The position numbers were made by a program, and so were the translations under genes. A stretch of 60,000 nucleotides of DNA. It comes from Amphiscolops sp. MND2022. Taxonomy: Eukaryota. A model generated the notes under the pieces. The model did no database searches. It was not told the DNA's origin and saw only the letters and a program-made list of their open reading frames with translations. The stretch lies in assembly GCA_964187785.1 (NCBI GenBank), contig OZ076409.1, positions 21,516,001 to 21,576,000 of the forward strand. Reading direction: 5' to 3'. The number at the start of each line of letters is the position of its first letter. Within the stretch, counting starts at the first letter, position 1. Shown in pieces: positions 1 through 60,000 of this stretch.

Positions 1-3000
1 TGTGACGGACAGGTACTCAGCGATAACTGTTCCCTGAAGTATTGCATTTTGAATTTGTGACAATTTTTGAATTTAAAATTCAATTTTGAAAGCATAATGA
101 GGTAATAGAGCGTAAATGTTTCTTGCCAACCAAATTATACGTGTGGAAATGTCCGCAATTATCGCCCTTACAATTGACTGCTGTCAGCATAATTGAATCC
201 TGAAAAAAGCGCATTGGTCTTTTAATCGATCCCAAATTTGAAAAGTTAAACCTCAAAAGCGCAATATTTTTTCAACTCTCCCAGGTAAACCAAGCATACA
301 CAATCAAAATTGAATCACTAAAATTAGCTTCGGGGTCTTAGATCGATCTTACGTGACGCCGTGTAATGTATGAATGCTGCAATTCATGAATGTTTCTTAC
401 ATAAAACATGCAAGTTGTCAGATAAGATGTATGCGCACATATGTGCCCGCATAGGAACTTTTGCCCCTGGGCAACTGTCATTTTTATGTTCAAGATGTTC
501 TGTGTCACTGGCAAGAGTATTTTGTGTCTGTATTTAATGTCGGCTATTTGCGTCCGATGATTTGCATTGTTGTACGCGGGTGAGGGTCGCCGTTTGGCCT
601 CAGGTAAATCCATGATTTTCCACTTGCATAATTTCATTCCATTCTCATGAATTACCCCCATGGACGCAAGTAAGCTGGTTCCCCAGCCGTATTCAACCAC
701 ACACGTCACATCACACCGTTCAGACTTGCTCCTTCTTAAAATTTCTTCTACCCTCCATTTTTCAACTTCTTGTTTTAATATTCCCGCATTTTTCCATTCT
801 TTTTGTCTTGTCTTCTGTTGCTGTGGAACTAGGAACAAGAAAGCGGCATTAGAAGATGCTGTTGTGGCTGCTTTCTCTGCCACAGTGGTGTCCCGTTTAA
901 TCAAACAACAGTGGGCCGCTTCTTTTTATTTCCCATTTTTCTTTCCCTACATTTTGATGTGCCTTCTCTTTTGCTCCAGCTTGCGTCTATTCCAGCCAAC
1001 TAACTATGCTTATTCTGAGTTAAGTTGACTTGTCATTCGTGTTGTCTTTACCATCGCAAGAACTACCCCGCAAAATAGAAAAGCAAGCAAAAATAAAAAA
1101 AAGTATGAGAAATCTGGAATATAGCCTTATTTTCGCCACTCATAAAGTTGCCCGATTTTTCCGAGCTGAATTAAATTCTCTGTCATTGTGTCTGTGCGCG
1201 CTTGTCCAATTCAATTCGAAGCGACCAACTTTCATCGACTAAAAATGTCTCTGGGGTTATGTGTGTATGTGCTTTGCATCCAAAGTGTGAACACTTTTCA
1301 TGCTTCAAAACTTTAATCTTTCATTCATTATTCAACACCCAGTGAAAAGAGAGGCAAACTTCAATGCCTACTTTTCTCCCATTTCTCCACCTCGCGTTTC
1401 CATCTCTCTCTCTCCCTTTTGTTCCCTCTAGTCTATCTTATCCCAAATCCTTGAAAACTGTGGCTGCGGGGCCGAGGGGCCTATTGAATAACTAACTTCT
1501 GCTTTTTTACTCCTTTTACTTTTCCCCTTACATAACCTGCGCATTATAATCCGTGCTTTGAGTGTGACGTGCTGCCATAACTAGTGTAGAACTCTCGACC
1601 CAATTTCATAAATGTGCAACTTTTTTGCAGTCGTGCGCGCGGTCGCCTCTGTGGCAAGTAGTGATTAGCTGGCTGAGTTACGGGAACTTTAACTGATTAT
1701 AACTCCATTCTAACAATCCTATCTTCACCACCACCTGAGTCTGGGCCAGCGCTCTCAAAACCCATTTCTCGCTAGCCCCCATCCCTTTTCAACTCCTCGC
1801 TTTCAAGTCCCAGAAGTGTAACATACAATCTATGCGTACTAAACCGCCACTACATATAAATATTTCACCATACCTGTATTTTTATATGTATAAACATCCG
1901 GCCCTGTAACTTTTCACCCTACTTGTAATTCTCAGTCTGCTGCTATCGTAGTTTATCTCTTTGACTTTGTGAAAGTTGCCCCTCGCTGATAGAAAGAAAC
2001 TCCGTTTAGCGCGGATAAATATGGAATTCAATTTTTATCTAACCAATTGGCTGCCCGCTGCGTGAACCTGTTGATGAAATTGAATAAATGCTGATACTTT
2101 TTGTTGGCGCTACCCTGCCCCGTGGTCCAGCTGAAGGGACCAGAAGGAACGACATGCTGATTTGCTTTCAACTCTCTGCGGGGTACTCTTTCCTTCAGTC
2201 TCCACTACAAGAGAGACTCCAGTCTTCGTTTGCTTCAATTCTTCCCAAATTTGCTTCTCACTGACCATCCTTAGCCTCTCCCCTCACATTGTTACATCAT
2301 CCAAACTAGCTTCCCATCAGATGCATCCCCTCCCCTCTCCTCTCACTATGGTATTGCAAGTATTTAGGAGCTACAACTGTTTTCCATAATCTACCCCTTC
2401 TTTCCCTATTATTCTCTTAACTTGATCCGTCATCAAGTTATCCGTTGGCAGCATTATTGCGCAATCGTAGTCTATCGATTTTCACCCCTCTCACACTCCA
2501 TTCTTTTTCTTACTGCCAGAGTCGCAACATTTTTCCATTGCGACATAGTTGGAGGCGGTTGTGTTGTGTGGAGATAGTCGCGTTTATAGTCTAGTATAAG
2601 TTATTCACTAGTATAAGTTATAACATAAAACTATCCCCGATGCTGGTTGGTGCTAAATGCAGACAGCCTCCACGTAGACCGAGACTGCGGAGCAAATAAA
2701 GTGAATTTTAGAGCCCAGACGTGATTAATAACAATTTTCACCCCCTTTCATATTTCTTACCTTGTCTTGATCATCATGATGTGATGTCTGTGGCACCAGC
2801 CCATGCCACTTACCTGTGTTCCTGTAGTTGTTGGTGTTGTTTTTCGTACAGGTGTAAATTATAGCACCAACGTGTAGTATCACATACCTCTCCTATCCCA
2901 GACAAATCGTCACCCTTCCCGCTGCGTTTGAAGCCGCGATTTCCAAACCTGCTTAAAATAAGTCTCTATCATACCGACACGATTCGGGTTAATAGGCGTG

Positions 3001-4523
3001 TAATTAATTAATTGCCCTCTTTTCGTGGGTATTAATTTAATCGCATTCTATCAGGTTATATTAAATTTGACCAACCATCATATTGCTAGTGTTAACTCGA
3101 ATTAGTAAAGATACCATTTGGTTATTACATTTCATTCAAACATAACTTCCTGTTGAATTACAAAGACTGGTTGTTATATCAAAACCTTACAGCAAATCAC
3201 AAGTCGTCATTTACTTACATTTGCAGCATTTTGCTGAACTTCAGTTGCTTAATTTAAGTCACTTCACATAACTCAGCCAAAATCCACGGATTTCATTCCC
3301 TCATTCCAATATCCACTGATTCCCCGTCCTTTAATGTCAAGGCTGTGGCGACTTATTTCGCACTTGGTCTGCTAATTTTTCACAGTTTCCGTCGCAATTC
3401 TTATCTCTGTGAATCAAATATCTATCTTGCTAACTAACTTGTTTTTGCGCTCTTTATCTATCGTAATACATTCACAACCTTGTACATAAAAAGCGTATCA
3501 GTTTCACGCTGGCTAGCCCCCTGGCAAGTTTCCGGTTTGTTCGAAACTTGTGAAACTTACTTGTGAAAACATTCACGAAGCATTGCTGTATCAATATCAT
3601 TGTTTCTGCGCTGAAAACAACATAGCACAATAAATAAAACAAAGCAGCAGTACATTGAGCAGTTTGTACTTTACTTTGTGTTTATATTTACGCCACTTTT
3701 GCAGAACAATCGACAATTGTATTCTCAATCAGTCAAAACTGACATATTTGGTTATAAAACTAGAGCTGCAAGTTTTATCAGGGCCTGAAGTGAGCGACGA
3801 CCCGCGAGTTGTTTTCTGGTCACGCTATCAGCTAACCAATTTTCAATTCCCTTTTTGCCTGTCAATCAGTGTGAAACAGGAAAAAAGTTGACATATTTTT
3901 CATTATTCAGGGAAAAAAGTAGTTTATTTTATGCATCACATCCATCGCTCCAATCATTTGCATTTCAATTTACATCCACTAAAAGTGACTCTACATTACT
4001 TACTATACTTACAATACTTGTTTATCCCCACGGAGGCGGTACTTACTGTGATAGTTAAAAGAACACTCTTTCCCCGATAAATTTCCTCAACCATTCTTTT
4101 TTGCCGTTACACAATAAGTGCTCACAGCGTGTAGTTGCGTGTTTTACAATGAGTTCATTCCCAGCATTTTGAGGCCCCGCCAATGATACTAATCCCGTAA
4201 CTGTCACTTTTATCTTTCCTTGCTATCTCCGCCAATGCCTTCTTAAATTTATGCCAAATCGGGCACAAATCCCGCAACAAACAGTCGCCGACGTCGTAAC
4301 TTGACTGGCCTCAAAAGTAGTCGTAGCCGTAAGAAATCACTTTCCCGGATTTTCCACGGATTGCCGTCAAGATTCCCATACTTATACGACTGCCCTCGTT
4401 TACATACTTGTATTAACAAGGATAATACCATTTATCTCTTGTTTATAACACAATTAAATTTACTTTTGGGCTGAATAAGTTTGAGAGAGTTAGACTGAGA
4501 CTTGCAGATTTGACGAGTTCACG

Positions 4524-7500
4524 ATGTCAGGTTCGGTCAAACGCAACAACTCGTGTTTATTCCCAATCACGGAGTTCGATCACCATGGTTTCCACCCCTC
4601 GCAGACTTCCTTCTCATTAGCTAATTACTCAAATTTAAATTATAGTTATTTCACTAATAACAACCATTATCCCCCCAATTACTTTTTCAATGAGCATAAT
4701 CGTCATCATCACCATTCCGCCATGATGCTAAACACCGGTGCTTTCTTGCCAAGGTTGTTAAGGTTTGCTTTAAGTCACCTGTGAATTAATCAAAGGTTTC
4801 TCATTAATTATTCATTACTCATGTACGAAAAATTCAATACGAGCTGTGACGTAAATCAGCTTGTGGGTTTTTGAATAAAGGCTTCTTTTCAAAGTGATTC
4901 AAGTTTTGAGCAATTATAGGAAAAATGTTCCAACAATCCACAGCACGTACAGAAAGTTACTATGAATGTGAAATCGACAAAAGCATCCCAAAATTTTTAT
5001 CATTTCTGTCAAAATTATTTACTAATCATTCTTCTCAGTTAAAAAATCAAATTTCGTATTAAATTGACACTTATAACTTCGTTATGGTGAATTTCGTGTA
5101 CTTTACGGTATAACGTGATTCTTTCATAGTTCGAGAGTAAATCCGTTTTTCTCACCACTAATCAATTTTAGTTGAACCACAATAAAAATATATACGGTTC
5201 CATTCCAGGATTACTTATCTATTGGTCGAAACATCACCTTCAAATGAAGATAGAACTTGAAGCTTAGAAACAATTAGTTAGATGAAACAGTCATGTTTTA
5301 AACCCAATGTTCTTTATTCATCATAACTAAATGTACATCTAACAATATAAATTATTATAATTAAATCGAGGTTTGTGTTTACAGCAGCAGGTACACGCAA
5401 AACGGAGCTGGCCCGCAGTACAGACCAAACTCGGTGCACGACTACCAGCCCCTGGCGCCGTTCCAGGAGAACCCCCACCTGCCCCTGCCCCCCGGCATGT
5501 CTGGACTAGGCACTGCCCCCGGGGGCGGAGTGGGCCAGAACTCCAAGTCTGTGTATGACGCACATGACGACGACAACTACTGCATCAACTGGAAGTGTAT
5601 CATCACCCTCTGCTGCATACTCGCCCTTCTTATCATTGGTCTCCTATTTCTGCTGAGTCAGTATCTTTCCTCTTCTGTTTGCGTCGAAAACAAATACCGT
5701 ATTTCTTCGATTAAAAGCCGCATTAAGCTTGAAAATTTTATTTTAAAAGCCATAGTTTAGCATATTTCTTCAAATATAGACCGCGAAATCACTACGGAAA
5801 AAACTAACAACCGCGGCCTGTATTCGAAGAAATACGGTATTTGATGCCAAAGGTCGAAAATGAAATTTCACTAGCATCTTCAAAATATAAGCCCCGGGGG
5901 CCTATTGGCTGAGCAACAATTCATACTTCAGATAAAGTTCCCAAAACAGCAAAAATGGCTGTATGACTCAGACTTCCTGGTTCCGGGGCTCTTCGCGCCC
6001 CTCCTGGCCGGCCTTCGTCAAAATTAGCCGCTATTTAAGTGATGACATGTCGCTTCGCTCCTGCACGTAGGGCACGATATCTGTGTCTCCGTAGCTGAGC
6101 AGTTCCGATTCCTCCTAACTTGACTCTCTAACTTCTTTTCTCCCAAATTTCCAAGTTTTGTGCAACCGGGCAAACTATATTTCCCACCGAAAATATCTAT
6201 GTTGTGAAGTATGAAGTTAGAAAAATCCCTTGATTTTTCCCTTGTTTCGAATGAATCCAGCTTGAAGTACTCTTCTTAATGAGCTTTCAGTATAAAAATT
6301 GCTCAGCGGCTTTTTTGAAAAAAAATCTTTTTCAAAAAATGAGCCTTTTCTCATTCAGGAAGATTTTCAGCCTTTGTTAATTAAACTTCAATAATTTCAA
6401 TAATTAATTTTTGTTTTAGCAATCAAATTCTTCTACGTAGACAACTCCATGTACTCCGTTTCTCACAGTAACGACCACAGTAAGTACATTTCCTCATATT
6501 TTTGCACCGAAATGAACATCTCCATTTTCAACTATATGTAATACAACTCGTGTTTTTTTCAGGCGTCATTTTATTAAATGATTACAAAGACAAGCAGTTA
6601 GAAATATCGGTAGCTCCGAGATCATCTAGAATGCTGAGTGTGTACGCTATGGGACCAATTCTGTTAACCCTTCACATCAAAACATCATCATCTAGACTGA
6701 TTGTCTACGGCTTAGAGGGTGCGGAGCCCTATGCCACCAACTTCACATTTATCCACGAGCTCAGTGCTTTGACCCCCCAGTTTGACAGTAACAGTCGACT
6801 CCTGTACACCAGTTCTTTCGCGAGTGAAGACATGAAAACTGTTCATCAATACCTGAGTAACGGCAAATGGTACATCAGAGTGTTCAACGATGGCTCCGGA
6901 TATGAGATGTTAGAAATCCTGACAAAGTGGGAGGATGGCAAGCAATCAGTTTGCCCGGCTGATTGCAACAGTCCCCAAGGCGAGTGCAACGCCATTGGCT
7001 ACTGTGTGTGCAAACAACAGTTCCAGGGGGCCTATTGTGACAGACCCTCTCTGAAGTGTGGTGCCCATGGTAGACTTGTCAGAACTGGCAATCTGCGCAC
7101 TGGAGTTACCCAGCAAGCGTGCAAATGTGACCCCGGCTGGACCGGAAGTCTTTGTGATCAAAGCGAAACTGGCTGCTATCCTCCGGATTGCTCCGGCAAC
7201 GGACAATGTGTGTTTGGAACGTGTCACTGCAACCCAGGATTTACTGGGCATACATGCAACCACAGTAAGTTGTGCCAAATGCTAATTTCCTGTGTAAATT
7301 TGCAAATCAAGCTTGCTCAAAATATTACGGCTGGCAGTTGTAATCAAAGCTAAAAGTTAAGGCATGCGAGGATAAATATTATACGATATGAACATGCACT
7401 ACGATATCACTGATGCAAATTGTTATGGCAATTACTATGCTCTCAAAATATCATATATAAAGAAGATCAAAAATTCTTTCATGTGACAAGAATGGGAAAA

Positions 7501-10500
7501 CAGTCAATGTTGTATATGTTAACATCCTTTTTCCATCACAAATTTGTAAGTTATCCAATGATAACATTAAGGCTACTATTTTTGATGATCCAAATTATTT
7601 ATAAGTTCACCAAATAATTGCTTTTTCTAGCTTTGTGCTCAAAAAGGTGCAATGACAATGGCATTTGTGTGAACAACAACTGCGTTTGTGCTTTGGGATT
7701 CTACGGAGAAAACTGTCAATCAAAGAAGAATCCAGATTGCGACTCAACTTGTGAAAACGGAGACTGTATCTATGGTCAATGTCAGTGCCGAAAAGGGTTC
7801 AGAGGCTCAACGTGTCGTCAGAAGGTGTGCGAAAACGATTGTTCTGGTAACGGAATTTGCGTAGCCAATGAAAACGCTCAATGGTCCTGTAGATGCAACC
7901 AGGGTTGGTCTGGCTCCAACTGTGAGACCAAAACACAACCGGCTTGTTTGGATATCTGCAAAACAAACCCAGCTTGTTGCAAAGCTGATGGATCGTGCTT
8001 AGCCCCCTCAAATAAACCTCAAATGTGCCACGTCACTTCCATGTCAGCTGATAAGATCTACAGCAACAAAGACATCCAAAGTTCATTCAACCACAGAACC
8101 ACCTTCCTTGAGAAGACATCCTTCCTCTTCCGAGAACAAACCGGGCAAAGAACATTGCCTTTCGATCTGAAAGACAAGAAGTATATTTTTGTGGTGAGGG
8201 GACAAATTGTGCATGGGTCTTCTAGACAACCTTACCTGGGTGCTTTGATTTACGCCAACAACCACGAGAACCTCGGTCACACCAATACTCAACACAGCGG
8301 TTGGTTTGACTTCTTAGTCGCAACCGACCAGCAGCAGTTCACATTGTTGGTCAACTACACTGGCATACCATCTGGGTTACCTGAATGGAAGGTGGTCAAC
8401 CTGATCTCGAAGAAGAACGACTTCGTCACCCTGATCCAGCCGATTGTCATTGATGACATACCATCTGACAATTGCCAATCCTCGTTGTCCAAGCTGCCAG
8501 CATTTTCCTCCTCCATGCCGTATTTTCTGCAGTCACCCAGAGTGCAGACCAAGTTTGATCATGGTGCAGTTGTCACTGAAAATGTTAGTCTTGTATTATA
8601 GTCTTACATAATTTTATGCAATGTCGATAATATCTTTATTTTTTCTGCCAATTTCCCAAAATGCAGTTGGGCAAAAATGAAGTAAAATAATTTCTTTCAC
8701 TTTAACGTTGGGCTTTTGATGATACATCAAGGTACTGTGAACCTACTTTGTAAAATGTAGCACGTACTAACATGGACTTTGTTTCAGTATGTAACCAAAA
8801 GTTTCCGCCCCGACAAACAATTCCCTAACATGGTATTCAACAGCCACATGCAGGGCTCGAAGCGAGTGACGCTTTATTTGGGAAATATGAAAGATCAGCC
8901 TGAAGTCACACAGATCTACGTCACATTAAGTGTGGCTGGTTTAGTTTTCACAGAAGTGTTTGACAACAACCAAGATGAACTTTACTGGGACATCTACTGG
9001 AACAAAACTGACGTTTACGGCAACAAAGTTTACGGTTTAACAGAAGTCGAGGCTTCAATATACTACAAAGTCTCCGGATGTGACAAGAGATTCTGGGCGA
9101 ACTCTGTGAAAACCCAAATCGAAGCTCTTTCCTGTCATGAGACCATCACTTACGAACATCATTACTGTTTGACTCAATCCGATTCTCTCTACTCCGGCAA
9201 AGGTCACGCTTTCCACTTTAACATGTATCCCCCAGTTAGGCGTCACATGCAATGTCTGACACCCCCCAAAGTAATCGAAGCTCTCCCTAATGGAGATATA
9301 CTGATAGGTGACAACAGCCAGATATTCCACGTGCATGGCAACAAAGTTGGCGCCCGTTGCGAGCTCAACCGAGCTGTCTATTCCTTTGGCATCAACGGCT
9401 TCTTGGATCATCTGGAGTACTTCATCGCAGCTGATCCCTCTTCAGAGTTCTTTTATCTCACCAGGTCCGATTCCCCAGTCATCATCAGAGTCAATCTCAA
9501 AAACGCCAACTACGAAGTCATTCTCGGTCAGCATTCCAAGAAATGTATCGGCAACTACGCTCTCTGCCACGACAGTCTCAAGTCACCCAAAGGTAATTAG
9601 AACTCTTGGAGGAGATAACGTCCAAAGCAAGTTGGAAGTTGGAACGTCCAGTACAAGGCTATTTATTGAAATAAAAGTCAAAAAAGGTATTTTAAAAGAA
9701 TGTCTCAAAAGTAAAAACTGATTGAAAAACTTGTTGTATGACTCGGCTTTGCTCCTCCCGGGCGTTTCGATCACGATTGATTGCCTTCTTTGGACGTTAT
9801 TTACCAACAAAAATTGTGGACGTTATTTGCCGTCCCCGTTAAAACAGTATTCAGATCGTTCAGCTAAGTTTGTCTATGAAAAGTGCATTTATTGACCCTA
9901 GAAAAAAAAAGATGATTTCCTCTAAAAAATCATCACTGAATTGGGAGAACTCAGTATTTGGACTGTCTATAATTTCGCTGCCAAATACAATAATTTATTT
10001 TTCATCATGAAATTATTTATTGAATCATTGTTTACTTTGACTGGTTTACGATGCTGTGGTATGAATTGGAATTAAAATGAACACTGAGTTTTGAATGCAT
10101 ATAAACATGGTGTAAGTTAGTCAAAACTTTGACTAACTTCCACTTATTGCAAGTATAGCGATCTGCAATTTGCAAAAAGTGGAAGTTAGTCAAAGTTTTG
10201 ACTGAATTACGAAAAAGAGTATTCTTGGACTAACTTCCACTTTTCACTAACTACGTGCTTTGACTAGTTTACACTATTTTCCATTACGCGCGTTGACACA
10301 GCTACACCGTTGAAGCATAGACCGTCTTGACTAACTTACGCTGAATGACCATTTTACGGATTACACAGATTACGCTGCGTGACTGAAATCCAATTTACCG
10401 CTACGTGTATCGTAATGATATCCAAGTATGTTCGAGACTTTCATATAGCAGATGAAACCCTAAATTTCACATGATGGATACTAGCAGTATAATCATCCTG

Positions 10501-13500
10501 AAAAACTATGATAATCTATTACGAAAGACATAAAGCAGCGAAGGTATGTGACTAAAAGATGAATTCTACTAAGACTGAAGTTCTTTGATTTATCACCCAA
10601 TTTCCAGAGTTGTCATTCAATGAGGTTGAAATTTGTTTTGCAGGTTTGACAGTTTTGAACAACGGCACTGTGGTGTTTGTCGATGGTCTGGCCGTGAGGT
10701 CCTGGACTCCCGGAGATGACTCCATCCAGACACTCTGGGCCCCTTCCTCCGACTTCATGTCTCCCTACAAAACTTGCTCTGACATCCCTGTTGATCAGGT
10801 ATGCGCCAGTTATTTGTTAGGTAAACTCATATATGATACAACATAACGCTTCACTCCAAGAGTCTTTCTGTCAATAAGCTAAAACAAATTGAAATGTACT
10901 TTAAATGTCTTGAGAGAATTCAAAGAGGTAGGATAATTAAATGTTAGATATGAGATCGAGAGCAATGTTGTAATTTTTTGGTTTAGCATTCAGGTTTTTT
11001 GTGGCTGAAAGAAGTAATGAGTCTTTTCTACAATGCAAACACAGAGTTGGAACCGGGCCGGGCCGGGCCTGTGTTTCGATAGGTGTAGATCAAAAAGGGT
11101 CCGAATTAAATTCATTTTCTGTCTGTTTGTAGGAGTTTCAAAGGTAGCATTGACCGGGCCTGGGTGGGCCAGGCCTGAATAAGACCGGCTTCCAACTCTG
11201 TGCAAACGTTTCACTTTCAACTATGCCACTAGTCAAGTAATTCATCATTTTTTGCTTAATGGAAAATATTTTGTTTCCTTTCTAGGTCATCCTGCAACAA
11301 CTGAAGACAGTGAAGCACAACCCGACAGATGACACCCTGATTCTATTCGATTACAGCCGATCTGTGGTCAAACTCAACCTCAGAACGCAACGAATGTCAT
11401 TTTTGGCAACTCGGGCTAAACAGTCGTGCAAACAGATGAACACTTTATCAGTCGCTAGAGTTTATTACCCCTTTTCGGTCACTGTAGGCTCTAACGGAGA
11501 CATTTTTCTTGCGGATTCCGATCCTCTGAACAAGCGAACAACAGTGTACAGAGTATCGGCCAACAACCAATGGGAAGTTTTCTGGCATCAAGATCAGATG
11601 CAAATTCTATCACAGATGACAATCACCGCTAACGACACGCTTTTGATGATCAACGACCAGGAAAAACGTGTCGACATTTTGGGCAGATATCGAATTTTGT
11701 CAGCCGAGAACAAAGAAATCACTGACTACGAAAACAATCGCGTCATTCGCTTCAATGATCAATGGCTGCACGAGAGCTCTGATAGTTACGCAACATCAAC
11801 ATTCACACGGGAAAACTTTTACTATTACCAGGAAAACACGGCTTTGAAGACGTTCATGCAAAGCGCCGGAGGGGAGAGACTGTTTTTCGCAATCAAAAAT
11901 GATTTCTGGGAAGTCAAGAGCTACAAACTGACTGCTGATTACTCCGACTGGCAAAATAGTGTTTTGTCTGAAAGGTATTTCGACAGCCGAGGCATGATTA
12001 GTCAGTTCGAGTCGAATGTGATGCACAGATATGTCGCCATGCTGGACGATCAGTTGGTGGAAATACTGGTCAACAAACGTCAGAGAGACGACTTGCAGAA
12101 TACATGTATCATGAAGTCTTTCCAGAATGCACAAGAGAGTTTATGTACCGGTGCGTATCTTTGTCATTATGGAACGAGAAACTAATTTAGGAAGGGGTCA
12201 AATAACTAGGGTTACGTCATCGCAGTAGCTGAGAGAAAGTGTTAATGAAGGCAGAATGAACAAAATTTTGGACTTTGGAAGTTCCTCTATAAATTTTGGT
12301 ATCTTTTTACATATGGGTTACGCCATGCGTTTTTTCTCATCATTTTCACAGAAATATGGTGTTATTGAAATTTTTTCCAACTGTTTTGCCTAATTTCATA
12401 GTTTTAAAACTTTTATCAAATCAGTATTTAGAATACTAGCATAGCTCAAACCGTCAATTATCATTCTTCTGTTGTAGAAGGTGCTGATTTTGGTGTTTAC
12501 ACCCGCTACACACATTTGTCAACTGGCAGCGACAGAATCACATTCGAAGACAACTCTGGCTTCACCCTTTCTGGCACTCTTCCGGGCATGAAGCGAGGAG
12601 TTAGTCTGGAGTCTTCCAACACCGACCAGTCTTACGCTCTGAAGTACTTGACCAAAGACGAGAAAGTGTACGCGCTGCAGCTCTCATCTGGCGACCAAAT
12701 ACTCATGGAGAAGTTGTTCAGGTTCGACAGGAGTTTGGTCACCTTCGGACCCGTCAAGGAACCTCTGACGTCATTCCAGATTGACTCCCAGAACAGCTTA
12801 CCATCTAAGGTTAGACAGAGAGAAATGTCAAAAAGAATGCTCTTTGCGGTGTTTACCTTCAGCTTTCATTACAGTCTGGATTGGATCAGTTAATAAAAAT
12901 TTAGCCAGTTGAAAACTTTAATCGATTGACGGAAAAATCTCGACGGAAAGTCCAATGGGAAACCCACATACATGTCCGCTGTTATACGTAGGAATTGCAA
13001 AACTACTTACAAAAAGTGTGTGTCGACACGAATATTTCGAAATTTTGGGATTGCATTTAGTGTAAATATTAGCACAGGTGATGTGAATAAATAATATTGC
13101 ACTGTAATGGATGTTTTATTGTGCGTCTATTCTAACAAATCTAGTTTCATAATGAAGACACATTTTATCATATCAAAGAAAACAGATTGATTCTGGTGTT
13201 CACCCGGTTTCCATTTAAAACTGCATAAATCACCGTTTTCCGGGAGTATCATAGAAGTTTATAATTAATTACACGTGGAACGGTCCACAAAGGACTTTTT
13301 TCAGGGACTGAACCAGGTTTAACTTGAGTGAGATTGATTTATTTGAATGCTTTTCACATTCAGAGCTAATTTTGATATGAACAATGAATTTCTCATGAAC
13401 TCTAATGAACTAATGATTGCTTCCTTCGGGTTTCTTGCGTTTTCGCCACATTATAATTCTGGTTTTTTAACCACGTTCATGCTCCTTTGAATGAAACAAA

Positions 13501-16500
13501 GGAAGCAACTTTGTTCTTTCCGATGTATTTCGAAGTTTCTCAAGTTTCTTCAAGGCGAAAATGTGAATAATGTTCCAGATGGTTTCCAAAACGGGGCAGA
13601 CATTCACGCACACATTTGAGTTCAGCAGCGAACGACAGTTGACTTCGATTGAAAGCAGTTCGGGAGTTGATTCGCTTTTCTTCGGGAAGTACGACAAGAA
13701 CTCCTTGTTCATTGACGACACTTTGTACGCCCTTGACACTGACAAAAGCCAAATTCAGGTGAGAACTTTTCAGTCTGAGGGAAGCAAAAAACCCCGAGCT
13801 ACAAAAATATGAGCGCATAGGTTGATGTGTTTATTTAAAAATGTTTTCGATTACACTCGAAACATGTAAGTTTACAAAAGTAACTTTTGCAGAAGTTCGT
13901 TTTTGATTCATCTGAAATTGAACAAATTTCGAAGTGAAGGTTATACTTGATGCGGTTAAAGTAATCTTGACCGATTAACCGGAACAAAAATTGGAATTGG
14001 ACTGTATAGGTAATAGTTTAAGTTTTTAATTAAATTTTCACGCGTCAAGCATCTTCATTTCAGAAGTTGACTTCGTCAAAAAATCACCCCTAATAATAAT
14101 GATGAGTTATTTCATGCTTTCTTCTCGTAACCAGGTGACGTTGATGGGCATGAACGATGAGAGACACACTACCCAATCTCTGTACAATTTGACATACGAA
14201 GAGTACAACAAGTTTGTTCTGTCCACCAACTCCGAGAACAACAACCAGAGACACACAGTCGTGTCTTTCTCAAACAGGTTGGGCGAGCCGACCACTTCCG
14301 TGTTTCATGTCTTCGCAGAAAGATACGCCTACAAAACTCACTTCAACTCCACTACCAAAGAAATCAAAACTTACGACGGTCTCAAACGTGTCACCACGCT
14401 CAAGTTCGATTACTACAATCGTCTCTCTGTTGTTTCATACAGAGATACCGATTTCTCCATATCTTATTCCCTCTTTTTCTCCCAGCCCAACAAGTACACA
14501 AAGCGGGTGTCTTCCAATGTAGTTGCCCAGTACTCCAGTAACCTCATGTTTTCCAACTTTACCTACAACCGAGCCAGTGGGTCCAAATGGCTGTTTGCGT
14601 CCTACTCAAAAATGAGTGGACAATTTGTTATAAACCTTCGTCAGCAATGGGGCGCCCTTATAAAACTAGAAAGCACTTATGCTCCCTTCACTCTCAAGTC
14701 TTCTACCCATTCTTCCAAGAACTACGAAACAGCTTTAACCTTCACAGACTCAGATGGGTTAGATGTAACCCATGTATTCAATAAACTAGAACAAGGCTTC
14801 AATGAGAAGTTCGGCCCAAATCGCTTCCAAGAAACAACCTTTAACTTCCATAGCCGACAAGTTCTACAATTGAAGACTTCAGATAATTCTGAAGACAGCA
14901 CATTTACGTTCAGTATCCGTTCTAATGACCAGGAAACCAAAACATACTCCTATGCTGTCGGTATCAAGTCTGTGGATCATTGTGGAAAAGTTGTGCAGGA
15001 CCCAGTCAGTGAGCAGTTTTTCTTGCGGAAAATGTGCCGAGCGACACATATAATTCACAAAAGTAAAAATAGTTACTCAATTGAGAAAACATTTTCCATC
15101 GATGGAAGGCTAGAAGCCATTGTTAAGAAATCTGGAAGCAAGGAGATACAAGTGTTGCTGAAATTCGATGACAACGGATTCATCTCTCAGCTAGGAGACA
15201 AATCATTCAAGTACAATCCTCTCGGTCAACTGATCGAAGCTAAAACCAACGATTTCGTGGCTGAATATTCCTATGACATCCAAGGACGTCTTACTGAACG
15301 TCACCTGACATCAACCAGTGGGTCTGAAACAACAGATCACGCCTTCTTCTATCTAGACAGCCAACACCCCTCTCGGATATCTCAGATTCTGGTCGGCAAC
15401 AAAGACGAGGACCCGAAAGTATACGAGATCTACTACGACTACACTGGCAAGGCGATTGTTATGAAACACAAGGAAACGACTTACCTCATTGCCAACACCC
15501 CAGTGGGTACTGCCAAGAGTTTATACCTGCTGGACAAAGTGGACCAAAAAGTTACTGAAACCGGGTTCCCAGACGGCGTCAAGCTGAGCCTGAAGGGAAG
15601 CTGGTTGGATGAGAGCTTTGGTCTGGTGTATCTTAACCACAGATTCTTTCACCTTGAAACCTACACTTACCTCGATCTGGATCTTGGCTTCCTTCAAGAG
15701 GCATTCTCCTCGCCCTTCCAAACTAAATTCACTACGTATCTCAACGACCACGATTCCTTCTGGCCCGAAGCGAAGCTCTCTGATATTGGTAAGAAATTAT
15801 TGCACTGAAATTTTTTAACTATGGGGTATTGCTATCATAGCAACTAGAGAGAATATTGTTTCCCCAAGTCCCATCTGTTTTGGTACTAATTGGTCTGAAT
15901 CATAGTGCACATTTAAAGTTGATTGAGAAAGGCATATAATTTTTCCTTGTCGATTCCATTTTCCCGTCCGTAGTTCATTCATATCAAGTATTTCTAGCAG
16001 CATTGTTTCGATATATACCAACATTGAAGATTCATGTAAGAGTAAAGAAACTTAAAAAGGTCTGTGCTTCCGAATTGCTTTCTTACAATCTGTTCGGGAA
16101 AATGAAAAAATATATAAATGTAGTTCAAACAGATTGTGAACCTTCTTTTAAAAAAGTCTTCAATATTCAAAAATACACTAAAAATTCGCGTATTTTTCCA
16201 GTGTTGTACGCGAGGACTAAAATAGCCTGAATGCGGGGCTACAATAAAATATTGACATAACGAACATCATTGATGAAATATTTATTTCACTTTAAGTATG
16301 TTCAGACGAAGTTCTCACATGGTAAACAAGCAGTGCTTGTACGGTTTTCAGTTTTCAGATGAGTTGTTCCGCAATTTTGAAATAAATGTTGATGTACAGC
16401 GCGCAACGCAAGTAATTTCTTTGGCGATCTAATGTTTTATTGTTGGACATCTAGTGTTTTTATGGATTTGAGAGCTTTTTAGGGTTATTCGAACATGAAA

Positions 16501-18151
16501 TATTGATAAACCAGTCGTTGTGAATAATAATCGGCCTTCAAAATGGAAAACAAGTTGAAGCAAAAACGACAAGCAGTGAAATCAATCATTTTCTAGCATT
16601 TGATTTCGCATGCAAGATTTTTCTGTGTGTGGCAGTAATAAATTGGATTTTTCGCGTGAGATGGGCGGAGAATGAGCCGTGTTTTGCGGTGCTGCATTTT
16701 CATCGCCACCTGGTGGTCTTTGCATTGATGCCATTTTTTGCTGTTTTCCAGGAGCTTTCAAAACGTACATGCCCGAACTCTGGTTCAACAGCTCAATCCA
16801 AACAGTTGTGCAGCAAAGCGAGCGCCTGAAATGCAAGGTAAGTGAATAAATTAGAGTAATATAAAAAGCGTGCTATGCCAGTTCTTGTCTTTGCTCAATC
16901 CTAACCCAATTTCGTTTGGTAGGCCGCCACAGTAATTTAATTCTTCCCTCACTCTCATTCCTTTGCTGCATGCAACTGCATCAAAAGATTTGCTTTCATC
17001 TTGCTTAATCCCGGGTTTTTCAAAGCGGCAACAAAACCGACATTTATAGCCAACAGTAGGAGCCTCCCAAGCAGACTACTACTGTACATGTAAAGCTGCC
17101 TGCCAGTGGAGCAAAAATATATGGAACACAGATTTAGGAAATGGAAAACAAATCAGTTTGAGCAGAATTGTTTGGAAATAATGAAAGTGGCGCGACATTT
17201 TGGGTACTAGGCTTTTTTCATCTGCAAAGAGAAATATCAGCAAAAAATTGAAGTGGGATCTGCCGACCACACATGAAGATGTAGTTCATGTTTGAATTTT
17301 TTCAATTGAAAACCAATTACGGCTTGGACACAAAGGTCTGTGCATTTTAGTTTGTCGTACTTATATTTATGGCACTTTGAAGAACATACATATTTTAAAT
17401 CTTTGGAGAGTTAATGGAGAAGCGACTTCACGATATGACGTAATTTCGTTTATGCCACAAAATATAGAACGTTTTATGTCACATTCAAGCTATGGCGAAG
17501 CAATGTAAGAAGGTCGACCCAAAAGGGCGCCGCCTGCAAAAAAGTGTGCTTTTAACACGATAAGAGCCTTCAGTTATCTTGCATTAGTTTTTTTCAAATT
17601 ATTATAAACGTAGTATGTTTTTTTCTCTAAAGTGATGCTAAGTCTGCTGCTCTTTTTTTCCTTCCGAGCAACAACCTTGTGTCGTTTCTATGAACAAAAG
17701 ATGAAAAAACTCAAAGCCATTTCCATTATTGATTTCGATCACGTGTTCGAAGCATGCATCTACCAACCCTCGAAAAAAAATCATTGACGAAGTTTAAATT
17801 TGCTACTTTTTTGCGAAATTTACCAAACATTCAATCATGCGGGTTCTGGATGTCTCGCATGCAAATGAATTGTTTTGAATACCCAATTCCGAAATCTCAA
17901 ACCTGGTTGTTCACGTGTTGATGTTTCTTCTTTTTTTTCAGCCGGGCACTGTGCAAACTATCCCCTCGCTCTCTGGATTTTCTACCCTGTTCGACAACCT
18001 TGTGCAGACCCCCCTGAACCCCAACCTGCCCTCAATCCAGCCCCCGCACTTCGTGGAACCTCTCAAGTCATCACTCTCTGCAATCCTCCACAACCGGCTT
18101 ATCCTGCCTCCTTTCAACCGAGTTTTATATTCCACAAACGTCGTCCATTAA
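4524..18151 (+). CDS. TENM: Divergent teneurin (Ten-m/Odz family) type II membrane protein, spliced, ~2165 aa
   Basis: Phase-compatible GT-AG exons: join(4524-4753,5391-5656,6420-6479,6563-7264,7631-8583,8788-9592,10644-10798,11286-12150,12478-12809,13579-13758,14135-15788,16752-16837,17942-18151). Teneurin domain order is present: Pro-rich intracellular part, YCINWKC + TM helix, EGF repeats, Cys-rich segment, VVRGQIV..GWFDFLV, WNKTDVYGNKVYGL, NHL repeats (SPKGLTVLNNGTVVFVDG; HNPTDDTLILFD), YD repeats (YNPLGQL, YSYDIQGRL, YYDYTG). The first exon has an acceptor at 4507, so the gene may extend upstream. Confidence 0.9.
5391..5656 (+). CDS. TENM: Teneurin exon: Pro-rich intracellular segment and transmembrane helix
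   Basis: YQPLAPFQENPHLPLPPG...NYCINWKCIITLCCILALLIIGLLFLL; the CxWKC motif before the TM helix is typical of teneurins; AG 5389-90, GT 5657. Confidence 0.85.
5697..5837. mobile_element. Tc1/mariner-type MITE
   Basis: TIRs CCGTATTTCTTCGA / TCGAAGAAATACGG flanked by TA on both sides. Confidence 0.75.
6563..7264 (+). CDS. TENM: Teneurin exon: juxtamembrane domain and EGF repeats 1-3
   Basis: YLSNGKWYIRVFNDG followed by CPADC...C repeats; AG 6561-62, GTAAGT at 7265. Confidence 0.9.
7631..8583 (+). CDS. TENM: Teneurin exon: EGF repeats 4-6, Cys-rich region, Ig/TTR-like domain
   Basis: Three 6-Cys EGF repeats, then VVRGQIVHG...HSGWFDFLV; phase 1 in, phase 0 out, matching neighbouring exons. Confidence 0.9.
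8788..9592 (+). CDS. TENM: Teneurin exon: FN-plug and start of NHL propeller
   Basis: VAGLVF...WNKTDVYGNKVYGL, LYSGKG, PNGDILIGD, YFIAADPSS. Confidence 0.9.
10108..10343. repeat. MITE-like palindromic repeat with multiple AGTTAGTCA/TGACTAAC motifs
   Basis: GTAAGTTAGTCAA near the left end, TTGACTAACTTAC near the right end, and internal copies in both orientations; no TSD resolved. Confidence 0.5.
11042..11200. mobile_element. hAT-like MITE
   Basis: TIR CAGAGTTGGAA/TTCCAACTCTG, GGGCC subterminal repeats, 8-bp TSD TGCAAACA/TGCAAACG. Confidence 0.75.
11286..12150 (+). CDS. TENM: Teneurin exon: NHL repeats and start of YD shell
   Basis: HNPTDDTLILFD, VTVGSNGDIFLAD; AG 11284-85, GT 12151. Confidence 0.85.
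14135..15788 (+). CDS. TENM: Teneurin exon: YD-repeat shell / Rhs-core-like region
   Basis: FDDNGF, FKYNPLGQL, YSYDIQGRL, FFYLDSQHPSRISQI, YYDYTG, YLIANTPVGT; AG 14133-34, GTAAG 15789. Confidence 0.9.
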
Positions 18152-19359
18152 CCTGCGCACGCAGTCTTTTTCTCTTCTTTTTCTTCGTTTGGGGCCTTAA
18201 AACTTGCCAATCGCCTTGCAGATTTCAATCGGTGCTATTTTATAACTTTGGAATCAAAACAAGAAAAACACGACTAAAAAGCAAACAAGAATCCAACAAT
18301 TTGACATGAATTTTGTTTTACAAATTCGAGCATAAGAGTATGTTGTTTTGAATATGCAAACATTAAAAACAAAACGACGAACTGCTACGTCTCAAACCTT
18401 TTCTTTGAAGCTGTGCTTTAATTTTGTATGCATCAATTCTCCATTTCACAATGTGTTCTTTTTTAGTTTCAGTTAATTTATGTTGTATGCTAGTTTTTAT
18501 ACTGATAATTGATTATGAATTTATCAGTGAAATCACCTTTTCGTTTCAAGTGAAGCTGACTTCTTATGTAGCCATTCGAAGCTGCAAAACATTTTTTCAA
18601 CAAACTAAAGCTTTGTGAATTACGTAACTATTGACTCGCTGGCTCAAACATAAGCCAAGCGTACTCTAAGCCTGAAAATATGATGAAATAAAATAATGTT
18701 CTATGAGAAGTAGGCACACGCAAAGCATTTCCCCTTTTTGAAAAATCTAAATAGGTTTTTCGTTTTTTCAATCCCCTTTTCACTTCTGAGCGAACTAAGA
18801 AATATTCATTACAAGATAACAAGCACTTGGGATAAAACGAAGTCAATCATTTTTTGTCATCAATTCCTGCATTTTGTTTTTCTGTCATTTCCCGCCGAAA
18901 AATTGACTTTGGCGAAGTACACCTTGGTCGAAACTCAGACTTTTTGAGCACTGCATGTGTGCCCTGCAATGAAAATTCTTATGGGTTCTTTGCAGTTGTC
19001 TGATCATCCAACACCAGCAAATACAAAAAGTATGACAAAAAAGTACCGGAAAACTTGGAATTAAACATTCAAAAATGCCGAATCGGTCGCAACCTGCAAA
19101 AAAAGTTTTCGTATAAAGGGAACTGAAGTCTTTTCATTGGTGGCTTGGACGCACTCTAATAGTGCGACATGAATTATCGTACTTGACAAAACCAACGACA
19201 CAATACGGTTATGACGTTGAATACGGCAAGTCTTTTGAGGAAAGTTTCTTAACTATGTATATACGTTTAAGTCACCGTCATCTAGAAGAACCACAGTTTA
19301 ATGGCACCAACATTGCTCTCACCGATAGTCGAAAAGCAAAACATCGAGACCGATTGTTG

Positions 19360-20200
19360 ATTGAATTTTTGTCCAGTAGTCTTTCAGAAAGGGATAATTG
19401 CAGTTTTCGTACTGAAAAGTATCTCAAATCGGCATCAAAAACAACAAAAAGCCCAGAAGTTTTTGATTTTCATGGTTTTGTATGTAAGTTTGATCAAATT
19501 TTTGACAAACTTCGTGGGCTAGAAAGTTGAAAAGATCAACAATGAAGAATTTGTTGTCCAGTAGGCTTAGTGAAGAGAAAATTTCAGCTTTTCAATCGAA
19601 AAAACTCTACAATTGACACCGAAGAATATCAAAAGTTCCTAATTTCACAATTTTTGTTCAAATTTTGTCATATTATCGATAGACTTCATAGACTAGAATA
19701 TAAAAACTGTTAAACAAGGGAAGAATTCGTTGTCTATTAGGAATTAGCCAGGAGATAAAAACAGTTAGTGATACAAAAATGCCGCAAATTGAACCAGAAA
19801 ATGTGAAAAAATCCAACACTGTGAAGTTTTTTGTTGTTTTTCATGCTTATTCCGCACAAGTTTCAATAGAATTCATAAAAGTTCCCAAACAAATGAAAAA
19901 AAACTAGTTGTGGGGATGGCCTGTTTGAAGACATCCTTGCAGAGGTTTGCTTCAAGACTTGAGAATGTCTCCAAGTCGGACGAAATTTCGAAAATTTCAA
20001 ACATCTTCACGTGTTCATCCAACTTATCAATAATGTGTACTTTCTAAAATGTTTTGGAGTCAAAATATTGTAATTTCATCAACGATTGATTGCGTTATCC
20101 AGTAGGCTTCTTTGAAGACATGCAAACTTGTCAAAACGGACAACAACGAGTCGAAAATGTCAAAAACGTTGCCAATTTTTTACAAAGTCAGCGATTTTTA
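19360..20200. repeat. Degenerate ~180 bp tandem repeat (about 5 units)
   Basis: GTCCAGTAG-like anchor at 19371, 19556, 19732, 19909, 20097; ACTTC...CTAGAA at ~19509 and ~19683; TTTGAAGACAT at ~19925 and ~20111. Confidence 0.5.
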
Positions 20201-22419
20201 AATTGAAATTAAAAACTTTTGGAAGATAAAAGCTGCGGAAAAGAACAGGTTTTATAACTAGGTTCGAAAGGAGTTATTTGAACTTTTTTGACAGAAAATT
20301 ATGTCAGAATGACGCAAAAGTTATTTGAACATTTTTGCAGTTCTTTGTTTACGTTTTTAATAGTTTCCTTGCATAGAATGATTTAAAAAACATAACAAAT
20401 TTTGCCAGTACCCAGTGGGAGTGTTGAAGACATAATTACGTTTTCTTGTTGCAATTGACTTCGAAAACACCCCAAAATCCAGAAGCACGTTTTTTGACGA
20501 CTTAATCCCAAAATTTTGTTCAACACACGAAAGCTTTTGAAGAAAAGACCTTCAATTGACCTGAACGTTGAAACAAAAGGGTATTCGAAGCGCAAAGTGG
20601 GAAAAAAAGTGAGATAAAGTTTTTAGAATTTGACAATGAGGAAGTCGAAAATTGCGAATTTTCTCAATTTTCGACAAAATGGTCCCATTTTTGGACCCTT
20701 TCCGATTGTTTCAAATACTTAGGAAATCAGAAGGCTCATGATTAAAACAGGAAGCCACCGGTATTGTTCCCAAGACATGGGACAAATTTATTTGCGACGG
20801 TTCCAAAAAACCTAACTGGAAAAGATTTAGTTCTTTTTTGACACTATTTGTCAATTACTTAATATTCAATTAGCTCCAGTAAAAACACCAGCGATGAAGT
20901 ACGTCTTCCAAACAAAAATGTTTTTGCAATGGCACTTGTGCGAACATCTCAGTTGACCGTGTAATGGCTACTATTCTTTTCCGCGGCGCATTATCCATCA
21001 ACGTCAAATTGGATTTTGGTTCTCCTGTAGAATTGCAGTAGGGCATTTCGTCTGTGCTGATTTCCAATTCTGCCGACCGTTTGGTGTTGTTTGTTGGGGG
21101 GAAGTGATTCTATGGGTTGAAAACGATCCTTTGTGTCGTTTGGAGTGTGGTCGCGTTTTTGACTTCTGGGGACTTATGAAAAAACTCCTATGAGTCATCA
21201 TACTATTAAATATTTACGTAATCACTGCAAGTCACCTCAACGCATTACATTGTTGCCCCTCAGTCTAACATCTTGAATGACTAAGTTCGACGTAAAATAT
21301 AATGTGTCATTCATAACGGAGAAAAAAGTGACTAAATTGGAATCGATTTTTTTTCTGACATCCAGTGTGGGTAGGTTACAGAGGTCCCCCAATTCAGAGT
21401 GTTGAGTTATATCATGCGAATGAAACTCTATACTGAAACAGTAGGACAAAACCTTTGCCTTGAGGAGGTTGGTGTTTTCCTACACACTTGAAATGAAACC
21501 ATTGTATGGCACAATCAGGACCATCGCAGCCGATCATTTTGGCGTGAAAAGGTCCCTTTCAACTACAAAAGGTCCCACTGTCTTCTCGAATTGTTGGCAA
21601 AGTTGGTTTCATCATAATGGGCTCCGATGGATTGTAACGGCAAGCTGTTATCGGTCGCTTAACACGTTAACAGAGGTGAAGGAACCTGCAGAAATGGGTA
21701 AATCGCTCGGGACGGGGGCCCATTGCCACAGATTCATTTTGCCTCCAGGGGTGAAATACGTCCCGAGGCCGTGGGTGCTTCGACGAACACTGTCCAACCG
21801 GTCCTAGTGTTTGATTGCTAATAGTAACGTGCATCTTCCTGACTCTCTAAAAACCACCGTTTAACTAGCCTTTAAAAACAATGCCAAGAATGAGGTAAAT
21901 TTCCAATTTCAGGGTGACATGGGTACTAAGTTCTAAAGGGGGGAATAAAACGTCTAGAATGCCAAAACTAGCGCTTCCGCTAGTTAAAATCAATGAAATA
22001 CATGAAAACAGGCACGGATATGACTAAACACACAGCTTCAAGCTGAGTCGTAGGGTCTTCAAGCACCAAACAAAGACAACTAGGCAACAGGAGTCATTTT
22101 ACCGGTTTCCTCTACTTAAGGTAGCATAATGCTAAATTCAAAGAAAATCAGGGTTAGCACCCGTGAAAAAGTCTATTTTCAGAAGTTTTTGCGGTCTCTG
22201 GCTTCTGTTGTGGCGGCTGCCTCTATGTTTTTGATCGTTCTTGCTCTTTGTTGTCGAAGTACATCCCAATTTCGTGGAAACAGCAAAAAGAGCAATCACA
22301 TGCTCAGTGCCACGTCAGAGATCGAATTAGAATTTTTGAAAAAATTTCTGAACATGTCAAAGTTGCAAATTCGGCTGATTTTGCTGTACCAGAGTGTGGG
22401 GTGCCGTTACAGAAATTTA

Positions 22420-22738
22420 GGGTTTAACTATGTTTGAACATACATGTTTGAATACAACTACCAGTTGAAATTGTAAATGACGTCCAGAATAGGTATGTTT
22501 TTTTTCGTGCTGGGAAAGTGTCATATGGAGGGCTAAATATAAGATCACATGGTAGTGAATTCCATAATTCAGCACCTGATCCCCAGAAGCATCGTTTTCC
22601 ATAGGTATTAATGGTATTTCTGACTGTCAATTTTCGTTCTCTGGAATTTCTCAGATCGTACTGATCAAGTTGCTGATACCTGACAAGCGGTACCGACAAG
22701 TAAATAGGCACAGGCAAGTCAATATAAAGACGGTACAA
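22420..22738 (-). mobile_element. 3' fragment of CR1/L2-group LINE ORF2 (interrupted by the next LINE)
   Basis: YDLRNSRERKLTVR..TYGKRCFWGSGAELWNSLP is a typical CR1/L2 C-terminus; a matching piece RYKILCFVYRV lies on the other side of the insertion at ~25595-25630. Confidence 0.6.
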
Positions 22739-22740
22739 GT

Positions 22741-25588
22741 AGAAGAAGAAGATATCAATTAACCATCGGGATATGGCGGTACAAATGACCTTCTATCATT
22801 GATTCCAGGACAAAGAAAATAGTATAATAGAATTGACACAGAAGGAAGGCAAGTGCGGATTGCAGGGTTATAAGAATTAATCGATGCTTGCAATTAAGCC
22901 AGCCAACGCGCTTATAACATGCTTGTTTTTACAATTTAGCAAACTAACTCGCGTTTTGTCAAATTTTTGATTTTTAGGCTCCTTAATGAATATCCTTCGG
23001 TGTTCTTGGTATGAGACACAGGAAAATAAGGAATGTGCAGTATCATCGACAACTCTACAAAAGGGACAAATATTGGTTTTGCTCTTATGACTTCTGAATA
23101 ATACTTCGCGTACTTCAAAATCATTCATTAGAACACGTAGCGTTTTGACAGAAGTTTTCCTAGGATATGGTGCTAGCATTTTCATGTTGCTGTTTTTTAC
23201 TTTTAGCCCTGAGTAATTTGAGTACATAAGACATTGCTTTATTTCTCGTTCCCATAAGTGCCTGCAATACTCATCCACCTCCTTCTTAAAAGTACTGACT
23301 GAGGATTGTCTAGCCAATTGTATGTATATTGCCTTAATTTTATCAGGATCACGATTTACAAAGGAAAGTTAGTGTACCAAAAATAATCTCACCATAGTAA
23401 TATGTTGGGGTATGATTGCTAAACTACCTGGGTTTAGAATATCTGCGCTTCTAGCAGTTGAATGTAAAAACATTAAAACTTGACTAGTGTAGAGTAGAGA
23501 AGGAGGCCAAATATTACCTAAAACACTAACTAGGTGTTTTGATACTAGGTAGTTTCTTATCCCAAAAGTAGATTTTTGAACACTCCACCACATCTTGTTC
23601 AGAGATGTCATATTTTGATGAAACCAAATGGTCATACAGTATGTGACACGTGGTTTCACATCTGAATCAAGGATACGTACAGCGTAAAATGGATTTTATC
23701 TTTGCGTTATAATCATACTAGTTTCTTTCCAGAAATTAACCATTGAGGCAGAGATAGTGGAAGCATGTGTTTTGAAACTCAAATCTCGTTCAAGCCATAG
23801 GCCAATTATTTTACTTCTCTCAACAAGTTTATAGTTGGACTGGAATACTTCTTTTGAGGCATTTATATGTTCAGTTTTGTCTTTATTCAGCGTCTGCGTC
23901 CATTTGTATGTATAGTTTTCCGCCTTTTCTAAAGATGTGCTCAAGTTTTCTTTGCTTGAAAACGAAGTACTGTCATCTGCATACTTATATGTTAAGTCCG
24001 CTTCTTGGAGGAAGCCTTCATATAGAATATAAACAAAAGTGGTGACTGTACAGCCCCCCCGAGGTAAACCATTAGGAGGGACAAATGACATTTCGATATA
24101 ATCATTGACTTGCATACTGACTTTCCGATTCGATAAAAAAGATTTAAAGTAGCTAATATTGGACCATTTAGGCCACTGTTTTTTAGCTTGCTTAGCAATA
24201 AAGTTTGACCTACGGGATCAAAAGCTTTCTCTAGATCATATACTGTTGCTATTGGTAAGTTGTTCATTGCTAAGATATCATGATAAAATTTGTATAAGTA
24301 GTGCAAAGTTGATTTGCCATGATGATTGGTGTTCATCAATTTCGAGGATATCTGATGATCTTAGTCTTCTATCTATCACTCGTTCCACTACTTTTCCTAA
24401 GTGGGGTGTAAGTGAAATAGGTCTCCATGAAGAGGGATTAGAATATTCAGTTTTGCCAGATTTTTTAAAGAATTCGACTATGGTTCTATCAAATGGCTAA
24501 ATCCCCATGAAGAATGCACTGTTTACCAAGTGCACACAAATGCTAATGGTGTTAAATTTGAATTTCTTTAATTGTTTAGTTTGAAGGCCATAAGGATCCA
24601 CGCCCTTGTTGTTTGTCTTCATTTTCTTTTTGGCTTGTATAAGTTCATCCATTGTAATACGCATGTTTAGATCATTCTTGGCCTCCTCCTTGTAATAATT
24701 TTCCGCTTTTGATATATCGGATCACTTGAATTTTTTCCGCTTTTGATATATCGGATCACTTGAATTTTTTCCTTTTTTTCGTCAGCTAAAAGATTCCCGA
24801 TGTCATCAGTGGAAGTTTCAACCGGCGCTTCTCGGATTATACCCCTGGGTGATCTGCTTTCATTCGGTGAAAAAATCTAGTATCTGTCCCGAGAAGATTC
24901 GAACACTACTTGTTTTTCACTCTAGTGCTACAACAATTTTTGTTGTTAGGCTATTGTACAATCTTCCCAAGCTTGTTGGTAAAAGTGAACCCCCGTTTGA
25001 TACCGGGGAAATGAGTATAGAGCCTCCGTTTTCGTAATACACTAGAAGAAAGAATATCATCATCTATTGTGCCAGAAATGTATAGTATTTGTTCATCAGG
25101 ATATTCACGATTATCAGTGCAAGTTTCATTTACATTAGTGGGAGGTTTTGCCGAAACTTTGGATGCATAAGAGGGTTTATTAGTTTTAAACGAGGTTACT
25201 AATCTTTTTATATCTTCGATGTCCTTCTTCATTTCTTGATTGTTAGACACACACTTGAGACGATCATCCACATTGTCCAGAAACCAACCACAGAACCACC
25301 TGCAGGCATCGATCTCTCTGATGACTTTTAATTGCTTCTTGGACAAACCCGATCATTCTTCATGAAACCATATAGAGCACATATCACACATTATTGCTAA
25401 TTGCAAATTTAGGACCTCCACATCACACGTCTTGCAAATGCTTTGCGATGCCTCGTATTTTGTTGTACATTCTGCATTGTGATTCCCCCCGTCATCCTCG
25501 GCCGATCTCTGAAATCCACTAGAGCATCTTATCGGCACACCACCAAATCTCATCTAGTAATTAAGTTTATCAAAACAAATAGGCTTAT
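22741..25588 (-). mobile_element. APE-type LINE copy A (PHD ORF1; internally deleted, decayed)
   Basis: Reverse complement of 28646-33189: PHD finger, RT motifs (DLEKAFD, YKYADD), C-terminal CPFC..H..C, (CTT)n tail; ~1.7 kb of ORF1-APE is missing at ~24700; possible TSD TACAAGTA/TACAATTA. Confidence 0.9.
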
Positions 25589-25769
25589 ACAATTACACGG
25601 TATACGAAACATAAAATTTTGTACCTAATTCTTTATTCAACAGGAAGCCAATGAAGTTCATTTAAAAGTAGGGTAAAATTAGAATTCCCTTGATGAAGAA
25701 GAAGGCAAGCGGCTCTATTCTGAACTCTTTGGAATTTTTTGATCCTGTAATCCGGAGCACCATATAACA

Positions 25770-25960
25770 AATCTAGTGCCATTTGTGCATTTTTATCAAC
25801 ATTGCTTTGTTATTACGTTCCAGAATAGAAGAAGGACCACTATAGGGTGCTTCCAATGGTCGTCTCGTACGATCTGTTCGAGCTACTTGTACGATCTAGA
25901 CATATGAGCTGGCTTTGGCTCTGGGTTCATGTAAATTTTTTTAGATGACGCAGAAAAGCA
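25770..25960 (-). mobile_element. Gypsy/Ty3 integrase C-terminal (GPY/F) relic
   Basis: Minus strand reads ARTDRTRRPLEAPYSGPSSILERNNK, resembling the GPY/F module of Gypsy integrases. Confidence 0.6.
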
Positions 25961-27952
25961 TTGTACACTAAACCCATCAACATCATTTTTACGGTAACAT
26001 GAGTCTAAAACTTGGTTTGTACCAAGATTTTTGAGCAAATTCTTACAAAAAACAACCTCCAATTCACAGTCCAATAACGCTGCTCGCCATCAAATTATTG
26101 AGAGCTACGACGAGCGACGATATATGTCATCTGAAAAAGGAAAAAGTCCAGGTTGGGTTCCGCTTGGATACATTTCTGAGACCACGACAGAGGACTGTGC
26201 AAAGCAGCGGAAGCTTCTGCCTCAGATTGTGGAGCTTCCATTCTAAAGTTACTTCTCTTTCCGCCAACTAGTTTATATTTGTTTCATCTTTCAGTAGGAT
26301 TTCATTTTTTCAATGCTTCTTGTTTTCAATGCTCATTTCTATCAATTAGTTTTTCGTCCACAACGCTCTCATGTCCTTCCCCAATGGCTCTAGTGCAGGA
26401 CTGGATGGCATTTCGCCCCAAATTTTGAAAAGTTTGGCTGCCAAGTCGAACGGGCAAACTGGACTGAATTTTCTCAGAGCCTTAACAAATCTTGTGAATA
26501 AAATTCTCGAAGGAAAAGTACCTTTCGAACTTCGGCCGTACTTCTTTGGTGCGAAACTAATTGCGCTAAAAAAACCTGATGGAGGACTTCGTCCTATCGC
26601 TGTAAGCAATACCTTCCGCCGGTTATCCGCAAAATGTGCCGGATACCATGTCTTCGAATCACGTCAGGCAAGATACGGAAGTCGACAAGTAGGTGTAGGT
26701 ACAAAAAGTGCGCTGAATTGGTCTCACATGTTTTTCGTTGTTTGAGAGCAAGCCCCCAGCCCAAAGCAAATATAATTTTTAAAATTGACTTTGAAAACGC
26801 CTTCAATTCAATAAACCGACAATTCATGCTAGAGAAAACTTTTGAAGTACACCCTGAAGATTAAAAGTACTCACACTCGGCGTACAGTCTACCAAGTTTT
26901 CTTTTTTACGGTGATTCAGTTATCGAATCTTGTGAAGGGGCCCAGCAAGGAGATCCTGAGTCTCCAGCTATATTTTCGGATTCCATTCAGGATCTGATTG
27001 ACAGTTTGGAGTCGAAAACAAACTTATGGTACCTTGACGATAGTAAATTAAGTGATGATTACAGAACCGTTTTGAAAGATCTCAAAAAAATAGTTGAAGC
27101 GGAAAAAACGCTGGAACTCAAAATTAAACGCACGAAACGCAAAACATTTTTCTCGGGGACATCACTGGAAAACGCCGATCGACATATTTTAGCATCTTTC
27201 CAAAAACTTTGCCCCGGGATCGAAACACCAAAAAAAAATGAACTTATCATTCTTGGTTCACCGCTCGGCCTCAAATCACAAGCAGACTTATTGGAAAAGA
27301 AAACCAATGAACTGGAAAATGTTAATGGAATTGTTGAAAAACTAGATGCGCAATATGGTTTTTATGTTGAAAAATTGCTTCAGTCTGCCAAAGTTGTTGT
27401 ACTTCCTGAGAACCAGTACATGTTTTAATCATCCAGCTCTCTTGGAAAAGCATGACAAAACCGTACGCGACAGGCTTTCCAAAGTGTGTAATGTGAACTT
27501 CGACAATATTTCGAGTACTCAGCTGGCTCTGCCCGCTGAAATGGGTGGTCTTGGGGTGTCATCCGCATCATTATTTGCAATTTCCGCCTTTTTGACCTCA
27601 GCTTTTGGTGCGAGTGAGTTTCTCACGACGATTTTCTCGGAAACATTCGAAGATCTTTCATATACAAAAACGCATGAGAAATGGTTTGACAAATGGAGTT
27701 TGACGAAAGAACAGGAAAGTCCTCTCGTGGAAACCCAGAAAAATTGGACACAAAATGTCTTCGTCAAAACCGCCTAAGATTTGATTTCTAGAATGGATGA
27801 CAAACGTTCGAAACTTTTCAACGCTCATCAAAGTTACTTCGGGTCTCAATGGCTGAACGTCGTTCCTTGTAAGAACCTAGGCCTGAAACTTGAAGATCAG
27901 CATGTTCGGATTTCAATTGGTTTGCGTCTCGGAGGCAACATTTGTGTTGCGC

Positions 27953-28295
27953 GGGGCAGGGACATTTCGTCACCAGCCATTTGGGCGACAAAAATTTCTG
28001 CCCATTTCGGCTACAAAAATGTCGCCCAAATGTCCCATCAAATATGTTCACATACCCCTAGTGCCCTAATGCAGGAGCGAAGCGAAGCGGAGCGACGTGC
28101 CATGTGGCCATGCCTCATTGTTGCTATTTGGCGAAGGGAGCGAAGCGACCGAGCCCTACAACAAATATGCTAACCTCTTTAATTATATCAATTAATTGAT
28201 CAGTTTGATCAACCCATTTGGTTGACACTTTTGTCGCCCATGTGACCGACGCCATATTGTCGCCCAAATGACTGGTGACGAAATGTCCCTGACCC
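27953..28295. mobile_element. Mutator-like MITE
   Basis: ~39-bp TIR GGG(G/T)CAGGGACATTTCGTCACCAG(C/T)CATTTGGGCGACAA; perfect 9-bp TSD GTGTTGCGC (27944-52 / 28296-304). Confidence 0.85.
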
Positions 28296-28645
28296 GTGTT
28301 GCGCATATGTGCCACTGCGGTAAAAGAGTTGAACGGGACGGTTTACTCGGTCTTTTTGCACCAAGAGTGCTGGTCGCTTCTCACGTCATGCTACTCTCAA
28401 TTCTCTCATAAAGCAGACGTTGGGATCTCTCGACTTGACTTCAATGCTCGAACCGCGCGTACTGTACCGAACAGATGGCAAACGCCCAGACGGTGTTACC
28501 ATGATTTCTTGAGAAATGGGTAAACAGCTGGTGTGGGATGTCACGGTTGCGGATGCTCTTGCACCCAGTCGCCTGAATCAAGGCTCTTTATATAACCCGG
28601 GAACCACCGCCACCGAGGCTGAAGCGCGTAAAATTGAGAAGTATC

Positions 28646-31600
28646 ACAGCCTAATTGTTGTGATAACTTTAATAAATAGATGAGATATGGTGGTGTGCCG
28701 ATAAGAAGAAGCCCCAGTGGATTTCAGAGATCGGCCGAAGTTGACGGGGGGGGAATCACAATGCAGAATGTATAACAAAAGACGAGGCTTCGCAAAGCAT
28801 TTGCAAGAAGTGTGATGTGGAGGTCCTAAATGGGCAATTAGCAATAATGTGTGATATGTGCTCTACATGGTTTCATGAAGAATGTTCGGGTTTGTCCAAG
28901 AAGCAATTAAATTTCATCAGAGAGATCGATGCCTGCAAGAGGTTCTGTGGATGGTGTCTGGACAATGTGGCTGACAGTCTCAAGTGTGTGTCTAACAATC
29001 TAGAAATGAAGAAGGACAGCGAAGATTTAAAAAAATTAGTAACCTCATTTAATACCAATAAAACCCTCTTATGCATCCAAAGTTTCAGGAAAACCTCCCA
29101 CTAATGTGAAAGACACTTGCACTGATAATCGTAAATATCCTGATGAACAAACACTATATATTTCTGGCACAATAGATAATGATATTCTTTCTTCTAGTGT
29201 ATTACAAAAACGGAGGCTGTATACTAGTTTCCCCGGTATCAAACTGGATTTCATTTTTACCAACAAGCTCGGGAAGATTGAACTATTATTTAACAACAAA
29301 GACTGTTGCACTAGAGTGAAAAACAAATGGTGTTCGAATCTTCTCGGTACATATACTAGATTTTTTCACCGAATGAAAGCAGATCACACAGGAGTATAAT
29401 CCGAGATGTGCCGGTTGAAATTTCCACTGATGACATCAAAAATGTTTTAGCTGGCGAAAAAGAGGATGAACTTCAAGTGATCCGATATAACAAAGGCGGA
29501 AAGGCCATACCTTTAGTGGAACTAGTTTTCCAGAAAGAATGCACATTCAACAAAAATCTTCAAAATGGAATTACGCTAGAGTATATGTACTTCAAGATGG
29601 ACCCAAAACGTACCACCAAACGGATTATTCAATGTTTCAACTGTCAACAATGGGGTAGTCATGTATCCAAAATTTGTAAAAACCAATCGTGGTGTGCCAT
29701 CTGTGGCTACGAGCATCCAATAAACAGTCATAAAGAAAATGAATGCCAGGGAAAACATGAACATACAAAAGATTGTATCCCACCAAATGAAATCTATTGT
29801 GTGAATTGCGGCAAGGATCACATAGCTTTTGACAAAAACTGCGAAATGTACCAGGAAATGTGGAAAAAGTTGAACAGAGTCAACTCGTGATGAAACAATT
29901 TCTCTTAGCCATGACTATAAACATTGCTGGTCTCTCCGCTCACTCGTGTATTGCTATGGATAAATATATAAACGACAACAACATAAACGGTATTACGATC
30001 TCTGAAAGTCATGGAAAATTTCAGGGTTTTGGTAACTACGATGTCCACCGTGCCCATTCAAACAAACTTGGTTGCTCCTTGCTCATACACAAACACTTAA
30101 ATTCCTATGAAGTGAAAAGAACACCCAGAGAAGGCGTTGATTGCTGTTTTGCAGCAATCTCTATTGAAAAGAGGAAATTTTTGCTGGGATCAATATACGT
30201 ACATTTAGGAAACACTGAAAACATCGAAAGCGCCACAGATGTTCTGACTGAAGTGTATACGTTATGCAAAAACGAAAATATAACCGGACCAATAATCTTC
30301 GGGGATTGGAATTCGAGGCATCCACTATGGGGCGATGAATTAGAAAATAAATATGGTAATTTACTTGCCGACTACTGTGCCGACAATAGACTTTCTATAA
30401 TAAGCCCTCACCAGCCCACTTTTGTCTCAGCAAGCAAGAAAGGTAGCAGCATAATCGATTTTTGCATCACTGAACAAAAGTGCTCTGATCTGGTATGCAA
30501 TGCACGAGTGATCGAAGACTTCGAATTCTTCTCTGGTGCTCCAGAGCAAGGTCATTGGCCTGTTCTATTTGATATAGATATTCCTGTGAAACATGATAAT
30601 CCTATACGGTGTGTGCTAAACTACAAAATGGCAAATTAGAAAGAAATAAGTATCCAACTGGAAAATAATATGGTGGAAAACATGGATAGCATGATAACGG
30701 AGGGCACCTACGAAAGTTCTCCTAATGTTTATGGACCTAGTGAGAGGAGTTTGTGAAAATTCGATTCAACGGAAAACACTCTGTAAACATTTCAAACCAT
30801 ACTGGAGCAATAAATTGACTCATTTATCGCAAAAATTGAAAGATGCGCGCAAAAACTATAGACTCCAATGTCGGAACCCGAAAAACAAGAACATTGTTGA
30901 ATTAGCTAAAACCGAATTCAAAAAGGAAATGAAAAAGTATATTACCTGTTGGACGCAAAATGGCATCATGGAATTGAATGAGGGAAGCTCTAAAACACTT
31001 TTTGATAATATCCGCAAATTCAATGATTCAATGGACTTAAATGACATAGGAGTAGTTCGTCACAAGGGTAAGACACTGGAAAAGGATTGCTATAAAGCTG
31101 CGCGCTTTCAACGTATTTTCTTCGATAGTGCACACCTTCCTGGTAAACTATTTGACACGCTTTCTATGAAAGAAAAAACAAAAGTAGAAGTGAAAGAGAA
31201 GTTGACTCACACCTTTGTGGATTATTACAAGGAGTAGGTCAATATGATCTAAACATGCGTATTACAATGGATGAACGTAAACAAGCCATAAAGAAAGTGA
31301 AGACAAACAACAAGGGCGTTGATCCTTATGGCCTTCACCCTAAACTATTAAAGAAATTCGAATTTATCACCATTAGCATATGTTTGCACTTTGTAAACAG
31401 TGCATTCTTCTTGGGGATTTGGCATTCGATAAAACCATAGTCAAATTCTTGGAAAAGTCTGGCAAAACTGATTATTCTAATCCATCTTCATGGAGACCTA
31501 CTTCACTTACATCCCATTTAGGAAAAGTAGTTGAACAAGTGATAGAAAACTAAGATCATCAGTATTTCTCGACATTGATGATCATCAGTATTCCTCGACA

Positions 31601-33189
31601 TTGATGATCAACAATTTGGTTTTCAGCCAGGCAAGTCAACTTTGCACTACTTATACAAATTATATCATGATATCTTAGCAATGAAAAATTTACCAATAGC
31701 AACAGTAAATGATCTAGAGAAAGCTTTCAATTCCGTAGATCAAACTTTTTGCTAAGCAAGCTAATAAACAGTGGTTTAAATGGTCCAATGTTAGCTACTA
31801 TAAAGTCTTTTTTACCGAATCGGAACGTCAGTATCCAAGTCAATGATTATATCGACATGTCATTTGTCCCTCCTAATGGTTTACCTCAGGGGGCTGTACT
31901 GTCACCACTTTTCTTTATATTTTATATGAAGGGCTTCCTCCATGATGCGGACTTAACATATAAGTATGCAGATGACAGTACTTCTCTTTCAAGCAAAGAA
32001 AACTTAAGCAGATCTTTAGAAAAGGCAGAAATTTATACATACAAATGGAGGCAGGTGCTGGATAGAGACAAAACTGAACATATAAATGCCTCAAAATAAG
32101 TATTTCAGTCCAACTATAAACTTGTTGAGAGAAGTAAAATAATTGGCCTATGGCTTGAACGAGATTTGAGTTTCAAAACACATGCTTCCACTAACTCTGC
32201 CTCAATGGTTAATTTCTGGAAAGAAACTAGTATACTTATAACGCAAAGATAAAATCCATTTTACGCTGTACGTATCCTTGATTCAGATGTGAAACCACGT
32301 GTCACATACTGTATGACTATTTGGTTTCATCAAAATATGACATCTCTGGACAAGATGTGGTGGAGTGTTCATAAATCTATCTTTGGGATAAGAAACTACC
32401 AAGTATCGAAACACGTAGTTTGGCCTCCTTCTCTACTCTACACTAATCAAGTAATAATGTTTCTACATTCAACTGCTAGAAGTGCAGATACTCTAAACCC
32501 AGGTGGTTTAGCAATTATACACCAACAGATTTATATTGTGAGATTATTTTTGGTACACTAACTTTCCTTTGTAAATCGTGATCCCGATGATATTAAGCAA
32601 TATACATACATTATGCTAGACAATCCTCAGTCAGTACTTTTGAGAAGGAGGTGGATGAGTAATGCAGGCACTCATGGCAAAGAGAAATAAAGCAAGGTCT
32701 AATGTACTCAAATTACTCAGGGCTCTAAGTAAAAAACAGCATCATGAAAATGCTTGCGCCATATCCCAGGAAAGTTTCTGTCAAAATGCTACGTTATCTG
32801 ATAAAAGATTTTGGAGTAGCGAAGTATTATTCAGAAGTCATAAGAGCAAAACCAATATTTGTCCCTTTTGTAGAGTTGTCGATGATACTGCACATTTCTT
32901 ATTTTCCCGTGTCTCATACCAAGAACACCGAAAGAATTTCATTGATCTTCAAAATCAAAACGTTGAGGAAACGCTAGTTGGTTTGCTAAATTGCGAAAAC
33001 AAGCATGGTATAAATGCGTTGGCTGGCTTTATTGCAAGCATCGAATAATTCCTATAACCATGCAATCCTCACTTGCCTTCCTTCTGTGTCAATTCTATTT
33101 GTACTATTTACTTTGTGCTGGAATCAATGATAGAGAGTCATTTGTACTGCCACATTCCGAAGGTTAATTGATCTCTTTTTCTTCTTCTT
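28646..33189 (+). mobile_element. APE-type LINE copy B, near full length but decayed: ORF1 (PHD + 3 CCHC knuckles), ORF2 (APE, RT, C-terminal CCHC)
   Basis: CDMCSTWFHEECSGL (PHD); CFNCQQWGSH..C, CAICGYEH, CVNCGKDH..C; GDWNSRH, SIIDF (APE); GLPQGAVLSPLFF, YKYADD (RT); (CTT)n tail; TATC on both sides; many stops and frameshifts. Confidence 0.92.
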
Positions 33190-33202
33190 TATCGCGAATT
33201 TA

Positions 33203-34518
33203 GGGGCACGGTAATAAGTTCGAACGCATAAGTTCGAAATTTAATTTCGAATGGACTAAGTTCGAATTTTCCAAAAACCGGAATAAGTTCGAATCACTGT
33301 GTTCGAATTTTGAACTAAGTATAAAACGTGCCTCTGATATTTCCCTATTTCATCTAGTGCCCCGCGGCTCCTTGGATCCGCTTATGTTTCCATCTTGCTA
33401 AGCGAGGTCGAACAGGAGCAAAGACCTAGCGGGAATGGAGATCGCGAAGCGATCGTAGTGGGAGTTGGTCTTTGCGACGGTGAGGGCGAGCGTGCATACA
33501 CCGGATATGCCCCACATTTCAGTTTTTAGATTCCTTTAGATCCTAGGTGGTGGAGCTCTCAGGATCTTGTGTGAAGGATGTCCAGTGAGGGCGAGCGTGC
33601 ATACACCTGGGTGACTGTAAATAGGTCGAATTTTTCTGGTCGAAAGGACAGAGGTCGAAATTTTTGATCGAATTGCAGGGATCGAATGGAATACAGTCGA
33701 ATTTTATCGTATTTGTTGTATGGCTCGGTCGCTTTGCTCCCTTCGCCAAGTAGCAACATTGAGGCATGGCCACATGGCACGTTGCTCCGCTTCGCTTCGC
33801 TCCTGCATTCAGGGCACTAGGGGTTTGTGAACATATCTGACTACGTTATAAAAATTTCGATCCGAGTTGTTTCGATCCCATTCAAAAATTTGGTATGTCG
33901 ACCTGAGGACTAACTCTGATTTTCGATCCCGTTCCTTCGACCTGTTTCCGCCCACCCCATACACCTGATACGCCCCACATTTCAGATTTTAGATTCCTTT
34001 AGATCCTAGGCGGTGGAGCTCTCAAGATCTTGTTATTTTCCGACCCACGTTTTCAATGGGGAGGAAAATCATCATCTGTGTTGCGTTTTTTTCCGAATTC
34101 TGCCAAATCTCCACGCTCCATCACTGGACTCACCACCGTGAGTGAGTTCTGGAGCACTCATCACTTGACCATTTAGTTCACTTGAGTTATTTAAAGTAAA
34201 TATGGGATTAAGATCCAAAGGAAATATGATCTAAAATTTCAGGACGGGAATATGATCTAAAGGGAATCAGATCTAAAATCACTAAATTTTAGATCTTATT
34301 ATTTAGATCCTATTCCCTTCCCAAAATAGCTATGGCTCAAGTGATGAAGGCGAAAGGGAGGAAAATATCCCGGTGGTTAGCGGGCGTCTTGTTCGAAGGA
34401 TGTCCAGTTTACACCGGATATGCTCAGTATGAAAATTCGAACTTGGTGTCTCGAAACCATTCCATTCGAACTTATTGCACTTGTTTAAATTCGAACTTAG
34501 TAAATCGAACTTATTGCC
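33203..34518. mobile_element. Non-autonomous DNA transposon with TTCGAA subterminal repeats
   Basis: Imperfect TIR ..GGTAATAAGTTCGA / TCGAACTTATTGCC; 8-bp TSD CGAATTTA (33195-202 / 34519-26); removing it restores the CRE reading frame. Confidence 0.8.
33609..33958. mobile_element. Nested Mutator-like MITE
   Basis: TSD (C)ATACACCT at 33600-08 and 33958-66; imperfect TIR GGGTG..AAATAGGTCGAA / TTCGACCTGTTT..CACCCC. Confidence 0.8.
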
Positions 34519-34899
34519 CGAATTTATAGACAACGGATACATTTTTCAACCGGTGGCCTTGGAAGTACATGGTTCTTTAGGCGAGAGCAGTGAAATTTTC
34601 ATCACTCGTCTCTGTAAAATGCTCTGTCGTTCGTACGACGATCAACGAGCTGGCAGCGGATTTCAATGGCTCTTCAGATCGGCAATGCGGCCTGTGTTCT
34701 AGGAACTGTGAGAGACAGAGATGCGTTCGAAGAAATTTATTACATATAGTTTTTTAATACTCTCTTTTAGTTACTCTATAGTTTATTAACCTCTCTATAG
34801 TTTTTACTCTATAGTTTTTTTAACCTCTCTTAATAATTACAGCTTTTAAAAGAATTACCGGTCGACTGCTATAGTGGCTGGTATGAGTAGTTTGTTGGT

Positions 34900-37430
34900 T
34901 GTTGTTTTTTGTTACTGTCTTCGGTCCTAAATCATTTTGCACTAAATGTTTGTTGCCCAACGATTCCAACAAGAGTAGGCAAAACCTCTGAAACTCACAT
35001 CGATTATATAATAATGGAAAATGTTCAAAATTCGTTTGTGTTTGACATACCCTTCAAAACAGACCATTTCGCTTCAATACTTTTTAGTAGTGAGAAGAAG
35101 AGAGATAGAAAACCAATAGAAAAAATGGTTTTTGATAAATCCAGGTTCAATAGGGATGAATTTCGCACAACTTTAAGATCTCTGGATTGGGACCTAATGT
35201 ATAATCAATGTAATGCCGATTCTATGTTGTACACTTTTATTTCTCTATTAAGTGGAGCTTTGAAGCAGCACGCTCCTTTAAAGAAAGTTTTTATCCGTAC
35301 TCAAAAACCAAAAAAAAACACCTTAAGTCAGAATGGTTCGACCATGAATGTAAATGCCTGCTACAAAAAAGAACAATAGCTCTTAAACGTTACCAACGCC
35401 AAACTTCTGCTATAAATTGGGAGAAATACAAAACATTGAGAGCAGAGTTTTCGGAACTAATAGCTAAAAAGCAATCTGAATACAGCTTGAACTTATTGGA
35501 AACCTTCAAATCGTCCAGAAAAACATGGAATTTTATCAACAACCTACGCAATACAAAAAGTGAAAACTCGCGAATATCGGCACTAATGAATTCTTTCGGA
35601 GATTTAATTACCGAAGACAAAAAGATTGCGAACCTACTGAACTATACATTTTCACACCTAGGTGATTACTACGGAAGAAAATTACCAAATAACATTGAAA
35701 GCAAAACTACACCTAAATTGTTTAGTTTCCGACCAACCACCATCAAAGAAGTCTTCGATGCAGTAAAATCGTTGAAAATCAATAAACCCCTAGGAACATG
35801 CTCGATACCAACATGGGCTTTTAAAGACGGAATGACTGAAATTGTACCACATCTCACAATGGTTATAAATGAATACATTAAAAAACAAAAATTTCCCTCA
35901 ATTTTGAAGAAAGGTCTCATTACACCTTTATATAAAAAAGATGACCCACTAAACCCTTTGAACTACAGACCCATTACAATAACGAGCAGTTTGTCAAAAA
36001 TATTTGAAAAACTTTTGCATTAACAAATTAATCAAAACCTATCATCAAATAAACTTTTGTCTCCTCTTCAATTTGGCTTCCGTGAGAAAACATCAACACA
36101 AGATGCTCTCATTTATTTCACCGAATCGATCCGTAAACATGTTGACGAAAACGATACTATTTATAGAGTATGTATAGATCTTTCAAAAGCATTCGATTCC
36201 GTCTCCCATCAATTTTTGTTGGAAAAATTGAACTTAATAGGCTTCAATATTGATGCTTTGGAACTAAATTTTAGCTTTTTATCACACAGAAGCCAACAAG
36301 TTGTCATCAATAATACGGTATCCGACATCACCGAAACATATCAAGGTGTACCGCAAGGAACAGTACTTGGACCATTACTTTTTAACATCTACATAAACGA
36401 TATTACAAAATACATCTCGGAAGAGTGCAGAATTATCCAATACGCCGATGACTGTTTGATATACTCAGCGAATCCAAAACCTGACATTGCATTTGAGAAT
36501 TTACAAATCTGTCTTGAAAAACTAGAAAATTATTTTCGGTCAAATCAGGTAACCCTGAATGCTTCTTAAACAGAATTCATACGTTTCTCAACACCAAAAT
36601 TAACCGTATCCAATAGTCAACTTATAGTTGCTGGTTCCAATATAAAACTTAAGAATGAAGTAAAGTTTTTAGGCATTATCATCGACAATAAACTAAGTTT
36701 CGAATATCAAGTTAAAAGTGTGCTTAAAAAAATGGCCCTTGGCATAAAAGCAATTCAAACAATACGCAACAACCTACCCAAAAAATGTTTAAAAGTGCTG
36801 CTTCATGCTCTCGTCCTAAGTCATTTTGAATATTGTAACCTTCTAACGGACATCAGTAGTGCTCTTTTACTTTCTTTAGAGAAACAACTGAATTGGGCTC
36901 TTAGAACCGTGTTCTACAGATCTAGAAACAAATGCTCAACCTCTTCGAGAATATCTGAAGAAATTTTAAGTATGAAACAAAGAAATGACTTGAAATCATT
37001 TGACTTATTATATTCGATTCTCAAAAACGAAAGGTCAGCTTTTCAGAATCATCTTAAACTCCCAACAATGAGTTTTCGAATTAAGGAAAGAAACAAAAAA
37101 ATAATATTGAAAGAGCCTGGTTCCAGTAAGTTTCTTCATGGATCCTTCTTTTATACCTGTGTGAGAAGTTGGAATTCCTTACCCACTGAACTGAGAACAA
37201 TCAAATACAAGAGAGAAAAATGGAAGAAACTTATCAAAGAACACATGATACAACTTTACAAAGATTGTCCAACTTTTTATAAAAACCATATTTGGCACGG
37301 CTTCCAACTTCTCCAATAGTTCAACAGTGCTACTTTATTTTAACTTCATTTCAATTACTACGCCTACTGTACCAAATAAGTTGTTTCTTTTTTATAAGGT
37401 ATAGTAATTAAGCGTCTTTCTCTCTCTCTC
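34900..37430 (+). mobile_element. CR1/L2-group LINE, 5'-truncated ORF2 (end of APE + RT)
   Basis: PTRV..SETHIDYI, TDHF, NYRPITI, QFGFR, IDLSKAFDSVSH, GVPQGTVLGPLLFNIYIND, QYADD, RSWNSLP; (TC)n near 37420; internal stops. Confidence 0.9.
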
Positions 37431-38524
37431 TACTGGGATAGTGGCTAGTATGGGGTTCCCTACGTTCGTTGCAGACCACATGATGATACACATGGCACTT
37501 GATTGTTGACGAAGATCCATGATATCTGATAGTAGAAAAAAATTTCTATCAATGTTGTTTTTAATATTATTTATGAAAATGAAAGACTCTGCCAGTCTTC
37601 TTTTCCGGCTACCGACGGGCGCAAGTTAACGACAACGAGGTGAAATGTCTTTGGGATGGATCGCAATTCTGTCACTCACTGGCGGTTCGATTTAAACCAA
37701 CATCAGGACTCTCAAAAACATGTTGAAGCTGCCAGGGTAATCGAAAGCTTTTTTGCTATTTAAAATGCCTCAAAGGACAATTTTTCTTTAAATTTAGTGG
37801 TTCATTTTTTAAATTTTCCGAGTTGGCCAGGCCTCTTCCCTCGCAAAATTTCATTCAAGTGTCTAAAAAATCGCGCTGGCATTTTGGCCCTCGTTTCTGT
37901 CTATCTATTCCACATTTGAAACAATTTATCTCGAAATTCAAAGTTTACCGTCCACCAAACTACCTCTCACGAGGAAATATACTCTAATCACTGGACAGAC
38001 ATAGGCCAAACGCAAAATGAGTGTAAAAGTGCAACACAAGTCAATAGTATCACATATGACTACTCTGAGAGTCTTTTTTATTGATACTGTTGATTTTTTA
38101 AAGCGGCGAATAGGTCTCCTTTCGATTACTTTACCCTGATACTTAGTGATTAGATAGGTTTTTTATGCTCAGAGATTTTAAAATTTTACAATCTCGACAA
38201 CTCGGGCCCGTCCAGCTTCTGAAGCTACGTGACTGAATAATCTTGTCAATTATAGACGCTGACGATCACAAACATAGTTGAAATGCTATTTATTTGCTGC
38301 AATATCAACTTTGTGTTTATTTAGTTCTTTGATAAAGGGCATCACGTAGAGAATAAACATTGGTTGAAATGACTGAAGTTCACGTTGAGATAGTTCTGAG
38401 TAGAATGATTGTGTGTGGCCAGCTTTATTCAACAGCGATGCTACGTTTGAGATTTGCTTCGAAAGTTTTGTTTCTGAGATCAACTTTCCTCCAAACTTGT
38501 TAAGATTTATATTTTGTTTCTATA

Positions 38525-41500
38525 ATGGTTGTAGATTCTGATGCAGACACGGATTCAGTATATGAGGTTGAGTACGAGAGGCAAAGTCACTTAATCACCT
38601 TGGATGAAATTTACAAACTCGCCAAGAAAATAAGCGAAGACTTCGACGAATTTTCTAAGGTTTGTCAGTATTTATTGCTTTATCATTTTTCGCTTTCATT
38701 CAACTTCCGAACTAAAATAATTTCTGAATTTTTCAACACCATTATGCAGTCATCCTTGGTTGGCGACTGCTTTGGTCATTTCGAAAACCTTCCGTGAGTT
38801 AATTAGCTTGAACGTAGTATGCGCCAAAATTGTTTGAGTGCTCGATATTTGATTAATTGAAATTCCGTTCTGTCCATAAGGACCCAGCTTTGCGGCTCTC
38901 ATCTTACGCATCATCTGTGATTTGAATTGAGTCAAATCTAGTTTTTATTGATTTTTTGGTTTAGCATTGATGCTAATTTGGTTTGCGTACAATAATTATT
39001 TTTTGGAGCTGCCCGTTCGGCTTCCTTTTGTGTTCACTCTATCATTTTTTTCTTACAGTTATCAGAATTTGCATTGTGCTTTTTGGGTCTTAAGCGGGTC
39101 GTTTTGTTTATTGAGACGTTCTTGTCTTGTTTGTCATAAACTTACCGACAATTGATGTTACTAATGAAGAATTTGGTTCTACAATCTTTTCTTTTTTCTT
39201 TCATATATTACAAGTATAAACCAGCTGGGGACGGTTCTGGCGTTTCGAGTATGTTTTGGACGTCCTTAGTTCAAGTTGACGATGTTGAACAAATGAACAA
39301 AAAAGGTGGACCAATCGCGTTGAACTGACAAAAAAACTAGCCACTGTAAGAGTCGTGCATTTTCTTGGCAAACGCCGACTGAAAGGGACCGCGCGTATTG
39401 AAACCACAAGTTCTTTTAGAAACTTCATCTTACGCATCATCTGTGATTTGAATTGAGTCAAATCTAGTTTTTATTGGATTTTTTGGTTTAGCATTGATGC
39501 TAATTTGGTTTGCGTACAATAATTATTTTTTGGAAGCTGCCCGTTCGGCTTCCTTTTGTGTTCACTCTATCATTTTTTTCTTACAGTTATCAGAATTTGC
39601 ATTGTGCTTTTTGAGTCGTAAGCGGGGCGTTTTGTTTATTGAGACGTTCTTGTCTTGTTTGTCATAAACTTACCGACAATTGATGTTACTAATGAAGAAT
39701 TTGGTTCTACAATCTTTTCTTTTTTCTCTCATATATTACAAGTATAAACAAGCCGGGAACGGTTCTGGCGTTTCGAGTATGTTTTGGACGTCCTTAGTTC
39801 AAGTTGACGACGTTGAACAAATGAACAAAAAGGCGGACCAATCGCGTTGAACTGACAAAAAAACTAGCCACTGTAAGAGTCGTGCATTTTCTTGGCAAAC
39901 GCGTATTGAAACCACAAGTTTTTTAGCCTGTTTGTGCCCATTGTACAGAGGGGGCCTGTTGGTAAAGGTTAATGAGAGAAATAACAAAAAAACGGTCACA
40001 TAAAAACAATTCTAAAAACATCGGCAAGTGGAGGATGATTTATAAAATAGGTCATCGTATCTCAATTTTATTGAGCGTCCAGAGAAAAGGTGTTGATTCT
40101 ATGATTAGTCACACTCGAAGGATTGTCAACTTCATGACAGCCCTCCCTCGTGGACAACAGCGCTGTTCGAAGATTTCGTGGCTGGTTGACAACGCGTGGA
40201 CCTACAGCCTCTCAGACACTGGACGCAGTTGCGGTATAGGGCGCAATTTATTTTAGTTCGGATATAGCTCATGGCTTCAGAGTAACTTTCAGTGCTTTTT
40301 TCGTTGACTTTTGACGCAAGTTTGGTTATGGTTATTAATTTCGTGGCTGATGGTGTCCAGTGCAGACAAATACGAGCGTGTTGCAAGTGCTTTTTTTCAA
40401 CGTTGATAATTCGCGACTCATCTTTGAGCTTCTTGTGTTTCGTGGAACTTGTATGCCTGGTTGATATCTTTCGGGCATGATTTGGCTAGTGGGTTAAAAA
40501 TTTTTACGTTGAAGAAAGCTCGGCAAAAACGTGAATCCCAGAGTCCATTGGCTTTAATGTTTAGTCTTGCTTCGTCTTCAGTTGTCGTGGTTTTATGAAC
40601 GAAGGACTCGCCTTCTCACGGCTGAAGCTGCGGCTCGATTTCGGAATCCGAACAGACATCCTTCATGATGGCGGCGAAAGTGTCTCGAATTTCATCGTGT
40701 CGCATTTGTGTATTACCACCTTTGTTGCCTTGAAGGGAATGCGACAGCCTAAATGTGTCTCCGCACGGACATTTTGCCGGTATTTTTAGTGGTTCCCAGC
40801 CAATAGCGCAGAGCTAAATCGTCGCGTCAATGTGTTCGATTCTACATTTTTGACCAAGACAGTTGCTGGTTTGTGCCAAAGAGCTTCAGGTCATTCTGTA
40901 TGCATCGGAGTATGCTTCGACCTATGATGCGTCTCAGAACACCGATGGGTCTTACGCCTGGGTTTTTGACTAAGGCGTTGTAAGGCTCTAGAATGTCAGT
41001 GGCGATTCTTACCGCGATATGCGCGACTGTGCGGCATAGTGATGTCGACGCTTGGTTGAAATTGGAAAGCCAGCGCCGCCATTCGTTGGCGTCCACACCA
41101 GATGGTCCATGGCTTCCGTGTGTCTTCATGCGGCACTACGAATGACACTGCTTTGAATTTTGTCGAAAATCACAGGGTGGTATGGTGTGCCGGTTCTATA
41201 TAGTGGTCGTCGTGGAGATGTTTCTTTCAAGATGTCGAGGACTGATTTCTTATCGATTTTCTCTGTCTGTGAGCCGTCTTTTTCACAATCGTTGATACAT
41301 CTCAGAGCATTCGAGATCTTTACTGCGGACATGTGTGCATCAAATTCTCTGAGTTCATCTTTCCTACTCCGGTTTCGTTGACCCTTTCTGTAATGCTTCT
41401 GTCTCGTGAAATAGGTCTTCGATTTCACCTGTCAGCCACATTCTTAGTCTCCTTGTGGTTAATTGGTTTCGAGATGTGTCGGGCTCACTGCGGGTTCTCG

Positions 41501-44500
41501 CCAATATCAGTTGGGGAAAAGCATTGCAGCATACAGAGCTATGCTCGCTTTGCTACTGCTCTCTGCAAATAGTGTCAAAAAGGCAGTTCATTGTTTCTAT
41601 AAACTTGTGTCCTGTTTTGTTTTTGGGTAAGGTGATGAATTGTGGTTTCCAGTGGACTACTTGTTTGTAAAAATAACGAATCTGGGAGACTTTCTCTGGA
41701 GTAATGTTTGTCCAGAAGCTATCAGCAATTGGCTCTCCATCTAGTTGACTTCTAAGGAGTTGTTGATCCACGGAGTGATATAAATATCAAGTTGTGGTGC
41801 GTTGGCTTGGTCCAGTATGTTTACGGCAGATGGTTTACCTGTGGGATTGGATGCTTCGGTTCCCGAGCAGCGAACGCAAACAAAATCTTTGGACCAGTTT
41901 TTCGTCGCGAAAATACCACTGCATTTTGTGTGAACGTAATTGCATACGGCACACCACACCTCGATTTCGTATGTGGGTATGGAAAATGCTACAGTGTTTG
42001 ATTTGTTGACATTTCGGAGCTAGAGCTGTCGTCAATTATTTTCTTGCTCTATATGAGAAATTTATATAAAACTACAAAATTTCGGTGAAGACAAAATTCC
42101 CAAATCTGGAGAAATGAATGCCGTCCCTGCTAAAAATCACCAATGAAGAATTTGGTTAAAAATAGATCACAAGACATAAATTACAGTCGTACATCAATCG
42201 GATTGCTCTCCAACTGTCAAAGTAGTTTGATGAGGGGCAATACCGTGGAAGACAAAAAATCCTATGGACAAAAATCATAAATCTTAAAATGAGACAAAAT
42301 ACCCAATTTTCTCAACGAGAAAAAATCGCCGATTGGTAACAATGAAAACAACCGCCGATTTCGCAGAACAAAGTTTAAAGTGAATGGAATCGCTGAGATG
42401 ATGCAACTTTTTTTGAAGCGGCACTAATCGTGAACGAAAAAGTCCGCATCGTGGCCTAATCAGTGTTCTGAGTCAATACGTTCTGTGATTAGTATCGCCA
42501 ACAGCAAAAACGGAATTATTACGTACGCGACGTCAATATTCAACGATGAACCTCAGAAAAGTATTTTTTGCATTGTATCCGAACAAATCACAGTAAACTG
42601 TCACAATCGATCATAAAAGCAATAGGAGGGCTTTAGTGAGGTGAATGACGAACTTTTTACCATGGTTGATTTCTCCGTGTGTTGTGTATACCTCGTGTTA
42701 GCAACTGAGAACTGAATCAAGGACCCTAAAAATCCGTTCAAATGTTGCTTTTAGAATCATGTGATTAATTCTTGGTCTTCAATAAAATCGTTTTGAAGTT
42801 GCAGATGCTAACACTACCCTATCTCGTGGAAGACGTTGAAAAACCTCACTATCCTCTAAAACTTCCGAATTGGAGTAAGTGACGAAAATCAAAGTTGTTT
42901 GCCTTCGTTTCACTGTCGAAATGAAAAAATGGTCCTCCAGTACGTTGTCTTGAGCGCGTGGGGGAATTTCGCCGATATACGTTAAAACTTTTGGCTTTGG
43001 AATGTTTCTTCCGTGAAATGAAACGGGTTTCTACCGTTTTTCTCACTCTGTTGACCATTTTCCTGGTCGGATCTGCCGCATGTAGTTCAATTTCACTTGC
43101 AATAGGACAATCGCGTTGTAACTAGTTTTTTGGTTCATCATGGTTTGTTTTTGCGCGAACTTTGATACGTTTTGAACTTCCGGGCGTGCACTCTGTCAGG
43201 GTTCGGTCCGTGGCACTGATCGTTTTTCGATATCACCAGATTGTTTTGACTTGCAGTCTGTCGTAGTAGTTTGGCTCGATGCGTCGAGATATCCCGTTTT
43301 CCCCGTTCTATCCGTTCAGGTACACTTAAGCTACTAAAATAAAGTTAATAATTAGCGGATTCTCCCGAGTAATGCTTTTGGATCTTTCTTGTTCTGCTGG
43401 CTTGTCATGCTTCAGATAATATTAATGTTTAACCTTTTAATTTCACTTCCACTTTTTCCGCATAATTACCTCAAATCAGCTGTTCTGTCCCATTTCAAAA
43501 TCAGCTGTTATGTGCTGTTTGTCATCGGCTGTTTTGTACCGCATCCCTAGCGATGATGGTTTTTAATCAGTCCAAAAGGTCCCTGACTTTCTAGTTGTTA
43601 GCTCTGCTATTGTATCGAGCGAGTAATTTTTTTGAATGAATTTTTGGCGCTACACGAATTAATCCGGCATTACAGAAAGTCAGGGCGTGGAATCGCCTCT
43701 ATTCTAGCCAATCAGAATTAGGCGCGAATTTCTCCATATATTTAAATTTCGCCGCTATAAAAACTCGCTTTTCTTTCATGTATTCCAGCAAAACTTGACA
43801 TTTATTGCTATTGTTTGCATAGAATTTTTTGGTTTAAGAGTTGAGAAAATTTTGTAATTTTAGCGTTATTTTCAGCTGTGGTGCTCTGTGGTTTTCTAAA
43901 TTAATTTTAGCCAACGATGTTGAAAATGGGTGTGGAAGTCATATCGAACAGTTTCAAAATTGAAAATCCTTTCTCGATCTAAGATGTTGAAATGTTTTTC
44001 AAAATATATTGCCGATTTATGTAATTTGCCGACATATCCTATAACCCGCAGATGCGTATTTTTGGTAGTTCTTGACCGATTTTGCCCTTTCTGGAGTTCC
44101 TGCATAAACGTTTATTTTCAGAACCCATCTTCTAAAAAAGCAGAATCACTCAAGTTAGTTGAACATTGCGAAGTGTCAATCGATTGATTTCATGCTTGTG
44201 CGTTTGGACAAAATTCATTGGTCATCATTTCTCACCAATAAAAACTAAAAACACATGATACACATCCTTTTTTGGTTCTGATATTTCGTTTCTCTTCATC
44301 TCAGCACCTTTTTCAGATGGAATATCATCACAGCTTTGGAACAGTCAGAGAGGCTCATCGCTGCTTTTCAAAAACTAGAGGAAGAGAAGCAGGCTCTTCA
44401 AGACCTCTCGTCCCAACAGAATATGGATAACAGAAGATTGGCGGAAACTTTGAAAACTTTGGAGCAGTTTGTTGAGGTTAGTCTTGAGCGTTTGTTGACA

Positions 44501-47500
44501 ACCACCATTTTCACGCCGATCCTCGTTGGCATGTGAAATGTTTTCTAGGAAATGGAGGAATCTGAAGAATTGATGAAGGAAGAATTGCGATCGCTTTTGG
44601 CTGATTGTGAAAAACAGAAGCAAGAGAATGAAAGACTGAAGACGTTGATTTCTGAAGAGAGTGCCCCTCTGGTTGATGAACAAGTTGGCAGTTTTTGCAG
44701 CGACGAAGGTAAGGTCTCTATCTGAATTATAGGTTTCGAAGTACTTTCCCATTGAAAAAAGTCTCATCAAAATACAACAGATCTCATCGAATGTCTAAAA
44801 TCCCAAGCTAGTTACTGTAGTACTCATGTTATTCTGGTGTCTTTATTTTTCTATAAAGCTTTCAATTTTGAACGGTATTTGAACACTTCCAATGTTATAT
44901 TTTGATGTTTTGAATCAAAGAAAAAATCGGGGAAAAAACTGACACATTATCGAAAAAATGCAAAACCAATATAATCAAATTTTGAATTATATTAGTTATT
45001 CTTCTAGTTGGCTTTGGAAAGATAAAATCGGCATTGTTTAGATCCGAAAAGTCGTCTGCTGCATGTCGCAATGAAAAAAATGCTTGATATCCGAAATAAA
45101 ACGTTGTATCCGAATTATATCACGTTTCCAATATTACAATGAGTCTGGTCAAGTATGCAGATCAAAAAATTAGTTCTGAGCGAGATTCGAAGCCCCGACG
45201 TGCTAGCGAAGCATGCATCCTAACCAATGAAAAGTACACTGGAGCTTATCTTTGTAACAGGATGCTTCACTGAAGACTCAACGTGAGGTCGGTGTAATCA
45301 GCAGGTTGCTTCTTTCTATCTCGTTTGAGCTCTTGCTGACCTTTTAGAGAACTTTGCGAAGGAGACTTTGAGCCAGTTGAAGGAAACAAACCGTGCTCTG
45401 AGGCAGCAACTGGCCCTGTGTGAAACTGAGCTGGAGGAAGAGAAAGATAAGAACGAAGAGGTGAAACATCCTTTCCTCGTAGTTTGTTTGGTCATTTCAT
45501 GAATCATTGGCAGCAGCCAGTTTAGTTGAAGTTCAGCTATTCAGGTCTTAAAATACACTATGGTAGCAAAAAGCGACGTACAGCTGAAAATTAAATCTTA
45601 TTCAGTTTGTGAAGAACTTTTCATTTTCATTCTCAACCGGAAGTGAAATCAATCACTCTTGAATTAAACATTGTTGAAAATGGTCAAACCTTTGGATTCA
45701 TACGTTGTTTGCAAAATCGTTACACTTCGCGAAATGGGTTTATCATACAAAGGAATTAAAGAAAAGTTGGGTCTTAAATCTCGATCGACAGCTCAAACAG
45801 CTTATCAGCGTTTTTTGAGAACGAACTCTTATGTGGCGAAAAAACCTCCAGGCCGGCCAGAAAAGCTCAGCGAAAAAGAGCAAAGAATAATAGTTCGAAG
45901 AGTGGAAAAGGACCTAAAAACAACATTAGAACGAGTAAGAGTACTGCAAAACTCTTTTTCAACGTCACAGACAGTTTCTAAATGTACTATTCGAAAAATC
46001 CTGAAGAAGTGCGGAATGGTTTCTAGAAAAGCCGCAAAAAAGTTCAACTTGAACAAAAAACAAAGACTGATCAAAAAGCGCTGGTGCTCGAGAATGTTGA
46101 AAAAGCCCCTTGGTTTTTTATCCAGCGTCAATTTTCCACCGAAATGGGAAAAAGTTTTGGAATTTTTTGAAAAAAAAATACTTGAGAAAAATCTCAAAGT
46201 GCCGAAAAAACCAGAACGAAATAAAAAATTTTATCAAATCAATCACTTTCGTAGAGTGAACTAATAGCGCTTTCGATGGTGCGCTCAATGATACAAGACG
46301 AGATTATCTAAAGTCGGCGCTAAACCTAAGGCTCAAAAAGCGCAAAGTATAGAAACTCTGCTCAGGATTTTTATGAAATGACAAAAAACACCAAAAGATT
46401 ATAACGTTTGAAAGATGACCTTTTAGTTTTGTTCGGTTTTGTATGTTACGCTAAAAAAGAGAGAAAATGAGAGAGGGGACCTTCTGCACTACCTTAGATG
46501 CATTTTCGCCGGCCAGATTTGGGTGGTATTGTAAGCTTGAAGAAGGTTGATTTTGTTTCACTCGAACTTTTGCATTTTTGTTCTGAATTTTGGCTGGATG
46601 GAAACTAGGTTTCTGGGAAAACGTCGTTCGTATTCTCAGACAAAACCCGTGTGCGCTTGAATAGTGATGGCGTTGTGCGGGTGTTCAGGAAAACTGGTCG
46701 TCGCTTTTGCCCCAAAAACACCCAAGGAATACACACGGACAAAAGAATTATGATGTTTTGGGGGGCAATCAGGTCAGATGGTACGAAAATGCTAATTAAA
46801 TGTCCCGCAACACTTAACAGGTACGGTTATTTGGAGATTTTAAAGCAATACGGTCGACATTTGAATATACCGGATTTGGTGTTCCAGCAAGACAACGCCC
46901 TAGTACACAAAAGTGAAGTTGTTCGCAATTTTCTGACCCGAAAGCAATGGGAGGTGCTGGATTGGCCAGCTTACAGTCCTGACCTGAATCCTATTTAAAA
47001 TATTTGGGCCATTTTAAAAAAAAGCTTGCGAGGTCAGATTGTTACCTGGGAGAATTTAGAAGAAAAGGTTATGGAAGTGTGGAACAACATAAACCCTGAT
47101 GTTGTTCGCAACTTGTACTCATCGTATGAGAATCGTCTCGTGAAGGTAAACAAAGTCCATGGTAGTTTGACGGGATATTGATTCATTATTTGTTTCAACA
47201 GTTGTTTCAAATTTTACTCTGTTCTGTGTTTTTTTTAAAAAAATGTTGGTGTACGTAGCTTTTTGGTACCATAGTGTATGTTCGGAGAAAGTAAAAAATC
47301 ATATGCGTTAATCATCCACTATCAATCTTTTTACTAGTCTTTGGGCGATCTTGAAGAAATTCCTCTATAGCGAATTTTTTGCACATGACGAAGTCAATGT
47401 GCATTGCAGTCCAGCTAAGAAAGTTTTTTTTCCACAATAGTCAACTTCATAATGAGCGCTTTTTAGAATAAAGCCAAAACCCCAGAGAGATTCGAACCTG

Positions 47501-50500
47501 CAGCCTCCCGATTGCACGGCATAAGTGTTGACCACTGTGCCATAGGGACGTTATTGAACAAAGTTGAACTGTTGAATATATACGAATTGAACAAAGTTGA
47601 ACTGTTGAATATATACGCATGCGATTAAAATAATATATATACGCATATTAAAATAATCTATGTCTTCGTCATGTGTTGCGAAGCACCGCTTCGCCTCTGT
47701 GTTGATATTGGGTCTGGCTAAGGAAGGAGTTACCTTACTGCTCATATAGGCGAACTCGGTGAGCGTTCATTAATTAGATTGTACTTGACAGCTTACAGAT
47801 TTTGCGGATGACATCGAGTCGTTTGCGAAGACTCTGAAGACCAAGTGCCACAAACTTGAGTCAGAAGTGATGCAGCTGACGTCTGAACGAGACAACCTGT
47901 CAATCAAATTGGATGAGGAGGGGGCAAAGCTGAAACAACTGCAGAAGATCAATGTCCAAGTCTCAGCTAAGGCACGAGTAAGTAGGAACCATTTACGCTT
48001 TCAGTTTGTGTTTTCACTTCCATTTATGGTTGCATTATGATGGAAAATATGGATTAGCACTTTTGGAGATTCACCAAGGCAATCATGGTTTAATTTCATG
48101 GTCATGTATGTGCTGGTTTCTATGTTGGACTCCTTGTTCAGTTCTTCTCGAAACTACAAAGAGTTCTTTTGAAGAATTCCAATGTTGACCATCGTTTCCA
48201 ACAAAAATACGCAAAGTTTATATCGAAAAATCTTAACTTGAAAGATTGAAACAGCCTGACGTGACTATATGAGGAATTTTCAGTGCATTGTAATTGAAGC
48301 ACTAGAATTTTTTATCATTGTTTTTTTCTGGAATACAGAATCTATGCTAATACGGATTCGTTTCAGTCGACAACTTTTGGTCCTCTTCGAAACCAGACTC
48401 CTTTGTGTGAGGAGTTCACCGCAGAAGATGTGTACATCAATGGCAGCGGCCCAGACGCACTTAAAGGTCCTCGAACTAGACCTGATGAACAATTCGAGGT
48501 GACCTATTTGTACTTTATTCCCTTAGTCTGAAAGTTTTCATCTTCCAAAAAACATTTCCGACGTCTCGGGCACCCTGAAAATCAGGCACTTGACCTCTAA
48601 ATTTTGCTATGAACGAATCCATTGATTCATGAAGGCGTTTGTCCAACCGATAAGGGAGTTATTTGAAAGATCATTGATCATTTTGGATCATTCACCAAAC
48701 ATCGCCAAGTTTTTTTTCTGTGTGATTTTTGAAACTCGTAGTTTTCTGATACGAATTTTAAACGCTTAGAAGTTATATTCTGAGTTATTGCTTTCATAAC
48801 TTGAAGTTTCTAACACTATTTACACTGACACTGATTGATATTCGTGCATTCGACGTTGGATTCCACTCAACGTTGTTTTGACGACCAGTGCATTAGGACG
48901 CTTATGAAATGAAAAGACTAAAGAGGCTGAAGTGACGTAATATCCGAATTAGTGCCCACCGCGAAAGCGACGGCTAAATGTGACGCTTATCTGATCTTTT
49001 CAGATTTATTGGATTTTTTATTTATATCATATTAATGAGAATATCAAGTTCAGAAACCAGGGCTGTTCAAAAATGAATTGTCATAACAATAATTGTCATT
49101 TTTTCCACTGCTACTAGAAAATGTGATCATTGGAAAAAATGCAATAAAAATTGTAACATGTAAGTAAATGTAACATTTTGTTTCTGCGTCACTGTGTAAT
49201 TCATTCGCCGGTTTTTGAAACAGCGCTGAGAAAGTATCAGAACGGAGAGGAAATTTCAAGTCTGGAAAAGGACATTCTACAGAAAATTCATGCTACCACA
49301 CCATCCTAATAGTCAAATTTTCTTGGCAGTCAACCTGGACTTTCTGTTTTTCTTTTAATTTCAAATGTTTTACATATATTTTTTATATTAAAAAAATGTA
49401 ACAATAAATGCAATTATAATTGTTGACAAAGTTGAAAAATGTAATTAAAATTGTAGACTCGAAAAATGATTGCATTTTAATTGTGAACAGCCCTGTCAGA
49501 AACCTTGCTTGAAATTGACGAAAAGTTGAGTTTGCTTTTATCCAAACTGTTTTTTCGAAAACCGCTGTTTTTCAAAACGTTTTTCAAGTGATAGAGGTTA
49601 GTCACAAGCGCAACAAGTGATTACCGCGCTTTGAGTTCAAACCAAGTTTACTGTTGACCACTCTTGGTTCCGACTCCTTCTCGCGCCTTTTGTGCTTTTC
49701 ATTGTACAAATTCTTGATGCGATCTTTTGTGTTTAGGATGTTTTCGAAGTGTCTCAGAGTGGCATCTCCCAAGAAGAATCGTCATACGTTAAAATGGTGC
49801 AAGAGTTTGAAAAGTTTTCAGACTTACAGGTTGAACCACTTTTCAGAATACTATTTCCAACAAATGTATAGAAATTGGTATTATCTTTATCACTTGCTTT
49901 TCGCTTCAGTCGTTTTGTGTTGAAAAAATCAGCAAGCCGGTGACAAGTCAGTACCACGTCTCTAACCGCTACTCCATACAAGAAATGACAACAAGCTGTG
50001 AGAAACTGACAGAGAAACTTAATGCTTTGGTTAGAATCGGAGGTCTTTACTTTAGTTGGATGATTGGTTTGTAATTAAATGATGACGAATGTGTTTTCCC
50101 AGGATACCGCGGACATTACCAAAGAGTTTACAGAATTTCTTGCTGACGAAAGGCTGGATGAAAGTGCTCGCTCAAATGTGCTCACAGTAGTGACTGGTTT
50201 CATTGGCAATTCAACCTATTCTGTTTTCGAAGAAAGTTTCCCGGTTCTGGCTACTTCACTCATGCAAACAGTAAGCAAACTCATTTTGTTCAATGATGAA
50301 CTTAAAACTATTAAAAGTGTTTGTGTCCAATTGAAAGTCCTTTCAGTATCAACTCGGGAGAGAAACAAATTTGGGTATGGAATCTGGTCTCCAAACTCAA
50401 ACATCTGTGGACTTTTCACCGATGAGCGGCGAATTAGTGAGTATGAATACATATTTACACCTAAATTCGCCTAATTCGTATCGCTAGTGACCGAATAAAG

Positions 50501-53500
50501 TTTTACGAATAATGAAAAATACGAATTAACGGATGGTATTACTTTGGTCGTCGAATGGTGGTGTCAGATACATACAAATTAAACAAGTTCCGGATACAAA
50601 CTACCGGAGTTGACTGTATTTGCTTCTCATACGTTACTTTATGAATATCGACAAATGGTTTCTACTACCTTTTCCATCATAAAAGCGTTATATTCAATAC
50701 CTTGAACATTTCACCTCTACAAAATGCTTTGACGTTTGGAATACTCCCTGAAGATATACAAACGGTCTGTTATTAGCAGCAGTTTGAGATTGAGGCTTAG
50801 ATTTTAAATTACTTCGCCTGAGACTTGTATGACTTTTCATAACCTGTTGAGTGCAATTTTTTAATTGCAGAATCTCCTCGACGAGCTGAATAAAGCTATT
50901 GCTTCTGACTCGTTGGAAGAAAATGAATTTTTGCTTCGGCCTCATCTGTCTACTCTGAAGGAGGAGCCATCAGTTGAGATCGAAGACATGGGGACGGACG
51001 AGGAGGGTGATGTTCCTAAAGACGAGGCCACAAATCTTTCAGAAACGCCTGATGCGAAAACAACTGAAGTTTCAGAACCAACGACCGCTAATGAAGAAAC
51101 CTCAACTTCTGAAAGTAAAATTGTTCAGCTTGAGAACAATTCATCTGAAAATGGAGACATTCGTGTTGTTAATCATCCTTATGGGAATTATTCAAGCTAT
51201 GATGAAAATCATTTCATGTCTAGTGACGACTCATCGTCTAATCATGTCACCTGTGCTTCAGAAATAGCCGATGTTGTCAAAACATCATCTTTAGAGGGTA
51301 GAAATTTTGTTCTTGAACAATCATCCAAGAATGAATCTGAAGTTTCGGATGATATTTTAATCGAAAATTCGTCAACGGACGCTGAGAACTCTTCAATTTC
51401 AGGAAAATCACCCATAGCGCTATTTGTACTGTCTGAGGTTCAAAAGTTTGATGTAAATTCATTGCCAGAGAACCAAGGAGAAAATCTTCGAGAAGAATCA
51501 ACTGAAAAAGATAGTAGTCAAATGGATCCTTTATCTGCTGAAGTTGATTCAAAGGAGGTTGTTCAAAACTCGGTGCTAAGGAAAACGAATTTAGAAAACA
51601 ATGATTTCTCTGAACAATTTAATTTTGACATCGAAATTTCACTGTTGGAAAATATCGCAAATAATGATCTCAATCTATCGGCTGCTAAAATTTCGTGTTC
51701 TGGTGAATCAGCTGAAAATTCTTCAGTTGAAGTGCAGCATTTTACTCCTAGAAGTAACTTCGAAACCTCTGAATTACCGCAATCGGGAAGCATATGTGAA
51801 AACAAAGACGTCGGTGAATATTCTCCAATCATTCACCAGACAGTATCGAGTGAATCGAGCGTTGATTTTTCTTCTAGAGTTGAAATATCGAATTCAGTGA
51901 ATAATCCTTTTCAAAATGCGTCAGCTCTAGATGCGACTAGTAATATTGATGCTACAACGGCCAATCTTGATAGTTATCTGAAAACTGAAAGGGCAACGGT
52001 GAAAGTCACAGATCCCTTTGATATTGCAACGTTTGACGTCGATGCTTCGTTGCCGGATAACGAACTTTGTAGTAGTCCAAATGATGTCTCTGTGACCGCA
52101 ATATTTGATGTAGACGACGCTGTTTGTCGAATTGACTCAAACAAAGTCAATGAGAAAGGAGCAGTCATTATAACGCTCCCATGTCAATATTCAGCTGACG
52201 AGAACATTAGAGCTCGCAACAATTCCTCGATAGGTCTCCGGAAAATTTTCAAGCGATCTTCTAAAAAGTCCAAATCACGGCAATCATCTGTCAGAAAGAC
52301 TGAATCATATGAATTAGCCAATGTCTCTATGAAATCCTCATGTTTGGGATCAACTCATGTACAAAATCAATCATCCAAATCTGATATAATGGAAAGCAGA
52401 AAAACAATAAGTGAGAATGATCGTTTTGGTCTAGACAAGTCCATAATCGAACAGCAAAGCGAGGACGCTAATGGTGATTCGGCCAATGACGTTCAGTCTA
52501 CGAAGTTGTTGATACCCGATGACAATGAAATGAGGGCAGCTCGAGGCCTGAGATCAGCTACCATGTCATCGGTGGAAAGCGCAGACACTGAAAGTGGTAG
52601 CGTGGGAGTCGGAGAAGTCACTGTATCCAAGATGAAGATGTCGAGACAAGCGTCACGGGAGACCCGTTACAGGGTGAACTACAGTAAATCGATATCGCAT
52701 CGGAGGAAAACGGTGATGGAAGGGTTGCGTGAAGAGAAGTCCGTAGATGGTGAAATGGGAGATATCGTTGGGAAAGGAATCGTGCACCAGACAACTGCTG
52801 ATATTGTGCAGGAGTCTGATTTGAGGAAACAGAAACGATCCGATTTTTACAAGCAACAGGACGTCCAAGTCAAAACTGTTAGTTCAAAAGTTCGGTATAC
52901 TTACCATCAGAGTTTTGACATCGCTACTTTTTCTCGCTAAAAACAGCTAATTTCAAAATCGCTATTTCGCTGAAAAACTTTTCTTCAAACTATCAAATGT
53001 TTTAAAGTAAATAACTCAATTCAATTTTTGCAAGAAAAAACTAGAATTTTTCTTACTGTGTTGGTTTTACAAGAATAAAAATTGGAATTTTCGAAATGCT
53101 GAAACCATGTATTTTCCGAGGACTTTTTGAACTTGGACAGTCAAATTCGGAATTTGAACCGCGGATTAGCGGCGTCAAAACTGCTTACCATCCTAATAAA
53201 AACATGAATCTAGTCTCATAATGACAAGTCATTCATTTGTCACGATATCATGGAACAAGCCGGGAACGGCATAAGTCGGCGCCATATCTGAGGCTCAAAA
53301 ATAGTAAAAGGTCTTCGAGGTGTCAAGTATTCTCTTTTACAGTACCCGAAAAACCCAAAAGTTGGACCGAATTGGCGCACCGGGAGCCCGATAGCGTGTG
53401 CCCCTGGCGCGCTAAAAGGGAGGACCCTTTCGGATTTTTTAACATCCATTCTGTTACAAAATATCAAAAAATTGAAGGGGGACCCTTTGGAGAAAAAGTT

Positions 53501-54516
53501 TTCAAGTCTCAATGCCGTAAAAAATGTTCGGCATACATGAATTTTACAGACGGCTCCTGTCACGCGATAAATGAAATACTCAATATGCGAAACCTTAATA
53601 AATACTGAATTCTGAGTTTTATAAAGGTTGTATTCAAAAGCAAGTGTGATGTGGATTTGAAAATGTAAAAACTTCAGTTTCGGTTGCACTTTTTATGTAA
53701 AAATTCTTGCACACTGAGTAAATTTCGAAACGATTTTCTTGATATGAAGGTGCCCATGTTGTTTAGGATAAACCGATAGACCTTAGTGCGCTTGGAGAGA
53801 AGAGACAACAAGTGATGGATGAGAAGTACACTGAAGACGGCTTCCTCAAGATTGACCCCAAGGACCCCAACCGGCCGAGGTACACCAAGGCAGAACTGCT
53901 TCAGGTCATCCGTGAAAAGGCTGATCTGAATCTACAGAAAATGTACTTGGAGGAGGAGCTTGAACTTGTGAAGTAAGTTGAAATCATACGGTGGCTACCT
54001 TTTGATCTCAATTTTTAACCTCTTACGCTGTAAAATGTCATGTTTTCAGGGAGCAGCTGAAACAATTGCAGCAGTCCCATACTCAGACCCAAAAGAGACT
54101 GGCTCAAGCTAATGAGAGAAGATCTATCCGCAAGCTGTAAGTTGTTGACTCATTTGCTCACTAATTTTAGTAAGAGTGATCTGTTCTGATGAAATGATAC
54201 TCGTTGCAGGTTCGGAATATTCAGACACAGGCATTCGCATCCCAATGCCAATAATTTGGCCATGAGTAGTGGCAAGGCGTCATACTCGGCGTCGGCAGAT
54301 TTCAGCGACGCTAAGTTGCCTGCGCAAAGGAGACCTTCGTGTGACTCCGTGACCTTCGACACCACAGGAGCTGTATCGAGTAATGGCAAGCACAGCAGAA
54401 GTGTGAGACCTCCTTCGTGGGTCACCAGAACTGGGCCTAAGTACGATAACCGAGAGAGCTCAGTGACACTCGTTGTCCCTTCGTCACCGCCCCCACCCAG
54501 AGACACGGAGTTTTGA
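38525..54516 (+). CDS. RILPL1: RILP-like protein (RH1 and RH2 domains) with very long central insert, ~1305 aa
   Basis: Phase-compatible exons join(38525-38659,44122-44153,44317-44476,44549-44708,45348-45460,47792-47977,48367-48498,49737-49829,49910-50029,50103-50270,50871-52889,53767-53972,54050-54136,54210-54516). RH1-like LITLDEIYKLAKKISEDFDEF..NIITALEQ plus coiled coil; RH2 IDPKDPNRPRYTKAELLQVIREKADLNLQKMYLEEEL; SIRKLFGIF resembles the RILPL C-terminal motif. Confidence 0.85.
38899..39925. repeat. Tandem duplication, two ~525 bp units
   Basis: TCATCTTACGCATCATCTGTGATTTG starts at ~38899 and ~39425; the units are nearly identical, with a short deletion in the second. Confidence 0.9.
40000..42040 (-). 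mobile_element. Second CRE-like non-LTR retrotransposon, internally deleted, with N-terminal PHD-like finger
   Basis: WCAVCNYVHTKCSG..FVCVRC; GSHGPSGVDANEWRR, KNPGVRPIGV; TEDEARLNIKANGLW..AFFNVKIFNP (REL endonuclease); YIRTKINCALYRNCVQCLRG. Confidence 0.8.
45172..45230 (-). mobile_element. Degenerate tRNA-like SINE fragment
   Basis: Minus strand TTGGTTAGGATG...GGGGCTTCGAATCTCG, A/B-box-like. Confidence 0.4.
45556..47276 (+). mobile_element. Tc1 (DD34E-type) DNA transposon, inactivated
   Basis: TIR CACTATGGTAGCAAAAAGCGACGTACA / TGTACGTAGCTTTTTGGTACCATAGTG with TA TSD; HTH with GRPEKLS; FSDKT, FQQDNA, WPAYSPDLNPI*; catalytic E codon is now TAA; ~490 bp insertion at ~46115-46605. Confidence 0.92.
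47481..47549 (-). mobile_element. tRNA-derived SINE head (or tRNA pseudogene)
   Basis: Minus strand GTCCCTATGGCACAGTGGTC...GGTTCGAATCTCTCTGGG contains pol III A and B boxes; acceptor and anticodon stems pair poorly. Confidence 0.6.
49058..49495. mobile_element. hAT-like MITE
   Basis: TIR CAGGGCTGTTCA/TGAACAGCCCTG; perfect 8-bp TSD TCAGAAAC. Confidence 0.85.
50871..52889 (+). CDS. RILPL1: Giant acidic/Ser-rich exon of the RILPL gene
   Basis: 2019-nt open frame, TTGCAG acceptor ending 50870, GT at 52890, phase 0-0. Confidence 0.75.
53767..53972 (+). CDS. RILPL1: RILPL exon encoding the RH2 (Rab-binding) domain
   Basis: DPKDPNRPRYT..EL..V..E.....K..LEEEL; AG 53765-66, GTAAGT 53973. Confidence 0.9.
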
Positions 54517-54751
54517 ATTGCTTTTTAATTGTCATCTATCTTTCATTTACAATTTCAATGTCATTACTATTCATATGTTTCAAATTATTCTTTAGACTTC
54601 CTACTTTTCACTGGTGATAATTTATATTGATCTAAAGTTTCAAATTCTACAATCTAGTGTATGAACTAAAACCCCCAGATGAAAAGTCACTCTACATTGA
54701 TAGCGAAAATCTCAACAATATTTCTTCACTCTCGCAATGTTAGGTCAGTGC

Positions 54752-55180
54752 CGGTGTATTGTACAAGATATACGATGAAAAATTATACTAAACCCACAAT
54801 TTTCTATACGAATTATATGTTTTACGAAGATGCCATTATTATACGAGTTATACGGAGAATCGTTCTTCAGCCTTTTTGCGTCGATTTTCCCGTAACGGGC
54901 TAAGGAAGGTTTTGAAAATTATGAAAATTTCGTGATAAATTCCAAATGAAGTCCATCCTAAAATGGTAATAAGCTATTTTTTGAGATTTGGAATGGGGGC
55001 TATTGCATTCCCCTTTTTTGAAGCAATGAACGCTTTCCGATAGAAAAATGATCCAAAAATTGTGCTTCATGCCTTTATACGATATAAGAGGGCCAATTAT
55101 ACGAATATGCGATATACGAAACGTTCCATTATCATACGATTACACGTTATGAGAGGAACTCAGTATACGACAATACACTG
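54752..55180. mobile_element. hAT-like MITE with ATACGA subterminal repeats
   Basis: TIR CGGTGTATTGT/ACAATACACTG; perfect 8-bp TSD GTCAGTGC. Confidence 0.85.
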
Positions 55181-55628
55181 GTCAGTGCTATTATTGGATC
55201 AAGAAGGTTTTTCGAATATCGACACTGAACTGATCTGTCTGAAGCGTTCTGTGCTGATCCATTGACCTAACAATGATATTTCTTACTTCCAAGCCAATCA
55301 AGTTTGTTCAACGGTCTATTTCAACTCTTTCAGTATTAGAAGAATGCATGCTATTTTTTTCTGGCACAAATTGCCTATTTTTGCGCTTTAGGCTTCGTAA
55401 TGGTTTCAAAATCATGAGAATTTTCCTTTGATCAATGAAATCTAATATTTCTAACGCTGAAATGAAATTCTACACTGAGGCTGAAAATTCGTTTCGATTT
55501 GTACAGCAACTGGATCAGACTATAAGTTTAGCAACCGTGACTATTGTTGCTAAATTGATGCACAGAAGCTAGCTATTTTTACTATTTCGGATGTGTGGAC
55601 GGTTGTCTTGAAAGTCTAAATTTACTTC

Positions 55629-55885
55629 GTTTAGTTATTCGCTAGAGATTGTTCTTGTTTGTAAAAATTAGTTTCAGTTTGAAATACTTTAGATTAAAGA
55701 GTAAGAAAGTCCGACTAACATGGCTGGTAGTTGTAGCGATTGTGTTGGTAAACTGGGTCAAAAAATTAACTGCAACTTGTCAACTGGCACGGGTCAGACG
55801 GGCGGCAACAGGTTAGTAATATTTAATTAAACAGGCCCCGGAAGGTTTAAGTTTGTGTTGAGATTCGAGGGAAATTTGGGGAAGA
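55629..55885 (-). repeat. Diverged direct copy of LTR-element internal segment 56686-56941
   Basis: Colinear ~255 bp match (GTTTAGTTATT..GCTAGAGATT ... GAGATTCGAGGGAAAT..GGGGAAG) with scattered substitutions. Confidence 0.85.
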
Positions 55886-55983
55886 GACGTCGTGAAATAC
55901 ATGTTCTTTTTAATAACAAGAAGAAGCTTGAGGATATAAAACTGCTAGTTTATATTAAAAGCGAATTAGCGTCTGTCAGAAAA

Positions 55984-56184
55984 TGTAACGTTTAGTAGAA
56001 ACAATGTTATTATTACGGGACACTTGGCTTGATCAAATTTAGGGACATTTTGTTTAAATAAGCAGTTTATTGTTTGTCAGTTTGAGTGTTATTATTTCTC
56101 CAGAAGAGTTCTATTTTGTTATCTGTTATCTGTAGCCAATGAAAATACTGGCTTGCTGTTACTGGTTCACTGCAGTCCGCTATA
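55984..56184 (-). repeat. Putative 3' LTR (~200 bp)
   Basis: Termini TGTAACG...CGCTATA (imperfect inverted repeat), adjacent polypurine tract, minus-strand AATAAA near 56066-71; the partner LTR is not in the window. Confidence 0.6.
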
Positions 56185-56850
56185 AATGCCCCCTCCCTGT
56201 GGCTTGCGTCCTCGTAAGGTTAGGTGGATGGATGAAAAAGGACCATTAACTGCGGGTAAACTGTTGGTCCTTGGGGGAAGGCGAGTTGAATCCGGGTTTC
56301 TTGAGGTACAGTCCCCACACGTATGGTCGCTATCTAGTAGGAAGCGAAGGCCACAATGATCGTATACACGACCCAATGTTGGAATACTGAGAACTCGTTT
56401 GATTGCTGTGATGAGGGGGACTAAGCGCGCGGCATCTTGTACCTGTGGATTGTCATAGGAGGTCAAAGTTTTAACGGGAGGTGAGAATCGGAGCAGTGTT
56501 TTAGCATGCAAAGCAACTGTGTCGTCGGAGGCGGAAGGTGTGCAGCATAGAAAATGGTAGAAAATAGTACAAGGTGTTGATGTGGTATAAAAATCTATGG
56601 GCAACGAGAGCGAATGTCCTCTGATTAAGGACAAAAGGGCACGGGAACTGCCATTATCTGTGTGGGCTAACCTACTGCGTAAATCGTTTAGTTATTTGCT
56701 AGAGATTTTTCTTGTTTGTAAAAATTAGTTTAAGTTCGAAATACATTTGATTAAAGAGTAAGAAAGTCCAACTAACATGGCTGGTAGTTGTAGCGATTGT
56801 GTTAATAAACTGGGTCAAAGAATTACCTGCAACTTGACAACTGGCACGGG

Positions 56851-57174
56851 TCAGACGGGCGGCAACAGGTTAATAATATTTTTTTGAACAGGCCCCGGAG
56901 GGTTTAAGTTTGGGTTGAGATTCGAGGGAAATCCGGGGAAGTCGGAAATTTCCTCAATTTTTGTTAGGGAATCAGCCATGAGGCTGTTATGAGTGCTGTT
57001 GAGATCTGTTTGGGCAGTGCGCAAGTCCTCAATACGTTTCTGCAGGATGTTCTCTGTCTGAAGTGCTTTTAATTGAGAGTAGGCTTCCAGAAAGCCTTCG
57101 TGCAGTTTGGAGCACTCCCTGCGGGCATCGTTGAAAGCCCTCTCCAAATGCTCGACGGAGCTAAAATCCGTCAT
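56851..57174 (-). CDS. Putative accessory coiled-coil protein of the LTR element (107 aa)
   Basis: ATG-initiated open frame with heptad-like segment and Pro/Asn-rich end; its ATG overlaps the stop of the upstream ORF (TAATG). Confidence 0.45.
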   Translation of the reverse strand: MTDFSSVEHLERAFNDARRECSKLHEGFLEAYSQLKALQTENILQKRIEDLRTAQTDLNSTHNSLMADSLTKIEEISDFPGFPSNLNPNLNPPGPVQKNIINLLPPV

Positions 57175-57657
57175 TAAGTTGCACTATTCGTCCATGGCGT
57201 CTTGTTTGATAAGGTTTGCTTGTACTTTCGGGGCACTGGGTCTAGGCAAAAGCAGTTGTTAGTGGGCAGGTCGACTTCGGCGACGGACTCAGCAGTAAGC
57301 GGAGGCGTGACCCAGAGTTTGTTGAGGAAACGACGAAAGGGAGAGCGATTATCGTTCACCTTCTGTAAGGGACAAGTACGGCCATCCGGGAAGAGTTTCT
57401 TTGATATAGCGGGTATACTCGACTAGGTGAACCATGTCACCGACACCAACTGGAGCGACGCGGTCAAAGCAGGTGACCACTGGGGTCTTGGAAGCAGCCG
57501 GGGCCAAGAGTATACCTAAGAGACCAAAAAAGGGAGGTAACAAAGACTAGGGGTATCCTACTAAAAAGCATGGAAACATGCGAAGAGCAGGACAGTCGTC
57601 CAGGGTTTTCAAATAGAAGGTGAACACTGAGCATCATCATCAGATGAAGAATAAAAG

Positions 57658-57925
57658 CGCAACGTAAAAGTACGTGCGTTTGCATCACACGAGGTGACTA
57701 CTATGCGGAGTATGAACGTGGAAACACGTTCCGGGGCATCACACAAGGTGAAGAATAATTGTCAATGAACGCGGAAACACGTTCAAGGGCATCACTTGAA
57801 GTGAGATTTGGTTAATTGAACGCGGAAGCACGTTCGAGAGCATCACATAGAGTGAAGATGTGTTTGCAATGAACGCGGAAACACGTTCGAAAGCATCACT
57901 TCAAGTGACGATTTGTTGGATTAAT
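57658..57925 (-). repeat. Array of five ~52 bp double-hairpin units
   Basis: TGAACGYGGAARCACGTTC-N4-GCATCAC-N5-GTGA at 57713, 57766, 57817, 57870, plus a diverged unit at ~57658. Confidence 0.9.
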
Positions 57926-58027
57926 GATGTGAGTGTTATTGTGCTGTTGAATCGTTATAAATAGGTGCGCTAATAGGAGGGTAAACACGGTTAGGAAGTG
58001 TGGGGGGATGTGTTGAATTTTCATGCG

Positions 58028-59900
58028 TTAGAGAAGAAGTAAGACGCTTAGTGGTTGCATAGAAGCGTTGAAAGTCGAAAGTTGAACAGGTTGTCGTAAC
58101 GTTTCTTGTGCGAGTTTCTGCAAAGCATGGAACTCAGTGACGGAAAGATAAAGGAAAGATGAATCATCACCATGAGGCCGCTGAGAAGAGTCACCTATGA
58201 TGTGCAGAAAACGTACATCACGGTGAGGATGGGAGAGCATGCGTTGTCATTATCGACGAAAGAGGGTGAAACTGACACAAAAGGTTAACAATGAGATGGT
58301 AATAGACGTGAGAGAACAGAACGGCTGTTTTTGTAGGTAGATAGGATGACAACGCAGCAAAAGTAGCAGGAGAAATATACGAGTAGTATTGAGCATTGGG
58401 TCGTGTTAGTTCGTCCTATGACGAGCGATGACATGATACATGCAATCTGCTAGGTAAAAAGCTTGCGGAGCATCCGGTAAAAGAACAGATTCCACTTTAC
58501 AGTTACGATTAGATGCGACATCATAGTTATGAAAAAGATAAACAATTGTATCATCAGAAGTAGTAGAAAAACTTTTGCGGCACAGTTTAATACGGGTATT
58601 ACCAGAGCATTGTTGCAATGTTGACGCTCCAAGTTCTGCAAACTGTGGATTATCTGTAGAAATGGGTAAAAAAGTCTTTGCAAGCTGATATAAAGAAGCA
58701 GTGAGATCGTCGTTAGGTTGGTACAAAGAAGTGGCGTGATAAACGTTAAAAGTAGAAGACTTAGAGTTCATGGGAACACCAAGGACAACTGAAATGCTAG
58801 TAGTTAAAAGTGAGACTTCCAAAACCATATTTGTTTCATAACAGACAGCTTCCTGTCCAACACGGATTGCCGGAGAAAGTTTTGTGCCACGGAGAATCTC
58901 ATCATAGGCCAGTTCTCGGACTATGGAGGCAAATTGGTCGGGGAGTAAAATCTGTGGTTTAACATCCAGCGGAAAGGGATGAAATTGTGGAAAAAAGGAA
59001 ATTTTTAGGCGTAAAATGCCGCTCGAAGACTTTTTACGTGCGTGTACAAGTGTCCTAACTGTCCAATGTAATCACGAATTTGCTGCGCGATGACCACGTT
59101 CCGGGTTATATGTGAATAGCCATCATGTAGAGTAGACAAGGTTTCTTTTATGTTGAGAATATCATTCTCGAGGGTTTTGAGGTGAGTACCCACAACTTTT
59201 TATCTTTGCAACACTTTCGTGAGTGCTTTTTATCTCATTTCCCAATAGGAAGAAATTTCTGTCATTCTTCGTTTGCACTCTCGTCAGAGTGTCTTGCAGT
59301 GCCTGCTGGTTTCTCATTATATTGCGAACATCAGCCTCAAGGGTTTATTTTCAGTGCAAAGGCTAAAAATTGAGAGTGCTGAATATGCAGCCTCTTTGAC
59401 TGGGTCACCTAACTCCTGCGGCTGCCACTCTTAGACCAAGGGCTCTTTTTCCTCTATGGTCCACGTTTTGGGGTTCCTGTGACAGAAACGATTTTGCCAC
59501 CCGGAGTAACTCCGTTTTATTGTATTTCCTGCTCCAGTAGAGGCAGTTTCGCTTCTTATTCGTTGAACAAGAGTTCAAAGGCATCCTCATCCTGGCCGTT
59601 TTGCATAACTTGACAGTTTCCATTCTGGTGAGCGTATTAGAGTGTCCTCTAGTCTGCAGTATGGTGTGGGCATCTGTCAAGTTGATTGCCGGAATCTCAG
59701 GGAATGGCGAAAACACTCGAACTTTGCTTTCACTTTCCGAAGTGACAGCTTGACATTTGTAGACAAACGCGGCTCCTTTCTTGAAGACCGGTGTTTTGTC
59801 CTTATTGATGTTGGTGTCGTATTGCACGCCATAGGAGCTCAAGACTAGACGGCAGAATACGAGAAGGGGGATGAAGGAATATTAAGTCAAAGTAGACATT
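58028..59900 (-). pseudogene. env: env-like class I fusion glycoprotein (errantivirus/baculovirus F-like organisation), frameshifted
   Basis: Hydrophobic leader LIFLHPLLVFCRLVLS; furin-like RGKR|ALGLRVAAAG; heptads (DVRNIMRNQQALQDTLTRV, LKTLENDILNIKETL); Cys-rich ectodomain (LQQCSG..KLCRK..NCKV); TM-like LTSITISLLTFCVSFTLFRR at ~58255-58315; cytoplasmic tail. Confidence 0.75.
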
Positions 59901-60000
59901 CTTTGAAGTCTAAACACGTCAAGCAGTAGTACATTGGGTGTAGTGCATAGAAGCGGATGTGCGGAGGTAGTTTGTTAGTGTTGTTAGCACTTCTTACCAG

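What the first reader, a model, noticed from the sequence alone, without database searches (positions are those of the whole stretch)
55984..60000. Envelope-bearing LTR element with a complex-retrovirus-like 3' region in an invertebrate-type genome
Seen: an env-like gene with leader, RGKR cleavage site, hydrophobic fusion-peptide-like stretch, heptads, Cys-rich domain and TM. About 1.8 kb of extra sequence with several ORFs follows before the PPT and LTR. Known: env-bearing Ty3/Gypsy elements (errantiviruses) use baculovirus F-like class I fusogens and normally have little between env and the 3' LTR. Inference: a lineage of formerly infectious LTR elements with accessory genes. This copy is decayed.
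Basis: partly seen in the sequence, partly recalled or inferred. Interest (0 to 1): 0.72.

Follow-up and report, generated by a model that had tools for sequence, protein, structure and literature searches.

The report
Retrotransposon with envelope and J-domain gene
This decayed, envelope-carrying retrotransposon in an animal genome has one extra gene behind its envelope gene, kept across many related element families, whose protein carries a J-domain and likely recruits the host's Hsp70 chaperone, an accessory gene type that my literature searches did not find described for such elements.

Summary
The env is real: a broken minus-strand gene (about 59881-57936) whose intact relatives have a leader, furin site, fusion peptide and TM and are related to baculovirus-F-type fusogens. 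One relative is read through from an LTR-element integrase. F-type env on Ty3/gypsy elements is already known across invertebrates (PMC13524379), so that part is ordinary.

The 1.75-kb 3' region does not hold several ORFs. It holds ONE gene (ORF4, 340-390 aa in relatives), broken here by frameshifts and a 258-nt insertion. ORF4 is predicted as an SH3/KOW/Tudor-like barrel, a long coiled coil, a J-domain and a Cys/His tail. HPD is kept in 33 of 38 aligned relatives and in all 11 families. ORF4 follows env in all three DNA loci that reach past the env stop, pairs family-by-family with env (18 of 20 shared contigs unambiguous) and co-diverges with it. Between env and ORF4 lie G-UUUC-C hairpins (5 here, 4 in a relative) and a likely splice acceptor.

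Best reading: a spliced accessory protein that recruits host Hsp70 (untested; helix-II basic residues are mostly lost). Pol, 5' LTR and host phylum could not be checked.

The parts
57936..59881 (-). env gene, F-type class I fusogen-like; decayed (about 10 frame changes, several stops, about 113 codons lost near 58412)
   Evidence: tblastn and frame tracking against natural relative P0136; 135 longer homologs; P0039 passes the Baculo_F cut-off; family profile hits PDB 9w4c 'fusion protein', E 1e-8
59444..59455 (-). RGKR furin-type site, followed by a hydrophobic Ala/Gly-rich fusion-peptide-like stretch
   Evidence: sequence; R-x-x-R at this column in 28 of 29 aligned relatives
58268..58324 (-). 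env transmembrane segment (approximate)
   Evidence: maps to the hydropathy peak at P0136 659-677
57712..57915 (-). 53-nt tandem array, 3.9 copies; each unit carries a 7-8 bp hairpin with a G-UUUC-C loop (one unit G-CUUC-C)
   Evidence: TRF; hairpin counts and folds
57566..57585 (-). fifth G-UUUC-C hairpin with a different 5-bp stem
57516..57540 (-). likely splice acceptor (pyrimidine tract, TTAG|GT) at the point where ORF4 conservation begins
   Evidence: highest pyrimidine score among AG sites of the spacer; same TTAG|GT at the homologous F-R-S codons in L002; inferred, no RNA evidence
56942..57515 (-). ORF4, 5' part: SH3/KOW/Tudor-like barrel, CxC linker, coiled coil; broken by frameshifts and one stop
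   Evidence: matches P0370/P0371 N-terminal half; model of relative P0376
56684..56941 (.). 258-nt unrelated repeat inserted into ORF4; unclassified
   Evidence: ORF4 is continuous across this point in relatives; second copy at 55627-55884
56220..56683 (-). ORF4, 3' part: end of coiled coil, J-domain (HPD motif not intact in this copy), D-H-C-G and CxxC tail; one frameshift near the end
   Evidence: 83% to P0370; Pfam DnaJ on relatives; PDB J-domains
56189..56198 (-). polypurine tract candidate, 22 nt after the ORF4 stop
   Evidence: sequence; read-through tails of P0371 and P0375 translate the same G-rich junction
55984..56184 (-). candidate 3' LTR, 201 nt (AATAAA inside; ends GTTACA; imperfect terminal inverted repeat)
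   Evidence: sequence only; no second LTR or target-site duplication can be checked in the window
55627..55884 (.). second copy of the 258-nt repeat, outside the element; not part of it

Best explanation
This is the decayed 3' end of an envelope-carrying LTR retrotransposon whose family has one conserved accessory gene (ORF4) between env and the likely 3' LTR; ORF4 encodes a J-domain protein that likely recruits the host's Hsp70 chaperone to the element's own particles or RNA-protein complexes. Shown: env homology; one ORF4 gene; its position behind env; its co-divergence with env; a conserved HPD motif; J-domain homology. Predicted: a small SH3/KOW/Tudor-like barrel, an 85-residue coiled coil, a J-domain and a His/Cys cluster that could bind zinc; no signal or TM in the conserved part, so a soluble cytosolic or nuclear protein. 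Inferred: ORF4 is made from a spliced subgenomic mRNA (acceptor at 57516, no conserved in-frame Met); the barrel picks the client (the hairpin-bearing genomic RNA or a viral protein), the coiled coil oligomerises, and the J-domain brings in Hsp70 to remodel or assemble the complex. This copy is dead; many relatives keep both frames open.
For: Env: 135 homologs of 388 aa or more; R-x-x-R plus hydrophobic peptide in 28 of 29 aligned; Baculo_F 29 bits against cut-off 24.1 in P0039 (1 of 29 members at E<=0.001); profile to PDB fusion protein E 1.1e-8; P0144 joins an integrase core and p58_C/GPY-F-type C-terminal domain to env, with hits to foamy-virus and Ty3 integrases. ORF4: 71 homologs, 11 families at 70% identity, HPD in 33 of 38 rows and in every family, J region 56% identical between families against 37% for the coiled coil. 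Pfam DnaJ 38.6 bits (cut-off 27.8) for L001 ORF4 and 24.1 bits, E 4e-5 for P0370; best PDB hit DNAJC5 J-domain, E 5e-7; model pLDDT 77.6, J-domains fill the top Foldseek ranks (no E<=0.001) and score VIA Z 6.4-7.7. Linkage: ORF4 directly follows env in the window, L001 and L002, all 3 loci that reach past the env stop; 20 contig lengths shared between 181 ORF4 and 220 env proteins, with 18 of 20 in consistent family pairs (modal score 19 of 20, permutation p 5e-5). Env identity 64-70% goes with ORF4 45-50%, env 48-50% with ORF4 23-30%. A profile without L001-type rows finds L001 ORF4 at 51.5 bits.
Against: The basic residues of helix II, which J-domains need besides HPD (abstract of PMC1906734), are mostly lost: K or R at the DnaJ K26 position in 7 of 38 rows and R at R22 in 2 of 38; only the L001 type looks canonical. 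In the window's clade the Pfam score is below cut-off and only 12 of 38 rows match DnaJ at E<=0.01. Contig-length identity is a proxy for co-location, and 2 of 20 pairs (P0398 family) point to two different env families. The acceptor in L002 is not among the four most pyrimidine-rich AG sites there, and none stands out in L001. The env model was poor (pLDDT 47), so its fold is not confirmed. No pol, 5' LTR or TSD could be seen for this copy.
Confidence: 0.55

Rival explanations
1. ORF4 is a Rev/CERV-like regulator: its barrel binds the G-UUUC-C hairpin array just upstream of its own acceptor and licenses export or stability of unspliced genomic and env RNA, with Hsp70 as a helper. This is a more specific form of the best explanation.
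For: All 4 minus-strand GTTTCC sites with stems of 5 bp or more (of 18; 0 of 20 on the plus strand) lie in the 421-nt spacer; in L002 4 of 4 sense-strand sites lie in the spacer, 3 with 6-7 bp stems of different sequence. The pair next to the closing pair varies among U-G, U-A and C-G, and the U-G pairs work on the sense strand only. The array would be removed from a spliced ORF4 mRNA, as the RRE is from rev mRNA (recalled). The barrel aligns with Spt5/NusG KOW domains, Z 6.3-7.2. Precedent: CERV of Cer1 (abstract of PMC10309623).
Against: L001 has ORF4 but no GTTTCC hairpin. Four of the window's five hairpins come from one tandem duplication. Tudor and BAH domains score as well as KOW. Whole-spacer folding is not more stable on the sense strand (-115 against -124 kcal/mol).
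Confidence: 0.2
2. ORF4 is a non-stimulating pseudo-J-domain or decoy that dampens host chaperone-dependent defence (for example small-RNA loading) or uses the J fold as a protein-interaction surface.
For: Loss of helix-II basic residues in 10 of 11 families, with strongly conserved hydrophobic substitutions; added conserved Cys/His residues around the J-domain.
Against: HPD itself is kept in every family and the distant L001 type has a canonical basic helix II. No call links ORF4 to silencing.
Confidence: 0.17
3. The barrel is a Tudor/BAH-type chromatin reader and ORF4 steers integration or transcription of the element.
For: PHF1 and SMN Tudor, EBS and Rsc2 BAH domains align at Z 6.5-6.9.
Against: Z under 8 on about 55 residues is a common fold match; no aromatic cage was tested; it does not explain the J-domain.
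Confidence: 0.05
4. ORF4 is a host gene fragment or a separate repeat that happens to lie next to env, not a working part of the element.
For: No locus with both LTRs was obtained; J-domains are common host genes.
Against: Same position in 3 of 3 loci, family-wise pairing and co-divergence with env, open frames and motif conservation across 11 families, clusters of up to 45 members.
Confidence: 0.03

Closest known systems
'Ancient errantiviruses': Ty3/gypsy elements with F-type env across metazoans (Chary and Hayashi, eLife 2026, PMC13524379; abstract, sections 5 part 1, 6 part 1, 8, 13, 14 read; supplements term-searched)
   Same: pol-env order in relatives; env with signal, furin site, fusion peptide, TM; multi-copy families in an animal genome
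   Different: The paper annotates gag, pol and env only; 'DnaJ', 'J-domain', 'ORF4' and 'accessory' have 0 hits in its main text and 'DnaJ' 0 in its supplements. RT placement of this lineage was not possible.
Tor elements of Oikopleura (PMC4402516; passages read) and bdelloid LTR elements with ORF3 (PMC5408684; abstract)
   Same: Invertebrate LTR elements with env-like third ORFs; spliced or internally promoted subgenomic RNA; captured extra ORFs
   Different: Their extra ORFs take the env position (env, GDSL esterase, DEDDy exonuclease). Here a fourth gene follows env and has a J-domain.
CERV of C. elegans Cer1 (PMC10309623; abstract and two passages)
   Same: Accessory protein of a Ty3/gypsy element made from a spliced mRNA; a model for the Rev-like rival
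   Different: No DnaJ or J-domain mention in that paper; no sequence comparison with CERV was run; export function is not shown for ORF4.
Viral J-domains: polyomavirus T antigens and J-domains in polyproteins of 11 RNA virus families (bioRxiv 10.1101/2022.02.15.480533; one passage)
   Same: Virus-encoded J-domain thought to use host Hsp70 for folding or assembly
   Different: Those are DNA or RNA viruses with the J-domain inside a replication protein or polyprotein; here it is a stand-alone, C-terminal J-domain in a reverse-transcribing element, joined to a barrel and coiled coil.
Cellular J-domain proteins, best hit DNAJC5 (cysteine string protein) J-domain
   Same: Helix I S-L-Y-H motif, HPDK, helix IV Y-D-x-x-G-x-x-G-L
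   Different: About 24% identity in the structural alignment, C-terminal position, reduced basic helix II; a best hit does not identify the donor gene.

Membership tests
Ty3/gypsy (Metaviridae) LTR retrotransposon | RT phylogeny within Ty3/gypsy; PR-RT-RH-IN order | not testable with these tools
   pol lies beyond 60000; no genome held; no locus with RT was found
Ty3/gypsy (Metaviridae) LTR retrotransposon | Integrase last in pol, with a GPY/F-type C-terminal domain, directly before env | tested here: met
   In a relative only: P0144 has rve (25.8 bits, below cut-off) and Integrase_p58_C (39.3, above cut-off) then env; PDB hits to foamy-virus and Ty3 integrases. Does not separate Ty3/gypsy from retrovirus-like lineages.
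Ty3/gypsy (Metaviridae) LTR retrotransposon | Two LTRs (TG...CA) with target-site duplication; PPT before the 3' LTR | tested here: inconclusive
   Purine tract 56198-56189 and a 201-nt segment ending GTTACA, beginning TA; no second LTR in the window
F-type (baculovirus F / paramyxovirus F-like) class I envelope | Signal peptide, furin site followed by fusion peptide, C-terminal TM | tested here: met
   R-x-x-R in 28 of 29 rows; hydropathy peaks at P0136 residues 6, 161 and 659
F-type (baculovirus F / paramyxovirus F-like) class I envelope | Sequence homology to F proteins | tested here: met
   Baculo_F above cut-off in P0039, 1 of 29 members; profile hit to PDB 9w4c 'fusion protein', E 1.1e-8 (that it is a baculovirus F is my reading, not stated in the output)
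F-type (baculovirus F / paramyxovirus F-like) class I envelope | F-protein three-dimensional fold | tested here: inconclusive
   Model pLDDT 47; BFVD hits mix chuvirus-like glycoproteins (ranks 1-5), paramyxovirus F0 and baculovirus F, all TM <= 0.15; nothing clear in PDB
Errantivirus in the narrow (insect) sense | POL in the insect errantivirus clade | not testable with these tools
   No RT available
J-domain protein (Hsp70 co-chaperone) | HPD motif between helices II and III | tested here: met
   33 of 38 rows, all 11 families. Not intact in the window's own decayed copy.
J-domain protein (Hsp70 co-chaperone) | J-domain sequence profile and fold | tested here: met
   Pfam DnaJ above cut-off for the L001 type, below cut-off (E 4e-5) for P0370; PDB profile hits; predicted fold aligns with J-domains at Z 6.4-7.7, rmsd 2-5 A over 64-92 residues
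J-domain protein (Hsp70 co-chaperone) | Basic helix II surface | tested here: not met
   K/R at the K26 position in 7 of 38 and R at R22 in 2 of 38 rows; met only in the L001/P0378 family (the P0386 row of that call picked a different HPD and was dropped)
J-domain protein (Hsp70 co-chaperone) | HPD-dependent stimulation of Hsp70 ATPase | not testable with these tools
   Needs an assay
Complex retrovirus-type Rev/RRE or CERV export system | Accessory protein from a spliced mRNA | tested here: inconclusive
   Acceptor-like TTAG|GT in window and L002; conservation starts at F-R-S in 18 rows, of which 16 have no Met before the conserved core; no RNA data
Complex retrovirus-type Rev/RRE or CERV export system | Structured cis element bound by that protein, needed for export of unspliced RNA | not testable with these tools
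   Hairpin array present in window and L002, absent in L001; no Rfam family matches

The most novel reading that the evidence does not exclude
An animal LTR retrotransposon lineage has independently evolved a complex-retrovirus-like regulatory circuit built on a captured co-chaperone: a spliced accessory protein whose KOW-like barrel binds an array of G-UUUC-C hairpins in the element's own intron-retaining RNA and whose J-domain brings Hsp70 to export or package that RNA, making it the first J-domain gene of a reverse-transcribing virus and a chaperone-driven analogue of Rev/RRE.
Probability: 0.2. Interest if true: 0.88.

Novelty: new variant of a known kind. Interest (0 to 1): 0.68.

Why it matters
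Env-bearing Ty3/gypsy elements are treated as simple gag-pol-env viruses. Here a lineage keeps a fourth gene after env across at least 11 families, down to 23-30% identity, with a preserved HPD motif. J-domains are known in polyomaviruses and some RNA viruses; my searches found none described in an LTR retroelement or retrovirus. If it works on Hsp70, it shows a retroelement encoding its own handle on host proteostasis and gives a small, directly assayable domain. If the hairpin array is its target, it is an independent invention of Rev/RRE-type control. It also suggests that 3' regions of published errantiviruses, which were annotated for three ORFs only, are worth re-reading.

Tried and rejected
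Pfam on 12 window ORF fragments: no hit above cut-off; the window's own J piece has no DnaJ hit. Own-genome search: no genome held. Viral contigs: no relatives with env or ORF4 queries. Prokaryote genomes: none for env; 4 weak matches and 0 loci for ORF4. Sequencing runs: none was listed, so no reads were laid. ESM Atlas: no hit of 0.9 or more for P0370 and none for the barrel of P0380. Rfam over 55400-58000: 3 matches, all E>1 and far below cut-off; the hairpin loop recalls the histone stem-loop (recalled) but has a G-C closing pair and no Rfam match, so that link was rejected. Env structure: low confidence, fold searches uninformative. A J-domain/Hsp70 complex prediction gave no verdict. The profile comparison was circular (the target was in the alignment) and is not used; one search replaces it. 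The near-miss control overstates significance because contigs of one assembly can be shared by chance; the family-pairing test is used instead. The substring HPD count (139 of 154) can pick a second HPD in one family and is not relied on. The idea that the 258-nt repeat is an LTR or an internal duplication of the element was rejected: relatives are continuous across it. It shows no clear target-site duplication and stays unclassified. One search timed out and was rerun. Earlier scan findings: none for this genome or these sequences. Supplements of the bioRxiv preprint were not seen; those of PMC13524379 were only term-searched.
Full report
Observation. The feature lies on the minus strand. Its translation pieces match a natural open relative, P0136 (794 aa), from residue 13 to the end over 59866-57936. 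The copy is dead: about 10 frame changes, several stops, and P0136 residues 515-627 have no counterpart (junction near 58412). From env stop to the purine tract (56198-56189) is about 1.75 kb. A 201-nt segment at 56184-55984 looks like a 3' LTR (AATAAA inside, GTTACA end, imperfect terminal inversion) but begins TA and has no partner in the window. Only about 120 nt lie upstream of env and no genome is held, so pol, the 5' LTR and the TSD are untested for this copy. The host is an animal by its teneurin gene; the phylum was not determined.

The envelope. One env fragment found 135 longer homologs and 198 cluster representatives; clusters hold up to 188 members. R-x-x-R followed by a hydrophobic Ala/Gly peptide is kept in 28 of 29 aligned proteins. 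P0039 passes the Baculo_F cut-off, though it is the only one of 29 at E<=0.001, and the family profile hits PDB 9w4c 'fusion protein' at E 1.1e-8. The predicted structure was poor (pLDDT 47) and its fold searches are uninformative, with chuvirus-like glycoproteins ranked above paramyxovirus and baculovirus F. P0144 is a natural record running from an integrase core and p58_C domain into env, which ties the family to LTR elements with integrase last in pol. Chary and Hayashi (PMC13524379; abstract and sections 5 part 1, 6 part 1, 8, 13, 14 read) report F-type env on Ty3/gypsy elements across most animal phyla. This part is therefore a new member of a known kind. Their genome list leaves out some phyla, so the host could extend the range, but that is untested.

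The 3' region is one gene. The 110-codon ORF at 57183-56851 found longer relatives of 297-379 aa. These map collinearly onto 57480-56938 and 56691-56223. The gap is a 258-nt insertion whose other copy sits outside the element. So the 'several ORFs' are fragments of one gene, ORF4, ending 22 nt before the purine tract. An alignment search gave 71 homologs, which fall into 11 families at 70% identity among the 38 rows aligned (the shorter hits were not aligned). A model of natural relative P0376 (pLDDT 77.6) has a beta-barrel at 48-101, a helix at 162-247 and a helical domain at 277-356. The barrel aligns with Spt5/NusG KOW, Tudor and BAH domains at Z 6.3-7.2, which names a fold and no function. 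The helical domain is a J-domain: Pfam DnaJ 38.6 bits (cut-off 27.8) for the L001 ORF and 24.1 bits for P0370, 12 of 38 rows at E<=0.01, best PDB hit DNAJC5 at E 5e-7, J-domains at the top of Foldseek (none at E<=0.001) and VIA. HPD is present in 33 of 38 rows and in every family; the J region and barrel are 56% identical between families against 37% for the coiled coil, the pattern expected of selection, though dN/dS could not be run. A D-H-C-G motif and CxxC follow and could bind zinc (inference).

ORF4 belongs to the element. Of three loci fetched, L003 ends inside env; L001 has a whole ORF4 262 nt after env and L002 the start of one. With the window that is 3 of 3 loci reaching past the env stop. 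Twenty lengths are shared between 181 ORF4 and 220 env proteins. Eighteen fall in consistent family pairs, including the window-like pair P0376/P0136; the two P0398-family cases disagree with each other; permutation p 5e-5 for the modal score of 19 of 20. Divergence is parallel: env 64-70% with ORF4 45-50%, env 48-50% with ORF4 23-30%. A profile without L001-type rows still finds L001 ORF4 at 51.5 bits. Whether all env families carry ORF4 is unknown, since the word-based search misses distant ones.

Expression and cis elements. Conservation of ORF4 starts at an F-R-S motif preceded by residues from T-rich codons; of 18 rows with that motif 16 have no Met before the conserved core. In the window and L002 the R codon lies in TTAG|GT after a pyrimidine run; in the window this is the best-scoring AG of the spacer, in L002 it is not among the top four, and L001 shows no clear site. 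I infer a splice acceptor at 57516 with the start codon coming from an upstream exon. The spacer carries hairpins with a G-UUUC-C loop: all 4 of 18 minus-strand GTTTCC sites with stems of 5 bp or more are in it, none of 20 on the plus strand, plus one variant loop. L002 has 4 of 4 such sites in its spacer with other stems. The neighbouring pair alternates among U-G, U-A and C-G. Against over-reading: four window hairpins are one tandem array, the 8-mer is not enriched window-wide (11 against 9.8 expected), L001 lacks the motif, and Rfam has no match.

Mechanism. Most likely (0.55) ORF4 is a soluble adaptor made from a spliced mRNA: barrel for client choice, coiled coil for oligomerisation, J-domain to bring Hsp70 to the element's particles or RNA-protein complexes. 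The weak point is helix II. Both HPD and a basic helix II residue are needed for function (abstract of PMC1906734), and here K/R at the K26 position occurs in 7 of 38 rows and R22 in 2 of 38; only the L001 type is canonical. That leaves room for a decoy or repurposed J fold (0.17). A sharper version, ORF4 binding the hairpins to export unspliced RNA as CERV does for Cer1 (abstract of PMC10309623; the lead came from earlier finding e1-7335181), gets 0.2. Chromatin reading gets 0.05 and a passenger origin 0.03. None of these functions is shown.

Novelty. Virus-encoded J-domains are known from polyomaviruses and 11 RNA virus families (one passage of bioRxiv 10.1101/2022.02.15.480533). Extra ORFs are known in rotifer LTR elements (abstract), and spliced or internally promoted env in Tor (passages). 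Searches for a J-domain in an LTR retroelement (listings and abstract starts only), and term searches in PMC13524379 text and supplements and PMC10309623, found none. The library lacks most subscription journals and Repbase was not searchable, so absence is not proven. Verdict: new variant of a known kind, interest 0.68.

Noticed in passing
window 55627-55884 and 56684-56941: A 258-nt repeat in two copies (92%), one inserted in ORF4 and one 100 nt beyond the candidate LTR; no clear TSD, no Rfam match; an unclassified small mobile element or fragment.
   Followed up: partly
window 6484-15808 (+): Intron-poor, very divergent teneurin-like gene (Pfam EGF_TEN, TTR_TEN1-4, GBD_Tenm3, RHS).
   Followed up: partly
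window 29360-31237 and 34891-37319 (+): Remnants of two LINE-type elements (endonuclease and RT domains).
   Followed up: no
window 45668-46264 (+): Tc1-like transposase remnant.
   Followed up: no
window 38899-39911: Tandem duplication with about 527-nt spacing, 94-97% identical.
   Followed up: no
window 50865-52940 (+): 691-codon open frame, acidic and low-complexity, no Pfam match; probably a host exon.
   Followed up: no
P0144 and P0069: Natural records in which the integrase C-terminus runs in frame into env, so pol and env abut or overlap in these families.
   Followed up: partly
L001 3351-3477: Sequence after the L001 ORF4 stop resembles, when translated, the read-through tails of P0390 and P0409 (a W-C-G motif and a downstream A-G-x-P motif), hinting at a conserved 3' element in other families; in the window the purine tract follows ORF4 almost at once.
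   Followed up: no
P0335 cluster and other distant env hits: More distant F-like env families (23-34% identity over the searched part) exist in ENA, NCBI and Logan records; whether they carry an ORF4 is unknown.
   Followed up: no

Follow-up and report, generated by a model that had tools for sequence, protein, structure and literature searches.

Tandem UUUC-loop hairpins between env and a J-domain gene of a decayed retrovirus-like element: a candidate sense-strand RNA signal

Just 3' of the env gene of a decayed, retrovirus-like element in the genome of Amphiscolops sp. MND2022 lies a tandem array of small hairpins that is very probably a selected RNA structure of some function. The array was analyzed within a stretch of 60,000 nucleotides (contig OZ076409.1, positions 21,516,001 to 21,576,000), referred to here as the window, and all coordinates are positions within it unless otherwise indicated. 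The hairpins carry a fixed apex on exchangeable stems and occur as four to six sense-strand repeats, and for these reasons we infer a multivalent protein-binding signal, which by analogy may help to export the element's intron-retaining RNA or to stabilize it; we hold this more specific reading tentatively, at somewhat less than an even chance. For the question of how the env-bearing gypsy elements of invertebrates bring intron-retaining RNA out of the nucleus and balance their mRNAs, the locus supplies a candidate signal that is small, modular and naturally covarying, together with a candidate partner encoded by the element.

The env gene occupies 57937 to 59881 of the minus strand and is broken by stops and frameshifts, with a furin-like basic site near 59440; it was traced by tblastn of an intact relative (P0136), which covers 59866 to 57939 in several frames. 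Searches found 135 longer env relatives (the env clusters hold 141 and 188 database sequences); a basic site and a hydrophobic peptide are present. With matches listed at E values up to 1, Baculo_F was matched by 3 of 24 relatives (best E 5.4e-07) and Fusion_gly by 1 of 24. These family matches are weak, so that the F type is a likely assignment for the env protein and no more; a structure model of one relative (P0025) had a pLDDT of 42.8, too poor for a structural search. On the upstream side the window reaches only about 120 nt beyond env, and pol and the 5' LTR fall outside it. Because relatives (L004 and P0144) carry integrase domains directly upstream of env, the locus fits a decayed Ty3/gypsy-like element of the env-carrying, retrovirus-like kind. 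Scans of viral and prokaryote contigs returned no env relatives.

On the other side of the array, the minus strand holds a fourth gene, ORF4 (56220 to 57480; tblastn of P0218, P0217 and P0221), with regions for an SH3-like barrel, a coiled coil, a J-domain and a Cys-rich tail. The original prediction had pointed to several small ORFs downstream of the array, and these turn out to be fragments of this one gene, as judged by tblastn and by the ORF4 relatives. The window copy is interrupted by frameshifts, stops and a foreign segment of 258 nt (56684 to 56941), and has no intact HPD motif. The foreign segment, with a second copy (92%) at 55627-55884, outside the element, is possibly a small non-autonomous repeat. 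About 25 nt past the end of ORF4, a purine run at 56186 to 56197 (minus strand), recognized by inspection, is a putative polypurine tract that would precede a 3' LTR. In the window and in two related elements, L001 and L002, env is followed by a spacer and then by ORF4, with ORF4 at 2517-3350 and 1414-1641 of those loci, respectively.

What kind of protein did ORF4 encode? When clustered at 50%, the matches to one unbroken piece of the gene came to 30 representatives, of which a few are false; P0188, P0212 and P0213 look like repeat-rich false matches. The nearest relative (P0185) is 75% identical, and in its model an SH3-like barrel (about residues 31-83, pLDDT 86-95) is joined by a long coiled coil and by a J-domain. 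The HPD motif is present in 31 of the 48 family proteins (P0188 and P0212-P0214 left out), and Pfam DnaJ scores above its cut-off in the ORF4 of L001 (38.8 bits), in P0154 and in P0211, and below it in the others. Structural matches of the J-domain have Z scores of 8.0-8.8, including Ydj1 (Z 8.3, rmsd 2.4, 72 residues aligned). By the Pfam and structural matches and the HPD count together, the domain predicted from sequence and model qualifies as a J-domain. The barrel is less specific: for residues 33-83, chromo, KOW and Tudor domains are tied at Z 5.9-6.1 (46-52 residues aligned), the closest structural matches have an rmsd of 1.3-1.8, and the best Atlas score is 0.77. A scan of viral contigs contained no ORF4. 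For an env-bearing family of this abundance, a fourth gene with a J-domain is noteworthy in its own right.

The array itself (57658 to 57908, minus strand) begins about 25 nt beyond the end of env homology (~57939) and comprises five units of 51-54 nt. In sense-strand order, each unit consists of a 4-bp hairpin, UCAC-N5-GUGA (hairpin A), which the trinucleotide UGC and 3-4 variable bases separate from a 7-bp hairpin whose loop is YUUY (hairpin B). The loop of hairpin B is UUUC in unit 5 (57871 to 57888, the first in sense order), unit 3 (57767 to 57784) and unit 2 (57714 to 57731), and CUUC in unit 4 (57818 to 57835), while unit 1 (57658 to 57678) carries a variant with a CUUU loop, an A-U closing pair and a bulged stem. 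The original prediction of five units just 3' of env is borne out by spacing, motif count, shuffled controls and Tandem Repeats Finder (TRF: period 53, 3.9 copies, 76% matches), and the N5 loops are as it listed them. It erred in describing a strict 53/51 alternation, since the start-to-start spacing over 57661-57908 is 54, 53, 51 and 53, and it overlooked a sixth hairpin with the same loop, which stands alone on another 5-bp stem at 57568-57581. The sequence GCATCAC-N5-GTGA occurs 5 times in the 60-kb window, each time within the array; none of 100 shuffled controls reached 5, even with one mismatch permitted. Contig scans with two array patterns likewise gave no match.

Folding supports a structure on the sense strand. 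The z score of the array is -6.18 for the minus strand and -3.88 for the plus strand, and for each strand none of 200 shuffles folded equally well. The five UUUC-type hairpins closed by a G-C pair have closing-pair probabilities of 0.72-0.98, the sixth, stand-alone hairpin being at 0.98, and the hairpins are predicted to fold independently. Hairpin A behaves differently from one unit to another, with pair probabilities of 0.0-0.99 that vary with the unit and the folding span, and shows no variation in sequence between units. It is weak and invariant; it may serve as an additional site peculiar to the subfamily, or may act through its sequence instead of as a hairpin. A hammerhead-like CUGAUGA...GAAA arrangement near 57630-57610 was dismissed by eye; no stem leads into the GAAA, and Rfam gave no match.

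If the array had simply decayed after duplication, paired and unpaired positions should have drifted alike. In the four close units, as had been noted, the paired columns are nearly fixed and the others vary: 1 of 22 paired columns is variable versus 15 of 19 others (Fisher p 8e-7), and pairwise identity is 0.98 in paired versus 0.45 in unpaired columns. Neutral decay after duplication is therefore unlikely. Because the stems are so nearly fixed, covariation does not reach significance when the array is taken by itself, with 103 of 500 shuffles as high.

A test beyond the array is given by comparison between elements. Of the four related loci that the one metagenome scan turned up, two, L001 and L002, extend into the spacer. 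The env segments of L002 are 68-72% identical to the window env at the DNA level, and blastn of the L002 spacer against the window spacer gives no match. The L002 spacer nevertheless displays the RYG-UUUC-CRY core on four hairpins whose stems differ from those of the window; three of these stems are uninterrupted, with 6-7 bp, and one is bulged. Four YG-UUUC-CR sites fall within its 317 nt, against a shuffle mean of 0.14 and with 4 reached in none of 5000 shuffles, for an 8-nt core that was narrowed after L002 had been inspected and a motif known as DNA from two elements only. In the window element and L002 together, 8 of 10 such 8-mer sites have a stem of at least 5 bp (of the other two, one is the bulged hairpin and one falls within ORF4), versus 27 of 518 in unrelated DNA, for which 124 viral loci matching a loose three-motif pattern were used, in this role only.

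Nine hairpins from the window and L002 can be aligned, unit 1 being left out. In this alignment 88.9% of the cells are paired and 5 of the 7 pairs change on both sides. Covariation reaches 0.571, a value seen in none of 500 shuffles and compared with at most 0.26 in slid controls, for a set in which four hairpins are near-identical duplicates rather than independent cases and in which kinship among the sequences can by itself beat a shuffle control. Covariation was thus found across the nine hairpins and not within the array alone. The lower stem is variable, whereas the closing pair is G-C in all nine; the pair adjoining it is U·G in five hairpins, C-G in two and U-A in two. These G·U pairs fit the sense strand only, as had been noticed for the minus strand of the window, and the sense strand folds better than the antisense strand in both motif-bearing elements.

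The claim of a selected, sense-strand, multimeric RNA 3' of env is thus upheld by the fold z score, by the stem-biased conservation and by L002. The double hairpin as a conserved module is not: of the two hairpins L002 has just the UUUC one, and TCAC-N5-GTGA was found in none of the four related loci, of which L001 and L002 alone reach the spacer, and is missing from L002. The spacer of L001 (env 46%) has no motif site. Because L001 keeps env and ORF4 without the motif, the motif is not family-wide. The L001 spacer has a fold z score of -1.63. Hairpins of its own are present at 2325-2450 of that locus, two of which share a stem and differ in their loops. There is a weak hint of the sixth hairpin in a third element: the first four residues of an extra N-terminus in P0217 are those of the translated sixth-hairpin region.

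How might such hairpins act? In the mechanism that we consider most plausible, the fixed RYG-UUUC-CRY apex, displayed on exchangeable sense-strand stems between env and ORF4, would be read by a protein that recognizes the loop together with three apical pairs, and the number of hairpins would supply avidity. The genomic and env RNAs would retain the array, while an ORF4 mRNA starting, or spliced in, 3' of the array would be without it. Candidate binders are a host factor, as for a constitutive transport element (CTE), or ORF4 itself, in the manner of Rev. The suggestion of an export-type function comes from the position between env and the 3' end, which matches that of retroelement export elements; those of the MTE type usually sit between env and the 3' LTR (PMC4588558, in the part available). 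The MPMV CTE, the MusD MTE, the RSV direct repeats and the HIV RRE, as portrayed in the accessible portions of PMC4588558 and PMC7551171, are likewise structured non-coding sense-strand elements 3' of or within env, and the present array also lies 3' of env on the sense strand, ahead of a putative 3' LTR. They differ from it in design: the known CTEs and RREs are single structures (PMC7551171, same portion), either a long stem interrupted by internal loops or a branched fold of 234-400 nt, whereas here small hairpins that keep a fixed UUUC apex are strung together, 4-6 of them in a row. A sequence-structure match to a described family of this kind was not found in Rfam, where the best E values for the array (2.1 and 2.8) are at chance level and none reaches the gathering score, in keeping with the earlier failure to recognize a described motif.

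A more elaborate version, in which ORF4 completes a Rev/RRE-like circuit evolved within an invertebrate gypsy lineage, is a long shot. Here the barrel would bind the UUUC hairpins, the coiled coil would multimerize along the array, and the J-domain would recruit Hsp70, which would remodel the unspliced RNA or export it. If true, this would amount to regulation of the complex-retrovirus type, with a chaperone effector, outside the Retroviridae. The barrel of L001, the element that has ORF4 and no motif, is without the basic PF(R/K)R stretch found in most other listed barrels; as a single case in sequence data, this is a lead only.

Among the alternatives to a protein-binding export or stability signal, the best survivor is a translation element, which would direct internal entry or reinitiation after env so that ORF4 is made from env or genomic RNA. 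The array fills the gap between env and ORF4, the ORF4 of L002 has its own in-frame ATG ~80 nt past the last hairpin, and several intact relatives have called starts 3 to 6 codons ahead of a conserved F-R motif. On the other hand, L001 has ORF4 and lacks the motif, the database starts may be non-ATG choices of the gene caller, and in each of the two elements that carry the motif the hairpins are separated from ORF4 by acceptor-like sites. We give this explanation a minor, though real, chance.

It is less easy to see the array as a packaging or dimerization signal read by Gag, which we consider quite unlikely. Retroviral packaging signals typically hold repeated tetraloop hairpins, as this array does, and identical units can pair with each other, as units 5 and 3 do in the global fold. 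However, env mRNA would presumably carry the array too, so that genomic RNA would not be singled out, and the loops are pyrimidine-rich and lack self-complementarity.

A function in limiting use of a splice acceptor before ORF4 seems a shade less probable again. The window has two splice-acceptor-like sites (a pyrimidine run followed by AG) within 57516 to 57575 on the minus strand, ending at 57561 and 57516, and such a site falls within ~7 nt after the sixth hairpin here and ~30 nt after the last hairpin of L002. These sites are weak, however, and frequent in spacers of this kind (2, 4 and 3 in the three spacers). Because they are so common, and because the L002 ORF4 has its own ATG, the acceptors and splicing into ORF4 are only putative.

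Could the repeats instead act as DNA, as an internal promoter or enhancer for ORF4 with repeated GGAAA-type factor sites? The other strand of the motif does contain GGAAA, and the Tor elements of Oikopleura have an internal promoter for env (PMC4402516, in the part available). A double-stranded site, however, needs neither two-sided changes in the outer arms nor G·U pairs on the sense strand, and we regard this explanation as very unlikely. Least probable is a neutral tandem duplication: the units did arise by duplication and the element copy has decayed, but the excess identity of paired columns and the reappearance of the apex in L002, where the stems are different, largely refute a local minisatellite.

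A selected protein-binding RNA signal thus remains our preferred reading, and known systems offer partial parallels. The histone 3' stem-loop, the SLBP site, shares a four-base loop of the UUUC/CUUC type on a short stem. According to the available part of PMC4604434, the top pair of the histone stem is U-A and its basal G-C pairs do not vary, whereas the hairpins described here have G-C at the top in all nine aligned cases (A-U in unit 1, outside the alignment), the lower stem is variable, and Rfam gives no match; identity with the histone stem-loop was accordingly rejected. The 'errantiviruses', env-carrying Ty3/gypsy elements with an F-type env (PMC13524379), share the order integrase then env, a furin-like site and weak F-family matches with this element, which differs in its J-domain fourth gene and in the hairpin array after env. 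In the portion of PMC13524379 at hand, the text contains 'DnaJ', 'stem-loop' and 'acoel' 0 times, and seven supplements contain DnaJ, ORF4 and four acoel taxon names 0 times. Bdelloid LTR retrotransposons are gypsy-like elements whose 3' part likewise holds captured genes other than env, but their extra ORFs encode a GDSL esterase, a DEDDy nuclease or a dUTPase, as opposed to the J-domain protein here; 'DnaJ', 'J-domain' and 'hairpin' occur 0 times in the accessible part of that paper (PMC5408684). Searches of the open literature yielded neither a description of the hairpin motif nor one of an env-bearing gypsy element with a J-domain gene, and the four-gene element with its hairpin array is apparently undescribed.

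The rest of the window contains several other features. A teneurin-like host gene lies at 6484-15808 on the plus strand, with matches to EGF_TEN, TTR_TEN and RHS repeats. Two degraded, inverted copies of an element of LINE-type appearance occupy 22737-25585 and 28648-33189, with arms 87-96% identical, and a further RT-like stretch is found at 34891-37319. Inverted repeats of 33 nt at 45550-47282 surround a transposase-like ORF (45668-46264), and this unit is probably a Tc1/mariner-type remnant. Finally, at 50988-53976 on the plus strand, a 650-aa acidic low-complexity exon (no Pfam match) is followed by a short downstream exon that, in our estimation, resembles a RILP-like C-terminal domain.
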